Positions 1 to 64,000 of a stretch of DNA of 64,000 nucleotides are shown here, piece by piece (position 1 is the first letter of the stretch; each line of letters begins with the position of its first letter). A program made the position numbers and the translations under genes. Source of the stretch: Myxococcota bacterium. Lineage in GTDB: Bacteria > Myxococcota_A > UBA9160 > JAFDDA01. The DNA lies in NCBI GenBank assembly GCA_965228475.1, contig OZ245817.1, positions 2,752,001 to 2,816,000 of the forward strand. The letters run 5' to 3'. The notes beneath the pieces are model-generated. The model saw only the letters and a list, made by a program, of their open reading frames with translations. It was not told the DNA's origin and searched no databases.

Positions 1-225
1 ACCGAGGACGTCGGCTGGATCACCGAGCAGGTCGGTCCCGAGATCTGCCTCTTCTCGACGGACTACCCCCACGTCGAGGGCGGCCGCCGCCCCTACGAAC
101 GCTTCGATGCGAGCCTCGGCGATGCCGACGCCGCCGTTCGCGAGCGCTTCTACGCCGAGAACTTCATCGACCTGATGGGACGAGGGCTGCCGGCCGAGCT
201 GGCCCAGGCCCCCGCCCCGAACTGA
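1..225 (+). CDS. Amidohydrolase family protein, C-terminal fragment (5' end outside window)
   Basis: Frame 1 reads TEDVGWITEQVGPEICLFSTDYPHVEGG...FYAENFIDLMG...PN-stop(225). The 'FSTDYPH' and 'ENF' motifs are typical of Amidohydro_2 C-termini. Confidence 0.85.
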   Translation, partial: TEDVGWITEQVGPEICLFSTDYPHVEGGRRPYERFDASLGDADAAVRERFYAENFIDLMGRGLPAELAQAPAPN

Positions 226-256
226 ATCGAACCGAACACGAGACCAGGAGCCCGCG

Positions 257-1444
257 ATGGACCTTTCTTTCACCGACGAACAGCTCGCCTTCCGCGAGGA
301 AGTCCGCGAGTTCATCCAGACGGCGATGCCGCCCGAGATCAAGCGCAAGGCCGATGCCGGCGCGAGCTTCTCCCAGGCCGAGAGCATGGAGTGGCACAAG
401 ATCCTGTACGCCAAGGGCTGGGTCGCGCCGAACTGGCCGAAGGAGCTCGGCGGAACCGGCTGGGACACGGGCCAGCGCTTCATCTGGCAGGAAGAGACCG
501 TCCAGGCCAATTGCCCCGAGCTCTCGCCCTTCGGTCTCACCATGGTCGGGCCGCTGATCATCCAGTACGGCACCGACGAGCAGAAGAAGCGCTTCCTGCC
601 CCCGATCCTCTCGGGCGAAGAGGTCTGGTGCCAGGGCTACTCCGAGCCCAACGCGGGCTCGGACCTCGCGAACCTCCAGCTCCGCGCCGAGAAGGATGGC
701 GACGACTACATCCTGAACGGCCAGAAGACCTGGACCACCTACGCCCAGTACGCCGATTGGATCTTCGTCCTGTGCCGCACGAGCACCGAGGGCAAGAAGC
801 AGGAGGGCATCTCCTTCCTGCTCGCGGACGTGAAGAACACCCCCGGCATCACCGTGAAGCCCTTCCTCACGACGGGCGGCACCGATGCCTTCTCGGAGAC
901 CTGGTTCCAGGACGCCCGCGTCCCCCAGGCGAACCGCGTCGGCCCGGAGAACGGGGGCTGGAGCATGGCCAAGGCCCTGCTCGGCCACGAGCGCACCGCC
1001 ATCGGCGGCGTCGCCGAGAGCGGACGCTGGCTCGGCCACGTGAAGCGGATCGCCAAGCAGACCCCGGTCGGCACGGGCACGCTCTTCGAGGATCCGGCCT
1101 TCCGCCGCCGCATCGCCGAACACGAGATGCGCTGGCGGGCCGTCTCCATGGCGAACCTGCGCAACCTGGCCTCGGCCCAGCTCGGCCACGCCCCCGGCGC
1201 GGAGAGCTCGATCCTCAAGATCGTGGGCACCGAGATCTACCAGGAGATGACCGAGCTCGCGATGGACGCCCTCGGTCACGGCGCCATGGGCTGGTTCGAC
1301 GCCCCGGAAGAGGCCATGGAGGAGCAGGAGCGCTGGGTCGCCAGCCAGTTCAACTACCTGCGTGCGGCCACGATCTACGGCGGATCGAACGAGATCCAGA
1401 AGAACATCATCTCGAAGCACATCCTGCGGCTTCCGACCCAGTAA
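257..1444 (+). CDS. Acyl-CoA dehydrogenase (PimC-like large subunit)
   Basis: Motifs WCQGYSEPNAGSDLA, NGQKTWTT and TIYGGSNEIQKNII; AGGAG RBS upstream. Confidence 0.93.
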   Translation: MDLSFTDEQLAFREEVREFIQTAMPPEIKRKADAGASFSQAESMEWHKILYAKGWVAPNWPKELGGTGWDTGQRFIWQEETVQANCPELSPFGLTMVGPLIIQYGTDEQKKRFLPPILSGEEVWCQGYSEPNAGSDLANLQLRAEKDGDDYILNGQKTWTTYAQYADWIFVLCRTSTEGKKQEGISFLLADVKNTPGITVKPFLTTGGTDAFSETWFQDARVPQANRVGPENGGWSMAKALLGHERTAIGGVAESGRWLGHVKRIAKQTPVGTGTLFEDPAFRRRIAEHEMRWRAVSMANLRNLASAQLGHAPGAESSILKIVGTEIYQEMTELAMDALGHGAMGWFDAPEEAMEEQERWVASQFNYLRAATIYGGSNEIQKNIISKHILRLPTQ

Positions 1445-1454
1445 GGACGACCCG

Positions 1455-2603
1455 ATGAATTTCGATCTCACGGACGAGCAGCAGATGCTCGTGGATTCGG
1501 TGGCTCAGTTCGTCACGAACGAGTCGAACGCGGAACGCTTCCGCAAGCTGCGCGACGTCGAGCTCGGCTGGGACAAGGCCATGTGGGAGCGCATGGGCGA
1601 GTTCGGCTGGCTCGGCGTGCCCTTCCCCGAGGAGCAGGGCGGCTTCGGCGCGAGCTTCGTGGACCTGGCCCTCGTGCTCGAACAGCTCGGGCGCGGCCTC
1701 GTCCCCGAGCCGATCGTGCCTTCGGTCGTGCTGGCGGGCGGCCTGATCTCGCGGCTCGGAAACCCGGCCCAGGTGGAAGCCTTCCTCGCGCCCATGATCG
1801 AGGGGCGCGAAAGCCTGGCCTTCGCCTACGCGGAGCGGCAGAGCCGCTACGACCTCTCGGACTGCACGACCGCGGCGGAGAAGAGCGGCTCCGGCTGGAC
1901 GCTCCGCGGCGAGAAGGTCTGGGTGCTGAACGGCCACGCCGCCGATCGGATCGTCGTCCTGGCGCGCACGAGCGGCGGCCAGACGGATGCCGAGGGGCTC
2001 TCCCTGTTCGTCGTCGACGCGGATGCCGAGGGGCTCTCCCGCACGAACGTGCGCGGCATGGACGGCCAGCGAAGCGCCCTCCTCCGCTTCGAGGGCGTCG
2101 CGGTCGGCGAGGACCGGCTCCTCGGAAGTGAAGGCGGAGCCCGCCCGCACGTGGAATGGGCGATCGACCGCGGCGCCGCGGCGGCCTGCGCCGAGGGTCA
2201 GGGCGCGATCCAGGAGCTCTTCGAGCGCACCGTCGCCTACCTGAAGGAGCGCAAGCAGTTCGACGTCCCGATCGGGAGCTTCCAGGCGCTCCAGCACCGG
2301 GCCGCGGACATGTTCGCCGAGGTCGAGCTGTGCCGGAGCACGATGATCCTCGCCGCCATCCAGGCCGACGAAGAGGACGAGGACACGCGGCGCGCGGACG
2401 TCTCCGCCGCGAAGCTTCAGCTCTCCCGCGGCGGCTGGCACGTTGCGGAGAACGCGATCCAGCTCTTCGGCGGCATCGGCGTCACCGACGAGCAGGACGA
2501 GGGCCTCTATTTCAAGCGGCTCCGCGTCCTCCAGGGTCTCTACGGGGACGCGGACCACCACATCGATCGCTTCCAGTCGATCGAGAGCTTCGACGAGGCC
2601 TAG
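1455..2603 (+). CDS. Acyl-CoA dehydrogenase (PimD-like partner subunit)
   Basis: Starts MNFDLTDEQQML; motifs RKQFDVPIGSFQALQHR and IQLFGGIGVTDE; begins 10 nt after the previous ACAD, a typical heteromeric ACAD pair. Confidence 0.92.
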   Translation: MNFDLTDEQQMLVDSVAQFVTNESNAERFRKLRDVELGWDKAMWERMGEFGWLGVPFPEEQGGFGASFVDLALVLEQLGRGLVPEPIVPSVVLAGGLISRLGNPAQVEAFLAPMIEGRESLAFAYAERQSRYDLSDCTTAAEKSGSGWTLRGEKVWVLNGHAADRIVVLARTSGGQTDAEGLSLFVVDADAEGLSRTNVRGMDGQRSALLRFEGVAVGEDRLLGSEGGARPHVEWAIDRGAAAACAEGQGAIQELFERTVAYLKERKQFDVPIGSFQALQHRAADMFAEVELCRSTMILAAIQADEEDEDTRRADVSAAKLQLSRGGWHVAENAIQLFGGIGVTDEQDEGLYFKRLRVLQGLYGDADHHIDRFQSIESFDEA

Positions 2604-2665
2604 TCGAAAGCTTCGACGCGGCGCGGTCGTTCGCTAGCTTGCGATTTCCATCAGGAGGAACGGTC

Positions 2666-2995
2666 ATGGCAGGGAGTTTCGAACTCAAGCGATCCAAGGA
2701 TCAGTTCATGTGGAACCTGAAGTCGGGGAACGGCCAGATCGTTCTCACGAGCGAGCGGTACAAGACCCGCCGCTCGGCCGAGGCCGGCATCGCGTCCGTG
2801 AAGAAGAACTGCAGCCGCGACGCTTGCTACGACCGCAAGACCACGGCGAGCGGGAAGTACCGCTTCAACCTGCTCTCGACCAACGGCCAGGTCGTCGGCT
2901 CGAGCCAGAACTACGCCTCGGCTTCCGGCCGCAACAACGGCATCGCCTCGGTGAAGAAGAACGCGCGAGGCGCCAAGGTCAAAGACCTGACCTGA
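2666..2995 (+). CDS. YegP/DUF1508 family protein (two tandem repeats)
   Basis: Two copies of F/W-NL-x-S-x-NGQ-x-V-xx-S-xx-Y...GIASVKKN; AGGAGG RBS. Confidence 0.9.
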   Translation: MAGSFELKRSKDQFMWNLKSGNGQIVLTSERYKTRRSAEAGIASVKKNCSRDACYDRKTTASGKYRFNLLSTNGQVVGSSQNYASASGRNNGIASVKKNARGAKVKDLT

Positions 2996-3116
2996 CTCCG
3001 GGAGCACCGGACTGCGACGGATCGGGCCGCCCCTGGGCGGCCTGGCCCGTCCCCCCGGCGTCGGCTTCCATCCGCCCACCGAGGAGTGGTAGGATGGCCA
3101 CGCTGGAGGTGTCTCC

Positions 3117-3791
3117 GTGGCGTCCTCGCGACCGACCGGCTTTCACGCCCTGCGCGCTCCCGCCGCCCTGCTCGGCGCGCTGCTCCTCGCCATCGCCAAC
3201 GCGGGCCCGGCCTGCGGCCCGATCCAGGGCATCCAGTTCCTCGAGCCCGCCTCCGAGATGCTCCACACCGCGGGCACGGCCGTCGCCGTCACGGGCCGCA
3301 CCGGCCCGGGCTTCGACCCCGCGACCACGCGCTTCTCGGTCGACGGCGTCGACCTCGTCGCCGCCCTGGGCCTCACGCCGCCCTTCACGGACGCCACGGG
3401 CGACGTCCTGATCGGGGCGACCCTCGTCTCGGTCTCGGGCTTCAGCTACGACCCGAGCGGCCCCGGAGAGATCCCCTTCGCCTTCACGCTCGATGGGCTC
3501 CCCGTCGGGACCCACCAGCTCGAGGCCTTCTCGGAGAAGCTCGCCACCGGAGCACCGACCACGAAGACCCGGGACCTGCGTGTGGTCGGCGGCTTCGAGG
3601 AGAAGCTCGCCACCACGACCTCCGCCGGCCTCGTCGGCGGCTCCGTCGCCACCGGAAGCGCGGGCGTGCTCGCCAATCAGTCCCTCGGTCAGGCCGTCGC
3701 CGCGCCGCCCGCCGCGCTCGCGGGGGGAGGCACCTTGCGATCGGGCCACGTCGAGGCCGTCGAAGAACGCATCTCCGCAGGAGGCCCATGA
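3117..3791 (+). CDS. Secreted hypothetical protein (Ig-like domain plus Gly/Ser-rich C-terminal segment)
   Basis: GGAGG RBS before GTG; hydrophobic signal peptide; C-terminal GGSVATGSAG..QSLGQ..GGGTLRSGH segment; 3 nt from the next gene. Confidence 0.7.
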   Translation: MASSRPTGFHALRAPAALLGALLLAIANAGPACGPIQGIQFLEPASEMLHTAGTAVAVTGRTGPGFDPATTRFSVDGVDLVAALGLTPPFTDATGDVLIGATLVSVSGFSYDPSGPGEIPFAFTLDGLPVGTHQLEAFSEKLATGAPTTKTRDLRVVGGFEEKLATTTSAGLVGGSVATGSAGVLANQSLGQAVAAPPAALAGGGTLRSGHVEAVEERISAGGP

Positions 3792-3794
3792 GCC

Positions 3795-6020
3795 ATGCGC
3801 CAGCCCCTCTCCTTCAGCGTCGCCTTCGCTCTGCTCTTCGCCGTGGGAACCTCCACGGCCGCGCCGCCCTCCGTGCCGGCACAGATCAGCTACCAGGGCG
3901 TCCTGCTCGACGACGTCGGTGTCGCGCGCACCGGCCCCGTCGATCTCACCGTGCGGATCTGGGACGGCCTTCTCGGAAGCGCCGTCCTCGTCTACAAGCA
4001 GGAGCTCTCGGGGGTGGCGCTCGAGCAGGGCGTGTTCTCGATCCAGCTCGGCCCCGCGGGCAGCGCCACGGACACGCCCACCGACCCGCTGACCACCGAC
4101 CTCGCCGCCGCCTTCACGGCGGACCTGACGGCGGCGCCGCAGCGCTTCATCGAGCTCACGGTCGACGGCGACACGGCCCAGACCCGGACCCAGATCCTCT
4201 CGGCACCGCTCGCCTTGCGTGCCCAGAGCGCAGAGACGGCGGATACCGCGACCTCCGCCACGACCGCCGCGACGGCGCTCAACGTGACGAGCGTGAACGG
4301 CCTCGATTCGACCGCCCTGAACGAGATCTTCGAGCACTTCCTCTTCGACGGAAGCAACCCCCCGAACGACGACCCGAGCGAGGGCACCGGCGACACCGAC
4401 GGCGACGGCCTCGCGAACTTCATCGACCCCGACAACGACGACGACGGCATCAGCGACGGCGCGGAACTCGCCCAGGGCACGGACATCAACCTCGTCACGC
4501 CCACCGTCACGGGCGTCAACCCCGCGGTCACCGACTTCGGTTTCGCCGAGACCGTCACCGTCTCGGGCACGAACTTCGAACCGGGCATGTCCGTCGCCTT
4601 CGGCACGCAGAACCCCACGCCGACGAACGTGTCCGGAACCAGCTTCGACGTCACCGTCGGCCCCCAGGCCCAGGGGTTCTTCCCGGACGTCACGGTCACG
4701 AGGACCAACGGCGAGAGCGACACGGCCTCGGGCCTCTTCGAGTTCTCGGGCTTCATGCCGACCGTGCTCACGGCGACCCCGGCCCTGGCCTTCGCCGACG
4801 AGACCGTCAACGTGAGCGTGACCGGGACGAACTTCGTGCCGGGCATCACCGTCACCTTCGGCACCGAGAATCCGGTGCCCTCGAACATCACGCCCACGAG
4901 CTTCGACGTCACCGTCGGGCCCCAGCCGATCGGGCTGGCCTCGATCACCGTGACGCGGCCGAACGGCGTGTCGGGCCTGGGACTCCACCTTTTCGACTTC
5001 CGCGACCCGCTCCAGGGGATCGACTTCCCGCACGGCTCGCCCGGGCCGGTCTCGAGCTTCGACGTCTCCACCGCGGGGATTTCGGTCGTCGGCGACCTGG
5101 TCGACGAGCTCCAGGACCAGACCTGGTCGACGAATGCCCTCATCGACCCGGTGGGGACCCTCGGCGCCTTCGACCTGGCCTTCGACCCGACCGACACGCT
5201 CGGCGGAATCGTGCTCCTCGACCTTCCGGGGGACTGCCGCGTCCAGGCCCGAAAGGATGCGAACGCGAACTTCAAGATCTTCGCCGGCGAGGGCGTGACC
5301 GTCGAAACGCTCACGGGGAGCTGTTCGATCACCTCACCGAGCGCCGACTACCTCGCCAACGGCGGCCTCGTGGGCGCGTACTCACGGGAAGGCAGCGACC
5401 TCGTGGTGATCGCCGACCGCGACAACGACACCGACTTCACGGATCCCGGCGACTACACCGTGGTCGACACCGGGCTGACCTCGGTCCTCGCGGAAGCCGC
5501 AGCCAGCCCGACGGGCCAGGTGGCGGTGGCCTACCGCGCGAACGCCGGCAGCGGCTTCTTCGGCCGCCTGCTCCATGACCGCAACGGCGACGGCGACTTC
5601 GACGATGCCGACGAGGACCTGACGCTGCCGACCACGAACAGCCTCGATTGCCTCGACGTCGCCTTCGACCCCTCGGGCCGGATCGGCGTCCTCTACCAAG
5701 AAGACCAGGCCAGCCACGCCACGCTGCTGCAGGATCGCAACGACGACGGCGACTTCGACGATGCAGGCGAGAACCAGACCTTCGGAACCGTGGGGGGTAC
5801 CCAGTGCGCCCTCACGAGCATCCCGACGGGCTTCGCCCTCGTCCACGACGCATCGGGCGTCTACTCGGTCCTCAAGGACCTCGATGATGACGGAGACTTC
5901 GACTCCCCCGGAGAGGGAGTGACGATCACGATGCCGGTCAGCACCAGCACCAACCTCGCCGCTGATGCCACGGGGCAGCTCTACATCGGGACGCCGACGT
6001 TCGTGAACCTGCGGCCCTAG
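3795..6020 (+). CDS. Large secreted surface protein: 'SYQG' N-terminal domain, Ca-binding DxDxDG motifs, two IPT/TIG repeats, acidic C-terminal beta-domain
   Basis: Signal peptide; PAQISYQGVLLD; DTDGDGLANFIDPDNDDDG; two V-(S/T)GTNF-x-PG-x-x-V-x-FGT repeats; four DRNxDGDFDD-type motifs. Confidence 0.8.
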   Translation: MRQPLSFSVAFALLFAVGTSTAAPPSVPAQISYQGVLLDDVGVARTGPVDLTVRIWDGLLGSAVLVYKQELSGVALEQGVFSIQLGPAGSATDTPTDPLTTDLAAAFTADLTAAPQRFIELTVDGDTAQTRTQILSAPLALRAQSAETADTATSATTAATALNVTSVNGLDSTALNEIFEHFLFDGSNPPNDDPSEGTGDTDGDGLANFIDPDNDDDGISDGAELAQGTDINLVTPTVTGVNPAVTDFGFAETVTVSGTNFEPGMSVAFGTQNPTPTNVSGTSFDVTVGPQAQGFFPDVTVTRTNGESDTASGLFEFSGFMPTVLTATPALAFADETVNVSVTGTNFVPGITVTFGTENPVPSNITPTSFDVTVGPQPIGLASITVTRPNGVSGLGLHLFDFRDPLQGIDFPHGSPGPVSSFDVSTAGISVVGDLVDELQDQTWSTNALIDPVGTLGAFDLAFDPTDTLGGIVLLDLPGDCRVQARKDANANFKIFAGEGVTVETLTGSCSITSPSADYLANGGLVGAYSREGSDLVVIADRDNDTDFTDPGDYTVVDTGLTSVLAEAAASPTGQVAVAYRANAGSGFFGRLLHDRNGDGDFDDADEDLTLPTTNSLDCLDVAFDPSGRIGVLYQEDQASHATLLQDRNDDGDFDDAGENQTFGTVGGTQCALTSIPTGFALVHDASGVYSVLKDLDDDGDFDSPGEGVTITMPVSTSTNLAADATGQLYIGTPTFVNLRP

Positions 6021-6029
6021 GCCTGCGGA

Positions 6030-7355
<1,326 letters not shown>

Positions 7356-7508
7356 GGCATCTCCTCACGGGCCCGCACTGGGTCTCGGCCCGTGTCTCGA
7401 CGGTACGGGTTCGGCCGATGCGATGCCATTCCACCGGCCGGGCTGGTAGAGTCCGCTCCCATGATCGGCCTCGGAGACCCCCAGACGAGCGGCGTCGGCC
7501 GCCGACCG

Positions 7509-10406
7509 ATGACCGCGAGTTTCGAGCCGTCCGGGCCCGAGAGTGAGACGATCGGCCTCGATGGCACGTGGCAGTTCCACCTGGCGCCGGGCCCCGGGGC
7601 TTTCCTCGGCACCCTCGACGAACCCGAACCCGACGCCTTCGTGCCCATCGAGGTTCCCGGCTGTTTCACGTGCCAGGGACACGCGGCGCCCCACTACACC
7701 AACGTCGTCATGCCCTGGCCGCTCGATCCGCCGGACGTTCCGGAGGAGAACCCGACCGGGATCTACCGGCGGACCTTCGAGGCCCGTGCCGGGGAGCGCG
7801 CTGCCTTTCTCGAGATCGGTGGAGCCGAATCCTTCGCCGCGGTCTGGCTGAACGGAACGTTCATCGGCTCCGGGAAGGACTCGCGGCTGCCCCAGGTCTT
7901 CGACGTCACCGCGGCCCTACGGGAGGGCGAGAACCGGCTCACCGTCGCCGTCGTCCGCTACTGCGACGGGAGCTGGCTCGAGGACCAGGACCACTGGTGG
8001 CAGGCGGGACTCCATCGCTCGGTGAAGCTCCACCTTCGCCCGAGGACGCGCCTCGGGGACGTCATCGTCGACGCCGGCCTCGCGGAGGATCTCGCGACCG
8101 GCACGCTGCGCGTGAAGACCTCGATCGAAGGCGTCCGCCCCGGCCTGACCGTGCACGCACGCCTCGCGGACGGCTCGGGCAACGAGCTCTGGCAGGCGGA
8201 CGGGCCGCTCCAGCCGTTCCTGCGCGAGAGCCCGCTGCAGGAGATGGCGATGGCGTACCTCTACCGGGGGCCCTTCGTCGAGCTCTCGGGGGAGATCGCG
8301 GGAGTCGCTCCGTGGTCCCACGAGGACCCCGTGCTCCATGAACTCCGCGTCGAGCTCCGCGACGAGAGCGGACTGCTCGAGTCGACGTCCGTGCGCGTCG
8401 GGTTCCGCCGGGTCGAGATCGTCGGCCGGGAGCTGCGGATCAACGGCCGCACCGTTCCGATCTACGGCGTGAACCGCCACGACCACCACCCGGAGCGTGG
8501 CAAGACGCTCACCCGGGAAGAGATCCGGCACGACCTCGTCACCCTGAAGCGCTTCGGTTTCAACGCCGTGCGCTGTGCCCACTACCCGAACGACCCGGCG
8601 CTCTACGAACTCTGCGACGAGCTCGGCCTCTACGTCGTCGACGAGGCCAACATCGAGAGCCACGCGCGGCTGAACTCGCTCTCCCACGATGCGCGCTGGC
8701 ACCCGGCGTTCTTCGAGCGCTTCACGCGCATGGTGCAGCGGGACCGGAATCACCCGTCGATCATCGGATGGTCCCTCGGGAACGAATCCGGCTACTCGGC
8801 CGTCCACGACGCCATGGCGGCCTGGGCGCGCCGGACGGACCCCTCCCGCTTCGTCCAGTACGAGGGGGCGAGCTTTCACACGAGCCTCGACGGCGGCGAA
8901 GCGGCGAGCGACGTCGTGTGCCCGATGTACGCCTCGGTCGAGGACATCGTCGCCTGGTCCGAACGCAACGCGACGCCGCGCCCGCTCATCCTCTGCGAGT
9001 ACTCCCATGCCATGGGCAACAGCAACGGCGGGCTGGCCGACTACTTCGAGGCCTTCGAGACGCGCGAAGGGCTCCAGGGCGGCTTCATCTGGGACTTCAA
9101 GGATCAGGGCCTGACCCTCGAACGCGACGGCCGCCGGTTCCACGGCTTCGGGGGCCACTTCGGCGACGAACCGAACGACGCGAACTTCTGCTGCAACGGC
9201 ATCTTCGGCCCGAACGCCGAACCCCGCCCGGCGGCCTTCGAACACCGACAGCTCGCGACCCCGGTCCGGGCGCACTGGGAAGACGCCGGGGCGGGCCGGG
9301 TCCGCATCGAGAACCGGCGATGCTTCTCGGACCTCTCGGACGTCGCGTGCCGCTACGAGGCGTCGATCGACGGCCGGGGCGTCGAGCACGGCCGCCTCGA
9401 GCTGCCTCGGGTCGGCCCCGGGGAATCCGAATCCGTGGACGTCCCGCTGAAGCCGCCGGACGCCCGGGGACGCGAGGCGCATCTCACCCTCTTCTTCGAG
9501 ACCGCCGCCGATGCCGCCTGGGCCCCGGCCGGGGAGACGCTCGGCGTCTCCCAGCTCGCCCTGCCCTGGCCCGCCGAAGCGAACGGAACGGCAGCGGACG
9601 GAGCATTGCCGCTCGGCTGGGCCGAGGGCGCGCCGACCCTCGCGGGCGAGCCGGTGCTCGCCGGACCGATCGCACCGTGTCTCTGGCGAGCCCCGGTCGA
9701 CAACGACGGCGTGAAGCAGGGCCCGCGCAGGACGGCGCCACAGACCTTCGACGGCTGGCTCGAGCACGGCCTCGACCGCCTCGCACCCGGCCCCGTCACG
9801 CGCAAGGGCGCGGAGGACCGGCACTGGGAGCACGCGGCCTGGATCGCGCCCGGCGCGAAGCTCGGCATCGACCACGAGCGAACGATCGAGCTGCGCGGCG
9901 ACCGCTTCGTCATCCACGAAACGATCGACGCGCCGGCCGAGTGGAGCGACCTGCCGCGCGTCGGCGTGACCTTCCGCCTCCCGGCGCGCTTCGACCGGCT
10001 CGCCTGGTTCGGGCTCGGCCCCCAGGAGACCTACCCGGACCGCGTGGCCGGCGCGCACCTCGGGATCTTCGAGCACGCGATCGGCCCGGACGACTCGCCC
10101 TACCTGGTCCCCCAGGAGTTCGGCGCCCACGCCGGGACGCGCTGGTTCCGCCTCACCGATGCCGACGGGCTCGGCATCGAGGTCCGGCTCCCCGAGCCCC
10201 TGCAGTTCTCCGCGACCCGGTTCTCCGCCGATACGCTCTGGCGAGCCGGCGACGTCGCCTCCCTCACGCCCGACCCCGACATCACCGTCCACCTCGACGC
10301 GGCCCACCGCGGCGTCGGGACCGGCGCCTGCGGCCCCGACACCACGCACCTCGTCGCGGGCGGCCGCTTCCGCTTCACCTGGGAGCTCCTGCCCCTGCGG
10401 CCCTGA
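7509..10406 (+). CDS. lacZ: Beta-galactosidase, glycoside hydrolase family 2 (LacZ-type); alternative start at 7461
   Basis: Motifs HYTNVVMPW, EDQDHWW, GVNRHDHHP, NAVRCAHYP, WSLGNES (acid/base), LILCEYSHAMGNS (nucleophile) and QGGFIWD. Confidence 0.92.
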   Translation: MTASFEPSGPESETIGLDGTWQFHLAPGPGAFLGTLDEPEPDAFVPIEVPGCFTCQGHAAPHYTNVVMPWPLDPPDVPEENPTGIYRRTFEARAGERAAFLEIGGAESFAAVWLNGTFIGSGKDSRLPQVFDVTAALREGENRLTVAVVRYCDGSWLEDQDHWWQAGLHRSVKLHLRPRTRLGDVIVDAGLAEDLATGTLRVKTSIEGVRPGLTVHARLADGSGNELWQADGPLQPFLRESPLQEMAMAYLYRGPFVELSGEIAGVAPWSHEDPVLHELRVELRDESGLLESTSVRVGFRRVEIVGRELRINGRTVPIYGVNRHDHHPERGKTLTREEIRHDLVTLKRFGFNAVRCAHYPNDPALYELCDELGLYVVDEANIESHARLNSLSHDARWHPAFFERFTRMVQRDRNHPSIIGWSLGNESGYSAVHDAMAAWARRTDPSRFVQYEGASFHTSLDGGEAASDVVCPMYASVEDIVAWSERNATPRPLILCEYSHAMGNSNGGLADYFEAFETREGLQGGFIWDFKDQGLTLERDGRRFHGFGGHFGDEPNDANFCCNGIFGPNAEPRPAAFEHRQLATPVRAHWEDAGAGRVRIENRRCFSDLSDVACRYEASIDGRGVEHGRLELPRVGPGESESVDVPLKPPDARGREAHLTLFFETAADAAWAPAGETLGVSQLALPWPAEANGTAADGALPLGWAEGAPTLAGEPVLAGPIAPCLWRAPVDNDGVKQGPRRTAPQTFDGWLEHGLDRLAPGPVTRKGAEDRHWEHAAWIAPGAKLGIDHERTIELRGDRFVIHETIDAPAEWSDLPRVGVTFRLPARFDRLAWFGLGPQETYPDRVAGAHLGIFEHAIGPDDSPYLVPQEFGAHAGTRWFRLTDADGLGIEVRLPEPLQFSATRFSADTLWRAGDVASLTPDPDITVHLDAAHRGVGTGACGPDTTHLVAGGRFRFTWELLPLRP

Positions 10407-10439
10407 CGGCCTGCGGCGGGTTCCGTAGCTTCCGCGGCC

Positions 10440-11285
10440 ATGGGCATGCGTCGGTTCGATCGGAAGTTCGGCGCGGACTTCATCCGCGAGCTCCCGGAGG
10501 CCCCGGCCGTCTACCTCTTCAAGGACGAGGACGGCTCGGTCCTCTACGCCGGCAAGGCCAAGAACGTCCGCAAGCGGCTCTCGGGCTATCGAACGACGAG
10601 CCGCCGCAAGGCCCACCGCAAGATGCGGACCCTGGTCCGGGAGGCCCACGCTCTCGAGATCCGCGTCCAGCCGAGCGAGCGCGATGCGCTGCTCCTCGAA
10701 AACGAGCTGATCCGCACCCTGCGCCCGCCCTACAACGTCGACGGAGCCTACGACTTCCTCTACCCCGCGATCGGCGTGGGCTTCGACGAGGGTCAGCTGC
10801 GCCTGTGCTTCACGAGCCAGCCCGACGCCTTCGCGAGCCTCGCTCTGCGCTGGCACGGAAGCTTCCGCCCGCGGCTGCGCGCGCGCGAGGGCTTCGACGC
10901 CCTGGTTTCGCTGCTCGGACGGATCGGTCACCTGGAGCCGCGGACGCGCCTCCCCGAGGCGCCGCGGCTGCGCGGCTCGCGCCTGGTCGCCGTCCGGCGC
11001 GTCCCCCCGGAGATGGCCCCACCGATCGATGCCTTCTTCGCCGGGGAGTCCGACGCGGTGCTGGCCGACCTCTTCGGCCGGCTTCTCGAGCGCACCGCCG
11101 CGCGACAGGACGCCGCGGAGGTCCAGGAGGCGCTCGATCTCCTGCGGCGCTTCTTCCACCGGGACGCGGAGCGGCTGCGCCGCGCCCAGCTCGCGATCGG
11201 GCGATCGCCGGGCTTCGTCCCGAGCCCCGAGCGGGATGCGCTGTTCATCGCCGCGCGGTTCGAGGCTGCGGGCGATCCCGACTAG
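10440..11285 (+). CDS. GIY-YIG nuclease (UvrC N-terminal/Cho-like)
   Basis: LPEAPAVYLFKD..VLYAGKAKNVRKRLSGY..ALLLENELIRTLRPPYN matches the UvrC GIY-YIG domain; the C-terminal half is not recognisably UvrC. Confidence 0.85.
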   Translation: MGMRRFDRKFGADFIRELPEAPAVYLFKDEDGSVLYAGKAKNVRKRLSGYRTTSRRKAHRKMRTLVREAHALEIRVQPSERDALLLENELIRTLRPPYNVDGAYDFLYPAIGVGFDEGQLRLCFTSQPDAFASLALRWHGSFRPRLRAREGFDALVSLLGRIGHLEPRTRLPEAPRLRGSRLVAVRRVPPEMAPPIDAFFAGESDAVLADLFGRLLERTAARQDAAEVQEALDLLRRFFHRDAERLRRAQLAIGRSPGFVPSPERDALFIAARFEAAGDPD

Positions 11286-12127
11286 AGCGTTCCGAACGCC
11301 TTGCTCAGCAGGAAGTCGACCCAGCGGTCCGGCAGGCGGGCGAGCCAGGCCTGTCCGGTGGCGTCGGTGCCGACCCGATAGCGGGTCTTCGGCCGGCGGG
11401 CCGAGAGCGCATGGTGCACGGCCTTCGCGACCTTCTCGACCGGAGCCGCGCTCGCGGATCGCTCGTCGACGAGCCCCTGCACCTTTTCGATCGCACCGCC
11501 ATAGAGCTCATGGGCGCGCTCCGGGAGCTTCTCGATGATCTCGTCCGCGGCCGACTTCGACTTCTCCCAGATCGGCGTCTGGATCGCACCCGGCTGCACG
11601 ATCGAAACCGAGAGCTTCCAGGGCAGGAGTTCCCGACGGAGGGCGTCCCCCACCGCTTCGATCGCGTACTTCGAGGCGCAGTAGGCCCCGGTGAAGGGCG
11701 TCGAGAGGTAACCGCTCGAGGAGCCCACGAAGACGATGCGGCCGTTCGCGCGGCGGAGCAGCGGGAGACAGGCACGCGTCACCGCGAGCTGGCCGACGAC
11801 GTTCACCTCGAGCTGGCGCCGCAGGTCTTCGCTCTCGAGGAACTCGAGCGGGCCGGCCACGGCGATGCCGGCGTTGTTGACCAGGCCGGCCAGGCCCTCG
11901 CCCGCGAGCTCGCGCTCGAGACCCGCAACGGTCTCCGCGATCTGGGCTTCGTCGAGCACGTCGAGCCGGACGGGCGTCACGCGGCCGCCGCTCGCCGAGC
12001 GAAGCGCCTCGGCATCGGTGTCGCGCCGGACGCCTGCGAACACCCGAAAGCCCCGCTCGGCCAGGTCGAGGGCGCAGGCACGCCCGATGCCCGTCGAGGC
12101 GCCCGTGATCAGGATCGAATCGTTCAT
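11282..12127 (-). CDS. SDR family oxidoreductase (retinol/17-beta-HSD-like)
   Basis: Motifs TGASTGIG, NNAGI and YCASK. Confidence 0.92.
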   Translation of the reverse strand: MNDSILITGASTGIGRACALDLAERGFRVFAGVRRDTDAEALRSASGGRVTPVRLDVLDEAQIAETVAGLERELAGEGLAGLVNNAGIAVAGPLEFLESEDLRRQLEVNVVGQLAVTRACLPLLRRANGRIVFVGSSSGYLSTPFTGAYCASKYAIEAVGDALRRELLPWKLSVSIVQPGAIQTPIWEKSKSAADEIIEKLPERAHELYGGAIEKVQGLVDERSASAAPVEKVAKAVHHALSARRPKTRYRVGTDATGQAWLARLPDRWVDFLLSKAFGTL

Positions 12128-12239
12128 GGCGCCGACACTAGCCCAGCGCCGGAAGTGAGCCCTCGCGGGCCGCTTCCCGAAACACGACCGGCGGGCCACC
12201 CGGAAGTGGCCCGCCGGCAGGGTCACGCGAAGCGCGGCA

Positions 12240-12443
12240 CTAGGCCGCGTAGCTCCGCTTCGCCTGGATCTTGCCGTTGCGCCCCTTGATCTTGAGCACG
12301 CCGCCGGCCCGCTTGGCCAGGGAGCGGCCGCGACGCACGGCGACGTCCTTCTTCTTGTGGGTGCTCTCGGGGCTCTTCTTGCCCTCGCGCTGCACCATCC
12401 AACCGTCTTGCGAGCTGCGAACGACGAACGACTTCATGGCCAT
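12240..12443 (-). CDS. DUF2188 family small basic protein
   Basis: FVVRSSQDGWMVQREGKKSPESTHKKKDVAVRRGRSLAK..LKIKGRNGKIQ..SY; GAGGAG RBS. Confidence 0.85.
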   Translation of the reverse strand: MAMKSFVVRSSQDGWMVQREGKKSPESTHKKKDVAVRRGRSLAKRAGGVLKIKGRNGKIQAKRSYAA

Positions 12444-12658
12444 GTTCTTCTCTCCTCGTGGCTCCCGTCCTGTGGTCCCCAAAAACGGAGAGGGTGGAGC
12501 CGCGGGGGTCCGATCGGTCGACGCGCGAACGGCCTGTAGCGTCTCGCACACTGCAATCTGCGGACGTGATCGAACGCGCAGCCGGCCGGTGTTCGCGGTC
12601 ACCCGATGGCGGGCGGGCTCGTCCGATCTCCAGGGAAACCGACGAGGACTCCACTCCC

Positions 12659-13993
12659 ATGCTGGACCGGAATCGCAGGCGCGGTTGCCACCCGCGGCGC
12701 CTCGCGACGCTCGGAGCCCTCGGCTCCGGCCTGTTCGCGTTCGCACTCGGAACCGCCACCGCCTCGGAACCCGCGAGCGCCACCGATCTCGAAGCGTCCG
12801 CCGCGCTCGTCGAGCTCGCGCCCGCCCATGCCGCGCTCGAGGCCCTCGCGCCCATCGTCGACGGCTCGCCGCGCGCGGTGGAGCTCACGATCGACTCCCC
12901 CGAGAGCGGCGAGATCTTCAGCGGAGAGCCCATCGCGTCCTTTCGAGGCTCGCTCTCGGCGCTCGGACAGACGGGGCGCGTGGACGCGATCGTGGTGATC
13001 GACACGTCCGCCTCGACGGGGCGCCGCGCGGAGCCCCGTGATGCGGTCCGCGCCCGGCATCGCGGGCGCTTCGCTCCGCGCACCGCGCCGGCGTCGATCC
13101 TCGAACAGGAGATCCGCTCGGTCGAGCGCATGCTCGCCGACGTCGACCCGGGAAAGACCCGGCTCGGCATCGTGACCTTCGCCGGGGACGACCCTCGGAG
13201 TCCCGAACCGGCCTCCCCCATTCGCGTCGAAGTGCCCCTCACCGCGCGCCTCGAGACGCTCGACGCCGGGCTCCAGCGCGTGGCGGCACGCGGCGCGGCC
13301 GGACAGACCGACATGGCCGGTGCCCTCGACCGGGCCGTGGCCGAGCTGCTCGGTCGCGGGAGCTCCGAGCCGTCCGAGGGGGCGAGCAAGGTCGTCGTCT
13401 TCCTCACCGACGGCACCCCGACCCTGCCCCACGCGGATACGCGCGAGAACGAGCGCGAGGTCTTCGCCGCCGCAGAGCGCGCGGCCGCCGCCGGCATCCG
13501 GGTCTTCTCCTTCGCCATCGGCCCCGAGGCCATCGGACGCCCGATCGCCGCCGCCGAGATGGCCCGACGAACGGGGGGAGCCTTCACCCCCGTCCGCAAG
13601 CCCGCGGAGCTCACCCAGGCCGTCACACGGCGTGTCGAGTTCGCGGGCGTCGGAGGAAGGCTCGAGATCCGCAACACCACCAACCGCGAGGCCGCACAGG
13701 ACCTCGAGATCGCCGAAGGGGAGTTCTCGGGCCGGATCGCGCTGCGAACCGGAAAGAACGAGATCTTCGTGCGCGCGCGCGCCGGACGCCGGAGCGTGGA
13801 GCTCCGGCGAGCGGTCCACTATGCGCCGGGCGAGGTGAAGGTCTTCCGGCCCTCGACGTGGTTCGGCGGGCCCGTCCCGAACCCGCCGACGAAGGCGGAG
13901 CTCGACGTCACGCTCGGCCAGCGCCGGGAGCTCGACTTCCAGGTCGGTGAACCGACGACACTTCGCGGTGAGCCGGCGAAGCTTCGGCGCTAG
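12659..13993 (+). CDS. Secreted von Willebrand factor A domain protein
   Basis: MIDAS motifs VIDTSAS, TDMAGAL and VFLTDG; N-terminal hydrophobic segment. Confidence 0.85.
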   Translation: MLDRNRRRGCHPRRLATLGALGSGLFAFALGTATASEPASATDLEASAALVELAPAHAALEALAPIVDGSPRAVELTIDSPESGEIFSGEPIASFRGSLSALGQTGRVDAIVVIDTSASTGRRAEPRDAVRARHRGRFAPRTAPASILEQEIRSVERMLADVDPGKTRLGIVTFAGDDPRSPEPASPIRVEVPLTARLETLDAGLQRVAARGAAGQTDMAGALDRAVAELLGRGSSEPSEGASKVVVFLTDGTPTLPHADTRENEREVFAAAERAAAAGIRVFSFAIGPEAIGRPIAAAEMARRTGGAFTPVRKPAELTQAVTRRVEFAGVGGRLEIRNTTNREAAQDLEIAEGEFSGRIALRTGKNEIFVRARAGRRSVELRRAVHYAPGEVKVFRPSTWFGGPVPNPPTKAELDVTLGQRRELDFQVGEPTTLRGEPAKLRR

Positions 13994-14997
13994 CCCTCGC
14001 CCTGGAGCGCCTCGACCGCCTGGGCCGCATCCGCCCGCACGAGCTCGATCTGCTCCGCTCCGAGCCCGAGCGCGTTGGCCGCATGTTCGAGGGTCTTCTC
14101 GCTGCTGCGATCCACGCCCGTGTGGCTCCGGATGCAATCGCGCTCCATCTCGGAGAGCTCCTCGAGGCGGTCGTTCTCCTTGGGGAGGACGCCGAAGCCG
14201 AGCCCGTGGGCGAGGTCGTCCGCGAGGCAGACGGTGGCCGCCAGGGGATGAGGCTCGCCCTTGAGGATGACCTGATGGTGCGCCGCGAGGACGGTCCGAA
14301 GCTCCTCGGGCAGCTCCCAGTGTTCGGCCATCAGCTCGGCCGCGCGCTCGTGGACGCGGTCCACCGCCGGCCAGATGGCGATCAGGTCCGGCGGCTTCGC
14401 CCGCGGCCCCTTGCGGTCCGAGAGCGCGAGCAGCGTGCCGGCGATCCCGACGTCGTGGAGGAGGCCCGCCATGAACGCGTACTCGCCCTCGACTTCGGTG
14501 TGCTTGCAGACCGCCTTGCTGATGTGGGCCGTCGCCGTCGCGTGCCGGCGCAGGAACTCCATGGTGTCGGTGTAGTCCTCGGACTTGAACACCTTCATGT
14601 TCATCGAGATCTCCATCACGAGATCACGCAGGGTCTTGATCCCGAGGCGCATCAGCGCGTCGTGGAGCGACTCGATGCGGGCCGCGCCCGCGTAGACCGG
14701 CGACTGCACGAGCTTCAGGATCCGGCCGGCGATGAAGCCGTCCTTCTCGAGGAGTGAAACGACGTCTTGGATTTCGACCTCGGGACGCCGTGCGAGCTCC
14801 ATCAGCTCGAGCGCGACCGCCGGCAGCGTCGGGGGCCGGTAGTCCGGCGCCTCGAGACAGGCGAGGAGCTTCGCGACCATCGCCTCCTCGTCGAGCAGAA
14901 CGTCGTCGGTGAAGGCGATCGTGGCCTTCCCCTCGCCGTATCCCTCCTCGCCTTTTCGCTTCCCGAGACGCTTCTTTTTCCGCGGAAGAATGCCCAT
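13990..14997 (-). CDS. HDOD domain protein
   Basis: Motifs PPTLPAVALEL, ILKLVQSPVY, ALMRLG, AGLLHDVG and HWELPEEL..HH. Confidence 0.9.
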   Translation of the reverse strand: MGILPRKKKRLGKRKGEEGYGEGKATIAFTDDVLLDEEAMVAKLLACLEAPDYRPPTLPAVALELMELARRPEVEIQDVVSLLEKDGFIAGRILKLVQSPVYAGAARIESLHDALMRLGIKTLRDLVMEISMNMKVFKSEDYTDTMEFLRRHATATAHISKAVCKHTEVEGEYAFMAGLLHDVGIAGTLLALSDRKGPRAKPPDLIAIWPAVDRVHERAAELMAEHWELPEELRTVLAAHHQVILKGEPHPLAATVCLADDLAHGLGFGVLPKENDRLEELSEMERDCIRSHTGVDRSSEKTLEHAANALGLGAEQIELVRADAAQAVEALQGEG

Positions 14998-15234
14998 CCC
15001 GAACGGATCGGGTGGGGTGGCGCCGCTCTTGAGGCTGCGACGCGCGCGCCGTCCGGCCGATGACCCCGGGGGCGCCCGCAGCGCGGGATTCCGCCGACGC
15101 GAACTCGGGGTTCGCCGACGGTCCCTCCGGGGTTTCCCGGAACGTCGTTTTTGGAGACGGAAGCGTTGCGTTCCCGACCCAGATCGGGCCTAATCCGTTT
15201 GCCCGGCCGCTGGCCCGGACGAGGAGTGATCGAC

Positions 15235-15921
15235 GTGCGACGCCAGCCCCCGGCCTTCGCCCCGAACACGGCATCGAGACCCGCGAAGATCCCGCTTGGC
15301 ATCTTCGTGCTTTCGCTCCTTCTCGCGAGCGGCTTCCCCGTCGGCGGAGCGCGGGCCGACGGTGCCGCCGCGAGCGAAACCGACCTTCGCATCGAGCGAC
15401 CGGCCAAGCTCGAGCAGGTGCGCCACGCGCTCCGCGTGGAAGGCCGCCGCCTCGCCCCGGACGAGCGCAGAGAGATCGCGGAGATCATCGTCGCGGTCGC
15501 GAAGCGCAACGGACTCTCGGCCTGGACCCTGCTCGCGCTGATCCAACAGGAGAGCCGCTTCGACCCGAAGGCGCGCGGCCCCCGCGGCGCCCTCGGGTTG
15601 ATGCAGGTCCGCCCCTTCGTCGCCGCCGACGTGGCGCGCCGCCACCAGCTGCCGTGGACCGGGCCGGAAACGCTCTTCGAGCCCGTCGCCAACGTGCGAA
15701 TCGGAATGATCTACCTCGTCGAGCAGCTCGAACGCTTCGGCACCGTCGAACGGGCCCTCGCGGCGTACAACATGGGGCCGACCCGCCTCTCGCGGCGGCT
15801 CGCCGCCGGGCGCAACCAGCGGGGCCCGTACGTCCGGAAGGTGCTCTCGAAGGCGGAGCACCTCGCGCAGCAGACCCCGCCGAGCGACGCCCCGGACATC
15901 CGGCACGCCGCCGGCGGCTGA
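15235..15921 (+). CDS. Lytic transglycosylase (SLT domain); start uncertain (15226 or 15235)
   Basis: Motifs LIQQESRFDPKA, GALGLMQV and ALAAYNMGP; GAGGAG RBS at 15221. Confidence 0.9.
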   Translation: MRRQPPAFAPNTASRPAKIPLGIFVLSLLLASGFPVGGARADGAAASETDLRIERPAKLEQVRHALRVEGRRLAPDERREIAEIIVAVAKRNGLSAWTLLALIQQESRFDPKARGPRGALGLMQVRPFVAADVARRHQLPWTGPETLFEPVANVRIGMIYLVEQLERFGTVERALAAYNMGPTRLSRRLAAGRNQRGPYVRKVLSKAEHLAQQTPPSDAPDIRHAAGG

Positions 15922-15998
15922 GACCCGCCCCACCGCGCCTCGAACGCTGGACCGACGCCCACCGCGCCGACCTTTCCGGTCCGGTATCTTGCGCGGCG

Positions 15999-17576
15999 AT
16001 GGCGCCCGGAGACGACGCAACCGCGCAATGGACGGGACGCCAGCGCGCCGCGTGGAACGCGGGGGGCGTCCTCGTCGCCCGCGCGATCCTCCTCGCGATC
16101 GGCTTCTTCCTCGTCCCGTTCATGATCGAGAAGATGGGGAAGGAAGAGTACGGGCTCTTCCAGTTCACCCAGACGTTCCTCGTCTACCTGCCACTGCTCA
16201 CGCTCTCCGCCGGCACGGGCCTGAACCGCTTCCTCACGAACGCGCTCGCGCGCGACGAGCCGGGTCTCGTCGCGCGAACGCTCGCCACCGGGGCCTGGGT
16301 GCTCTCCGCGGCCGCCCTGGCCCTCGGCGGCGCGGGCGCCCTGCTCGCCTGGTCCCTGCCGGAGATCTGGCCTTCCCTCGGCGAGGGCGCGGGGCGCGCC
16401 CGCCAGCTGCTGTTCCTGCTGAGCGCCGGGCTCGCGATCCAGACCGTCGCGGGCGTCTTCCGCGCCGTGCTCTTCGCCCACGAGCGGCTCGGCGAAGCGA
16501 ACCTCCTCTCGGCGGTCTCGAACGTCGTCCGCGCGGCGGTGATCGTGGTCGCCTTCCAGAGCTTCGGCGGCTCGCTCCTCTGGGTCGGCGTGGCGACGCT
16601 CCTCGGGATCCTCGTCGAAAGCGCCGTCGAGGCCCTCTTCGCCCGCAAGCTCCTGCCGGGCGTCTCGATCTCCTGGCGTGAACGGGACGCCGCCGCGAGC
16701 CGCGAGCTGCTCTCCTTCAGCGCGCTCGCCACCTTCGGCGGCTTCACGAACGCACTCCTCCTCTCGAGCGACAACCTCTTGATCCAGGCCGTCTTCGGCT
16801 CGGCGGGGCCCGAGCGCATCGCCGTGTTCAGCGTCGCCGCCATGTGGGACCCGATGCTCCGCGGCTTCTTGATGCAGCTCACGGCCATCGTCGTGCCCCG
16901 GATGACGCAGATGGCCGCGCGCGAAGACCTCGGCGCCCTGCGCGACCTGACGAACCTCTCGGTGCGCTACGCGACCGCCCTGGTCGCGGGCCCCTGCATC
17001 GTGTTCGGCCTCTACGCGGATGCGTTCCTCGGCCTCTGGCTCGGAGCCACGCTTTCCCCGGACGACCTCGCGACCGCCGCCCGGGTGCTGCGCTGGATCC
17101 TGGTGACGATCGTCCTGCAGATGTCGATGAACTCGACCTACGGCGTGTTCTATGCGACGGGGCACCTGACGGCACCGATCGTCGTCTCCCTGCTCGTGGC
17201 GCTCGCCAAGATCGGACTGAGCCTCGCCCTCGCGGGCCCCCTGGGCTTCGGCCTCCCCGGCATCGCCATGGCCACCGCCGTCTGTGTCGGGGTCTCGCAG
17301 ATCCTCGTCCGCCCGTGGCTCCTGTGGCGCGAGATCGCGCTCTCGCCCGGGTGCCTGCTGGCCACCGGCCTCGCGCCCGGGGCGGCCGCCGGGGCCGTGG
17401 TCCTCGCCGCGGGCTCCTGGCTCGTCGGCGCCCTCCCGCCCACGGGGATCGTGGGCCTGGCGGCCAGCGCGGCCGGCCTCGGCCTCGCCTACGCCCTGCT
17501 CTGCTGGCTCTGGGTCGTCCTGCCCGAGGACCGCAGGCGCGTCCAGGACGCCCTGGGCCGGGCCCTGCGGGGCTGA
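15999..17576 (+). CDS. Polysaccharide flippase (Wzx/MOP superfamily)
   Basis: About 12-14 hydrophobic segments; MGKEEYGLF and RELLSFS motifs typical of polysaccharide exporters. Confidence 0.85.
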   Translation: MAPGDDATAQWTGRQRAAWNAGGVLVARAILLAIGFFLVPFMIEKMGKEEYGLFQFTQTFLVYLPLLTLSAGTGLNRFLTNALARDEPGLVARTLATGAWVLSAAALALGGAGALLAWSLPEIWPSLGEGAGRARQLLFLLSAGLAIQTVAGVFRAVLFAHERLGEANLLSAVSNVVRAAVIVVAFQSFGGSLLWVGVATLLGILVESAVEALFARKLLPGVSISWRERDAAASRELLSFSALATFGGFTNALLLSSDNLLIQAVFGSAGPERIAVFSVAAMWDPMLRGFLMQLTAIVVPRMTQMAAREDLGALRDLTNLSVRYATALVAGPCIVFGLYADAFLGLWLGATLSPDDLATAARVLRWILVTIVLQMSMNSTYGVFYATGHLTAPIVVSLLVALAKIGLSLALAGPLGFGLPGIAMATAVCVGVSQILVRPWLLWREIALSPGCLLATGLAPGAAAGAVVLAAGSWLVGALPPTGIVGLAASAAGLGLAYALLCWLWVVLPEDRRRVQDALGRALRG

Positions 17577-17694
17577 CCGGCAGCCCGCCGGCAAGACCTC
17601 GGAACACCGGCAGTTCGGGCCGCAAACCGCTGACACAACGGCCGGCCGGCCACCACTCATCTCCAGCCACCCGTCATGGTTGGAGGTTCACCCC

Positions 17695-18717
17695 TTGGAA
17701 CCCGTCGCCCGGCCGACCGTCAGCATCGTCACCTCGCTCTACAACAAGGCCAGCTACATCGCCGCAGCGGCCAAGAGCGTCCTGGCCCAGGACTTCGATT
17801 CCTTCGAGTGGGTGATCGTCGACGACGGTTCGACGGACGGCTCCGCAGATCGCCTGCCCGACGACCCGCGCATCCGCGTGATCCGCCAGGAGAACGCCGG
17901 CATGGCCGCGGCCGTGAACCGCGCCGTTGCCGAGGCCCGCGGCGAGTTCGTGACCTTCCTCGACGCCGACGACGCCCTCCTGCCCGGGAAGCTCTCGAAG
18001 CAGGTGGCGATCGCCCGGGCCCATCCCGACGCCGACTGGGTGCTCTCGGGCTTCCAGAGCCGCTCCGCCGACGGCGTTCGCACCCGCCTTCCGCTCGGCG
18101 ACGACGTCCCGGCCGGAACCGTGCGCGCCTTCGACGACGCCCACGTCGCCCTCGAGCTCGGCGGCCAGCGGCTCGATGCGCTCCTGCTCCGCCGCGAGGA
18201 CTTCGACGTCGTCGGCGGCCTGATCCACGAGGCCACCCCCTTCGACCACGCCCACTTCTTCGCCCGCCTCTTCCTCGCCCGCCCGCACTGCGTCGTGCAC
18301 CAGGGGGCGGTGAGTCTCTACGACCTCGAGGTTCCGGGAAGCCTCTACAAGCAGGCCATGAAGCGGGTCGAGGGCTGCCGGATGATCTCCGAGCTTCACC
18401 GCGCGCTCGCTCGCCGGTACCCCCACCACCGACGGTCCCTCCTGCGCCAGGCCGAGCGGAGCTTCTGCCAGTACGCGCGCGGCATGGCCCTGAACGGGCA
18501 TCGTGCGACCGCGCTGCTCGAACTCGGCCTGCGTTACCGGGGCGTGCGTCGGGCGCCGTTCCTCGCGGCCCTCGGACGGGTCCTGACGCCGGAGCTTCTC
18601 GCCGATGCGCTGAAGGCTTCGATGACCCTCCTCCGGGGCCTCTCGGTGGGCGAGCCGGCAGCCGCCCGCCCGATCCCGGCGACGGCGGCCGCGGCGCCCG
18701 CGCAGCTCGGCGCCTAG
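17695..18717 (+). CDS. Glycosyltransferase family 2
   Basis: Motifs VSIVTSLYN, IVDDGSTD and FLDADD; TTG start after GGAGG. Confidence 0.88.
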   Translation: MEPVARPTVSIVTSLYNKASYIAAAAKSVLAQDFDSFEWVIVDDGSTDGSADRLPDDPRIRVIRQENAGMAAAVNRAVAEARGEFVTFLDADDALLPGKLSKQVAIARAHPDADWVLSGFQSRSADGVRTRLPLGDDVPAGTVRAFDDAHVALELGGQRLDALLLRREDFDVVGGLIHEATPFDHAHFFARLFLARPHCVVHQGAVSLYDLEVPGSLYKQAMKRVEGCRMISELHRALARRYPHHRRSLLRQAERSFCQYARGMALNGHRATALLELGLRYRGVRRAPFLAALGRVLTPELLADALKASMTLLRGLSVGEPAAARPIPATAAAAPAQLGA

Positions 18718-18790
18718 CGCGCCCGCTTCGGGCCCGGCCCGCCGGAGTTCGTGTCGCCGGGCCTTCGCGCCGGCCCGCTAAGCTCCCGCC

Positions 18791-19852
18791 ATGGCGAACG
18801 ACCCCTCGCGAGACGCGGCCCTCGCGCGCGCCGAGACCCTCCCGGCCTCCGCCTACCGCGACGCCTCCGCCTTCGAGGCGGAGCGGCGCGAGGTCTTCGG
18901 CCGCTCCTGGCTACTCGCCGCCCACGCGGACGAGCTCGCGGAGCCCGGCGCCACCGTTGCGGAGCGCCTGGCCGGCTGGCCGATCTTCCTCCGGCGCGGA
19001 CGGGACGGCGTGCTGCGAGGCTTCCACGACGTCTGCCGCCACCGCGCCGGCCCGATCGTCGGCATGCCCGAAGGGGACGTCGCGAAGACCTGCACCGTCC
19101 CGAAGCTCCGCTGCCGGTACCACGGCTGGATCTACGGCGAGGACGGCGGGCTCGAGCGCACGCCGGACTTCGGCGCGGCCGAGGACTTCGAGCCGAGTGC
19201 GCTCGCCCTGGCCCCGCTCCGCGTCGCCTGCTGGCGCGGCTTCGTCTTCGTCTCCTTCGACGCGGAGGGCCCCGAACTCGCCGAATCGCTCGGGCGGCTC
19301 CCCGAGCTCACGGAGCGGCTCGACCTCGAGCGCTTCCGGTTCCACTCGCGCAGCGCGCACCGGCTCGCGTGCAACTGGAAGACCTACGTCGAGAACTACC
19401 TCGAGGGCTATCACATCCCCTACGTCCACCCGCGCCTGCACCGCGAGATCGACGTGAAGGGGTACGAGATCGAGGCGGGGCGAAGCGTCGTCACCCACCA
19501 TGCGCCGGCGCGCGCGCGCGTCGCGGAACCCGTCTACGACGGCCTCTGGGCGTGGCTCTTCCCGAACGTCGCCTTCAACGTCTACGGGGAGGGGCTCTCG
19601 GTCGAACGCATGGTGCCCGTCTCACCGAGCGAGATGCGCATCGAGTACCTCTTCCTGTTCGCCGACGGGGCCGACCCGGAGGCGGCCCTCGCCATGTGCG
19701 CCGAGGTCACGGACGAAGACCGCCGAATCTGCGAAGCCGTCCAGCGGAACCTCGAGGCCGGGGTCTACGACCGGGGACGTCTCTCGCCCCGCCACGAGGC
19801 GGGCGTCTTCTACTTCCAGTCCCGGTTGCGCGAAGCGCTCGCCCGCGACTGA
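18791..19852 (+). CDS. Rieske non-heme iron oxygenase alpha subunit (choline monooxygenase/CntA-like)
   Basis: Rieske ligands CRHR...CRYHGW; mononuclear Fe motif ENYLEGYHIPYVH...ED. Confidence 0.92.
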   Translation: MANDPSRDAALARAETLPASAYRDASAFEAERREVFGRSWLLAAHADELAEPGATVAERLAGWPIFLRRGRDGVLRGFHDVCRHRAGPIVGMPEGDVAKTCTVPKLRCRYHGWIYGEDGGLERTPDFGAAEDFEPSALALAPLRVACWRGFVFVSFDAEGPELAESLGRLPELTERLDLERFRFHSRSAHRLACNWKTYVENYLEGYHIPYVHPRLHREIDVKGYEIEAGRSVVTHHAPARARVAEPVYDGLWAWLFPNVAFNVYGEGLSVERMVPVSPSEMRIEYLFLFADGADPEAALAMCAEVTDEDRRICEAVQRNLEAGVYDRGRLSPRHEAGVFYFQSRLREALARD

Positions 19853-19916
19853 GGGCGAACGCGCCGGGCCCGCCCGCCGAGCCCGTGCGCCCGCCGGTTC
19901 GGCTACCGTCCGGGCC

Positions 19917-20711
19917 GTGACCGAACCCACCGACTTCCGAGAACGCTTCGGGCCCTGGGCCGTCGTGACCGGCGCCGCCCAGGGCGTGGGGCTCGCCTAC
20001 GCCGAGGAGGCGCTCACGCGGGGGCTTCGCGTCCTGCTCGTCGACCGCGACCCGAAGGTCGAAGACGTCGCCCACGGTCTCGGTGCCGAAGCCCGCGCCC
20101 TCGTCGCGGACCTCGCGGATCCGGCCTGGATCGATCGGCTGGCCGAAGCCACCGCCGGGCTCGAGGTCGGCCTGGCCGTCGCGAACGCGGGCGTGAGCTT
20201 CGTCGGACGCTTTCTCGACATGCCGGCGGCCCGCCGCGACGCGATCCTGCGCGTGAACTGCGACGCCACCGTGCACATGGCCGAGTGGGCGCTCCCGCCC
20301 ATGGTGGCGCGCGGGCGGGGCGCCTTCATCGTGACGAGTTCGGGGTCCGCCCTCGCCGGCACCGCGGGCGTCGCCCTCTACAGCGCGACCAAGGCCTTCG
20401 TCTTGAATCTGGCGGAAGCCCTCGGGTACGAACTCCGGGAGACCGGGGTCGTCACCCAGGCGGTCGTCGCGCCGAGCATGAGTACGCCCGCCTTCGGCGA
20501 AAGCGGCGCGGACCCCGAGCGCATGGTGACGCCGGCCGTCGACCCGCGCGACGTGGTCCGCGGCGCCCTCGACGCCCTGGGCGAGGGCACCTGCTGGCTC
20601 GCCGACCCCGGGCTCGAGTTCATGGCCGGCCTCGACCGGCGGAAGTCCGCCGATCTGATTTCCGCTGCAACGATGGGGATGTACCCGAAGGTCTTCGAGC
20701 AGGACTCGTAG
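19917..20711 (+). CDS. SDR family oxidoreductase
   Basis: Motifs WAVVTGAAQGVG, NAG and YSATK. Confidence 0.9.
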   Translation: MTEPTDFRERFGPWAVVTGAAQGVGLAYAEEALTRGLRVLLVDRDPKVEDVAHGLGAEARALVADLADPAWIDRLAEATAGLEVGLAVANAGVSFVGRFLDMPAARRDAILRVNCDATVHMAEWALPPMVARGRGAFIVTSSGSALAGTAGVALYSATKAFVLNLAEALGYELRETGVVTQAVVAPSMSTPAFGESGADPERMVTPAVDPRDVVRGALDALGEGTCWLADPGLEFMAGLDRRKSADLISAATMGMYPKVFEQDS

Positions 20712-20729
20712 GGCCCACGGCCCCGGCCT

Positions 20730-20780
20730 TCAGCGCCGCCGCGGCCCTCAGCGCCGCCGCGGCCCTCAGCGCCGCCGCGG
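20730..20780. repeat. 18-bp tandem repeat (about 2.8 copies of TCAGCGCCGCCGCGGCCC)
   Basis: Directly visible; the last copy contains the stop codon of the minus-strand methyltransferase. Confidence 0.9.
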
Positions 20781-21815
20781 CGCCAGGCACTGGTGGGTGA
20801 CGTACCACTCCCGGCCCTCGTCGAAGCCGAACAGCTCCGCACAGCCCATGAAGAAGAGCCGCCAGCGCCCGAGCCAGCGCCGCGCCTCCGGCCCGTAGGT
20901 CTCGCGGAAGACGGGCTCGAGGCGGGCCGCCGCCGCATCGAGACGGGCCAGCCAGGCGTTCGAGGTCTTCTCGTAGTGGCGCCCGTCGACGGACCAGCGC
21001 TCCTCGACGGCGAGGTGCTCGTCGAACCGCGAGAGCAGATCCTCGGAGGGCATCATCCCGCCGGTGAAGAAGTGCCGGGCCATCCAGTCGCTCTCGTCGC
21101 GAATCTCGTAGGGATAGGCCGAGCGCGCGTGACAGAAGTGGTGGACGAAGAGCCGCCCCTCGGGCTCGAGCCAGCCGGCGATGCGCTCGAGCAGGCGCGG
21201 CCAGTTCCGCATGTGCTCGAACATCTCGACCGAGACGATGCGGTCGAAGACGCCCGCGCCCCCGAACGTGTTCATGTCCGCAGTCAGGACCTCGACCTCG
21301 ACGCCCCGGCGCGCCGCCTCCTCGAGGATGTGCTCGCGCTGCGGCTTCGAGTTCGAGACCGCCGTGACGCGGCAGCCGGGCATCTTCTCGGCGCAATAGA
21401 GCGAGAAGGAGCCCCAGCCGCAGCCGAGGTCGAGCACCCGCATGCCGTCGGCGACGCCGGCGCGCTCGAGCGTGCGCGCGAGCATGGCTTCCTCGGCGGC
21501 CGCGAGATCGCCCTGCCCCGGCTCGAACCAGGAGCCGCTGTACTTCAGGCGCGGTCCGAGCACCTCGCGGAAGAAGGCCGGCGGCACCTCGTAGTGCTGG
21601 GCGTTGGCGTGGTCGGGCACGAGCGCGATCGGGCTCGCCGGGAGCGTCGCGACGAAGCGGTCCGTCTCGGCCGCGCCCTCGCGGGCCGCCCGCTCGGCGC
21701 GGCCGGCCACCATGTGGCGAACGCCGGCGCGCAGGGCCGCGTCCGGCAGCCAGCCGTGCTCGGCGGCGTGGATCAGGGAAGGAAGCAGCGGTCGGACGAG
21801 GCGGTCTGCGATCAC
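20766..21815 (-). CDS. SAM-dependent methyltransferase, cyclopropane-fatty-acyl-phospholipid synthase family
   Basis: Motifs ANAQHYEVP, LGPRLKYS, VLDLGCGWGS, SVEMFEHMRN and FFTGGMMPS. Confidence 0.9.
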   Translation of the reverse strand: MIADRLVRPLLPSLIHAAEHGWLPDAALRAGVRHMVAGRAERAAREGAAETDRFVATLPASPIALVPDHANAQHYEVPPAFFREVLGPRLKYSGSWFEPGQGDLAAAEEAMLARTLERAGVADGMRVLDLGCGWGSFSLYCAEKMPGCRVTAVSNSKPQREHILEEAARRGVEVEVLTADMNTFGGAGVFDRIVSVEMFEHMRNWPRLLERIAGWLEPEGRLFVHHFCHARSAYPYEIRDESDWMARHFFTGGMMPSEDLLSRFDEHLAVEERWSVDGRHYEKTSNAWLARLDAAAARLEPVFRETYGPEARRWLGRWRLFFMGCAELFGFDEGREWYVTHQCLAPRRR

Positions 21816-21865
21816 GGAGAACCCTCCGCTCCGTAGCAAAGCCCGTGCTGGCGGATTGGCAAGCG

Positions 21866-22195
21866 CTAGGCCGCTTCGAAGAAGCGGCGCAGGAGCGCGG
21901 TCAGCTCCTCGTCGGTCCCGTAGACCTCTTCGACGCGCTCGCTGTGGACCAGGGCGTTCACCGTCCGTTTGAGGAGCTTCTTCAGGGAGTTCGCCTCGAT
22001 GGCGGCGGCGGTGAGCTCGGCCACCAGGGCGGCGATGTTGCCGTCCTCGACCTCGATGATCTCCTTGGCCCGAAGCGCCTGGACCGCCTCGTCGAGGGCC
22101 GCGGAGACCGTCTTCTCGAACTCCGTCGGCTCCTGGGGCTCCTCCTCCGGCAGCCCCAGCAGGGCCTTCAGCGGGAACTCGGAATCTTCGCTCAA
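21866..22195 (-). CDS. Small acidic helical hypothetical protein
   Basis: TTG start with GAGGGGG RBS; ends VEEVYGTDEELTALLRRFFEAA; codon usage is coding-like. Confidence 0.7.
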   Translation of the reverse strand: MSEDSEFPLKALLGLPEEEPQEPTEFEKTVSAALDEAVQALRAKEIIEVEDGNIAALVAELTAAAIEANSLKKLLKRTVNALVHSERVEEVYGTDEELTALLRRFFEAA

Positions 22196-22265
22196 CGGAT
22201 CACCCCCTCGGCCACCACAGTAGGTGCATCCCGCCCCTGGAGCCAGCTTTCCCCGGCGAAGCGCT

Positions 22266-22880
22266 TCAGTGGGCCGCCGGCGCGGGCTCGAGCATCGACT
22301 CGAGGAACGCCCGGGTCTCGGCCGCGTCCCAGGGCACGGGGCCGCCGCCGTAGGCGACGATCCGCCCGGCGGCGTCGGCCACGAAGGCCGCCGGAATCCC
22401 GGTGATGCCGAGCGCCTGGAAGTTCGCCTTCTGCGAATCGAGGTACGGGCGGAGGTGGTGGAGCCCTCGGCCCGCGAGGTAGCGAGCCGGCACCTCGATG
22501 CCGCCGTCGTCGATCGAGAGCGCGACGACGGGCATGCGGCCCGCGAAGGCCGCCGCGAGACGGTCGAGCTTCGGCATCTCCTTCGCGCAGACGCCGCACC
22601 AGGTCGCCCAGAGCACGACCAGGACCGGCCGCCCCTGGAACTCGACGAGCCCCCGCTCGAGCACCGTCCCGTCGTCCTGGAGCTCTTCGAGGACGTAGCT
22701 CGGCAGCTCGGCGCCGGGCGGCACCGCGCGCAGCGGTTTCGGGGCGCGCGCGGAACCGGCGAAGCTCGCCGCGGCGAGGAAGCCGCCCACCACGACGAGG
22801 AGCGTGGCACTGCGGCGCCAGGGGAAGCGCTGGCGCGTGGGCGGGGGATCCGGCCTGGCGGTCGAGTGAGCGGAAGTCAT
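22266..22880 (-). CDS. TlpA/ResA-like thiol:disulfide oxidoreductase
   Basis: WATWCGVCAKEMP (CxxC), cis-Pro motif GIP, and an N-terminal anchor. Confidence 0.9.
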   Translation of the reverse strand: MTSAHSTARPDPPPTRQRFPWRRSATLLVVVGGFLAAASFAGSARAPKPLRAVPPGAELPSYVLEELQDDGTVLERGLVEFQGRPVLVVLWATWCGVCAKEMPKLDRLAAAFAGRMPVVALSIDDGGIEVPARYLAGRGLHHLRPYLDSQKANFQALGITGIPAAFVADAAGRIVAYGGGPVPWDAAETRAFLESMLEPAPAAH

Positions 22881-22935
22881 GGACCGCCAGAGCCTACTGA
22901 AACCCTGCGCGCGGATCGAAAGCGGGCGGAGCGGG

Positions 22936-23745
22936 TCAGCCCCGGCCCGCGCCCTTCCCGCCGAGGGCCCCCTCGACGAAGGCGTGGCTCGTCAGCGCTT
23001 CGGCGAAGAACCCGTGGCTCCCGGCGTCGAGCAGCTCGCGCCCGGCGGCGACGACCGCCGCCTGGGCCGCCTTCGCGATCGCGCCGCCCGTGGAGATCCG
23101 CGTCACCCCGGCTTCGAAGAGCTCCGCGATCGACGGCCCGCCCGGCAGGATCAGGCCGTTCAACGGGAGGTCCACGGCGGCTCGGACGGAACGGAAGTCG
23201 TCGAGGCTCCGCAGCCCGGGCGCGTAGAGGACGTCGGCGCCCGCCTCCTGGTAGGCCTCGAGGCGCGCGATCGTGTCGGCCAGGTCCGGGTTGCCGCGGA
23301 TGTGGTTCTCGGCGCGCGCCGTCAGCACGAGCGGCGCGGCGTGCGCACGGTTCACCTCGACCGCCGCCCGGATGTGCTCGGCGGCGCGCTCGGGCTCGTA
23401 GAGTTCGCTGCCGCTCCAGTCTTCGATCGAGCATCCGGCGAGCCCGGTCTCGAGCGCGGCGCGGAGGGTCTCCGCCGCATCCTTGGCCTCGTCCCCGAAG
23501 CCGTGCTCGAGGTCCGCACTCACCGGGAGCGGCGTCGCGCCGACGATCTCCTCGGCGTGGCCGAGCGCCTCCTCCCGTGTCATGTCTCCGTCGAGCCGCC
23601 CGAGCGCGTTGGCGTAGCCGGAGCTCGTCGTCGCGAGCGCCGGGAAGCCGAGCGCGGCCAGGATCTTCGCGGAGCCGCGATCCCAGGGGTTCGGCATGAT
23701 GAAGGGGGCTTCGTGAAGGGCGCGGAAGACGTCTCGGGATTCCAT
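22936..23745 (-). CDS. Isocitrate lyase/PEP mutase family protein
   Basis: Motifs MPNPWD.GSAK, ATTSSG, PVSADLEHGFG, GCSIED, LTARAEN and AGADVLYAPG. Confidence 0.9.
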   Translation of the reverse strand: MESRDVFRALHEAPFIMPNPWDRGSAKILAALGFPALATTSSGYANALGRLDGDMTREEALGHAEEIVGATPLPVSADLEHGFGDEAKDAAETLRAALETGLAGCSIEDWSGSELYEPERAAEHIRAAVEVNRAHAAPLVLTARAENHIRGNPDLADTIARLEAYQEAGADVLYAPGLRSLDDFRSVRAAVDLPLNGLILPGGPSIAELFEAGVTRISTGGAIAKAAQAAVVAAGRELLDAGSHGFFAEALTSHAFVEGALGGKGAGRG

Positions 23746-23867
23746 GGCGGGCTCTCCGGGGCACGGTGTGGGAACGGAGCGGAGAGTCGCGCAGAATCGA
23801 TCGCGCGACTGGCTCCAATCGGACGTGGATCTCGCGGGCCAATCGTGGAGCCGTCGGCTCGCGGCGG

Positions 23868-24551
23868 CTACATGACCTCGTGCTTGCGAAAGGCGTCGAC
23901 CACGCTGCCGCCCGCCTCGATCTCCTCGCGCACCTTCTCCTCCCGGCGCGCCTTCGCGAGCGCGCGCTGGAGGATCTCCTCCTCCGCCTCGTGGGGAATG
24001 ATGCAGACGCCGTCGTCGTCGCCGAAGACGAGGTCGCCGGGCCGCACGCGCACGCCCCCCACCCGGATCGAGCAGCGGAAGTCGACCACGTTGTGGCGGC
24101 CCTGGAGGCCGTAGGCGTAGGCGCCCCGCGCGAAGACCGGGATGTCGACGGCCCGGATGCCGCGGACGTCGCGGACGTTGGCGTTCAGCACGATCCCCGC
24201 CGCGCCGCGCTTCGCGATGCGCAGGGTCAGCATGTCGCCGAGGCGCGCCGCGTAGGTCGGGCAACCCGTCGCGATGTAGACCTCCCCCGGCGCGAGGTCC
24301 TCGATCGACTCGAACATCAGTCCGAAGGGCTTGGCATCGAAGCGGCCGGGGGCGCCGTGGGGCAAGGGCGGATCGTCCTGCACGGGCATGGCGCGGCCGA
24401 TCATCACACGGCCGCCGGTGAGGGTTCCGATCTCGTGGGGCAGCATCGGCTTGCGGAAGCCGAGCTGTTCCATGACGTCGCTCACCGGGCAGGTCGAGAG
24501 CTCGGCCCGCATGAGCGCGAAGAGCTCCTCGTCCGTCTTCGGGTGGGTCAC
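23868..24551 (-). CDS. RraA family protein (HMG/CHA aldolase-like)
   Basis: Motifs SDVMEQLG, GDMLT..RGAAGIV..VRD and VRPGDLVFGDDDGVCIIP. Confidence 0.9.
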   Translation of the reverse strand: MTHPKTDEELFALMRAELSTCPVSDVMEQLGFRKPMLPHEIGTLTGGRVMIGRAMPVQDDPPLPHGAPGRFDAKPFGLMFESIEDLAPGEVYIATGCPTYAARLGDMLTLRIAKRGAAGIVLNANVRDVRGIRAVDIPVFARGAYAYGLQGRHNVVDFRCSIRVGGVRVRPGDLVFGDDDGVCIIPHEAEEEILQRALAKARREEKVREEIEAGGSVVDAFRKHEVM

Positions 24552-24554
24552 GCG

Positions 24555-25424
24555 CTAGGCCGCCGGCGTCATGCGCAGCGGCTTGCGCACGCGGTTGTGG
24601 CCGTGGCGATCCTCGCCGGCCACGAGCACCGAGGCGTAGCGGTCGAGATCGAGCTCCTCGCCGAAGTGCTGAAAGGAATCCCGCCCGGGATACACCTGCA
24701 CCTCCGCGGGCACGAAGCGCGTCGCCCAGCCGAAGCGGACCGAGGACTTGCTCGTGTTCGGATGGGAGCCGTGCAGGCAGCGCGACGTGAAGACGAAGAA
24801 CTGCCCGGCCTTCACCTCCATGTGGACCGTGCCGTCCTCGTCCGCCTCCCAGTTCGGATCGAGCTTCAGGCGGTCCCAGTCGTAGCCGTAGAAGCCGACG
24901 CCGGCGTCGGGCTCGAAGGGGATGTTGCGCTTCTCGTCGAAGTACCACGTGCGGTGCGTGCCGGGCTTCAGTTTGAAGCAGCCGTTCTCGCGCGTGGCGT
25001 CCGTCATCGCGATCCAGGCCGTGAGTTCCCAGGGCTCCGCGCGCCCGGGGGGCGGCACGAGCTTCTCGGTGCCCTCGAACTCGACGAAGCTCTGGGCCTG
25101 GTGCCAGTCCGTGCCGGCGTTGCCCGGGTACTTCGGGAACCACTCGGTGCGCCAGCACAGGACGTCGGGGCCGAGGATGCTCGTCAGCCGGTCCACCAGG
25201 CGCGGGTGGCTGATCATCTCGTCGAGGGCCGGGACGTCGAGATGACGGTCGTAGTTCAGCCGGCTCTTCGGGAACGGCGCGTCGTCCTTGCGCAGAAGGT
25301 CGACCCGGAGCCGGGACCAGATCCGCTTCATCTCCTCCGGCTCGTAGAGGGTGAAGGGGCCGGCGAAGCCGTTCGCGTGGAAGGCCTCCTTCTCGGCGTC
25401 GGAAAGGTGGAATCGCTCACTCAT
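24555..25424 (-). CDS. Non-heme Fe(II)/2-oxoglutarate halogenase (SyrB2/BarB/CmaB-type chlorinating enzyme)
   Basis: NYDRHLD and CWRTEWFPKYPGNAGTDWHQA match SyrB2-family motifs. The H-Q-A triad (Ala in place of Asp/Glu) is at 25095-25103, and the distal His is in LHGSHPN. Confidence 0.88.
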   Translation of the reverse strand: MSERFHLSDAEKEAFHANGFAGPFTLYEPEEMKRIWSRLRVDLLRKDDAPFPKSRLNYDRHLDVPALDEMISHPRLVDRLTSILGPDVLCWRTEWFPKYPGNAGTDWHQAQSFVEFEGTEKLVPPPGRAEPWELTAWIAMTDATRENGCFKLKPGTHRTWYFDEKRNIPFEPDAGVGFYGYDWDRLKLDPNWEADEDGTVHMEVKAGQFFVFTSRCLHGSHPNTSKSSVRFGWATRFVPAEVQVYPGRDSFQHFGEELDLDRYASVLVAGEDRHGHNRVRKPLRMTPAA

Positions 25425-27243
25425 GGGAGGCTCCCGTTTCGCCCTGCTGATCGAGGATCGCCCGCGCGATCCCCTCGGCCGACGAGGTTTCTTCTTCGAA
25501 GAAGAGCCGCGGGTCGAGTACGACGCCGGCCTCCGCTTCCAACTGTTCGAGCACCTCGACGAGGTTCAGCGAGTTGCCGCCGACGTCGAGAAAGAGCCCC
25601 TCCGGGCCGATCCCCTCGACCCCGATCACCCGCTGGTAGATCCCGAGGACCGTCGCCGTCGTCCGGCGGAGCTCGGCCTCGGCGGCTTCGTCGCCGCCCC
25701 CGACGCGGCCCTCGAGGATCACGGTGAGGAGCTTGCGGTCCGTCTTGCCCGAAGAGAGCTGGGGGAACTCCCCGAGGATCTCGATGTGGCGGGGGATCAT
25801 GTAGGCCGGCAGCTCCTCGGCGAGCCGCTGCGCGATCCGTTCGCGCGGGACCTGGTGCCCCGGGTCGAGCAGGACGCCCGCCGCGAGGATCTTGCCTTCG
25901 TAGGCGGACTCGAGCGCCACGACCTCGGCCGCATGGACGTGGGGAACGCTGCAGATCACGCGCTGGATCTCGTTCGTGTGAACCCGGTAGCCGCCGAGGT
26001 TGACCTCGGCGTCGCGCCGTCCCTGGTAGAGCAGGCTCCCGTCCTCGAGCCAGGTGCAGACGTCTCCGGTGCGGTAGCAGCGCACGCCCTCGAACTCGAC
26101 GAGACGTGCGGCGGTCTCCTCGGGGAGCTTCCAGTAGCCGTCCATGACCTGGCTCCCGGCGAGCAGCAGCTCGCCCGGACGGCCCGCGGTCTCGATGCGC
26201 TGCCCCTCGTCATCCACGAGGAAGGCCTCGACGTGGCGGAAGGGCTTCCCGATCGGATAGAGCGCCTCGCGCCCCGGCTCGCGCTCGCGGATCGGGTGGG
26301 CGGTGGCGGCGCAGGTCACCTCGGTCGGACCGTAGGCGTTCAGCACGGTCACGTGCTCGTTCTTGGCGAGCCAGCGCTGCACGGTCTTGACGTCGGGAAC
26401 GTCGGTCCCGGTGAGGATCGTCCGGAGATGCGGGAGGGGCGCGGAATCGAAGACCCGGGCCTGGGCGACGAGCCCGAGCATCCGGCCCCAGGCCGAGAAA
26501 TGGGTCACGTCGTTCGCGCGGATCGTCTCGAACAGGAGGTCCGGGAAGACGACGTCGTCGTGGAGGTGGACCGTCGCGCCCTCCGAGAGAGGGAAGAGCA
26601 TGTCCATGAGGAACACGTCGAAGTGGAGCGGCGAGAAGCTCGCGCAGACGGCGCCCTCGCGGACGTCGTAGAACTCGCGCGTTCCCTCGAAGAAGTCGGG
26701 GAGACTGCCGTGGCGGATCACGACGCCCTTGGGCCGGCCCGTCGACCCGGAGGTGTAGATGCAGTAGGCCGGCGCCGCCGGATCGAAGGAGCCGTCGTCG
26801 GCCGGGCGCCCTGCGGAGGCCGGCGCCTCCTGCGCCCGCTCGAGCACCGCCGCGAGGTCTGCCTCGGCCAGGATCGGCGCCTCCGCGGGGAGCGCCTCGG
26901 CCACGCGCTCCCGCAGGCTCTCCTCGGTCACGACCACCGCGGGGGCGATCTCCTCGAGGATGTAGGCGAGGCGGGCCTCCGGCATGCGCGGGTCGAGGGG
27001 CACGTGGACCGCCCCGGCTTCGAAGGTGCCCAGGATCGCCGCCACGGTGACCGCCCGCCGGTTCGAGAGCAGGACGACCCGGTCGCCGTGCCGGCAGCCG
27101 AGCGCGAGGAGCCGTTCGGCGAAGGCGGCACTGAAGCGGTCGAGCGTGGCGTAGTCGATGCGGACGTTTCCGTCCGCGAGGGCACAGCGTTCGGGATGCG
27201 CCTCGGCCGTACTCTGGATCGACTGCAGCAGGGGGGTCCGCAT
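25417..27243 (-). CDS. Stand-alone NRPS adenylation-thiolation (A-T) didomain protein
   Basis: Motifs YTSGSTGRPKG (A3), FDV (A4), NAYGPTE (A5), YRTGD (A7) and SSGKTDR (A10); PCP motif FLDVGGNSL. Confidence 0.92.
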   Translation of the reverse strand: MRTPLLQSIQSTAEAHPERCALADGNVRIDYATLDRFSAAFAERLLALGCRHGDRVVLLSNRRAVTVAAILGTFEAGAVHVPLDPRMPEARLAYILEEIAPAVVVTEESLRERVAEALPAEAPILAEADLAAVLERAQEAPASAGRPADDGSFDPAAPAYCIYTSGSTGRPKGVVIRHGSLPDFFEGTREFYDVREGAVCASFSPLHFDVFLMDMLFPLSEGATVHLHDDVVFPDLLFETIRANDVTHFSAWGRMLGLVAQARVFDSAPLPHLRTILTGTDVPDVKTVQRWLAKNEHVTVLNAYGPTEVTCAATAHPIREREPGREALYPIGKPFRHVEAFLVDDEGQRIETAGRPGELLLAGSQVMDGYWKLPEETAARLVEFEGVRCYRTGDVCTWLEDGSLLYQGRRDAEVNLGGYRVHTNEIQRVICSVPHVHAAEVVALESAYEGKILAAGVLLDPGHQVPRERIAQRLAEELPAYMIPRHIEILGEFPQLSSGKTDRKLLTVILEGRVGGGDEAAEAELRRTTATVLGIYQRVIGVEGIGPEGLFLDVGGNSLNLVEVLEQLEAEAGVVLDPRLFFEEETSSAEGIARAILDQQGETGASHE

Positions 27244-27442
27244 CGGCTCGTGCCCTCGTCGTGGCGTCGGCCCAAAGTACCACCGGCGTCGGGCGCGCGG
27301 CAATCGCGACGCCGCGTGACGGCCCTGCGCGAGGCCCGCAACTCGGACGCAGAAAACACCGCCCGGACTCCCGTTCCCGGGCCGCGGCGCAGGGGCGCGC
27401 TAGCCTCGCGCCCGCGACGCCATCCATGGAGGCTGCGCCCAC

Positions 27443-27907
27443 GTGGAACGCCCGATCACGGGATTCGACCTCGACGAAGCGGGTCACTGGCGCGCCCAGC
27501 TCTCGTGCGGCCACCGCCAGCACGTCCGTCACCACCCGCCGTTCTCCGACCGCGGCTGGGTGCTGACCGAGGCCGGGCGCGGGTCGCGCCTCGCGACGCC
27601 GCTCGATTGCCCGAACTGCGACCGGAGTGAGCTTCCAGAAGAAGCCTCGGCCTACCGGGAGACGAAGCTCTTCACGCCCGAATCCGTTCCGAAGGGGCTC
27701 CTCGCCGAGCACTCGACGAAGGCCGGGGTCTGGGGCCGGATCCACGTCCGGGCGGGCACCGTCGAGTACTTCGTGGCCGGCGAGAACCCCCGCCACGAGA
27801 CCCTCACGCCGGGACGGCCGGGCGTGATCTGCCCGGAGGTCGAGCACCGGGTGGCACCGGGCGCTTCGAGCGAGTTCTTCGTCGAATTCCTGCGCGTCGC
27901 GGAGTAG
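27443..27907 (+). CDS. DUF3565-DUF1971 (TehB/YeaR-like cupin) fusion protein
   Basis: N-terminal GFDLDEAGHW.AQLSCGH.QHVRH.PP..CPNCD; C-terminal P.GLLAEHSTKAGVWG..H.V; GGAGG RBS. Confidence 0.85.
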   Translation: MERPITGFDLDEAGHWRAQLSCGHRQHVRHHPPFSDRGWVLTEAGRGSRLATPLDCPNCDRSELPEEASAYRETKLFTPESVPKGLLAEHSTKAGVWGRIHVRAGTVEYFVAGENPRHETLTPGRPGVICPEVEHRVAPGASSEFFVEFLRVAE

Positions 27908-28007
27908 CTCCGCGTCCCGTTTCCGGCCTGGAGCGGCCCCTGGAAGGGCCGACGCGGCCCGGTGTATCCTGATGCGAAGCCGGCACCCTGCCCCACCGGA
28001 GTCCGCC

Positions 28008-29384
28008 ATGCGCCCTGCTTCGTCCCGGTTCCGCCCCTTCCAACGCCGCCACGCCCCGGCCCTCGTCTTCGCCGTGGCTCTCGTCGCGCTCCCGGCGACG
28101 GCGGGGTACGTGATCTTCGGCAGCGGGGGCTTCGGCTCGAAGTGGGACGATCCCGTCCACGGCACGCCGGCCACGGTCACCTGGGGGTTCATGACGCCCG
28201 GGACGACCGTCGACCCGATGCACGACATCGCCGCGGAGGTCATCGGAGGGAGCGACGTCGCCTCCCTGCGCGCGACCTACGACGGAACCTACGGCGCGGG
28301 CGCCTTCGATGCCGCGCTCGGCCGCGCCTTCGCGACCTGGTCGACCCTCGCCGGGATCACCTTCGTCGGCCCGGTGGCGGACGGGGGCGGCGCCGTCGGC
28401 GCGGCGGGCGCGACGACCCCCGACATCCGCGTCGGGGCCTTCGCGCCGGTGCCGGGCTCCGGCTTCTCCTTCGTGGCCGGCGTCGGCTTCGGCCCGCCCG
28501 GCAACGACCTGCTCTTCCCCGACGCCCTGGCCGGCGACATCCTGTTGAACTCCGCGCAGACCTTCATCGAGCCGGTCGGCGCCGAGGGCGACCCGATCGG
28601 CATGCCCGGCAACGATCTCGAGAACCTCTTCCTCCACGAGCTCGGCCACGCGGCCATGGGTCTCGGCCACCCGGCCGAGGGCGTCGGCGACGTCATGTAC
28701 GTCGGCTTCGACTGCTGCGACCTGATCAACCGGGAACCCTCCCACGACGACATCACCGCCGCCCGCAGCGTCTACGGACTCTCGGCGACGCCGGCCTGCA
28801 GCGACGGCTTCGACGACGACGGCGACGGCCTCTACGACCTCGCCGACTCCGGCTGTGCGAGCGCGGCGGACACGAGCGAGCGCGGCCCCGGCCTCGCCTG
28901 CGACGACGGCATCGACGACGACCTCGACACGATCGCGGACTTCCCGAACGATCCGGGCTGCCTCTCCCGCACGGACCCGGACGAGACCGACCCGAACCTT
29001 CCGTGCGACGACGGCATCGACAACGACTCGGACGGCCTCATCGACGCGGGCTTCGACCCCGCCTGCTCGAGCGGGAACCCGGCCGTGCCGGACCCGACCG
29101 TCGGCGTCGAAGCGTCGGCCTGCCAGGACGGCTTCGACAACGACGTCGACGGCAAGAAGGACTTCGACGGCGGCCAATCGATCCACGGCGCCTGCGGGGG
29201 CGGCTCCTGCCCGCCCGGCGTGAGCGACACGGATCTCGACGGCGTCGCCGACCCGGACCCGGAGTGCGTGGACCGGGCCTGGGCGACGAAGGAGAAGGCC
29301 TCCTGCGGCCTCGGCTTCGAGGTCCTCGTGCTGATCTCGCCGTTGCTCTGGCTGCGCGGGCGGCGCCTGCGCCGAGAGCGCTGA
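28008..29384 (+). CDS. Secreted matrixin-like (metzincin) metalloprotease with Cys/Asp Ca-binding repeats and C-terminal TM tail
   Basis: Signal peptide; HELGHAAMGLGH plus Met-turn VMY; four C-x-DG-x-D(D/N)D-x-D repeats; ends CGLGFEVLVLISPLLWLRGRRLRRER. Confidence 0.85.
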   Translation: MRPASSRFRPFQRRHAPALVFAVALVALPATAGYVIFGSGGFGSKWDDPVHGTPATVTWGFMTPGTTVDPMHDIAAEVIGGSDVASLRATYDGTYGAGAFDAALGRAFATWSTLAGITFVGPVADGGGAVGAAGATTPDIRVGAFAPVPGSGFSFVAGVGFGPPGNDLLFPDALAGDILLNSAQTFIEPVGAEGDPIGMPGNDLENLFLHELGHAAMGLGHPAEGVGDVMYVGFDCCDLINREPSHDDITAARSVYGLSATPACSDGFDDDGDGLYDLADSGCASAADTSERGPGLACDDGIDDDLDTIADFPNDPGCLSRTDPDETDPNLPCDDGIDNDSDGLIDAGFDPACSSGNPAVPDPTVGVEASACQDGFDNDVDGKKDFDGGQSIHGACGGGSCPPGVSDTDLDGVADPDPECVDRAWATKEKASCGLGFEVLVLISPLLWLRGRRLRRER

Positions 29385-29493
29385 GCCCCGCCCGGCGGAC
29401 GACCCGCGCCGAGTTCGACCGCGACGGGCCGCGGCCGGCCCTGGCGGCACGCTCCCGGCGGATCCCCCCGACGAAAGTCGATAGGCTCCGGGC

Positions 29494-32400
29494 ATGACGC
29501 TCCAGGTCGCCCTGCGCCACGAGACGCACTACCGCTACGACCGGCCGGTCGTGCTCGGGCCCCAGACGATCCGGCTGCGCCCGGCCCCGCACTGCCGGAC
29601 CCCGATTCGCGCCTACTCGCTTCGCGTCACGCCGGAGGCGCACTTCCTGAACTGGCAGCAGGATCCGCAGGGGAACTTCCTCGCCCGGGTCGTCTTCCCG
29701 GATCCGACCCGCGAGTTCCGCGTCGACGTCGATCTCGTCGCGGAGATGTCGGTGATCAACCCGTTCGACTTTTTCCTCGAAGAAGACGCGCGGGAGGTTC
29801 CCTTCGTCTACGAGCCGGCGCTCGCCAAGGAGCTCGAGCCGTTTCTCGTGCCCGAACCGGCCGGCCCCGCGCTGCGCGAGTGGCTGACCGGCGTATCGCG
29901 CGCGGCGACCCCCACCATCGACTTCCTCGTGGGCCTGAACCAGCGGCTCGAGCAGGAGATCCAGTACGTGATCCGCCTCGAGCCCGGCGTGCAGACGCCG
30001 GAGGAGACGCTCGGCCTGGCTCGCGGCTCCTGCCGGGACAGCGCCTGGCTGCTGGTCCAGATCCTCCGCCAGCTCGGCATCGCTGCGCGCTTCGCCTCGG
30101 GCTACCTGATCCAGCTGAAGCCGGACACCGAGAGCCTCGACGGGCCGAGCGGTGCCGAGTCCGACTTCACCGACCTGCACGCCTGGACCGAGGCATACCT
30201 GCCGGGCGCGGGCTGGGTCGGCCTCGACCCGACCTCGGGCCTGCTCGCGGGAGAGGGACACATTCCGCTGGCGTGCAGCCCGAGCCCGCAGTCGGCCGCG
30301 CCCGTGAGCGGCCTCGTCGGCACGGCGGAGGTCGAATTCGGCCATCGCATGTCGGTGGAGCGGGTGCGCGAGTCGCCGCGGGTCACCCTGCCCTACGACG
30401 AGGCCACGTGGCAGGCGATCGACGGCCTGGGCGAGGCCGTCGACCGTCAGCTCCGCGGGGACGATACGCGGCTCACCATGGGCGGCGAACCGACCTTCGT
30501 GAGCATCGACGACTTCGAAGCCCCCGAGTGGAACACCGATGCCCAGGGGCCGACCAAGCGCGCGCTCGCGGAGGACCTGATCCGCCGGCTGCGCGAGCGC
30601 TTCGCTCCGAGCGGCATCCTCCACTACGGGCAGGGCAAGTGGTACCCGGGCGAGCCACTCCCTCGCTGGTCCTTCTCGCTGCTCTGGCGGGAAGACGACG
30701 TGCCGCTCTGGCGGGATGCCTCGCGCATCGCGCGGGAGGCCCGGGATCACGCCCCGGATGCCGTCGCCGCCGAGCGCTTCCTGCGCGCCCTCGCCGAGCG
30801 GCTCGACGTGGACCCGGCGCATGCGGTGCCGGCCTTCGAGGACGCGCTCGCCAGCCTGGCCGCCGAAGCGCGGCTCCCGGAGAACGTCGACGCCCTGCAT
30901 CCACAGGCCGAGGAGCTCGAAACGGGTGAGGGCCGCGCCCGGCTGGCGCGGACGCTCTCGCGCGGCCTCGGCAACCCGCGCGGGTTCGTCCTCCCGGTGC
31001 AGGCCTGGAACGCCAAGAACGGCCGCCGCCGCTGGTACTCGGAGAAGTGGAGCTTCCGGCGCGGCTCGCTGTTCCTGGTCGAAGGCGATTCACCGCTCGG
31101 ATTCCGGCTTCCCCTCGACTCCCTCCCCTTCCTCGACCCGCTCGAGTACCCGCACGTCGTTCCGGTCGACCCGACGCTCCCGCGAGGCCCGCTCGGCCGG
31201 CCCTCGCCGCGCCGCCAGCCCTTCCTTTCCCGCGAGCGGGACGAACGCGCGGCGGGCGCTTCCGCGTACGCGGGTGAGATCGCGAGCACGGCCGTCCGGA
31301 CGGCGGTCTCCGTCGAGCCGAGGGACGGGAGACTCTGCGTGTTCCTCCCGCCCCTCGAGACCGCGGACGACTTCGTGGACCTCGTCGCAGCCATCGAAGA
31401 CGTCTGCGCCGAACAGGACACGGCCGTCCACCTCGAGGGCTATCGCCCGCCGGCGGACCCGCGCCTGCGAATGCTCCAGGTCTCGCCGGACCCGGGCGTG
31501 ATCGAGGTGAACGTCCAGCCGAGCTCGAGCTGGAGGGAACTCGTCGACGTCACGACCACGGTCTACGAGGAAGCGCGGGCGGCCCGCCTCGGCACCGAGA
31601 AGTTCATGCTCGACGGCCGCCACACGGGCACCGGGGGCGGGAACCACTTCGTGCTCGGCGGCGCGACACCGGCGGACAGCCCCTTCCTTCGGCGGCCGGA
31701 CCTGCTGCGCAGCCTCGTCGCGTTCTGGCTGAACCACCCTTCGCTCTCGTACCTGTTCTCGGGCCTGTTCATTGGCCCGACCAGCCAGGCACCCCGCGTC
31801 GACGAAGCGCGCCAGGATGCCCTGTACGAGCTCGAACTCGCCTTCCGGCAGATTCCGGAGCGCGGCGAGGGGGAGTGCCCGCCGTGGCTCGTCGATCGCA
31901 TCCTCCGCAACCTGCTCGTCGATACGACGGGCAACACGCACCGCGCGGAGTTCTGCATCGACAAGCTCTACTCGCCGGACTCGGCGAGCGGACGCCAGGG
32001 GCTGGTCGAGCTGCGGGCCTTCGAGATGCCGCCCCACCCGCGCATGAGTCTCGTCCAGCAGCTTCTGCTGCGATCCCTCGTGGCCCGCTTCTGGCGCGAG
32101 CCGTACCGGGCACCGCTCGCGCGGCACGGCACCGACCTCCACGACCGCTTCCTGCTGCCGCACCACGTCTGGACCGACTTCCGCTCGGTGCTCGCAGAAC
32201 TCCGGGAGGCCGGGTTCGCCTTCGAGGACGCCTGGTTCGGCCCGCACTTCGAGTTCCGCTTCCCGCACGTCGGAACCCTCGAGACGGCCGGCTGCGAGAT
32301 CGAGATCCGCCAGGCCCTCGAACCCTGGCACGTCCTCGGCGAGGAGGGCGCGGTCGGCGGGACCGCGCGCTTCGTCGATTCCTCCCTCGAACGCGTCCAG

Positions 32401-32826
32401 GTCAAGGCCCGCGGGCTGACGGGCGGCCGCTATGCGGTCGGCTGCAACGGCGTGCGCCTCCCCCTCCAGCCGACGGGCGTGTCCGGAGAGTTCGTGGCCG
32501 GCGTCCGCTATCGCGCATGGCAACCGGCCCGCTGCCTCCACCCGACCATCCCGGTCCACGCGCCGCTCACGTTCGACCTCCTCGATCTCTGGACGGGACG
32601 GGCCGTGGCCGGCGGCCGCTACCACGTGGCGCACCCCGGCGGAGTGAACCACGAAACCTTTCCCGTCAATGCCTACGAAGCCGAGGGGCGCCGGCTCGCC
32701 CGCTTCGCCGCGTTCGGGCACACCCCCGGCCCGCTCGAGCTCGTGGAACCCCCTGCGGCCACCGAGCATCCCGCTACTCTCGACCTGCGAGCCTGCTCCG
32801 GGCCGTGGGGGAACCGATCGGCATGA
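29494..32826 (+). CDS. Transglutaminase family protein with C-terminal DUF2126 (putative amidoligase) domain
   Basis: N-terminal H.T.YRYDRPV.LGPQ.IRLRPAPH; triad GSCRD/DLHAW/GLDPT; DUF2126 motifs LTMGGEPTF, PDPGVIEVN, GTGGGNH and ELRAFEMPPH. Confidence 0.92.
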   Translation: MTLQVALRHETHYRYDRPVVLGPQTIRLRPAPHCRTPIRAYSLRVTPEAHFLNWQQDPQGNFLARVVFPDPTREFRVDVDLVAEMSVINPFDFFLEEDAREVPFVYEPALAKELEPFLVPEPAGPALREWLTGVSRAATPTIDFLVGLNQRLEQEIQYVIRLEPGVQTPEETLGLARGSCRDSAWLLVQILRQLGIAARFASGYLIQLKPDTESLDGPSGAESDFTDLHAWTEAYLPGAGWVGLDPTSGLLAGEGHIPLACSPSPQSAAPVSGLVGTAEVEFGHRMSVERVRESPRVTLPYDEATWQAIDGLGEAVDRQLRGDDTRLTMGGEPTFVSIDDFEAPEWNTDAQGPTKRALAEDLIRRLRERFAPSGILHYGQGKWYPGEPLPRWSFSLLWREDDVPLWRDASRIAREARDHAPDAVAAERFLRALAERLDVDPAHAVPAFEDALASLAAEARLPENVDALHPQAEELETGEGRARLARTLSRGLGNPRGFVLPVQAWNAKNGRRRWYSEKWSFRRGSLFLVEGDSPLGFRLPLDSLPFLDPLEYPHVVPVDPTLPRGPLGRPSPRRQPFLSRERDERAAGASAYAGEIASTAVRTAVSVEPRDGRLCVFLPPLETADDFVDLVAAIEDVCAEQDTAVHLEGYRPPADPRLRMLQVSPDPGVIEVNVQPSSSWRELVDVTTTVYEEARAARLGTEKFMLDGRHTGTGGGNHFVLGGATPADSPFLRRPDLLRSLVAFWLNHPSLSYLFSGLFIGPTSQAPRVDEARQDALYELELAFRQIPERGEGECPPWLVDRILRNLLVDTTGNTHRAEFCIDKLYSPDSASGRQGLVELRAFEMPPHPRMSLVQQLLLRSLVARFWREPYRAPLARHGTDLHDRFLLPHHVWTDFRSVLAELREAGFAFEDAWFGPHFEFRFPHVGTLETAGCEIEIRQALEPWHVLGEEGAVGGTARFVDSSLERVQVKARGLTGGRYAVGCNGVRLPLQPTGVSGEFVAGVRYRAWQPARCLHPTIPVHAPLTFDLLDLWTGRAVAGGRYHVAHPGGVNHETFPVNAYEAEGRRLARFAAFGHTPGPLELVEPPAATEHPATLDLRACSGPWGNRSA

Positions 32827-34640
32827 GCGAGCTCGTCGCCCTTTGCTTCGACGCCGACGCCTCTCCGCGCGTCGGCTTCTCCAAGACCCGGGACGCCCAT
32901 CCGATGGACGGCGAACGCATCCACGGCTGGGGCGTCGGCTGGTATCCGGCGAGCGAGCGCGGCGCGACCGTCCTCAAGGACCCGGGCACCGAGACCCGGG
33001 ACGACGTCGGCACGGCGCTCGGCGGATGGGAACGCTTCCGGTCGACGCTCTTCCTCTGCCACCTGCGCGGGCACGATCGGCGCCAGTCCCAGCAGGACCT
33101 GCAGCCCTTCGTGCGCAGCTACGCGGGCCGTCAATGGATCTTCGCCCACGACGGCGACCTCACCCACGGCTGGCAGGAGCGCCTGCCGCTCCCCGACGAC
33201 CCGTCCTTCGAACCGCTCGGGCGGACGGACAGCGAGCACGCCTTCTGCTGGTTCTTGAGCCGGCTCCACCAGAGCCGCGCCCGTTCCCTGGCGGACGTCG
33301 ACGCGGCGGCGCTCGACGCGTGGCTCGGCGAGCTGAACGCCCAGGGCGAACTCAACCTGATCCTGTCCGACGGGGACATGCTGCTCGTCCACCGCGATCG
33401 GGTCGCCACCGACGCCCTCTACTGGACGCGCCTCATTCCCCCGCACGCCGGCCTCTCGCTGCGCTCCCTGGCCGTGGAGATCGACCTGAACGCCCCGCAG
33501 GATCCCCACCGGACGGCGCTCGTCTTCTCGAGCCGGCCGCTCTCCGAGGGCGCGTGGCGCCCCCTGGCCCCGGGACAGTGGATGTTGGCGCGGCGGGGCT
33601 CCGTCACCCACGACAGCGACCCGAGTGCCTCCGTCGAAGTCCTGACCGATCCCGCGACGCGGATGTCGGGCTCGCCTCCGGCCCAGGCGGAGGCCGGACA
33701 CCAGCAGGCCGGCGCCGAAGCCGCTCCGGCGATCGCGGCGCCCGCCTCGGCGCCGCCCTTCCTTCCCCAGCGCGACGAGCGGACGCTCGAAGTGGTCCAG
33801 GAGACCGTCTACCACTACCAGGAGCCGGTCGAACGCAGCTCCCACCGCATCCTCCTGAAGCCGGCGCAGGACGGCCTGCAAACTCTCGAAGCGTTCGAGT
33901 TCGACGTCTCCCCGGCGGGCACCACGGTCGAGTACGAAGACGTCTTCGGAAACTCCGCCTACGACGTCCAGATCAACTCACCCTACACCGAGCTGCGCAT
34001 CGCGAGCCGGGCGCGCGTTCGCGTGCAGTCCCCCGGCATCCTCGAAGCGCGTGCGCGCCGCGACACCATCCCGCTGGTCTGGATGCCCTCGCATCGCCAG
34101 ATGCTCCAGGCGTATCTGCTGCCGATGGAGCTCCCGGAAACCCAGCTCGAGGAGCTCTCCCGCTTCGCGATGAGCTTCGTCGAGCGAAACGACTTCGACC
34201 TCGTGAGCGTCCTGCTCGACATGAACGAGACGATCTACCGGGATTTCTCCTACGTCTCCGGCTCCACCTCGATCCACAGCACGCCCTTCGACGTCTACCA
34301 ATCCCGCGAAGGCGTCTGCCAGGACTTCGCGAACCTGATGATCTGCCTTGCTCGGCTCCTGAACGTCCCCGCGCGGTACCGGATGGGATACCTCTTCACG
34401 GGTGCCGACTACGAGAACAAGATCCAGTCCGAAGCGTCCCACGCGTGGCTCGAGCTCTACCTTCCGCGGCACGGGTGGCACGGCTTCGACCCCACCAACG
34501 CCCGTCAGATCGGGAGCGACCACGTGCGGGTCGCCGTCGGGCGCAACTACCGCGACGCCACCCCGACCACGGGGACCATCTACCGCGGTGGCGGCACGGA
34601 GACCCTGACGGTGAACGTGCAGGTCTCGGAGGTCGGCTAG
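32823..34640 (+). CDS. Fusion of class II glutamine amidotransferase-like (YafJ/EgtC) domain and transglutaminase
   Basis: ATGA overlap with the upstream gene; N-terminal HGWGVGWY, FAHDG and GRTDSEHAFCW; C-terminal EDVFGN, GVCQDFA, ASHAW and GFDPTN. Confidence 0.88.
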   Translation: MSELVALCFDADASPRVGFSKTRDAHPMDGERIHGWGVGWYPASERGATVLKDPGTETRDDVGTALGGWERFRSTLFLCHLRGHDRRQSQQDLQPFVRSYAGRQWIFAHDGDLTHGWQERLPLPDDPSFEPLGRTDSEHAFCWFLSRLHQSRARSLADVDAAALDAWLGELNAQGELNLILSDGDMLLVHRDRVATDALYWTRLIPPHAGLSLRSLAVEIDLNAPQDPHRTALVFSSRPLSEGAWRPLAPGQWMLARRGSVTHDSDPSASVEVLTDPATRMSGSPPAQAEAGHQQAGAEAAPAIAAPASAPPFLPQRDERTLEVVQETVYHYQEPVERSSHRILLKPAQDGLQTLEAFEFDVSPAGTTVEYEDVFGNSAYDVQINSPYTELRIASRARVRVQSPGILEARARRDTIPLVWMPSHRQMLQAYLLPMELPETQLEELSRFAMSFVERNDFDLVSVLLDMNETIYRDFSYVSGSTSIHSTPFDVYQSREGVCQDFANLMICLARLLNVPARYRMGYLFTGADYENKIQSEASHAWLELYLPRHGWHGFDPTNARQIGSDHVRVAVGRNYRDATPTTGTIYRGGGTETLTVNVQVSEVG

Positions 34641-34671
34641 CCGCCCCTCCCCCGAGCGCGCCCGCCGGCGC

Positions 34672-35685
34672 CTAGCCCTGCTTCTGGGTCTGCGTCTGCA
34701 CCTGGTCGTGCGTCCAGCTGGCCGTCAAGAGCACGGGGTCGAAGAACTCGACGCGCACCGTCTCGCAGATCTCCGCCGTCGCGTTCACCAGGTGGGTCAC
34801 GACCTCGTGGAGCCCGCGCTCGAGCACGGAGTCGACGTCGTGCGCCTGGAGCTCGTCGAGCGTCTTGGCCACGATCGCCTCGCTCGCGGAACCGCGCGTA
34901 TCCCCGCGCCCCGGGCGGACGAGGCCCAGGAAGTTCCGGGCCCGCAGCAGGTTGTGGATCACCGAGCGCGGGAAGGTCGGATCGAACAGGAGGAAGTCCG
35001 CGACGGCGCGGCCTCCGAGAATGCGATCCTCCCGCTTGACGAAGGTCTCGGCGCCCGAGCAGAAGCGCAGGGTCGCGATCCAGTGCGCGGCCTCGAGCGG
35101 CGACTCCTCGCCCGGGCGCGTCGGCCCGATGCTGTGATGCTTGATGTCGAGCAGACGCGCCGTCTGCCCCGCCCGCTCGAGCGAGGTTCCGAGCCGCATG
35201 AACTCGAACGGGTCTTCGTGGAGCATCGTGGCATGGGCGATGCCGTGGAACAGCCAGCACTGGTTGCGCAGCCGCAGATAGAAGGCCTGCCGGTCCGACC
35301 GGTAGAGCTTGCGCGCAGCCGGCTCGGCGAGCCAGACCCAGAGATCGTTCAGCGCCTCCCACATCTCGAGCGTGATGGTCTCGCGGATCGTGCGGGCGTT
35401 CTCCCGGGCGAAGCGGAGCGAGGAAGCGAGCGAGGCCGGGTTCTCCTCGTCCCAGGTCAGGTACTCCTGGACCGCTTCCGCATCGTCGAGCTTGCCCGCG
35501 TCGATCCGGCGGACGAAGTCCTCCTCCTGACCGGTCACGATCACGAGGGGCCGCCACCGTTCGGCATCGGCCATCGCGACGTCGAGCTGGAAGGAGAGGT
35601 TCACGCTGAGCATCCGTGCGAGCACTTCGACGCGCTCGACGTAGCGGTTCAGCCAGAAGCAGCTCTCGGCCACGCGCGAAATCAC
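34672..35685 (-). CDS. Alpha-E domain protein (DUF403)
   Basis: Motifs [44 protein letters not shown] and FPRSV. Confidence 0.92.
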
Positions 35686-37142
35686 GGCCCGCCCTCCAGC
35701 ACCCACGTGTCCTTGGAGCCCCCACCCTGGCTCGAGTTCACGACGTAGGAACCCTCCACCAGCGCCACGCGCGTCAGGCCACCCGGCAGGACCCAGCTCT
35801 CCTTCCCCGTCACGATGTAGGGCCGGAGATCCACGCGGCGCGGCCCGACGCTCGAGCCCGCCCAGGTCGGGCACGTCGAAAGCTCGATCCGCGGCTGCGC
35901 GATGTACTTCCTCGGGTTGGCCTTCACCTTCTCGCGGAACTCCGCGCACTCGGCCTTGGAGGCCTGGGGGCCGATCAGCATCCCGTACCCCCCGGCGCCA
36001 TCGACCGCCTTCACGACCAGCTCTTCGATGTGCTCGAGGACGTAGTCGCGGTCCGAGTCCCGGTCGCAGACGTAGGTCTCGACCTGTCCGAGCTTCGGCT
36101 CCTCCGACAGATAGAACCGGACCATGTCCGGCACGTAGGGGTAGATGCCCTTGTCGTCCGCGACGCCGTTGCCGATCGCGTTCGCGATCGCGACGTTGCC
36201 CTTCGCGTAGGCGCCAAACAGCCCGCGCACTCCGAGCAGGCTCGTCTTGTCGAACACGAGCGGGTCGAGGAAGGGGTCGTCGATGCGCCGGTAGATCACG
36301 TCGACCGGCCGCGGGCCGAGGGTGGTCTTCGCGAAGACGCGGTCGTCGTCGACGAACAGGTCGCTGCCCTGGACGAGGGCCAGCCCCATCCGGCGCGCGA
36401 GGAAGCTGTGCTCGAAGTACGCGGAGTTGAACGGGCCCGGTGTGAGCACGACGGCCGCATCGGCGTCGCCGCCCGGCCCGACCGAAGCGAGCGCATCGCG
36501 CAGGCGGATCGGGTACTCCTCGACGCTCGCCACATGGGACTCGGCGAAGACGTACGGGAAGACCTTCTTCATCACGGTGCGATTCTCGAGGGCGTAGGAC
36601 ACCCCCGAGGGCGTCCGCGCGTTGTCCTCGAGGACGAGGAAGCCGCCCTGTTCGTCGCGAATGAGGTCGATGCCCGCGATGTGGACGTAGACGCCGCCGG
36701 GCGGGACGATGCCCGCCACTTCGGGCGTGTAGCCCTCCGCGCCGAGCACCAGCTCCCTCGGGATGATCTTTTCCTTCAGGATCCGCTGTTCGCCGTAGAC
36801 GTCCGCCAGGAAGGCATTGAGCGCCTGCACCCGCTGCTCGAGGCCTTCGCGCAGGTCGGACCACTCCTTCGCAGGGATGATCCGCGGGATCAGATCGAAG
36901 GGGAAGATCCGCTCCGAGCCGCGCTGATCCGAGTAGACCGAGAAGGTGATCCCGCTCTTCAGGAAGGTCGAGTCCGCGAGCTTGCGGCGCGCTTTGAACT
37001 CGCGCGCGCCGAGCGCATCGAGGCGCTCGAGGATCCGCCGGGCCTCGGGCCGGACCTCTCCGGCCGCGTCGAAGCACTCGTCGAAGGCCCCCTCGAGCGG
37101 CGCGTAACCCTGGAACAGCGAAGCGGGAACGGGAGCGGACAT
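35682..37142 (-). CDS. Circularly permuted type 2 ATP-grasp protein (DUF404/DUF407)
   Basis: Motifs [42 protein letters not shown] and [15 protein letters not shown]. Confidence 0.93.
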
Positions 37143-37258
37143 TCGGGTCGAGGGGTCCTCCGGAGGAAGCCGGAGTCTAGAACGGGTTCGGACCGTTTGC
37201 AGACCCCCGGCCGCTCGCGAGGTGGACGCTGCAGCGTCTCGGGATAGCCTGCAACCCG

Positions 37259-38149
37259 ATGAAGATCGCCATGACCGTGCTGCTTTCCGCCCTGTCCCTC
37301 CCCTCCGTCGCCGAGGCCCAGGGCCCTCCCTCCTCTTCCGACGGCCTGCGCGGACGGATCGAGACCTCGGGAAGTCACACCTTCGAGCAGGGGCTCGACG
37401 GCCCGGGCCGCGTCGCGCTCTCGCGTGCGGGGGTCACCGGCTCCTTCGACGCGCCGGTGGCGCCGGGCCTGCGCGCCGGCCTGTTCGGGGGCTACGAGCT
37501 CGCGCACTACGCCTTCGACGGAGCAACGGGCCTGATCCCCGGCCGGAGCGACCCCTTCGACGATTTCCATCGGGTGACGGCCGGCTTCCAGCTCGACTGG
37601 CGCCGCGACCGCTTCAGCCTGTTCGCGCGGCTCGGGGCCACCTGGGCCGGCGAGAGCGACGCATCGCTCGGCGGCGGCGTGACCTGGCAGGGCTTCGGAG
37701 GAGTCCGCTGGCAGTACCGGGACGACCTGGCCTTCACGTTCGGGTTGCTCGGCTTCACCCGGCTCGAAGACGATGCCTTGATCGTCCCGATCGTGGGCGT
37801 CGACTGGCGCATCAACGACCGCCTGCGCCTGTTCACGCCGGGCCCGGGCCTCGCTCTCGTCGCGAAGCTCGACCACGGGCTGAGCCTCACCCTGCGGGGC
37901 GGCTGGGAAGGCCGGGATTATCGCCTCGACGGCGGCCGACGCGGCCTGCGCTCGGGCGTGGTCCGCGACGACCGGGTGCCGATCTCCCTAGAACTCAGCA
38001 CCTCCCGCGGACCGCTGCGCCTCGGCGTGCAACTCGGCGCCACCGTGTACCAGCAGTTCGAGATCGACGACCGCACCGGCGATCGCATCTCCCGGGTGGA
38101 GACCGATCCGGCCCCGTTCCTGGGCCTGCGCGGCGCGTTCCGCTTCTAG
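37259..38149 (+). CDS. Outer-membrane beta-barrel protein (DUF6268-like)
   Basis: Signal peptide, alternating amphipathic strands, [11 protein letters not shown] motif and terminal Phe (GAFRF). Confidence 0.75.
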
Positions 38150-38177
38150 CGGCCAGCAGCAGGCCGGATGGCCGCGT

Positions 38178-39041
38178 TCAACGGGACGCGAAGGCCGCGA
38201 TCAGCTCGGCCAGCCGCTCGGGTTGGTCCCAGCAGACGAGCGTCTTGCAGTCCTCGATCATCACGAGCTCCGCGGTGGGAACCTCCGCGCAGAAGCGTTC
38301 GGCCAGGGACGGCTTGAAGGCCCGGTCGTCGGCGCCCCAGGCGACGAGGAACGGGAGCTTCGTCGAGCGCAGCGCGGCGGCCGCGCGGTTCGTGACGTCC
38401 GGGCCGAACCCCTTCAGCACCTCGAGCGCATCGCGGCGGACCTTCTCGTTCGCGAGCAGGGCGTCGGCCCAGCGGTCGATCTTCTCGCCGTCGATCTCGT
38501 TCGCGAGCAGCCCGAAGACGAAGGGCAAGCCCCAGAGTGCACGGATCTTCAACACGCGCCCGAGGATCGACATGCTTCCGGGGAGGTAGGGCAACAGGTT
38601 GAAGTAGCCGAAGATCTTCGGCGGGAAGTCGTCGTACATGTCGCAGTTGGTCAGGACGACGCGCCCGAGGCGCTCGGGGTGGTTCGTGGCGACCACCTGG
38701 GAGATCGCCCCGCCGCTGTCGTTTCCGACGAGCGTCACGTCCTTCACGTCGAGCTGTTCGAGCAGCTCGGCCACGGCGCGGGCCAGACCGTCCGGTGAGA
38801 GGTCGGCACCGTCATCGGCGGGCAGGCGATGGGCCCCCATCGGCAGGGTCGGCAGGATGCAGCGGAACCGGTCCGAGAGGAGCGGCGGCATCCGGTCCCA
38901 GTGGGACGCCTCCGCGAGCACGAGGTGAAGGAAGACCACGACCGGGCCCTCGCCGATGTCGCGGTATTCGATCGTTCCGAGATGGGTCCGCGCGAGCTTC
39001 GGCTCCGGCCACGGGTGGCTGCGGCGGGCAGTTTCGTCCAT
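38178..39041 (-). CDS. Alpha/beta fold hydrolase
   Basis: VGNDSGGAISQ nucleophile elbow; FLH oxyanion region; WGADD. Confidence 0.88.
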   Translation of the reverse strand: MDETARRSHPWPEPKLARTHLGTIEYRDIGEGPVVVFLHLVLAEASHWDRMPPLLSDRFRCILPTLPMGAHRLPADDGADLSPDGLARAVAELLEQLDVKDVTLVGNDSGGAISQVVATNHPERLGRVVLTNCDMYDDFPPKIFGYFNLLPYLPGSMSILGRVLKIRALWGLPFVFGLLANEIDGEKIDRWADALLANEKVRRDALEVLKGFGPDVTNRAAAALRSTKLPFLVAWGADDRAFKPSLAERFCAEVPTAELVMIEDCKTLVCWDQPERLAELIAAFASR

Positions 39042-39057
39042 GGAGGATCCTCCGGCT

Positions 39058-39102
39058 GAGTTGTAGTAATCACTACAACTCTAGTTGTAGTCACTGCTAC
39101 AA
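39058..39102. promoter_or_regulatory. Tandem palindromic operators (likely TetR binding sites) in a divergent promoter
   Basis: GAGTTGTAGT-aatc-ACTACAACTC (39058-39081) and TTGTAG-tcactg-CTACAA (39085-39102), an AT-rich island between the hydrolase and tetR starts. Confidence 0.85.
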
Positions 39103-39114
39103 TCAAGGCCGTTC

Positions 39115-39651
39115 ATGGGACCCAAGCACGACAAAGCCGCCATCCTCGAAGCGGCCCTCGCCGCCGCCCTCGAGGACGGCCTGAGCCGCCTGAGCTTCGG
39201 CCGCCTGGCGAAGCGCCTCGGCATCCGAGACCGGACGGTCGTCTACTACTTCCCGACGAAGGACGACCTCGTCCGCGAGGTGCTCACCGCCCTCGGGCTG
39301 GAGTTCCAGGAGACCCTCGCCGCCGCCTTCAAGACCCGGGCCGCCGACCACCTCGAACTGCTGCGCGCAGCCTGGAGCGTCCTCGCCCACCCGAAGGTCG
39401 ACCCCCTGTTCGCCCTCTTCTTCGAAGCCAATGGGCTCGCCGCCTCGGGCCAGGAGCCGTACCGCTCGGTCGTCCCGGCGCTGGTGGAGGCCTGGATCCT
39501 CTGGGCCGCGGAGTTCGTCGAGGGCCCGGCGAAGAAGCGCCGGACCGAGGCCGAGACGGCCGTCGCCGTGCTCGACGGCCTGCTGCTCCTGCGCCAGCTC
39601 GCCGGGCCGGCCGCGGCCAATCGGGCCGCGCGCCGGCTCGGGGTCCGCTAG
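39115..39651 (+). CDS. TetR/AcrR family transcriptional regulator
   Basis: HTH ILEAALAAALEDGLSRLSFGRLAKRLGIRDRTVVYYFPTKDDL. Confidence 0.92.
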   Translation: MGPKHDKAAILEAALAAALEDGLSRLSFGRLAKRLGIRDRTVVYYFPTKDDLVREVLTALGLEFQETLAAAFKTRAADHLELLRAAWSVLAHPKVDPLFALFFEANGLAASGQEPYRSVVPALVEAWILWAAEFVEGPAKKRRTEAETAVAVLDGLLLLRQLAGPAAANRAARRLGVR

Positions 39652-39777
39652 CCCGAGGCGAGGGGCCGCTCCAAAACCTTCGATATTCTCGATGGTTGGA
39701 GCCGGGACGTCCCGCGGCCCCATCCCTTCGGGAAACGGAGGATTCCAAGGCTACAATCGCGCCTTTGGGGGTTCACG

Positions 39778-40359
39778 ATGGAATCGAAAGCGCCGGAAGG
39801 CCGCGGGGGCACCGGCCCCGCGCGAGTCGGCATCGTGATGGGCTCACGCTCGGACTGGGACACCCTACGGGCGGCTTCGGAGACGCTCGAGCGCCTCGGC
39901 GTCCCCCACGAGACCCGCGTCGTCTCGGCCCACCGAACGCCCGACCTGCTCATGGAGTACGCCGCGACGGCAGCGGACCGCGGGCTCGAGGTCCTGATCG
40001 CCGGGGCCGGCGGCGCCGCGCACCTGCCGGGAATGCTGGCGGCCAAGACGTGGCTCCCGGTCTTCGGCGTTCCGGTGCAGAGCCGCGCGCTCCGGGGCAT
40101 CGACTCGCTGCTCTCGATCGCCCAGATGCCGCGCGGCATCCCGGTCGGGACGCTGGCCATCGGCGAGGCCGGAGCCGCCAATGCCGCCCTGCTCGCGGCC
40201 TCCGTGCTCGCGGTCACCACGCCCGAGGTTCGTGACGCCCTGGTCGCCTTCCGGGAGCGACAGACCGCGGCAGTGCTCGCCGACCCCGATCCTTCCCGAG
40301 AGCCCTCGATCGGCCCGGCCACGCCCCCCGCCGGAAAGGCGCGGAAAGGCTCGCGATGA
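39778..40359 (+). CDS. purE: N5-carboxyaminoimidazole ribonucleotide mutase
   Basis: Motifs [29 protein letters not shown] and [13 protein letters not shown]. Confidence 0.97.
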
Positions 40360-41429
40360 AGGTCGCCATCCTCGGCGGCGGCCAGCTCGCGCGCATGATG
40401 GCCGTGGCCGGCCACCGGCTCGGGATCGAAACCTTCGTTCTCGACCCGAAGCCCGACGCCCCGGCCGCCGCCGTCGCCCACCACCTGCTCGGCGCCCTCG
40501 ACGACGCCGCGGGCCTCGAGGCCCTGGCCCACTGCGACGTCGCGACCGCGGAGTTCGATCACGCTCCGCCGCATGCGCTGGCCTGGCTTCAGGAGCGCAT
40601 GCCCGTCCGCCCCGGGCCCGAGGCCTTCGCCATCGCCGGCGATCGGGTACGCGAGAAAGAGCTCCTCCGCTCGCTCGACATCGAGACTACGCGCTTCGCC
40701 GCAGTGGCGAGCGAAGCGGATCTCGACGCGGCGGTGGCGTCCGTCGGGCTCCCGGCGATCCTGAAGACCCGCTTCGAAGGCTACGACGGCAAGGGACAGC
40801 GAACGGTCCGCACCGCCACCGAGGCCACCGAGGCCTGGCGCGTCCTCGGCGCCGGTCCCATGATCCTCGAGGCGCGGGTCCCCTTCTCGCGGGAGGTTTC
40901 CATCCTCGCGGTTCGCGGCCACGACGGCGAGGTCCGCTTCTGGAACCCGGTCGAGAACGTCCACGAAGGAGGCATCCTGCGCACGTCGCGTCCGCTGCCC
41001 TCGGAAGCGTGCACGCCGCTGCACCGGGAGGGGGAGAAGGCCGTCGCCCGGCTCCTCTCCGCCCTCGACTACGTCGGCGTCCTGTGCGTGGAGTTCTTCG
41101 AGTGCGAGGGCCGGCTCCTCGCGAACGAAATGGCGTGCCGCGTCCACAACTCCGGCCACTGGACGGAGGAAGGCGCGGAGACGGGACAGTTCGAGAACCA
41201 CCTGCGCGCCGTGGCCGGCTGGCCTCTCGGCGGTACCGACCTGCTCGGGCCGACGGCGATGGTGAACCTGATCGGGGAAGTCCCGCCGCGGGAACGGCTG
41301 CTCTCCATCCCGGGCGCCCGGGTCCACCTCTACGGGAAGACGCCGGCCCCCGGCCGCAAGCTCGGCCACGTGACGCTCCGCGCCCGCGACGAAGCGAGCC
41401 TCGACCGCGCACTCGCCCGCGCCGTCTGA
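40356..41429 (+). CDS. purK: N5-carboxyaminoimidazole ribonucleotide synthase
   Basis: Motifs [30 protein letters not shown] and HLYGK..GRKLGHV; ATGA overlap with purE. Confidence 0.96.
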
Positions 41430-41442
41430 AACCGCTCCGGCC

Positions 41443-42003
41443 TCAGCGCCCCATCTCATCGAGCGCCGCCAGGACGTCCGCGTTGGGCGGGAGGTCCGAC
41501 GGCTCCTTCGACTTGTACTCGAAGCGCGCGGTCCCGCCTGCGTCGACCACGACGACGCCCGGAAGTCGCAGGACGTCCGCCGCGGGCAGCGCCGCCCCCC
41601 GCATGTCGGCCTGGAGGACGAGGCGCATCGTCTCGAGCGGGTCGGTCACGAGGGAGCGGCCGAGCACCGTCCACCAGTTGCCCCGCAGCATGCCGAAGGC
41701 CTGGTACGCCGCGGCCTTGGGATCCCCGAGGATCGGGAAGCCGACGCCCCACTGGTCGGCGTAGTCCGCCGCCTGGTCCCCCGTCCCCTGGCCGACGGCG
41801 AAGACGCCCGCGCCGCGGGAGTCGAACGCGTCGATCTCTTCTTGCACCTGGACCAGGTGCCGGCGGCAGAAGGGTCAGCCGAAGTGGCGCAGGAAGATCA
41901 GTACGGCCGCGCGGTCACGCCAGCAGTCGGCGAGTGCGACCGCGCCGTCTTCGTCCTCGACCCGGACGTGCGGCGCCGGGCGGTCGATGGCTTCGAGCGA
42001 CAT
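41443..42003 (-). CDS. Predicted selenoprotein: AhpC/TSA-like (peroxiredoxin-like, SelU/FAM213-type) protein with UxxC motif, Sec43
   Basis: ATG at 42003 with GGAGG RBS. The frame reads ...VLIFLRHFG-TGA(41875-41877)-PFCRRHL... and continues in frame into the track ORF 41443..41847. The family motif is normally RHFGCxxC. Confidence 0.85.
41844..41860 (-). promoter_or_regulatory. Putative bacterial SECIS hairpin
   Basis: mRNA GCACCUG-GUC-CAGGUGC is a perfect 7-bp stem starting 14 nt after the UGA, with apical GGUC. Confidence 0.7.
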
Positions 42004-42033
42004 GGAGTCCTCCGCGCGCTAGGTAGTCTCAGG

Positions 42034-42924
42034 CTAGGGCGCCAGGCCGACTTCTTCGGCGACGCCGCGCACGAACAGCGGCGTGATCTCGTGGGCCTCG
42101 GTATCGGCCCGCATCGCCTCGTCCGTGGGCGCCGTGATCGTCTCGCTCGCTACCTCGAGCGTTGTGCGCAGGAGCCTCGCGTCGCTCGAGGTATTCAGGA
42201 AGTGGCCGGGCCGCGCCAACACGAAGTGGACGGCGCGGCGGATCGCTTCCGGATCCATGAGCGGCTCGTACCAGCTGAAGGCGCGTTCGGGCGCGCCGTC
42301 CCAGCGGCGCCGGGCGAGCGATTTGATGGTCTGCAGGGCGACGCCCCGCTCGCGGCACACCTCAGCCAGCGCCTCGAAGCTCTCGGCGTATTCCGGGTCC
42401 TGGAGCATCGTCCAGTTGCACGGAGCCAGCACCGAGGCGAACTCGAACCGCTCGAGGCTGCGGCGGTGCATGCCCGGCGCCCAGGTCCCGTGCCCCGTGA
42501 CGCCGATGTGGCGGACGAGGCCCTCCTCGCGGGCCCGCGCGAGCGCCTCGACGGCGCCGCCCGGCGCGAAGGCGGCCTGCCACTGTTCCTCGTGGACGAG
42601 GTTGTGGAGCTGGATCAGGTCGAGCCGATCGGTGCGGAGCCGCTCGAGGGAGCGTTCGAGGTTCGCGCGCGCGCCCTCGCCGCCCCGTTCGCGGGTCTTC
42701 GTCGCCAGGAAGAAGCGGTCCCGGTGCCGCTCCATCCACGGCCCGATGCGGAGCTCCGAGTCGCCGTAGCCCTCGGCCGTGTCGATGTGGTTGATCCCGA
42801 ACTCGAGGAGCGTGGCGAGCACTTCGTCGGCCCGTTCCTGGGTCATCCCGCCGAGGGCCGCGGCACCGAACAGGACCCGGGTGCTCTCGTGACCGGTTCG
42901 GCCGAAGGGAAGGATCTCGATCAA
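42034..42924 (-). CDS. Aldo/keto reductase
   Basis: Motifs GINHIDTAEGYGDSE, FLATKT, SLERLRTDRLDLIQLH and IGVTGH. Confidence 0.92.
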   Translation of the reverse strand: MIEILPFGRTGHESTRVLFGAAALGGMTQERADEVLATLLEFGINHIDTAEGYGDSELRIGPWMERHRDRFFLATKTRERGGEGARANLERSLERLRTDRLDLIQLHNLVHEEQWQAAFAPGGAVEALARAREEGLVRHIGVTGHGTWAPGMHRRSLERFEFASVLAPCNWTMLQDPEYAESFEALAEVCRERGVALQTIKSLARRRWDGAPERAFSWYEPLMDPEAIRRAVHFVLARPGHFLNTSSDARLLRTTLEVASETITAPTDEAMRADTEAHEITPLFVRGVAEEVGLAP

Positions 42925-42969
42925 GGGGGAACCTCCGAGCGATGGACTGCGTCGAAGCAGGGTACCACC

Positions 42970-44190
42970 CTAGCCGGTCTCGGGGCCCAGCCCCTCGGCC
43001 TCCACGATGCGGACCAGCTGACCCATCACGCGCAGGCCCGCCTCGAGACACTCGGGGCGCAGGAGATCCGGCGTGTCGAGGCGCGTGTGATACCAGCGCG
43101 GCGGGGCCGGATCCATGGCCACCAGCGCGATCGCGCGGAGACCCGCCTGGGTGAAGGCGGCGGCGTCGGTCGCGCCGACGGGGATCGTATGGAACGGCAG
43201 CGAGAGCCCGGCTTCCCGGGCCGCGCGCGCCAGCAGCTCGGCGGCGCCGCGGTCGTGCTGCACCGTACCGTTGCGGTCTCGGTCGTAGACGGCCATGTGC
43301 TCGAGGTCGCGGAAGGTGTCGAGGGCCACGTAGAGGCTCGGCGTCCCCTCGAGTTCGCGGCGGTGGCGCTCGGCGTAGGCCCGCGCCCCGCGCAGGCCGG
43401 CCTCCTCGGCTCCCGTGTTCAGGATCCGGATCTCCGTGTGTTCGAGGTCCGCGCCGGACTCCCGGAGCTGCTTCGCGAGAGCGATGCTCAGGAGGACGCC
43501 CGTCAGGTTGTCGTTCGCCCCGGGAGAGCAGCGCCGGAAGTTCGTGAAGCCCATCACGAGGACGAAGAACGGCGCGAAGAGCCACAGCGCGCTCCCGAGC
43601 CAGGCGGCAAGCTTCGAACCCGGTGCGGCCAGCGCGGCGACGCTCGCCGCCAGCGCGACGACGGCACCGACCAGGGCCCCGCCGACGATCGAGAGGAACG
43701 CCGCCCGGCCGAGGTAGTGCCAACGCCACTCCCAGGCGCTGTCGCAGTGCCCGCCGAACAGCAGGATCTGCTTCGTCGGGCCGCGCGGGCGGAGGCGAGC
43801 GATCAGGTTGTGGGAGGTGGCCCGGGGAAAGAACGCATCCACGACCGGCCGGTAGAGGACCAGCTCACCGACCAGGAGCCCGACCGCGCCGGCCACGGCC
43901 AGCAGCGCGGCGCCGGGTGCCCAGGACAGCAGAACGGCTGCCGCCACGAGCAGACCCCCGCTGATCGGGACGAAGCCCATGAACGCCTTCGGCGAGAGCG
44001 TGAAGGGCTCGAGGTCGACCTCGTCCGCCACGGGCTCGAGCAGGCCCGCCAGGTATCGCTGGGCCCGCAGCTCCTCCTCGCTCCCCGGCGGCCGCGGGCC
44101 GACCTCCCGGACGAGGGTCTCGATGTGCTGCCGGCAGAAGTCGACGTAGGTGCCGAGCCCGGCGCGGGGATTGGCTTCGGGGTGGCTCAT
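42970..44190 (-). CDS. Membrane-embedded M28 family metallopeptidase
   Basis: Motifs R.PGSEEE, GGHCDS, GANDNLTG, GAEEAGLRG, TDA and YHTRLD; inserted TM hairpins. Confidence 0.88.
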   Translation of the reverse strand: MSHPEANPRAGLGTYVDFCRQHIETLVREVGPRPPGSEEELRAQRYLAGLLEPVADEVDLEPFTLSPKAFMGFVPISGGLLVAAAVLLSWAPGAALLAVAGAVGLLVGELVLYRPVVDAFFPRATSHNLIARLRPRGPTKQILLFGGHCDSAWEWRWHYLGRAAFLSIVGGALVGAVVALAASVAALAAPGSKLAAWLGSALWLFAPFFVLVMGFTNFRRCSPGANDNLTGVLLSIALAKQLRESGADLEHTEIRILNTGAEEAGLRGARAYAERHRRELEGTPSLYVALDTFRDLEHMAVYDRDRNGTVQHDRGAAELLARAAREAGLSLPFHTIPVGATDAAAFTQAGLRAIALVAMDPAPPRWYHTRLDTPDLLRPECLEAGLRVMGQLVRIVEAEGLGPETG

Positions 44191-44282
44191 CGCCGCGCAT
44201 TGTGCGCCGCTTCTCGGAAACGCCCAAGGGCGATGTCGAGTTTTCGGAGCCACGCCCGGCCCGGTCGCGCCCACTCCCCTCC

Positions 44283-44849
44283 ATGCGGATCCTGCGCCCG
44301 CCCGCCTTCTCCCCCGCCCTCGCCGCGCTGGCCGCGCTCCTCTTCCTTCCCGCGCCGGCCTCCGCCGCGCGCTTCGAGGTGGACCTCGTCGTGACGTTCT
44401 CGGACCTCCTCCCGGCAGGCTCCGGACTCACCCTGACGTTCGACGTCGACCCGGACACCCCGGACAGCTCGACCGATCCGGCTTCCTCCCGGTTCTTCTC
44501 CCCGGGGACGGTCTCGGCGATCGGCACCGTCTTCCCGCTTCAGCAGATCCTCGTCCGCCAACGCCTCTGGCGGGCGCGCGTCGACGTGACGCCGGGAGGT
44601 TTCGACGAGATCGGGCTGAACCTCTCCCTCGACCTCGGCCCCGTCCTGACCGACATCGAGCAGCCCCTGCCGTTCGTGACCTCCCCGGTCCGCGGCCAGG
44701 CGGTCGCGAACGTCCAGTTCGGCGTGGACCTGTTCTTCGTGAACGCGGACGTGACGGCCCTGCGCTTCGTCCCGGAGCCGGGCCGTGCGGCCCTGCTGGC
44801 GGCAGCCCTCGGCCTCGTGCGGCGGGTCAGCCGCTCGCGGACTCGCTGA
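44283..44849 (+). CDS. PEP-CTERM sorting domain protein
   Basis: Signal peptide (..PASA); C-terminal FVPEPGRAALLAAALGLVRRVSRSRTR (VPEP, hydrophobic, basic). Confidence 0.8.
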   Translation: MRILRPPAFSPALAALAALLFLPAPASAARFEVDLVVTFSDLLPAGSGLTLTFDVDPDTPDSSTDPASSRFFSPGTVSAIGTVFPLQQILVRQRLWRARVDVTPGGFDEIGLNLSLDLGPVLTDIEQPLPFVTSPVRGQAVANVQFGVDLFFVNADVTALRFVPEPGRAALLAAALGLVRRVSRSRTR

Positions 44850-45453
44850 CGGACGGGCGCCCGGCAACCCGCTCGAACCAGCCGTGCAGGTGCTCGAGCT
44901 CTCCGCCGGGCTCGAGGCCGACCATGGTGCCCGCGAAATCGATCCAGCAGAACGCGCTGATGTCCGCGACGGTGAAACGGTCTCCCGCGACGAACGCCCG
45001 CTCGCCGAGTTCCGCATCGAGCGTGCGATAGCACTCCCGTGCCCAGGCATCGCTTCGGGCCTTGGCCGCTTCGATCGGCTCGACGATCCCCATGCGCGCC
45101 ACGATCGGGCCGTTCACCCAGGACGTGCCGATCGCGATCGCCAGTTCGAGTTCGATCCGGCGATGGTGCATCTCGATCACCGCGGTCTCGTACGGGTCCT
45201 GCCCGAAAAGATTCGGCTCCGGTTCGTGGGCCTCGAGCAGGCGGCAGATCGCCACCGTCTCGGCGATGCAGCGGCCGTCTTCGAGCTCGAGCACCGGGAT
45301 CTTGCCGCTCGGGCTCTTGCTCAGGAACTCCGGCTTCTTGTGCTCGCGCCGGGCGAGATCCACCTTCACGAGCTCGAGGGCGATCCCCTTCTCGGCCGCG
45401 AAGATCTTCACCCGGCGCGGGTTCGGGGCGCCGGGGAAATCGTAGAGTTTCAT
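44827..45453 (-). CDS. Glutathione S-transferase
   Basis: Motifs MKLYDFPGAPNPRRV, SPSGKIPVLE, ETVAICRLLE and AGDRFTVADI. Confidence 0.93.
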   Translation of the reverse strand: MKLYDFPGAPNPRRVKIFAAEKGIALELVKVDLARREHKKPEFLSKSPSGKIPVLELEDGRCIAETVAICRLLEAHEPEPNLFGQDPYETAVIEMHHRRIELELAIAIGTSWVNGPIVARMGIVEPIEAAKARSDAWARECYRTLDAELGERAFVAGDRFTVADISAFCWIDFAGTMVGLEPGGELEHLHGWFERVAGRPSVSESASG

Positions 45454-47009
45454 CGCGCCCGCTCCAGCCCGAAGCGCTTCATCACGTTGCGCGTGATCGC
45501 CTCCACGAAGGGGTCGCCGGCCGCGAGGCCGTGGGCCCACTCGGTCGTCCCGGCGTTGAAGACCTCGCCCTTCCCGCGCGCGAAGCTCGCCATCACCGCG
45601 TGGCCCCGCATGAGCCGCGCGAGCGACTCCGCGTCGTCCCGCCCGAACGCGCAGCGGGCGAGCACCTCGGGCTCCTCCGGCGGGATCAGCGGCGGGTGCG
45701 GGCTGCGCGCGTCCTCCGCCAGGGTCGCGGGCGTCAGGGCGATGATCTTCAGATTCTCGGGTACGCCGACACCGCCGTCGGGTGCCGGAAGGCCGTCCGG
45801 ACCGAAGCGGATCGGGCAGCCATCGTTCTCGTACCCGACGAGCGGAACGTCGCTCCCGACGACGTCGCCGTAGTAGAGATCCGTCCCCTCGAGCGCCCAG
45901 TGCCGGTCGTCGTAGATGGTGAACCCGGCGCTTCCGCGCGCGACGCACATCCCCAGCCGGTGGTAGCCGCCGTACAGGAAGGAAAGGCCCGTCATCTCGG
46001 CCTCCGGGCGCTCGAACGCCGGGTGGCTCCAGAGGTGGGTCGCGTCCTTGCGGGTGGCCGGGTCCGCGAAGAGCGGATCGTTCGTTTCGCCCCGCCACTT
46101 GTGGGCGACGAGCTTCGTCCCCTGCTCTTCCCAGCGAACCTTCCAGTAGCAGGTGTTCCCGGAGAAGATCGCGAGGTTCCCGCCGTCCGCGACGAAGCGC
46201 TCGACGCGATCCCGCCCCCGGGCCGACCAGTACTCGCTGTGGCCGACGAGGAAGACCGTCTCGTAGCCCGCGAGGACGTCGTCCTCGCTCTCGAGATCGT
46301 GATCGGTGAGAACGTCGAGCGCATGGCCTTCGGCCTCGCACCAGGCCAGGAAGGCGTGCTCCCACTTCCCGATGAAGCCGGCCGAGCCGTCGTAGGGCGA
46401 CGGCTGGTGCTCGGCCAGCCACGCGAGTTCCCCCGGATGGCCCATCGCGCCGACGGCTCGCCGCGCCAGGTTGATCAGCCGCGGCGCTCCCTCCGGCGGG
46501 AAGAGCAGGTTCTGCGTGTAGGGACGCAGGAGCGCGAGCTCGCCGATGGCCTGGGCCCGGGCCTCCTCGGGCGCCAGTTCGCCGGCCATGAGCCTCGTCA
46601 CGTCGGCGTAGGAGTTGGCGCCGCCCCAATAGTTGTAGGCCTGGTACGTGTTCGTGTTCAGGACGACGACGCCCTTGCCGCGAGACGCTTCCGCCGCCCG
46701 GACGCACACGAAGTGGTGGCTCGCCGCGCCGTCGGGTCCCGTCAGGACGAGGTCGTAGTAGCCGGTCTGCCAGTCCGCGCCGACCTCGAAGCGGAAGGCC
46801 TCGGGCCAGTCGCAGCCGTGGCGATCCGCGTCTGGCGGGGTCGGATGCGAGCCGACCGCCAGGTCCTCGAAGACCGCGACGACCTCGCGCTCGCGGCCGA
46901 CGCGCGCCACCTCGAGCCGACACGGCGAGGCCGGCGCGCTCGCGTGGAGACGCACCGTGTCGCCGGGCGCGGCACTCACTCGATCGGCGTAGAACCAGGG
47001 GGTCGTCAT
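45450..47009 (-). CDS. N,N-dimethylformamidase beta-subunit family protein
   Basis: Motifs TNTYQAYNYWGG, LLRPY, VGHSEYWS, FSGNTCYWKVR, VGYEND and VFNAGTTEW. Confidence 0.85.
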   Translation of the reverse strand: MTTPWFYADRVSAAPGDTVRLHASAPASPCRLEVARVGREREVVAVFEDLAVGSHPTPPDADRHGCDWPEAFRFEVGADWQTGYYDLVLTGPDGAASHHFVCVRAAEASRGKGVVVLNTNTYQAYNYWGGANSYADVTRLMAGELAPEEARAQAIGELALLRPYTQNLLFPPEGAPRLINLARRAVGAMGHPGELAWLAEHQPSPYDGSAGFIGKWEHAFLAWCEAEGHALDVLTDHDLESEDDVLAGYETVFLVGHSEYWSARGRDRVERFVADGGNLAIFSGNTCYWKVRWEEQGTKLVAHKWRGETNDPLFADPATRKDATHLWSHPAFERPEAEMTGLSFLYGGYHRLGMCVARGSAGFTIYDDRHWALEGTDLYYGDVVGSDVPLVGYENDGCPIRFGPDGLPAPDGGVGVPENLKIIALTPATLAEDARSPHPPLIPPEEPEVLARCAFGRDDAESLARLMRGHAVMASFARGKGEVFNAGTTEWAHGLAAGDPFVEAITRNVMKRFGLERAR

Positions 47010-47018
47010 GTTCGGAGA

Positions 47019-47426
47019 TCAGCGCTGGGGCCGGTTGCCTCGCACCTTCGGGGGCGCCGGGGTCACGTCGGGCGCCTCCTTCAGGGCATCCTGCCAGAGG
47101 CCGTGAGCCTGCCGACAGAGATCCACGGGCCCGCCGAAGTCGCCCTTGCCCCGCGTCTCCATCTTGTGGACGACGCTCAGCGCGTTGCCGCACCCGCGGC
47201 TGCACTTCATGGCCGAGGCGCGGACCGGCGTCGACCCCACCGTACGCTGCGCGAAGTCGGAGCACTCCTTCTGGAGTGCGACGATGGTTGCCCTGGCGGC
47301 AGCTCCCGCAGACAGTGACTGCCGGGTGTCTTCGGCCCACGACGGCACCGCGAAGACACCCAGGAACAGCCATGCCCCGAGAGCGCTCCAACGCCTCCGC
47401 GCTCCAGCCGCCGCATCGATTCTCAT
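47019..47426 (-). CDS. Small secreted hypothetical protein with four Cys
   Basis: Signal-peptide-like LFLGVFAVPSWA, helical mature part, AAGGGG RBS. Confidence 0.55.
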   Translation of the reverse strand: MRIDAAAGARRRWSALGAWLFLGVFAVPSWAEDTRQSLSAGAAARATIVALQKECSDFAQRTVGSTPVRASAMKCSRGCGNALSVVHKMETRGKGDFGGPVDLCRQAHGLWQDALKEAPDVTPAPPKVRGNRPQR

Positions 47427-47487
47427 GAGCCGCCCCCTTCGCGCACGCCCGGGGGCGCGTTTCGACACGCCCGAGTTTCGAACATTT

Positions 47488-48684
47488 TCACTCTCCTGTC
47501 GGCCCTCGGCCCGCGGCGCTGGCCTGCACCGGCTCGGGCCACCACGGGCAGGCGTCACCTCGCCCGTCGCCGTCGCCGTCCTCCTGGCCCGGATCGTAGA
47601 GGAGCGGGCAGACGTCCTCCGCATCCGTGGCTCCGTCGCAGTCGAGATCCGGGGCGTGACAGCGCGGCACCTCGACCGTTGCCCAGACCGGGACGTGGTC
47701 CGAAAGGCCGCCGCAGACGTCGAAGCTGCAAACGCCCGGATCCCGCACGATCGCGCCCCGCGTGAAGACCAGATCGATGATCTGGTTGCCCGGGTCGCGG
47801 GTCGTCGTGCGTTCGGCGATGGGGAGCGCGAGGTGCGCATCCCGGAACCCCTCGGCTTCGTACGGAACGAAGGTCGCCGTCGGGAAGCCGGCCAGCAGGT
47901 TGAACAGGTACTCGAAAGTGTTGAAGTCGCCCCCGATGACGACGGGGTGTGCGACGTTGCGCGCGTCTTCGACGAGTTCCAGAGCCTGATCGACGCGTTT
48001 CTCGACGGAGCTGACGGTGGACTCGAGGTGCACCGAGTAGACGCGCAGCACGCCGCCCTCGATGCGCACGTCCGCCGCCACCGCGATGCGCCCGCCGAGG
48101 CGCGGTTCGTCGGGGTTCGGGAAGCCGGGGGGCGTGTACCAGACGTGCTGGCTGCGGTGCCGGATCCCGCGGACGTTCCCGACGGGCCAGCGGGAGAGGA
48201 TCGCGTTGCCGTGCTCGCAGAGCGGCGGGTCGTAGGGGCCCGCGAGACCGCGGTCGCCCGGCAACTCGACGAACTCCGTCGCGAAGACCGCGTTCATGCC
48301 GAGCGCTTCGGCGAAGTCCCGCGCGACGTTGCGGAAGTCCGTCCGCTCGCAGCCCCGGTCCACCTCCGAAAGGAGCAGGATGTCGGGCACGGGCACCGCC
48401 GGATCGTCGAGGATCCGTTCGAGCTGCTCCTCGATCCGGAAGCCGCGCTCGATGTTCCAGGCCATCACGACGGCTTCGTTCGCGAGAGGTGCCTCAGGGT
48501 CAGCGAAGTCCGCCCCTTCGACGCGGCAGTCGACGAAGACCGGGTCCTCGGCAGCGTCCGGCGCCGCCGCTTCGGCACAGAGCCGCTCGGCCCGGGGATC
48601 GGGCGTTCGCGCCTCAAAGGAGAACGGCTCGAAGCATCCCGAGAGAAACACTGCGAGGAGCGGCAGCCAGAACCGTAGCGACAT
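47488..48684 (-). CDS. Endonuclease/exonuclease/phosphatase family lipoprotein with C-terminal TSP3-like Ca-binding repeat
   Basis: Lipobox FLSGC; motifs WNIERG, LSEVD, GNAILSRWP, VHLES, GGDFNT and SDH.P; DLDCDG..DVCP..DGDGDGRGDAC. Confidence 0.88.
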   Translation of the reverse strand: MSLRFWLPLLAVFLSGCFEPFSFEARTPDPRAERLCAEAAAPDAAEDPVFVDCRVEGADFADPEAPLANEAVVMAWNIERGFRIEEQLERILDDPAVPVPDILLLSEVDRGCERTDFRNVARDFAEALGMNAVFATEFVELPGDRGLAGPYDPPLCEHGNAILSRWPVGNVRGIRHRSQHVWYTPPGFPNPDEPRLGGRIAVAADVRIEGGVLRVYSVHLESTVSSVEKRVDQALELVEDARNVAHPVVIGGDFNTFEYLFNLLAGFPTATFVPYEAEGFRDAHLALPIAERTTTRDPGNQIIDLVFTRGAIVRDPGVCSFDVCGGLSDHVPVWATVEVPRCHAPDLDCDGATDAEDVCPLLYDPGQEDGDGDGRGDACPWWPEPVQASAAGRGPTGE

Positions 48685-48750
48685 GGCCCCAGTCTACTCA
48701 CAAACGGACCGAGGCCCCAGCGCGCCGCATCTTCTCGTCGTCGACGGCGG

Positions 48751-48780
48751 TTGACACCTTCGAACACGCAACGTTAGAAC
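48751..48780 (+). promoter_or_regulatory. Putative sigma70 promoter for the outer-membrane protein gene
   Basis: TTGACA-N18-TAGAAC ending 38 nt upstream of ATG 48819. Confidence 0.5.
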
Positions 48781-48818
48781 CACTCCTACGTCCGTCGGAT
48801 TCCCGACGGCAGGGGGTC

Positions 48819-50045
48819 ATGATGATTCGCAACACGATGGTGGCTCTCTTGCTGTGCGCGGTCGCGGGCCCGGCCCTCGCCGAGGACGCGGCGGAAGCAC
48901 CCGCGACGGTCTCGATGGAGTCCTACCTGGAACTCCTCGAGCGCCTCGATCGCCTCGAGTCCGAGCTGAAGGAGATCCGCGGGGAGCAGGAGAAGGCTGC
49001 GGCTGCACCCGCGCCGACCCCGCACGTCTCGGCTCCGGCTGACGTTGCCTCACGGCCCAAGGAACCTGGCCGCTTCTACTTCGAGGGCGGGCCGGTCATC
49101 CTCCAGAGCTTCGGCGACCAGGACACCGCCTTCGTGGCCGAGGACGTCGAGCTCTTTGGGATCGGCGGAGGGCTGCCCAACGCGGGCTTCGGGTTCGAGA
49201 CCTCGGACTCGCGCGACTTCAACGAAGACACCGAGGTCGCCGGGCGCTACGAGCTCGGATTCGTCCCCGACGAAGGCCTCGGTTGGGCCGCGCGGTACTT
49301 CCACTTCGACTCGTCGGACCGGGTGCGTCGCACGCACGACCCGGCGTGGACAGTCGGGCAGTTCGAAACGAACTTCTTCGACGACCCGGACATCGGGATC
49401 GACACGAACGTCGGTGACACCCTCGTCGCCCGCCGAGAACTCGACCTCGACCTGGTCGACGTCGAGGCCATGCTCGTGAATCGGACTTCCGGCGGAACGA
49501 ACTTCACCGTGACGGGCGGCGTCCGCTACCTCCGCGCCAACCAGAGCGGCCAGTGGCGCCTCATTCGGGGTGGCACCTTCTCCGAGATCGTCAACGTGCG
49601 GAACGACTACGAGGGCGCCGGCCCGCTGCTCGGCGCCTCGGTCCGGCACGCGCTGTTCGAGCGGGACCGCTTCTCACTCGACGTCTTCGGCCTGACCCGG
49701 GCCGGCTTCATCTTCGGCGACGGCGAACTCGAACTCGAGGACGACAACAGCCTCGGAGTACCGGGCTTCAACGACGTCCTCCGGAACGAGCGCAACAACG
49801 TCGTCTACACCGCCGAGGCCCAGCTCGGCTTCGAGGCCCGCTTCAGACCGCTCGAGCGCTCGAAGATCGAAGCCTACGCTCGCTTCCTCGCGGAGGGCCA
49901 GTTCTACGCCAACATCGGGTCCATCGGTTCGAGCGCCGGCGCGAGCGGTGACTCCGACGATGCGGACGTACTGAGAGACGCCGACCTCGGTTTCGTCGGC
50001 GGCACCATCATGTTCGGGATCCGAGCGCCCTTCGGCGGCGACTGA
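48819..50045 (+). CDS. Outer-membrane beta-barrel protein (Lpg1974/BBP7-like) with N-terminal coiled coil
   Basis: Signal peptide (PALA); heptad segment LLERLDRLESELKEIR; amphipathic strands with GWAARYFHF, GGVRYL and YEGAGP. Confidence 0.75.
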   Translation: MMIRNTMVALLLCAVAGPALAEDAAEAPATVSMESYLELLERLDRLESELKEIRGEQEKAAAAPAPTPHVSAPADVASRPKEPGRFYFEGGPVILQSFGDQDTAFVAEDVELFGIGGGLPNAGFGFETSDSRDFNEDTEVAGRYELGFVPDEGLGWAARYFHFDSSDRVRRTHDPAWTVGQFETNFFDDPDIGIDTNVGDTLVARRELDLDLVDVEAMLVNRTSGGTNFTVTGGVRYLRANQSGQWRLIRGGTFSEIVNVRNDYEGAGPLLGASVRHALFERDRFSLDVFGLTRAGFIFGDGELELEDDNSLGVPGFNDVLRNERNNVVYTAEAQLGFEARFRPLERSKIEAYARFLAEGQFYANIGSIGSSAGASGDSDDADVLRDADLGFVGGTIMFGIRAPFGGD

Positions 50046-50085
50046 GCCCTTCCAGGCCGAGACAGCCCCGAGAGGAGAGAACGCC

Positions 50086-52182
50086 GTGCTGGCCCCGATG
50101 GCAGAACGCGCGCGGCGCGGCCTCGCCCAGCCCGTCGACGGCGCTTCCCTCGCCGCGCTCCGGATCGGCTTCGGCCTGATCCTGACCTACCACATGGCCA
50201 GGCACTTCCAGGAGCGAGGCGGCCGGACCCTCATCGACTTCCTCTACGTCGAGCCGGCCTTCCACTTCCCCTACCCCGGCCTGGAATGGCTCACGGTCCT
50301 GCCGGAGCCCTGGATGACCGGGACGTTCGTGGTCGCCGGGCTCGGCGCAATCGGGATCGCGCTCGGACTCTTCTACCGCGCCGCGGCCGTCGCCTTCTTC
50401 CTCGCCTACACCTACATCTTCCTGGCCGACCAGGCCGAGTACAACAATCACTACTATCTGATCAGCCTCGTAGGTCTGCTCCTCAGCGTCGCGCCCGCGC
50501 ACCGCGTGTGCTCGATCGATGCGTGGCGGAGACCCGCGACGCCCGAGGTGCCCTTCTGGGCCGTCTTCCTGTTCCGCTACCAGCTCTTCTGCATGTACTT
50601 CTTCGCGGGCATCGCGAAGATCAACGCGGACTGGCTGACCGCCGTTCCCATGCACTCGCCGGCCGAAGCCCTCCGCGGGCACGTCGCCGCCTGGCTGCCC
50701 CTGCCCGATGCGGTCACGATCGAGCACTTCGCGCGGCTCCTCGCCTGGGGCGGGCTCGTCTTCGACCTCTCGATCGGCTTCCTGCTGCTCTTCCGGAGGA
50801 CTCGCTGGCTCGCCCTCCTCCTGCTGGCGGGCTTCCACGGTACGAACCACGTGCTCTTCCCGATCGGGATCTTCCCGGCCATGGCGTTCTGGATGACGTT
50901 GATCTTCCTCTCCCCGGACTGGCCCCGGCGATTCGCCCGCTGGATTCGGCGCCGGCCTCCGGAGTCGGCGGCCCCTCCCCGCGCCCCGGAGCGCGCAGCC
51001 GCCGCGCCGCTGGCGGGCGCGATGCTGACGTTCGTCGTCGGCTGGGTCGTCCTCCAGGCGACCGTTCCGCTCCGGCACTTCTTCATTCCCGGCGATGCGA
51101 ACTGGACGGAAGAGGGACAGGACTTCAGCTGGCGCATGATGCTCCGCATGAAGACGGCCGGGCACGTCCTCTTCTACGTCCGCGACCCCGGCCTCTTCCT
51201 CGACGAGAAGCCGACCCGAGCCGACTGGGAGCAGTGGCCTGCCGATGCGGCTCGGATGGTCCACGTCCCGACGGACGCGAGGCGCTTCGACTGGAGCACC
51301 CGCACCGGCCTGATGGTCCTCTACGAACCCCTCCACGGCTACCGGGTCGTGTGGAACCCGGGGCCCTCCGACGCCCCCGAGGCCAGCGTGCTCGCGACGT
51401 GGGAAGCGCGTTTCGGACGCCTGCCCGCGCTGCGCGAGACGACCCCGGTGCCCGATGCCTTGGAGCAGATCGCCGCAGCGATCCGCTCGGCACGCGAGAG
51501 CGATCCCGTGCTCGCGAAGGCCGACGCCCTGGCCGACCTCGGGCAACTCCACGCGCGCTGGCTCGCGCGCGGCGCGGCGCTGCCTGCGGAGCTCGCCGAA
51601 CTCTCCCGGGCGACCATCGACCTCCTCGAGCGGCTCCAGGTATCCCGGTACGGCGTCCAGGCGGAACCGTTCCTCGTTCGGCTCGCACCCTTCGCCCTGC
51701 AGTACGGAAGGCCGGCCCCTGCCGCGTTGCGCATCGTGGACGACCCGCAGCTCGACTTCGCGCAGCGCTCCCCCGGCCTCGAGGCCCTCTCGGGAGGCAA
51801 CCCGGCACTCGTCTGGATCGATTGGGACCAGCTCCCCAGCGCCGACTGGCGCGCCCTCCCCCAGATCCTGCTCGCCTTCGAAGAGGGCCGGCTGCGCGCC
51901 GTCTGGAATCACTTCCGCGAGCTCAACCACTTCCAGACGCGGCGCATGTCCGTGCGCCCGCACCTCATGAACACCTACGCGCGCCTGCACATCGCCGAGG
52001 AGTGGAAGCAGCGCTTCGGCCGCCGCCCCGAGGTCTATGCCTCGAGCCTGGTCATGCTGAACTACAAGCGGCCGCAGCGTCTCGTCGACCCGAGCGTGGA
52101 CCTCGCCAGCGCGGGCTACTCTACGCTCCGGCGCAACCCGTGGATCCTCCCCAAGAACCCGGGTGCCAACGCCGGGGACTAG
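50086..52182 (+). CDS. HTTM domain / vitamin K-dependent gamma-carboxylase-like membrane protein
   Basis: Motifs VDGASLAALRIGFG, YNNHYYL, YFFAGIAKINADWL, WTEEGQDFSWRMML and LVDPSVDLA..PWILP. Confidence 0.9.
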   Translation: MLAPMAERARRGLAQPVDGASLAALRIGFGLILTYHMARHFQERGGRTLIDFLYVEPAFHFPYPGLEWLTVLPEPWMTGTFVVAGLGAIGIALGLFYRAAAVAFFLAYTYIFLADQAEYNNHYYLISLVGLLLSVAPAHRVCSIDAWRRPATPEVPFWAVFLFRYQLFCMYFFAGIAKINADWLTAVPMHSPAEALRGHVAAWLPLPDAVTIEHFARLLAWGGLVFDLSIGFLLLFRRTRWLALLLLAGFHGTNHVLFPIGIFPAMAFWMTLIFLSPDWPRRFARWIRRRPPESAAPPRAPERAAAAPLAGAMLTFVVGWVVLQATVPLRHFFIPGDANWTEEGQDFSWRMMLRMKTAGHVLFYVRDPGLFLDEKPTRADWEQWPADAARMVHVPTDARRFDWSTRTGLMVLYEPLHGYRVVWNPGPSDAPEASVLATWEARFGRLPALRETTPVPDALEQIAAAIRSARESDPVLAKADALADLGQLHARWLARGAALPAELAELSRATIDLLERLQVSRYGVQAEPFLVRLAPFALQYGRPAPAALRIVDDPQLDFAQRSPGLEALSGGNPALVWIDWDQLPSADWRALPQILLAFEEGRLRAVWNHFRELNHFQTRRMSVRPHLMNTYARLHIAEEWKQRFGRRPEVYASSLVMLNYKRPQRLVDPSVDLASAGYSTLRRNPWILPKNPGANAGD

Positions 52183-52183
52183 C

Positions 52184-52963
52184 ATGCCGTCGCTCCAGCC
52201 GAATCCGTTCCGCGCCACCCGCTACGTCGCGCTCGGCGACAGCCAGACCGAAGGTCTGTGGGACTACCACGCCGACGGCCGGCTCCGCGGCTGGGCCGAC
52301 CGCTTCGCCGAGCGGCTCGCGGAGGCGAACCCGGGCCTGCGCTACGCGAACCTCGCCGTGCGCGGTCGCCGCACCCGGGAGATCCGCGACGAGCAGCTCG
52401 AGGCCGCCCTCGCCCTCGCCCCCGACCTCGCGACCGTCGTCTCCGGGGTGAACGACGTCCTCCGCCCGGGCGCCGACGTCGAAGAGGTCGCCGCCGACCT
52501 CGAAGGCATGTGGGCGGCGCTCACGAGCGCCGGTTGTCGGGTGATGGGCTGCACGTTCCCCCTGCCGACCACGGGACTGACCCGGCGGCTGGCGCCGCGC
52601 CTCGAGGCCCTGAACGTCGCCCTGCGCAAGGCCGCCGAGCGCCAGCGCGTGCTGCTCGTCGAGGTGGAGGACATTCCCTCGGCCGCGGACCTCCGTCTGT
52701 GGAGCGCCGACCGCATCCACCTGAACCCCGACGGTCACCGACTGCTCGCCGCCGCCTTCGAGGGGACGCTGCGAGGGGCGGAGGAAGGCAGCTGGCGGGA
52801 GCCCCTCCCGCCGGCACCCCCTGCTTCCCGGGCGCGGGCCGCGGCGTCCGAAGCGCTCTGGCTCGCCCGCTTCGTGGTCCCGAAGGTGGCCCGCATGGTC
52901 CGGGGGCGATCCTCCGGGGATGGCCGCACCGCGAAGCGGCCCGCGCTCGAACCGATCGCCTGA
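52184..52963 (+). CDS. SGNH/GDSL hydrolase
   Basis: Motifs ALGDSQTEG, NLAVRG, GVND and DRIHLN. Confidence 0.92.
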   Translation: MPSLQPNPFRATRYVALGDSQTEGLWDYHADGRLRGWADRFAERLAEANPGLRYANLAVRGRRTREIRDEQLEAALALAPDLATVVSGVNDVLRPGADVEEVAADLEGMWAALTSAGCRVMGCTFPLPTTGLTRRLAPRLEALNVALRKAAERQRVLLVEVEDIPSAADLRLWSADRIHLNPDGHRLLAAAFEGTLRGAEEGSWREPLPPAPPASRARAAASEALWLARFVVPKVARMVRGRSSGDGRTAKRPALEPIA

Positions 52964-53007
52964 ACGGTCGAACTTGCCGCGCCTCCATCGCCGGCCACAC
53001 TGCCAGG

Positions 53008-53568
53008 ATGGAACGCCTCGCGACCCTCTTGGCGGCGCTGCTCGCCGCAGGCACCCTCGGCGCCTGCGCGACCGGCGGCGGCCCCGCCCCGCTCGAACCC
53101 CTCAACCGCCGGATCGATCTCGAGCGGTTCATGGGAGACTGGTACGTGATCGGGTTCATCCCGATCGAGCTCCCGTTCTTCAGCGAGGCCGGCGCCCACA
53201 ACGGCGTCGAGTCCTACCGCCTCACCGAAGAGGGCGTCATCGAGACGACCTACACCTTCCGGGACGGGGCCTTCGACGGGCCGGAGAAGCGCTTCACGCC
53301 CAGGGGCTGGGTCTACGACGAGGCCACCAACACCGAGTGGCGCATGCAGTTCGTCTGGCCGCTCAAGGCCGCCTACCTCATCGCCTGGGTCGACGAGGAT
53401 TACGAGGAAACCCTCGTCGGCGTCCCGGACCGCGGAAACCTCTGGATCATGACCCGGCGCTGGGACGTGAGCGACGCATCCTACGAGCGGCTCCTCGGCC
53501 GTGCGGCCCGGCTCGGCTACGACGTCGAGACGGTCCGACGCGTGCCGCAGCGCTGGCCCGCGCCCTAG
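53008..53568 (+). CDS. Bacterial lipocalin (Blc-like) lipoprotein
   Basis: Lipobox LGAC; motifs DLERFMGDWYVI, QFVWPLKAAY and LWIMTR. Confidence 0.9.
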   Translation: MERLATLLAALLAAGTLGACATGGGPAPLEPLNRRIDLERFMGDWYVIGFIPIELPFFSEAGAHNGVESYRLTEEGVIETTYTFRDGAFDGPEKRFTPRGWVYDEATNTEWRMQFVWPLKAAYLIAWVDEDYEETLVGVPDRGNLWIMTRRWDVSDASYERLLGRAARLGYDVETVRRVPQRWPAP

Positions 53569-53581
53569 GGGGCGCCGTGGG

Positions 53582-54658
53582 TCAGCGTGAAGAGACGACG
53601 ATCTCGTCCGAGTTCGCGGGCAGCGAGATCATCGTGCCGTCGACGCCGAGCGTGACGCCTCCCGAGTAGGCCTCGGAGACGCCCTCCAGGAAGATCACGT
53701 CGAGCCCGGGCGCGGGCAGCGGCGGGACGACGTGGGTGTAGAGCAGGTGCCGGGCACCGGCCTCGCGAGCGGTCTCGGCCGCCTCGACGGGCGTCGCGTG
53801 ATAGTCCGGAATGTCCGAGAGGATCTTGCGGATGTTCTCGACCTGCTTGCGCTCGGCAACCTTCTCGAAGAGACCGACCAGCCGCGCCGAGAGCGCCTCG
53901 TGTACGAGCAGGTCCGCCCCCCTCGCGTTGATCACCACCGCCTCGGACTTCTTCGTATCCCCGGAGAACACGGCGCTGCGGCCGCCGTACTCGAACCGAT
54001 ACCCGACGGCCGGCGCCACGGGCTCATGCTCGACGCTGAAGGCCGTCACGCGCAGACCCCCCTCTTCGAACACGACCACGGCTCCGCCGCCGGGCGCCAC
54101 ATCGAAGCGCCGCGCCGCCAACCCGGCGCCGCTCGGCGGCACCGTCTCCTCTCCGTGGTGCGCGATCCGATACCGGACGTCGAGCGCGTAGGCCGCATTG
54201 AACCCGTCGACGACCCGCTCGACACCGGCCGGCCCGTGGACCGGAAGCGGCGCTTCATGGGCGTTCCCCGCCCAGCGGAGCGTCGCGAGCTCTCCGAGGC
54301 CGTCGATGTGGTCCGAGTGGAAGTGGGTCAGGAAGATCGCCGAGAGAAACCCCGGCGGGAGCTGCATCTCCCCGATGTGGCGCGCCGAGTCGCCCCCGGC
54401 GTCGACGAGGAAGAGCGATTCCCCCGCGACGACCGCCGCGCACGGTGCCGAGCGGGTGCCGCTCGGGTCCGGCAGCGGCCCGCCGGCCCCGCAGAGAATC
54501 ACGTGCAGGCCATCCTCGAAGTCGAGCAGCGGGTTCTCGCCGAGGTTCTGCTCCATGGCAGTCTCCGCGACCCGGAGCGCGATCGGGCCGCGGAACGTGT
54601 ACGCGAAGGCCATGACGGCCAGTCCGCCGGCCGCGAGGATCATGAAGAATCGCCGCAT
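53582..54658 (-). CDS. MBL-fold hydrolase (RNase Z/AtsA-like) with N-terminal anchor
   Basis: Motifs THFHSDHIDG, VEHEPV.PAVGYR, SGDT, LVHEA and DYH. Confidence 0.9.
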   Translation of the reverse strand: MRRFFMILAAGGLAVMAFAYTFRGPIALRVAETAMEQNLGENPLLDFEDGLHVILCGAGGPLPDPSGTRSAPCAAVVAGESLFLVDAGGDSARHIGEMQLPPGFLSAIFLTHFHSDHIDGLGELATLRWAGNAHEAPLPVHGPAGVERVVDGFNAAYALDVRYRIAHHGEETVPPSGAGLAARRFDVAPGGGAVVVFEEGGLRVTAFSVEHEPVAPAVGYRFEYGGRSAVFSGDTKKSEAVVINARGADLLVHEALSARLVGLFEKVAERKQVENIRKILSDIPDYHATPVEAAETAREAGARHLLYTHVVPPLPAPGLDVIFLEGVSEAYSGGVTLGVDGTMISLPANSDEIVVSSR

Positions 54659-54665
54659 TCGCCCG

Positions 54666-55283
54666 CTAGGTCGGGTTGCCGTCGTTGCCGAGGGCCTCGT
54701 GCACCTTGCCGACCATCTTGGCCGAAGGCTTGAGCGTGAGGTCGCCTTCTTCGTTCCAACCCGGCGGGATGCCCTCGTCCTTCTTGGCCACGTAGAGAGC
54801 GGCCTTGAACTTCCGCATGAGTTCGTCGACGTTGCGGCCGACGTTCAGGAAGTTCACCTCGGAGAAGAGCAGCGTGCCGTCCGGGCTGATGACGTAGGTG
54901 CCGCGCAGCGCGAGGCCCGCGTCTTCCAGATAGATGCCGAACTGCCGGGCGAGATCACCCGTCTTGTCGGACGCCATCGTGAAGCGAACGTTCTGGAGCT
55001 CCTTCTCGACGGTATGCCAGGCCAGGTGGGTGAAGTGCGTGTCGCAGCTGACCGAGACCAGCCGCGCGCCCATCTTCTCGAACCGATCTTGCAGCCCTGC
55101 CAGGGCCGCGAACTCGGTCGCTCAGACGAAGGTGAAGTCGGCGGGATAGAAGAACAGGATCGTCCACTTCCCGCTCGACTTCAGGTCCGCCAGGCTGAGT
55201 TCGCCGAAGTCGCCGGACTTCGGTTCGTACGTCGTGAGTGTGAAGTCGGGAACCTTGGACCCGACCTGGATCGTCTCGGTCAA
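54666..55283 (-). CDS. ahpC: Predicted selenoprotein: AhpC/Prx1-type peroxiredoxin with Sec54 at the peroxidatic position
   Basis: TTG start with GGGGAG RBS. The frame reads FFYPADFTFV-TGA(55122-55124)-ATEFAAL and continues in frame into track ORF 54666..55073 (VSCDTHFTHLAW, ALRGTYVISPDG, VGRNVDE). The canonical motif is FTFVCPTE. Confidence 0.88.
55091..55109 (-). promoter_or_regulatory. Putative bacterial SECIS hairpin
   Basis: mRNA GCGGCCCU-GGC-AGGGCUGC is an 8-bp stem (one GU pair) with a G-rich loop, starting 12 nt after the UGA. Confidence 0.65.
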
Positions 55284-55388
55284 AGCGGATCTCCCCGGGT
55301 GGATGGTGTGACGAGAAGTGTGCCGGATGGCCGCCGCGCCGCCAACCCGGCGGACGGGGCTATCCTTCGGCCCTCGGAAGGAGGACGC

Positions 55389-56015
55389 ATGACAAACTCG
55401 AAACGCCCGGGCCGGTGGTTGCGGCGGCTCGCGGTGGGCCTCGCCCTGCTCACGCTCGGCGCCGTCGGCGGTTCGCTCCTCCTCTCCCGCGCAGACGGCC
55501 CGCTCTGGGTCTTCGCGGGCGGCCCGCTGCGCTCGGGCGAACTCGTCGAGCTCTCGGAGCTCGACTGGGAACGCCTCGACGCGGCCAGCGAGTTCGAGCT
55601 CGAGATCGTCGGGCTCGAGAGCTCGCGAACGCTCTGGTTCAGCGTCCACGAGGGCGCCGTCTACGTCGCCTGCGACCTCGACTGCATCGACGGGCGTCTC
55701 ACGCGCTGGCCCCAGGCCATCGAACGCGACGGCCGGGTCGTCGTCCGGATCGCCGGGAAGCGGGCCGCGGGGCGCCTCGTCCACGTGCCCCACGGAACCC
55801 CCGAGTACGCTGCCGCGCGCGCGGTGCGCGAGCGAAAGTATGCCGGGGACGACGGAGCGCGAGCCGCTGCGGAGTCCGCGGCCCATGGCGCCGTGGTGGG
55901 CGTGGGCGAGAGCCTCACCGGACGAGACCAACGCGAGGAGCCGGGCGACCGGCTCTACCGCCTCGCTCCGCGCCCCGCCGAGGCTTCGGCCCGGTCGGCG
56001 ACTTCCTCCGGCTGA
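55389..56015 (+). CDS. Membrane-anchored hypothetical protein (possible split beta-barrel)
   Basis: GGAGG RBS; TM segment; DGPLWVFAGGPLRSG and W...I.RDGRV.VRI motifs. Confidence 0.7.
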   Translation: MTNSKRPGRWLRRLAVGLALLTLGAVGGSLLLSRADGPLWVFAGGPLRSGELVELSELDWERLDAASEFELEIVGLESSRTLWFSVHEGAVYVACDLDCIDGRLTRWPQAIERDGRVVVRIAGKRAAGRLVHVPHGTPEYAAARAVRERKYAGDDGARAAAESAAHGAVVGVGESLTGRDQREEPGDRLYRLAPRPAEASARSATSSG

Positions 56016-56824
56016 CACCCCGGGCAGAAGAAGAGCTTCCGCTGACCGAGGTTCTCGCGGCGGATGGCACCGCCACAGGTCCAGCAGGCCTGGTTGCCTC
56101 GCGTGAAGACGTGGTGGCGGTACTGGCTGCGCCGGAGACCCTGCTCCTTCAGGCGTCGCGCCCGCCGCTCGTCGTTGGTGATGCCACCGGTCCGGTAGGC
56201 GCGCTCGCCGAGAGTGAGGACCGCCTTCGTGAGCCGCCGCCACTCCGTCGCCGTGAGGGAGCCCGCCCGCCGCAGCGGATGCAGCTTCGCTTCGAACAGG
56301 ATCTCCGACCGCAGGTAGTTGCCGACCCCCGCCACGAAGGCCTGATCGAGCAGCAACGCGTGAAGCGGCCGGCCGGCGAACTTCGCGGATTTCATGTGGG
56401 CGCGCAGGCGCGGCTCGTCGAGGTCCCGGGCGAGCAGATCGGGGCCCAGCTTCGAGAGGAAGGGATGCGCCGCGAGCGACGCCGCCGGGAGGACCTCGAT
56501 CTGCGAAGCGCTGTAGAGGAGCGCCGAGTAGGCGTCGTTGTGGACGGCAAAGCGCAACACGCGCCCCGTCCTCGGGAAGGTCCCGGCGCGCTGGACGTAC
56601 CAGCGGCCGTAGAGCTGGTTGTGCGAGAAGACCGTGAGCCCGCCCTCGAAATGCGTGAGCATGGCCTTGCCGCGGGTCTCGACCTCGGTGACCCGGCGCC
56701 CGCTGAGCCGCGGGCCGTAGCCCGCGATCTCGGGCAGGCGAAGCTCGACCTTCGTCGCGGTGCGACCCGCGATGGCGCGCTCCACCTGGTCGGCCGCGCG
56801 GCGGATTTCCGGCCCCTCGGGCAT
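55955..56824 (-). CDS. nei: Endonuclease VIII (Fpg/Nei DNA glycosylase)
   Basis: N-terminal MPEGPEIRR; RGKAMLTHF, SHNQLYGRW; H2TH LLDQAFVAGVGNYLRSEIL; zinc finger CWTC..CPGCQ. Confidence 0.93.
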   Translation of the reverse strand: MPEGPEIRRAADQVERAIAGRTATKVELRLPEIAGYGPRLSGRRVTEVETRGKAMLTHFEGGLTVFSHNQLYGRWYVQRAGTFPRTGRVLRFAVHNDAYSALLYSASQIEVLPAASLAAHPFLSKLGPDLLARDLDEPRLRAHMKSAKFAGRPLHALLLDQAFVAGVGNYLRSEILFEAKLHPLRRAGSLTATEWRRLTKAVLTLGERAYRTGGITNDERRARRLKEQGLRRSQYRHHVFTRGNQACWTCGGAIRRENLGQRKLFFCPGCQPEEVADRAEASAGRGARR

Positions 56825-56934
56825 CCCTCTCGACGTCCTCCCTGCTCGGAGTGAAGCTCGTCCGGGGCCGCTGTCCAGCCGCCGCACCGCGCGGTGGGGT
56901 ACGTTGTGGCGTCCGCCCGAGGAGGTGTCCGCCC

Positions 56935-57336
56935 GTGAGAGCCCTGAAGATCGCCGTCGGCGTCGCACTCGCGTACGTCGGAATCGTCGTCGCCTTCGAA
57001 TCGTTGCTCGGGGTGATCCAGCCGGCCAACGAGTCGACCCTCGTCATCACCACCTTCGACGCGGCCGGGACCGCACACGACCGCGTCGTCTCCCGGCTCG
57101 AGAGCAACGGTAATCTGTATGTGGCCGCGAACCACTGGCCCCGCGCCTGGTTCGAGCGGGCGCTCGAGTACCCCGAGGTGCGTGCGACGATCGACGGTGA
57201 ACCGGCCGACTACCGCGCCGTGCCGCCCGGCGCCGCCGAAGCCGAGCGCGTCGACCGCGAGCACGCCCTCCCGCTGCCGTTCCGCATCCTCACGGGCTTC
57301 CCGCCGCGGCTCTTCCTGCGCCTCGACCCGCGCTAG
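56935..57336 (+). CDS. Membrane-anchored split beta-barrel protein (deazaflavin-dependent nitroreductase/DUF385-like)
   Basis: GAGGAGG RBS and GTG start; LYVAANHWPRAWFERALEYPEV..RLDPR. Confidence 0.65.
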   Translation: MRALKIAVGVALAYVGIVVAFESLLGVIQPANESTLVITTFDAAGTAHDRVVSRLESNGNLYVAANHWPRAWFERALEYPEVRATIDGEPADYRAVPPGAAEAERVDREHALPLPFRILTGFPPRLFLRLDPR

Positions 57337-57480
57337 CCCTCCGATCTCGATCGGGTCGGCAACGCACTCGAACGATGAGGGCCAAGCCGCTGCCCTGAAA
57401 GGCTTTTCCCGCGAGGCACGAGGCTCGGCGCTCCTGCGCTACGCCTCAAGCCGCCCCCGCCGCAGGGCGATCCATCCCGG

Positions 57481-58764
57481 ATGAGCTTCCTCCTGCTGGA
57501 GCTGCGAAGCGCCGCCGATCCGGGCGATGTGCTCGGCGACCTCGCCTGGGTGGCCGCGCTCGTCCTCGTCTCGGGGCTCGTCGCGACCGCCGCATCCTGG
57601 GCCTTCTTCGCCGGATTCGCGCCGCGCTGCGCGCGCCGCGCGATCGCGGCCGGGACGCCCGGCCACGCGCTGCACGCCTATTCCATGGCAGGCGGTGTCG
57701 TCTTCGGCGTGGCGGGCATGCTGATCTTCGGCCTCGCCTTCCAAGCGACGGACCCTTCCGAACCGTCTCTTCGCACGCTCGCGTTCCTCGGAGGCTGGCT
57801 CACGGTCTGGTCCGTCTACCGGGGCTACTCCGCCGGCCTGCGGCGCATCCTCCGAACGACCCACGGCCCGGACTGGGACCACCCGGGCCAGTTCCAACTT
57901 GCCGCGCTGATGATGGGGCCACTGCTCGGCGGGCCGATCGGCGCCGCGCTGCTGGCCCTCCCCTTCCACGCCTGGGCCGACGCCTCCGGAACGCCCTTCC
58001 CGGGATGGATCGCCGCCGGTTTCATCTACCCCGGACTCGTGCTCTCGGGCTTCTACTTCCGCACCGTGGCGGGCCGCATGCTCTCCGAACCGAAACCCCT
58101 GCCGGACGAGATCGCGGAGCGGCTCGAGGCGGCGATCGGCTGCGCGCCCACCCAGCAAACGGCGGTCTTCGGAACGGGCGGCGGCGCCTTCTACAACGCC
58201 CTGGCCCTCCAGGGCATTCCCGGTGCGCAGATGTGGATCAGCGAACCGCTGGTCGATCTCCTCACCCCCGAGGAGGCGGCCGCCGTTCTCGTGCACGAAT
58301 GGGATCACGTCGAGCAGCGCGACGATCGCCGCCGCATCTGGACCACGATGGCGCTCCACGGGGTCTTCCTTGCGGCCGTTTCCGTCCCGTGGACGGTGGA
58401 CCTCTACACCTCCTCGGCGGCCTTCGTTCTCGCGTTCCTGCTCGCATCGACGTTCTTCGGCCAGCGCATCGAGCTGCGCGCCGACGCGCGTGCGAAGGCG
58501 GCGGGCCTCGGGGAGGCCATGGGCAGCGCACTGGTCAAGCTGTATCGCGTGAACCAGATCCCGCGGAGCACGAGCGCCGACTCCCTCGCGACCCACCCCA
58601 TGCTCGCGGCGCGCCTCGAAGCCCTGGGGCTCGAGGTTCCCGAGGCGGCCCCGGAGGAAGCCCCCGTCCCGGCCGGGCCCTCGATGAAGAAGGTCTTCCT
58701 GTGGACGTTCGCGCTGGCCTTCGTCCTGGCGCTCTCGAACGTCGTCCTCAGCCGCCTCGTCTAG
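57481..58764 (+). CDS. M48 (HtpX/Ste24-like) membrane zinc metalloprotease
   Basis: Multiple TM segments; motifs YNALA, AVLVHEWDH, ELRAD, ALVKL and THP..R. Confidence 0.88.
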   Translation: MSFLLLELRSAADPGDVLGDLAWVAALVLVSGLVATAASWAFFAGFAPRCARRAIAAGTPGHALHAYSMAGGVVFGVAGMLIFGLAFQATDPSEPSLRTLAFLGGWLTVWSVYRGYSAGLRRILRTTHGPDWDHPGQFQLAALMMGPLLGGPIGAALLALPFHAWADASGTPFPGWIAAGFIYPGLVLSGFYFRTVAGRMLSEPKPLPDEIAERLEAAIGCAPTQQTAVFGTGGGAFYNALALQGIPGAQMWISEPLVDLLTPEEAAAVLVHEWDHVEQRDDRRRIWTTMALHGVFLAAVSVPWTVDLYTSSAAFVLAFLLASTFFGQRIELRADARAKAAGLGEAMGSALVKLYRVNQIPRSTSADSLATHPMLAARLEALGLEVPEAAPEEAPVPAGPSMKKVFLWTFALAFVLALSNVVLSRLV

Positions 58765-58790
58765 CGCCCTCAGCCGCGCGGAGAGCGCGG

Positions 58791-59240
58791 CTACGGCGTG
58801 GGGACGACCCGCTCGAAACGCCGCGTCCAGCCCGGGCGGTCCGGGCCGCGCGGGCTCTTCGCCCAGAGCGTCCCGCGGTTGCCGGACTCGAACCAGAGCA
58901 TCGCTTCGTGGTGGTGGCCCGTACGCGGGTCGTAGACCGTGCCGCCGACCCAGCGCCGTCGGCTGTACTGGAAGCCCGAGAGGACCTCGAGGCCGACCAC
59001 CGGCCGGTCCCGCAGCGCCGGGTCCGGGTGGATCGCGTCGCGCCGCTCGGGCTCGACGGCCGAGACCACCCGGCCGTAGAAGAGGCCCTCCCGTTCGACG
59101 ATCTCCATCTGGCCCACCCGCCCCGGGAGCCAGTACGTCCCGAGCAGGTCCGAGGCCTGGGGGCGGGCATCCACTGGAGCCGCCACCGCCACCGCCAGCG
59201 CGAGGAGGAGAGCCGCGCCCGCGCGGCCCAGAGCGTTCAA
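58791..59240 (-). CDS. DUF2147 family secreted protein
   Basis: G.YW, DAIHPDPALRDRPVVGL and W.GGTVYDPRTG; TTG start overlaps the stop of the upstream gene. Confidence 0.85.
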   Translation of the reverse strand: MNALGRAGAALLLALAVAVAAPVDARPQASDLLGTYWLPGRVGQMEIVEREGLFYGRVVSAVEPERRDAIHPDPALRDRPVVGLEVLSGFQYSRRRWVGGTVYDPRTGHHHEAMLWFESGNRGTLWAKSPRGPDRPGWTRRFERVVPTP

Positions 59241-60292
59241 CCGCGTTCCTTCCGCGCGCGGCGCAGCGCCGCGATCGCCCCCAGGGCCACGATCACCTCC
59301 GGCCCGCCGAGCCCGCACGCCTCGGTGTCGTCGAACACGCCCGAGCACTCGGGGTCCGCCAGGTCGACGGCGCCGTCGCCATCGTTGTCGAGGCCATCGC
59401 TGCAGCGCGGGTTCTCCGTCGCCGCCGCGGCGCTCGCGCAACCGTCGTCGGCGGGGAAGTCGACGAGGCCGTCCCCGTCGTTGTCGAGCGCGTCATCGCA
59501 CACGGGGTCCTCGATGCCGTTGGTGGTGGCACAGCCGGGGTCGCCGCCGAAGTCGACCCCGCCGTCGCCATCGTTGTCCAGTCCGTCGCTGCAGGCCGGC
59601 GGCGCCTGGAGCTTCGCCGCCAGGGCGAGGCCGAGCTTCGCGTGCCCCCCGGCGTTCGGGTGGACGTCGCACCCCTCCGCATCGGCGACCGGATCGAGCA
59701 GGTCGTAGACGTCGGGGCCGCAGATCAGCCCCGGCGTGGTGAGGCACGCCGTGAGCACCTCGGCGCGGTAGCCGGCCAGACGATCCCGGACCGCCTGGGG
59801 AGCCGACTCGCAACGAGCGGGTGGGGTCATCAGGACGACCTTCCCCGCGCCCGCCGCCTGCAGGGCGGTCACGATCGCCTGGAGGTGCGCCGCGTAGGTC
59901 GGCACGGGAATGGGCGTGCCCACCGGAGTCGGCTCGTAGAAGCCGGTGGCATCGTTGGTTCCCAGCATGATCGTCACGTAGTCCGCCGGCAGATGCGGGA
60001 GGACCTCGGCGCCGAGCGCTGCGCAGAACGGAAAGGCAGGGGTTCCCGGATCCCAGTCGTTGCTGGTCGAGCCGCCGCAACCCTCGTTGATCACCTGCCA
60101 ACCCGCGCCCAGCGCCGTGGCGAGAACGTCCGCGTAGGGCGTCCCTCCCCCGCTGACCGCGCCCGCGGTGATCGAGTCCCCGACCAGCACGACCCGCGTC
60201 TGGGCGGCGGCGGGTTCGGAACCGCCGAACACGAGTGCGGGGGCGAGTGCGAGTACGAGGGCCAGCGGAAAGGTCGGCGGACGGTGTGCCAT
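59237..60292 (-). CDS. Secreted SGNH/GDSL hydrolase with three Cys/Asp Ca-binding repeats and C-terminal TM tail
   Basis: Motifs VGDSITAG, LGTND and DVHPN; repeats CSDGLDNDGDG..D..DPGC; ends CGLGGPEVIVALGAIAALRRARKERG. Confidence 0.88.
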   Translation of the reverse strand: MAHRPPTFPLALVLALAPALVFGGSEPAAAQTRVVLVGDSITAGAVSGGGTPYADVLATALGAGWQVINEGCGGSTSNDWDPGTPAFPFCAALGAEVLPHLPADYVTIMLGTNDATGFYEPTPVGTPIPVPTYAAHLQAIVTALQAAGAGKVVLMTPPARCESAPQAVRDRLAGYRAEVLTACLTTPGLICGPDVYDLLDPVADAEGCDVHPNAGGHAKLGLALAAKLQAPPACSDGLDNDGDGGVDFGGDPGCATTNGIEDPVCDDALDNDGDGLVDFPADDGCASAAAATENPRCSDGLDNDGDGAVDLADPECSGVFDDTEACGLGGPEVIVALGAIAALRRARKERG

Positions 60293-60428
60293 GGCTTCCT
60301 CCTGAGGGGCTCATCATCGACTGCCGCGGCCCAGCTGACAAGCGGCATCCCCTGCCCCCGCCGCGACGTGGCACCCGCGGAGCCCAGCCCCTAGCCTCGG
60401 CGGTCGACCGAAGACCCGGAGAACGGCC

Positions 60429-61637
60429 ATGACGAACATCCTCGGCGGCTACCAGTCGGACTTCGCCGTGAGCCTGGCCCGCGAGGGCCGCGACCTCTCG
60501 GACCTCGTGCGCGAGGTCGTCACGGAGACGCTGGCCTCCGCGCGGATCGATCCGGAGCAGGTAGAGAGCGTCCACGTTGGGAACGCGTTCGGACAGCTCT
60601 ACACCGGCCAGGGACATCTCGGGGCCATGCCGGCGACGGTCGTCCCGGAGCTCTGGGGCACGCCCGCCATGCGCCACGAAGCGGCCTGCGCCTCGGGCTC
60701 GATCGCGACGCTCGCGGCGATGGCCGAGATCGAGGCCGGCCGCTACGACGTCGTGCTCGTCCTCGGTGCCGAGCAGGAGAAGACGATGCCAGGGCTCGAG
60801 GCCGCGCAGGTCCAGGCGGCGGCGGCCTGGGTCGGCCACGAGACCGACGGGCCCGACGCGATCTGGCCCGCCATGTTCGACCGGGTCGCCGAGGAGTACG
60901 ACCGCCGCTACGGCCTCGACGAGAAGCACCTGCGCGCGATCGGCGAACTGAACCTCTCGAACGCGCGCGCCAACCCGAAGGCCCAAACCCGCGCGTGGAA
61001 GCTCTCGGCCGAGAGCTTCGCCGCGGACAACGCGGCGAACCCGGTCGTCGCCGGGCGGCTCCGCCGCAACGACTGTTGCCAGATCACCGACGGCGGCGCG
61101 GGGGTCGTGCTCGTCTCGGACCGCTGGCTCGCGGAGCACGGCCGCGAGGCGGAGGGCGCGCGCATCGCCGGCTGGGGCCATCAGACGGTCGGTCTGCCCC
61201 TCGCGCCGAAGCTCGCGCGCAGCCGCGCGGAGGAGTTCGTGATGCCCCACGTCCGGCGCACGATCACCGATGCCTGGCAGCGCGCGGGCGTCGAAGGCGC
61301 GGGGGCCATCGACGCCATCGAGACGCACGATTGCATGACGCCCTCGGAGTACATGGCGATCGACCACTTCGGCCTGACGCCGCCCGGCGAGAGCTGGCGC
61401 GCCATCGAGAGCGGAGACCTCGCCCGCGAAGGGCGGAGCCCCGTGAACGCGAGCGGCGGGCTCATGGGCGGCGGCCACCCGGTGGGGGCGACGGGCGTCC
61501 GCATGCTCGTCGACGCGGCGAACCAGGTGCGCGGAGCCGCCGGGGAGACCCAGGTGGAGGGGGCCCGGCGGGCCCAGACCCTGAACATCGGCGGGAGCAC
61601 GGCGACGACCGTGAGCTTCGTCGTCGAGGGGCGATAG
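60429..61637 (+). CDS. Thiolase (acetyl-CoA acetyltransferase, SCP-x/Ltp-like)
   Basis: Motifs EAACASGS, ITDGGAG, IETHDC, NASGGL..GHPVGATG and NIGG. Confidence 0.92.
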   Translation: MTNILGGYQSDFAVSLAREGRDLSDLVREVVTETLASARIDPEQVESVHVGNAFGQLYTGQGHLGAMPATVVPELWGTPAMRHEAACASGSIATLAAMAEIEAGRYDVVLVLGAEQEKTMPGLEAAQVQAAAAWVGHETDGPDAIWPAMFDRVAEEYDRRYGLDEKHLRAIGELNLSNARANPKAQTRAWKLSAESFAADNAANPVVAGRLRRNDCCQITDGGAGVVLVSDRWLAEHGREAEGARIAGWGHQTVGLPLAPKLARSRAEEFVMPHVRRTITDAWQRAGVEGAGAIDAIETHDCMTPSEYMAIDHFGLTPPGESWRAIESGDLAREGRSPVNASGGLMGGGHPVGATGVRMLVDAANQVRGAAGETQVEGARRAQTLNIGGSTATTVSFVVEGR

Positions 61638-61753
61638 CCGCAGGGCGCACCCGGAATTCCCGCCCGCCGCGGCCGGGACTCCTTGTCACAGCGCGAATTC
61701 CATAGGTACATCGCGCCTCAGCGAGCGGCGCCGGTCCGGGCTCGGGCGGGCGC

Positions 61754-62140
61754 TCAGTTCTCGCGATCGGCGAGCACCGCGAGAATGGCGGGCATGAGAT
61801 CGGCGCGGCTGATCACCCCCACCAGCTTCCCGCGCTCCGAGATCAGGATCCGCCGGAAGTCGTGGGACATGAGGCAATCGAAGACCTCCACCAGCTCCGC
61901 CCCGACGTCGATCGTGATCGGATCCCGCGTCATGATCGAAGCGACGCTCGGCGCCTCGGGCTCGGAGAACAGCTTCAGGACGTCCTTTTCACTCAAGACA
62001 CCGAGTATGGTGGCTTTCTCGTCCGTCACGGGCAGCCCACTGAGCTCGTGCTCGATCAGCAGCTGCAGCGCGTGCTTGACCGGTTGATCCGGGCGGACCG
62101 TGATGGGATCGGGCGTCATCAGTTCGCGGATCGTTGCCAT
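61754..62140 (-). CDS. CBS domain pair protein
   Basis: MTPDPITV..SGLPVTD..LGVLSEKD and MTRDPITI..GKLVGVISRAD; GGGAGG RBS. Confidence 0.92.
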   Translation of the reverse strand: MATIRELMTPDPITVRPDQPVKHALQLLIEHELSGLPVTDEKATILGVLSEKDVLKLFSEPEAPSVASIMTRDPITIDVGAELVEVFDCLMSHDFRRILISERGKLVGVISRADLMPAILAVLADREN

Positions 62141-62243
62141 GCGACCCTCCCGCGGAGACCTCCGCTCGGAGATCACGTTCGCACCACGGCCCCTCGCGCG
62201 CCAGTTCGTGCGCGCGAAGCCTCCGCCGTGATTGTGCAAAGCC

Positions 62244-62259
62244 CGGCACAGAAAATGCA
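62244..62259 (+). promoter_or_regulatory. Putative sigma54 (-24/-12) promoter upstream of nosZ
   Basis: CGGCACAGAAAATGCA gives GG-N10-GC with a GGCAC core, 49 nt before the nosZ ATG. Confidence 0.6.
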
Positions 62260-62308
62260 CACCGAAGAGTGTGGGTGGGCCATGCTGGCCCACGACGGGG
62301 AGGCGATC

Positions 62309-64000
62309 ATGGCCAAGAAGGACGAGCGACCGACGATCGAACGACAGGATCAGTCCGGGACCAACCGACGCGACTTCATGAAGGGCGGGCTGGTGGTCGG
62401 CGGGAGCCTGGTCGGCGGCAGCGTGCTCGGCTGCTTCTCCCAGGACGACGCCAACCCGAGCCCCGAGCGGGCCAAGGTCCTCGAGCACGTGGAGGCCAAC
62501 AAGGCCCACGTGGCGCCCGGCAAGCTCGACGACTACTACGGCTTCTGGAGCGGCGGGCAGTCTGGCGAGGTGCGCATCCTCGGCGTGCCCTCCATGCGCG
62601 AGCTGAAGCGCATCCCGGTCTTCAACCGAGATTCGGGCACCGGCTGGGGCGGAGACGACTTCTCGAAGCAGCTCCTGGGCAACCGGATGTCCGGGGACAC
62701 CCACCACGTCCACCTCTCGTACACGGACGGCACCTACGACGGGCGCTACGTCTACGTCAACGACAAGGCGAGCGCGCGGCTGGCCCGCATCCGCTGCGAC
62801 ACGATGGAGGTCGACAAGATCACCGACATCCCGAACTCCCAGGGCACGCACGGGATCTTCCCGCAGCGGCACAAGACCGGGCTCGTCCTGTGCAACGCCG
62901 AGTTCCGGACGCCCCAGGTGAACGACGGCCGCGACATGGACGACCCGTCGAAGTACGGCGCCATGCACACGGCCATCGATGGGGAGACGATGGAGGTGAA
63001 GTGGCAGGTCCTCGTCGAGGGCAACATGGACCTCTGCGCCACGGACTACCAGGGCAACTACTCCTTCGCGACCTGTTACAACTCGGAAGGAGGCGTCGAC
63101 ATCGAAGGCATGATGGCCGCCGAGCGCGACCACCTCTACGTCTTCAACATCCCGGCGATCGAAGAAGCGGTCGCCCAGGGCAAGACGATGACGGTGGGCG
63201 ACAGCCCGGTCCCGGTGGTCGACGCGCGCGGCGAGAACGGGCCCTACGTCCTGCGCGTGCCGATCCCGAAGAGCCCCCACGGCGTGAACATCGACCCGAC
63301 GGGGAAGTACGCCGTCTGCTGCGGGAAGCTCTCGCCGACGGTGTCGGTCGTCCAGATCGACAAGCTCGCGGCGGCCTTCGCGGGTGAGATCACGCCGCGG
63401 GACACCGTCGTGGCGGAGCCCGAAGTGGGCCTCGGGCCGCTGCACACCTGCTTCGACAACCGCGGCAACGCCTACACTTCGATCTTCATCGACTCGGTGG
63501 TCACGAAGTGGGACATCGCCAAGGCCATCGAGGCCTACAACGACGAGTCGGTGAACCCGATCCTCCAGAAGCTCGACGTCCACTACCAGATCGGCCACAC
63601 CAACGCCTCCATGAGCGAGACGAAGGACGCCGACGGGAACTGGCTCGTCGCCCTGTGCAAGTTCTCGAAGGACCGGTTCCTGAACGTCGGGCCGCTGCAC
63701 GCCGAGAACGATCAGCTCGTCGACATTTCGGGCCCCGAAATGAAGCTCGTCCACGACGGGCCGACCTTCCCGGAGCCCCACGACTGCGTGCTGGTAGCGC
63801 GAGACCTGATCCATCCCTCGAAGATCATGATCCGGGACGGCGACCGCTTCGACTACTACGAGAAGCTCGCGGCAGAGGACGGCGTCAACCTGCTCGAGGC
63901 GAGCCAGGTCATCCGGAAGGGGAACCAGGTTCGCGTGTACATGGTGAGCGTGGCGCCCGCCTTCTCCCTGACCGAGTTCCGCGTGAAGAGCGGCGACGAA
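62309..64000 (+). CDS. nosZ: Nitrous-oxide reductase, Tat-exported (3' end outside window; absent from the ORF track)
   Basis: Twin-Arg TNRRDFMK; VAPGKLDDYYGFWSGGQSGEVRILGVPSMREL; all seven CuZ His motifs (DTHH, GTHG, SPHG, PLHT, QIGH, EPHD); the frame is open to the window end at VKSGDE (start of the CuA domain). Confidence 0.96.
   Translation, partial: MAKKDERPTIERQDQSGTNRRDFMKGGLVVGGSLVGGSVLGCFSQDDANPSPERAKVLEHVEANKAHVAPGKLDDYYGFWSGGQSGEVRILGVPSMRELKRIPVFNRDSGTGWGGDDFSKQLLGNRMSGDTHHVHLSYTDGTYDGRYVYVNDKASARLARIRCDTMEVDKITDIPNSQGTHGIFPQRHKTGLVLCNAEFRTPQVNDGRDMDDPSKYGAMHTAIDGETMEVKWQVLVEGNMDLCATDYQGNYSFATCYNSEGGVDIEGMMAAERDHLYVFNIPAIEEAVAQGKTMTVGDSPVPVVDARGENGPYVLRVPIPKSPHGVNIDPTGKYAVCCGKLSPTVSVVQIDKLAAAFAGEITPRDTVVAEPEVGLGPLHTCFDNRGNAYTSIFIDSVVTKWDIAKAIEAYNDESVNPILQKLDVHYQIGHTNASMSETKDADGNWLVALCKFSKDRFLNVGPLHAENDQLVDISGPEMKLVHDGPTFPEPHDCVLVARDLIHPSKIMIRDGDRFDYYEKLAAEDGVNLLEASQVIRKGNQVRVYMVSVAPAFSLTEFRVKSGDE

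Follow-up and report, generated by a model that had tools for sequence, protein, structure and literature searches.

The halogenation operon analysed here was not an orphan. It belonged to a recurring family in which the gene of a SyrB2-type halogenase is accompanied by a gene for an RraA-like protein. The operon lies within the window, a stretch of 64,000 nucleotides from a Myxococcota genome (contig OZ245817.1). We consider the chances about even that the operon reached this genome by horizontal transfer and is a reduced representative of a widespread group of uncharacterised clusters. In these clusters, a barA-D-like chlorination cassette and an obligatory RraA-like enzyme would together yield an antimetabolite of the branched-chain amino-acid type, either chlorinated itself or formed by way of chlorination.

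In a halogenase tree of 69 rows, a single clade (SH-aLRT 98) contained all 19 RraA-linked halogenases together with four truncated rows, and the window formed its earliest branch. An RraA gene was present in every informative row inside this clade (19/19) and in none outside it (0/31). Non-conservation of the RraA gene had been set beforehand as a refuting test for the preliminary description, and the tree showed the opposite, RraA being a true conserved partner. In the reverse scan with the RraA alignment, the halogenase stood next to RraA at 9 of the 10 loci with 65% identity or above, while none of the 70 loci at 42-49% identity adjoined a halogenase of the clade. Members of the clade came from no fewer than 18 genome loci of Pseudomonadota and Acidobacteriota and from metagenome contigs, and the database also assigned Burkholderia proteins to it. 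A search of the host's relatives, 40 at order level and 400 at phylum level, did not find the clade. The combination of A-T didomain, halogenase and RraA had been noted as unfamiliar, and a full-text literature search likewise found no paper describing it or its product.

Gene organisation and coding potential

The features of the locus are collected in Table 1. Three tightly coupled minus-strand genes had been reported, and the listing of open reading frames (25417..27303, 24555..25424 and 23868..24551) reproduced both the 8-nt overlap between the A-T and halogenase genes (25417-25424) and the 3-nt gap between the halogenase and RraA genes (24552-24554). The A-T didomain was 608 aa long when translated from the ATG at position 27243 and would have 628 aa if the in-frame TTG at 27303 were used; the A proteins of relatives aligned starting at the ATG, and the TTG is the less likely start. 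All three frames were intact (608, 289 and 227 aa), and their third-position GC (0.91, 0.93 and 0.96) marked them as real genes in a genome of about 71% GC. The intact frames, the host-like third-position GC and the phosphopantetheinyl transferase (PPTase) in the genome may be read as signs that the trio is still functional.

Table 1. Features of the halogenase-RraA locus (positions in the window)
Feature	Position	Strand	Basis
A-T didomain gene	25417..27243	minus	Pfam AMP-binding, AMP-binding_C, PP-binding
Fe(II)/2-oxoglutarate aliphatic halogenase gene (SyrB2/CytC3/BarB type)	24555..25424	minus	Pfam PhyH, TIGR01762
Long-form RraA-like gene (227 aa, GTG start)	23868..24551	minus	Pfam RraA-like PF03737
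PEP-mutase/isocitrate-lyase superfamily gene (269 aa)	22936..23745	minus	Pfam PF13714
Intergenic region between the operon and the divergent DUF3565/DUF1971 gene (27443-27907)	27244..27442		gene positions

The promoter of the operon is presumed to lie in the intergenic region. A scan of 27244..27442 for sigma-70-type sites returned none, such a consensus being uninformative for this organism. The gene set originally described was incomplete, since it overlooked the co-directional PEP-mutase-family gene that follows the RraA gene after 122 nt. The frame of this gene was recognised from a third-position GC of 0.9-0.98; it matched PF13714 at 233 bits, and its best solved-structure match was 4lsb, an unnamed 'lyase/mutase'. 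The scan showed no terminator-like site between the two genes, and a search of the relatives' loci for a homologue found none. It is possibly a fourth member of the operon.

The halogenase, its carrier and the RraA-like partner

The halogenase contained H108-Q-A110 within GTDWHQAQSF, plus H218. The H-Q-A stretch aligned with WHQAD of SyrB2 (2fct, E 1.9e-76), the best solved-structure match, and the protein also aligned with CytC3 (3gja, E 1e-73). H108, A110 and H218 were invariant in an alignment of 12 sequences, the score against the NCBIfam 'chlorinating enzyme' model TIGR01762 was 399.7 bits (cut-off 226.3), and identity to BarB1/BarB2 of Moorena (L007/L008) was 61-63%. Thus, the alignments, the invariant ligands and the curated score bore out the SyrB2-type halogenase with H-Q-A proposed in the preliminary description. 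The enzyme is encoded with its own carrier and adenylating enzyme, whose gene overlaps its own. Its assignment as a carrier-dependent aliphatic halogenase is sound, and chlorination of a tethered substrate is predicted. It is extremely unlikely that this PhyH enzyme is a hydroxylase: sequence alone cannot reveal activity, and halogenases of the SyrB2/CytC3/BarB family do hydroxylate somewhat with non-native substrates, but an alanine replaces the carboxylate ligand among invariant residues, the curated model was passed by a wide margin and the protein is close to BarB1/B2. A 10-residue loop of the relatives was missing from the window halogenase, a deletion common only to P0124 (83% identical).

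The A-T didomain scored 264.7 bits for AMP-binding, with AMP-binding_C and PP-binding also detected, and passed the amino acid adenylation model TIGR01733 (348 bits, cut-off 317). The adenylation motifs YTSGSTGRPKG, YRTGD and GK(T)DR were readable, as was the carrier motif GGNSL with the GGxS serine. It showed 62-66% identity to the A proteins of relatives, which stand alone, and 48-49% identity to BarD of Moorena, and its fusion to PP-binding was unique among 96 homologues at E<=1e-100. With the code positions presumed from GrsA numbering, the window and nine distinct relatives shared the specificity code DVMSLGACAK, and two further relatives had DVMSLGACGK. The related codes of BarD (DAIALGGCAK/DAMALGGCAK) differed from that of the window at 3-4 of 10 positions, in each case with the bulkier residue in the window (V for A, S for A, A for G). 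From this BarD-like code we infer leucine or a slightly smaller analogue as the substrate; given the bulkier residues, valine or another smaller substrate would be as plausible as leucine.

The RraA-like protein matched PF03737 at 104 bits and fell below every cut-off of the curated NCBIfam models. Its residues D106, R127 and D128 aligned with D102, R123 and D124 of the HMG/CHA aldolase LigK/PcmE (3noj), which we take to be the metal and enolate residues of that enzyme. R127 was invariant in 30 homologues, and D128 was replaced in 4 of them. The structure model (pLDDT 90.8) had a TMq of 0.77 to 3noj and about 0.53 to short RraA regulators. The protein shares the long fold and the D/R/D residues with the aldolase at only about 24% identity, and the aldolase belongs to aromatic degradation rather than to a halogenation cassette. 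Two identities were rejected by curated score, namely the aldolase itself (75.5 bits, cut-off 304.5, TIGR02798; 83.2 bits, cut-off 179, NF006731) and the RraA inhibitor of RNase E, a short protein of about 160 aa (44.1 bits, cut-off 136, NF006875).

The sister group of the RraA-like protein (about 45% identical) was found in sugar-acid (2-keto-acid) clusters. At one of the 70 loci at 42-49% identity, a PhyH protein of 26% identity was encoded about 7 kb away. The D/R/D residues, the modelled long-form fold and the 2-keto-acid clusters of the sister group support a role as a small-molecule enzyme. Its most likely substrate would be the 2-oxo-acid form, and the chemistry is inferred. We know of no RraA-like protein that acts on halogenated substrates, and the literature search returned neither such chemistry nor a role of the RraA fold in natural-product biosynthesis.

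Thioesterases, related clusters and the host genome

The clusters of relatives consisted of free-standing A, T, halogenase and thioesterase genes and had no condensation domain. A BarC-like type II thioesterase was present in all 21 relatives whose sequence continued past the RraA gene, and most had two. A thioesterase gene was located between the halogenase and RraA genes in 17 loci. TE1 was missing in five relatives (L039, L040, L115, L121 and L195), where the RraA gene directly followed the halogenase, and TE2 was kept in every relative. Many relatives additionally encoded a 2-isopropylmalate synthase, an IlvE-type transaminase (388 bits, cut-off 279) or an FMN monooxygenase. The synthase passed NF002086 (608 bits, cut-off 532) with only 430 aa and covered profile positions 3-384 of 516, so its C-terminal regulatory part was missing. 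In the genomes of five relatives, a second leucyl-tRNA synthetase (LeuRS) gene was located beside the A gene.

In the window, no thioesterase (PF00975) or condensation (PF00668) domain was found in 45 scanned open reading frames, a subset chosen by codon-position GC. A tblastn search of the host genome with TE1 and TE2 gave nothing at E<=1e-3, and PF00975 hits above the cut-off were confined to a PKS at a distance of 680 kb. For the other conserved partners of the relatives, tblastn gave only a weak partial match to the FMN monooxygenase and none above 45 bits to KPR and ThiF. Since a cluster-type thioesterase was not found in the genome, product release was left unexplained. The earlier claim of a missing thioesterase partner therefore held for the window and failed for the system: given the thioesterase in all 21 relatives, the system consists of a barABCD-like cassette with RraA added, of which the window carries a reduced form. 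With its fused A-T, no thioesterase found in the locus and the earliest branch, the window is the outlier of the family.

The missing genes could also mean that the trio is what is left of a larger cluster in decay, with thioesterases, synthase and monooxygenase gone and no product released now. The window was the only locus without a BarC-like thioesterase, none was found elsewhere in the genome, and the clade was isolated in this lineage. However, we regard this as unlikely, because the three frames, every checked catalytic and carrier motif and the tight gene coupling were retained, and the third-position GC was fully host-adapted, which argues for long residence under selection. Moreover, the 289-aa form of the halogenase was also found in a separate sublineage (P0124; RraA homologues P0005 and P0006, 82% and 78% identical to the window), and the A-T fusion looks like a retained rearrangement.

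Barbamide biosynthesis in Moorena producens offered the closest comparison of parts, as BarA (T), BarB1/BarB2 (halogenases), BarC (type II thioesterase) and BarD (A) all had homologues in the family. With the Sulfurifustis cassette L004 as the query, the Moorena loci were identical at 45-46% (T), 65-66% (halogenase), 49% (thioesterase) and 50-51% (A). The barbamide cassette is part of a PKS-NRPS assembly line and lacks an RraA-like gene. The window differs from it in the A-T fusion, in having only one halogenase and in lacking a BarC homologue. According to the review PMC8407142, BarB1/B2 place three chlorines on one methyl of leucine bound to BarA. The relatives also follow the stand-alone A, T, halogenase and thioesterase logic of CytC1-4 (armentomycin) and Thr1-4 (4-chlorothreonine), although the A domain of CytC1 is less closely related (E 1.1e-47) and the window lacks the thioesterase of these cassettes. 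The CytC and Thr cassettes yield a free chlorinated amino acid; to our knowledge, they include no RraA-like enzyme, LeuRS or isopropylmalate synthase.

In syringomycin biosynthesis, an A-T didomain (SyrB1) stands beside the halogenase (SyrB2) as in the window, and the pair feeds an NRPS via the SyrC shuttle. The only NRPS of the host had the order C-A (with an LLM insert)-T, followed by KS-AT-KR-DH-T-TE and a PPTase, and was located about 680 kb from the trio. We find it quite unlikely that the window A-T is a loading module in trans that passes a chlorinated aminoacyl thioester to the N-terminal C domain of this NRPS-PKS, with no need for an operon thioesterase. The leading C domain implies an upstream donor, the A-T was the only fused form among its homologues, and SyrB1/SyrB2 are a precedent for such feeding. 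Nevertheless, the NRPS is distant, no shuttle of the SyrC/CmaE type was seen, and NRPS homologues occurred in 2 of 20 relatives without the trio, though matching only from residue ~410 on. N-terminal C domains are more often lipid-starter domains, and the RraA-like protein would be left without a role.

Among 31 genomes, two full LeuRS genes (1083 and 626 bits) were found only in this one, and among the relatives' genomes examined the trio was also found only here. The second LeuRS was 2.46 Mb from the trio and about equally distant (34-37% identity) from housekeeping and cluster-linked LeuRS; in the LeuRS tree, a shared origin with the cluster-linked genes could not be shown. The short isopropylmalate synthase of the host had orthologues in 11 of 30 relatives without the trio and therefore gave no support for the pathway.

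Proposed pathway and its implications

In the proposed pathway, the A domain would activate a branched-chain amino acid and load it onto the fused T domain, presumably primed by the genome's single Sfp-type PPTase. The halogenase would then chlorinate the tethered amino acid at a side-chain carbon that is not activated. As with BarB1/B2, this would probably be a terminal methyl; both the site and the number of chlorines are predictions. The aminoacyl thioester would next be released, by the BarC-like thioesterase in relatives and here by some hydrolase or by spontaneous hydrolysis, which is the weakest step of the scheme. Finally, after transamination, the RraA-like protein may hold the chlorinated 2-oxo acid through Mg2+ and perform enolate chemistry at C3. 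Chloride could be expelled by cyclopropanation or elimination, or a C-C bond could be made or broken, and cryptic halogenation followed by C-C cleavage is possible. The end product is likely a leucine antimetabolite, because a second LeuRS and an isopropylmalate synthase lacking the feedback domain occur in relatives, and the host has a second, divergent LeuRS.

CmaC and KtzA, cyclopropanases of unrelated fold, act on the thioester alpha-carbon and, like RraA here, stand beside a carrier-dependent halogenase. Displacement of chloride by a carbanion, as in these enzymes, is one reading of the RraA-like role, ring formation being hypothetical here. There is only a slim chance that the RraA-like protein itself acts on the carrier-tethered chloro-aminoacyl thioester, through ring formation or another release trigger, although a thioesterase would then no longer be needed at this locus. 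The RraA gene does directly follow the halogenase in the window and in the five relatives without TE1, and in known cryptic-halogenation pathways the gene of the follow-up enzyme adjoins the halogenase, as echoed by the review PMC8407142. On the other hand, fold relatives that are characterised or can be judged from context act on free 2-oxo acids or proteins and none on carrier thioesters, a thioesterase gene separates the halogenase and RraA genes in most relatives, and TE2 is always kept.

A bolder extension of the preferred pathway, which we hold to be doubtful, is that the RraA-like proteins linked to these halogenases form a new class of enzymes completing cryptic chlorination. The C3 enolate of an Mg2+-bound chlorinated branched-chain 2-oxo acid would displace chloride. 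Transamination would then give an amino acid with a cyclopropyl (or vinyl) group, which would mimic leucine and target LeuRS and isopropylmalate synthase. If true, this would explain the spare LeuRS and the feedback-domain-less synthase in the clusters, and the window would show this pathway reduced to its catalytic minimum.

Only a small number of carrier-dependent Fe/2OG halogenases are known, and the chemistry of each has proved unusual, as with trichloromethyl groups, cyclopropanes and alkynes. Our analysis defined a whole clade of them that is always tied to an RraA-fold enzyme. The second LeuRS and the regulatory-domain-less isopropylmalate synthase look like self-resistance genes and point to a leucine antimetabolite, which makes both product and target directly testable. 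With its three or four genes, the small form found in the window is a convenient entry point for reconstitution in vitro.

The three-gene operon and its surroundings

Long spurious ORFs were common in the window because of its G+C content of ~71%, and genes were therefore chosen by codon-position GC. Three genes on the minus strand encoded an A-T didomain, a halogenase and an RraA-like protein. The ATG at position 27243 was the point from which the A proteins of relatives aligned, giving an A-T protein of 608 aa. The ORF coordinates agreed with the tight coupling stated in the preliminary description, namely an 8-nt overlap between the A-T and halogenase genes and a 3-nt gap between the halogenase and RraA-like genes.

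Coordinates and main properties of the features discussed
Feature	Coordinates	Strand	Properties
Lipid-/glycan-type run adjoining the operon	17284-21839		GT2 glycosyltransferase, Rieske oxygenase, SDR, cyclopropane-fatty-acid-synthase-like methyltransferase
Redoxin gene	22266-22880		beside the lipid-/glycan-type run
PEP-mutase/isocitrate-lyase-family gene	22936-23745	-	269 aa; 122 nt downstream of the RraA-like gene, same strand
RraA-like protein	23868-24551	-	third-position GC 0.96; Pfam RraA-like
Halogenase	24555-25424	-	third-position GC 0.93; Pfam PhyH
A-T didomain	25417-27303	-	third-position GC 0.91; Pfam AMP-binding, AMP-binding_C, PP-binding
Terminator-like hairpin	27361-27382	-	7 pairs, 6 of them G-C; T-rich tail
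Transglutaminase-related block	29494-37433		DUF2126 with transglutaminase domains (1110 aa), class-II glutamine amidotransferase-transglutaminase fusion, circularly permuted ATP-grasp
HTTM protein	49975-52182	+	735 aa; HTTM and vitamin-K-dependent gamma-carboxylase lumenal domains; GDSL lipase next
NRPS-PKS, the genome's only one	G000:C1:2092043-2103616 (locus L176), outside the window		C-A-T, KS-AT-KR-DH-T-TE, then Sfp-type PPTase
Second, divergent LeuRS	G000:C1:315990-318488 (locus L178, 9990-12488), outside the window		833 aa; 626 bits on TIGR00396; HIGH and KMSKS intact

The halogenase contained the motif WHQAQSF and matched SyrB2 (2fct, E 1.9e-76) and CytC3 (3gja, E 1e-73) over the full length, with H108-Q-A110 aligned to the WHQAD stretch of SyrB2. 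It scored 399.7 bits on the NCBIfam model TIGR01762 'chlorinating enzyme' (cut-off 226.3), and H108, A110 and H218 were invariant across 12 aligned family members. Thus, the alignment and the model score upheld the initial assignment to the SyrB2-type halogenases with H-Q-A, and it was considered extremely improbable that this PhyH enzyme is a hydroxylase instead. Its nearest characterised relatives were BarB1 and BarB2 from the Moorena barbamide loci L007 and L008 (61-63% identity); the homologue P0220 carried the name BarB1 from its source. A 10-residue loop deletion was common to the window halogenase and its closest database relative, P0124, and the loop was present in the other ten aligned sequences. 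As a separate observation, the protein P0228 of Vibrio mediterranei (373 aa) had a carrier domain naturally fused to the N-terminus of a halogenase belonging to this family (PP-binding and PhyH).

The PEP-mutase-family gene, absent from the earlier gene list, was located in the frame of a 740-aa stop-to-stop ORF overlapping the RraA-like and halogenase genes. Among solved structures it matched 4lsb best, an unnamed 'lyase/mutase'. A promoter and terminator scan, uninformative overall, revealed no terminator-like site between this gene and the RraA-like gene. Its operon membership was not established by synteny, since no homologue was found in any relative's locus and a 55%-identical homologue occurred in a different gene context in a same-genus genome. 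The hairpin on the operon strand preceded the A-T start by ~120 nt and may represent either a structured leader or coincidence; two terminator-like hairpins were found in the scanned region versus 1.8 expected. Parts of the lipid-/glycan-type run showed 69-80% DNA identity to same-genus and same-family assemblies, and the transglutaminase-related block was kept in two genomes of order-level relatives (G006 and G002).

Linkage of the halogenase and RraA-like genes

The genome scan with the halogenase produced 33 loci. The nine closest, all from Pseudomonadota (halogenase 61-71% identical), had an RraA homologue of 64-71% identity downstream in every case. The scan by RraA alignment yielded 80 loci that fell into two groups. 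At identities of at least 65%, nine of ten loci adjoined a halogenase and the tenth was broken by a contig end. At 42-49% identity, none of the 70 loci adjoined a halogenase of the RraA-linked clade; this group was situated in sugar-acid clusters with an enolase-superfamily dehydratase, KDPG aldolase, UxuA-like dehydratase, SDR and sugar transporter. Additional loci with the same layout came from a metagenome scan and one further genome scan. In a maximum-likelihood halogenase tree (69 rows, quick search, SH-aLRT support only), one clade with a support of 98 comprised all 19 RraA-linked halogenases and four rows cut by contig ends, and the RraA gene was beside none of the 31 informative halogenase rows outside it. 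Hence the halogenase-RraA pairing first noticed in the window was conserved beside homologous halogenases, inside this clade only. The window halogenase was the first branch within the clade, and the BarB1/B2 group was neighbouring. Arenibaculum had a second RraA copy (L043) beside LLM and ketopantoate-reductase-like genes, with the contig ending upstream. By database names, several Burkholderia species and Breoghania also possessed family members, so cultured hosts exist; one of them, Breoghania corrubedonensis DSM 23382, carries the complete cluster (locus L003).

A sister clade of 31 halogenase rows, 52-56% identical to that of the window, was observed in Acidobacteriota, Myxococcota and Actinomycetota (L009-L023, L026, L029 and metagenome loci L123-L142). 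Its distinct, conserved layout comprised an A gene ~6.5 kb upstream, a T gene right before the halogenase and a second A gene ~5 kb downstream, with the A-code DVMTMGGVIK, and the clade seems to represent a further family of uncharacterised clusters.

The usual gene order in the relatives began with A (~528 aa), a separate T (~95 aa), the halogenase, a BarC-like type II thioesterase (TE1) and RraA. It continued with an IlvE-type transaminase in some cases, a second BarC-like thioesterase (TE2), isopropylmalate synthase and an NtaA/DmoA-type FMN monooxygenase, and ketopantoate-reductase-like and ThiF-like genes came last in some clusters. In L028 and L042, from MAGs of Burkholderia and Pseudomonadota, respectively, a DmpF/DmpG-type pair (acetaldehyde dehydrogenase and 4-hydroxy-2-oxovalerate aldolase) replaced the isopropylmalate synthase, and in L042 it was accompanied by cupin, flavin reductase, ATP-grasp and an upstream LuxR-type gene. 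Five loci (L039, L040, L115, L121 and L195) lacked TE1 and had RraA directly 3' of the halogenase. TE2 was 49% identical to the thioesterase of the Moorena barbamide loci. Judged by gene content, the relatives' family is a barA-D-like cassette (T, halogenases, thioesterase and A) together with RraA.

Besides carrying the PEP-mutase-family gene, the window differed from its relatives in two features of the operon. First, a cluster-type thioesterase was found neither in the 45 window ORFs scanned nor by tblastn in the complete 5.0-Mb genome, where PF00975 exceeded its cut-off only inside the PKS at 2.10 Mb. The earlier statement that there was no thioesterase partner was thus correct for the window but not for the family, since every one of the 21 distinct relatives with sequence beyond RraA had TE2. 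Second, among 96 A-domain homologues (E<=1e-100), PP-binding was detected only on the window's own fused A-T protein. The trio might be a decaying remnant, which we considered unlikely; the A-T translation contained readable core motifs of adenylation domains as well as the carrier motif GGNSL.

Searches of 40 same-order genomes (E<=1e-20) and of 400 genomes sampled from the phylum (E<=1e-65) did not detect the RraA clade, and the DNA at 23868-27243 had no match in a same-genus assembly (89% complete). The relatives' assemblies were too fragmented for the placing of island borders. The third-position GC of the trio was that of host genes, so the acquisition was not recent or the donor had a similar composition. 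The nearest relatives of the window proteins were P0124, P0005 and P0006 (83%, 82% and 78% identity), on contigs of 2.7-4.1 kb. The best match of the metagenome scan was 70% identical, and a marine metagenome contained pieces at ~99% and ~86% identity. Among the datasets listed with matching sequence, none was of RNA, and two contig sets carried identical DNA and may be its source.

Substrate and putative chemistry

The specificity code DVMSLGACAK was shared by the window and nine distinct relatives, and two further relatives had DVMSLGACGK; the ten positions were placed by us from conserved motifs by GrsA numbering rather than by a tool. BarD from the two Moorena loci had DAIALGGCAK and DAMALGGCAK, and the window code differed from these at three to four of the ten positions, with three changes (V for A, S for A and A for G) that each enlarge a pocket residue. 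According to a 2021 halogenase review (PMC8407142), leucine is the amino acid loaded by BarD, and BarB1/B2 place three chlorines on one of its methyl groups while it is bound to BarA. Leucine would be the leading candidate substrate, with valine or some other smaller amino acid, branched or linear, as a further possibility.

The RraA-like protein was under every curated NCBIfam cut-off, with 75.5 bits on the LigK/PcmE aldolase model (cut-off 304.5) and 44.1 bits on the RraA regulator model (cut-off 136). Its residues D106, R127 and D128 aligned with D102, R123 and D124 of the HMG/CHA aldolase 3noj, where they serve in metal binding and enolate stabilisation, and R127 was invariant in 30 homologues. 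The AlphaFold model (pLDDT 90.8) reached TMq values of 0.76-0.83 against the long-form structures 3k4i, 3noj and 5x15, whereas the match to the 160-aa RraA regulators was weaker (~0.53). We read the protein as a probable metal-dependent 2-oxo-acid enzyme and not as an RNase E regulator.

In the putative pathway, a branched-chain amino acid would be loaded onto the carrier, for which an Sfp-type PPTase was encoded in the genome, and its methyl group would be chlorinated while carrier-bound. The product would then be freed from the carrier, the weak point of the scheme given the missing cluster-type thioesterase, and transaminated. Finally, the RraA-like protein may perform Mg2+-enolate chemistry on the chlorinated 2-oxo acid. 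The RraA-like fold would be compatible with three outcomes, unranked on sequence grounds: displacement of chloride from C5 by a C3 carbanion to close a cyclopropane ring, elimination, and aldol-type chemistry that forms or cleaves a C-C bond. That the RraA-like enzyme works on the tethered thioester instead was judged quite improbable. Equally doubtful was that the A-T protein serves the single NRPS-PKS of the genome as a loading module in trans; this NRPS-PKS begins with a C domain and is located 680 kb from the trio. The A domain of this NRPS-PKS was interrupted by a luciferase-like monooxygenase domain, and homologues of the NRPS-PKS in two relatives matched only from residue ~410 on, without the N-terminal C domain.

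Leucine-related genes and position of the cassette

The cluster isopropylmalate synthase scored 608 bits on the 2-isopropylmalate synthase model NF002086 (cut-off 532). This 430-aa protein covered profile positions 3-384 of 516 and did not contain the LeuA_dimer domain. Moreover, a second LeuRS gene adjoined the A gene in five alphaproteobacterial genomes, four of which also had a housekeeping LeuRS (943-1027 bits, far above the 555-650 bits of the cluster-linked copy). Exposure to leucine analogues selects for isopropylmalate synthase that is insensitive to feedback. An organism making a toxic analogue of leucine would need an additional LeuRS and a synthase that lacks the feedback domain.

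Among the genomes of 31 relatives, only the window's own genome had two full-length LeuRS genes (1083 and 626 bits); in G001, another relative's genome, two halves of a single gene accounted for both matches. The second copy was located 2.46 Mb from the trio and was divergently flanked by GNAT acetyltransferase and alpha/beta hydrolase genes. Its pairwise identities to the housekeeping and the cluster-linked LeuRS were all 34-37%, and it occupied a long branch (1.52) in a tree of 11 rows and only three groups. Self-resistance by the isopropylmalate synthase of this genome (396 aa) was rejected, since orthologues with 64-74% identity were present in 11 of 30 relatives lacking the trio.

The preliminary description had not recognised the combination of halogenase and RraA-like genes, and no description of it was found in the full-text literature, although subscription-only papers, outside this scope, may contain one. 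Neither 'aldolase' nor 'Burkholderia' occurred in the 2021 review (PMC8407142). We rated the obligatory RraA-like partner enzyme as the new element, the chlorination cassette itself being familiar, and the RraA-linked cassette of the window is reduced to an unusual degree.
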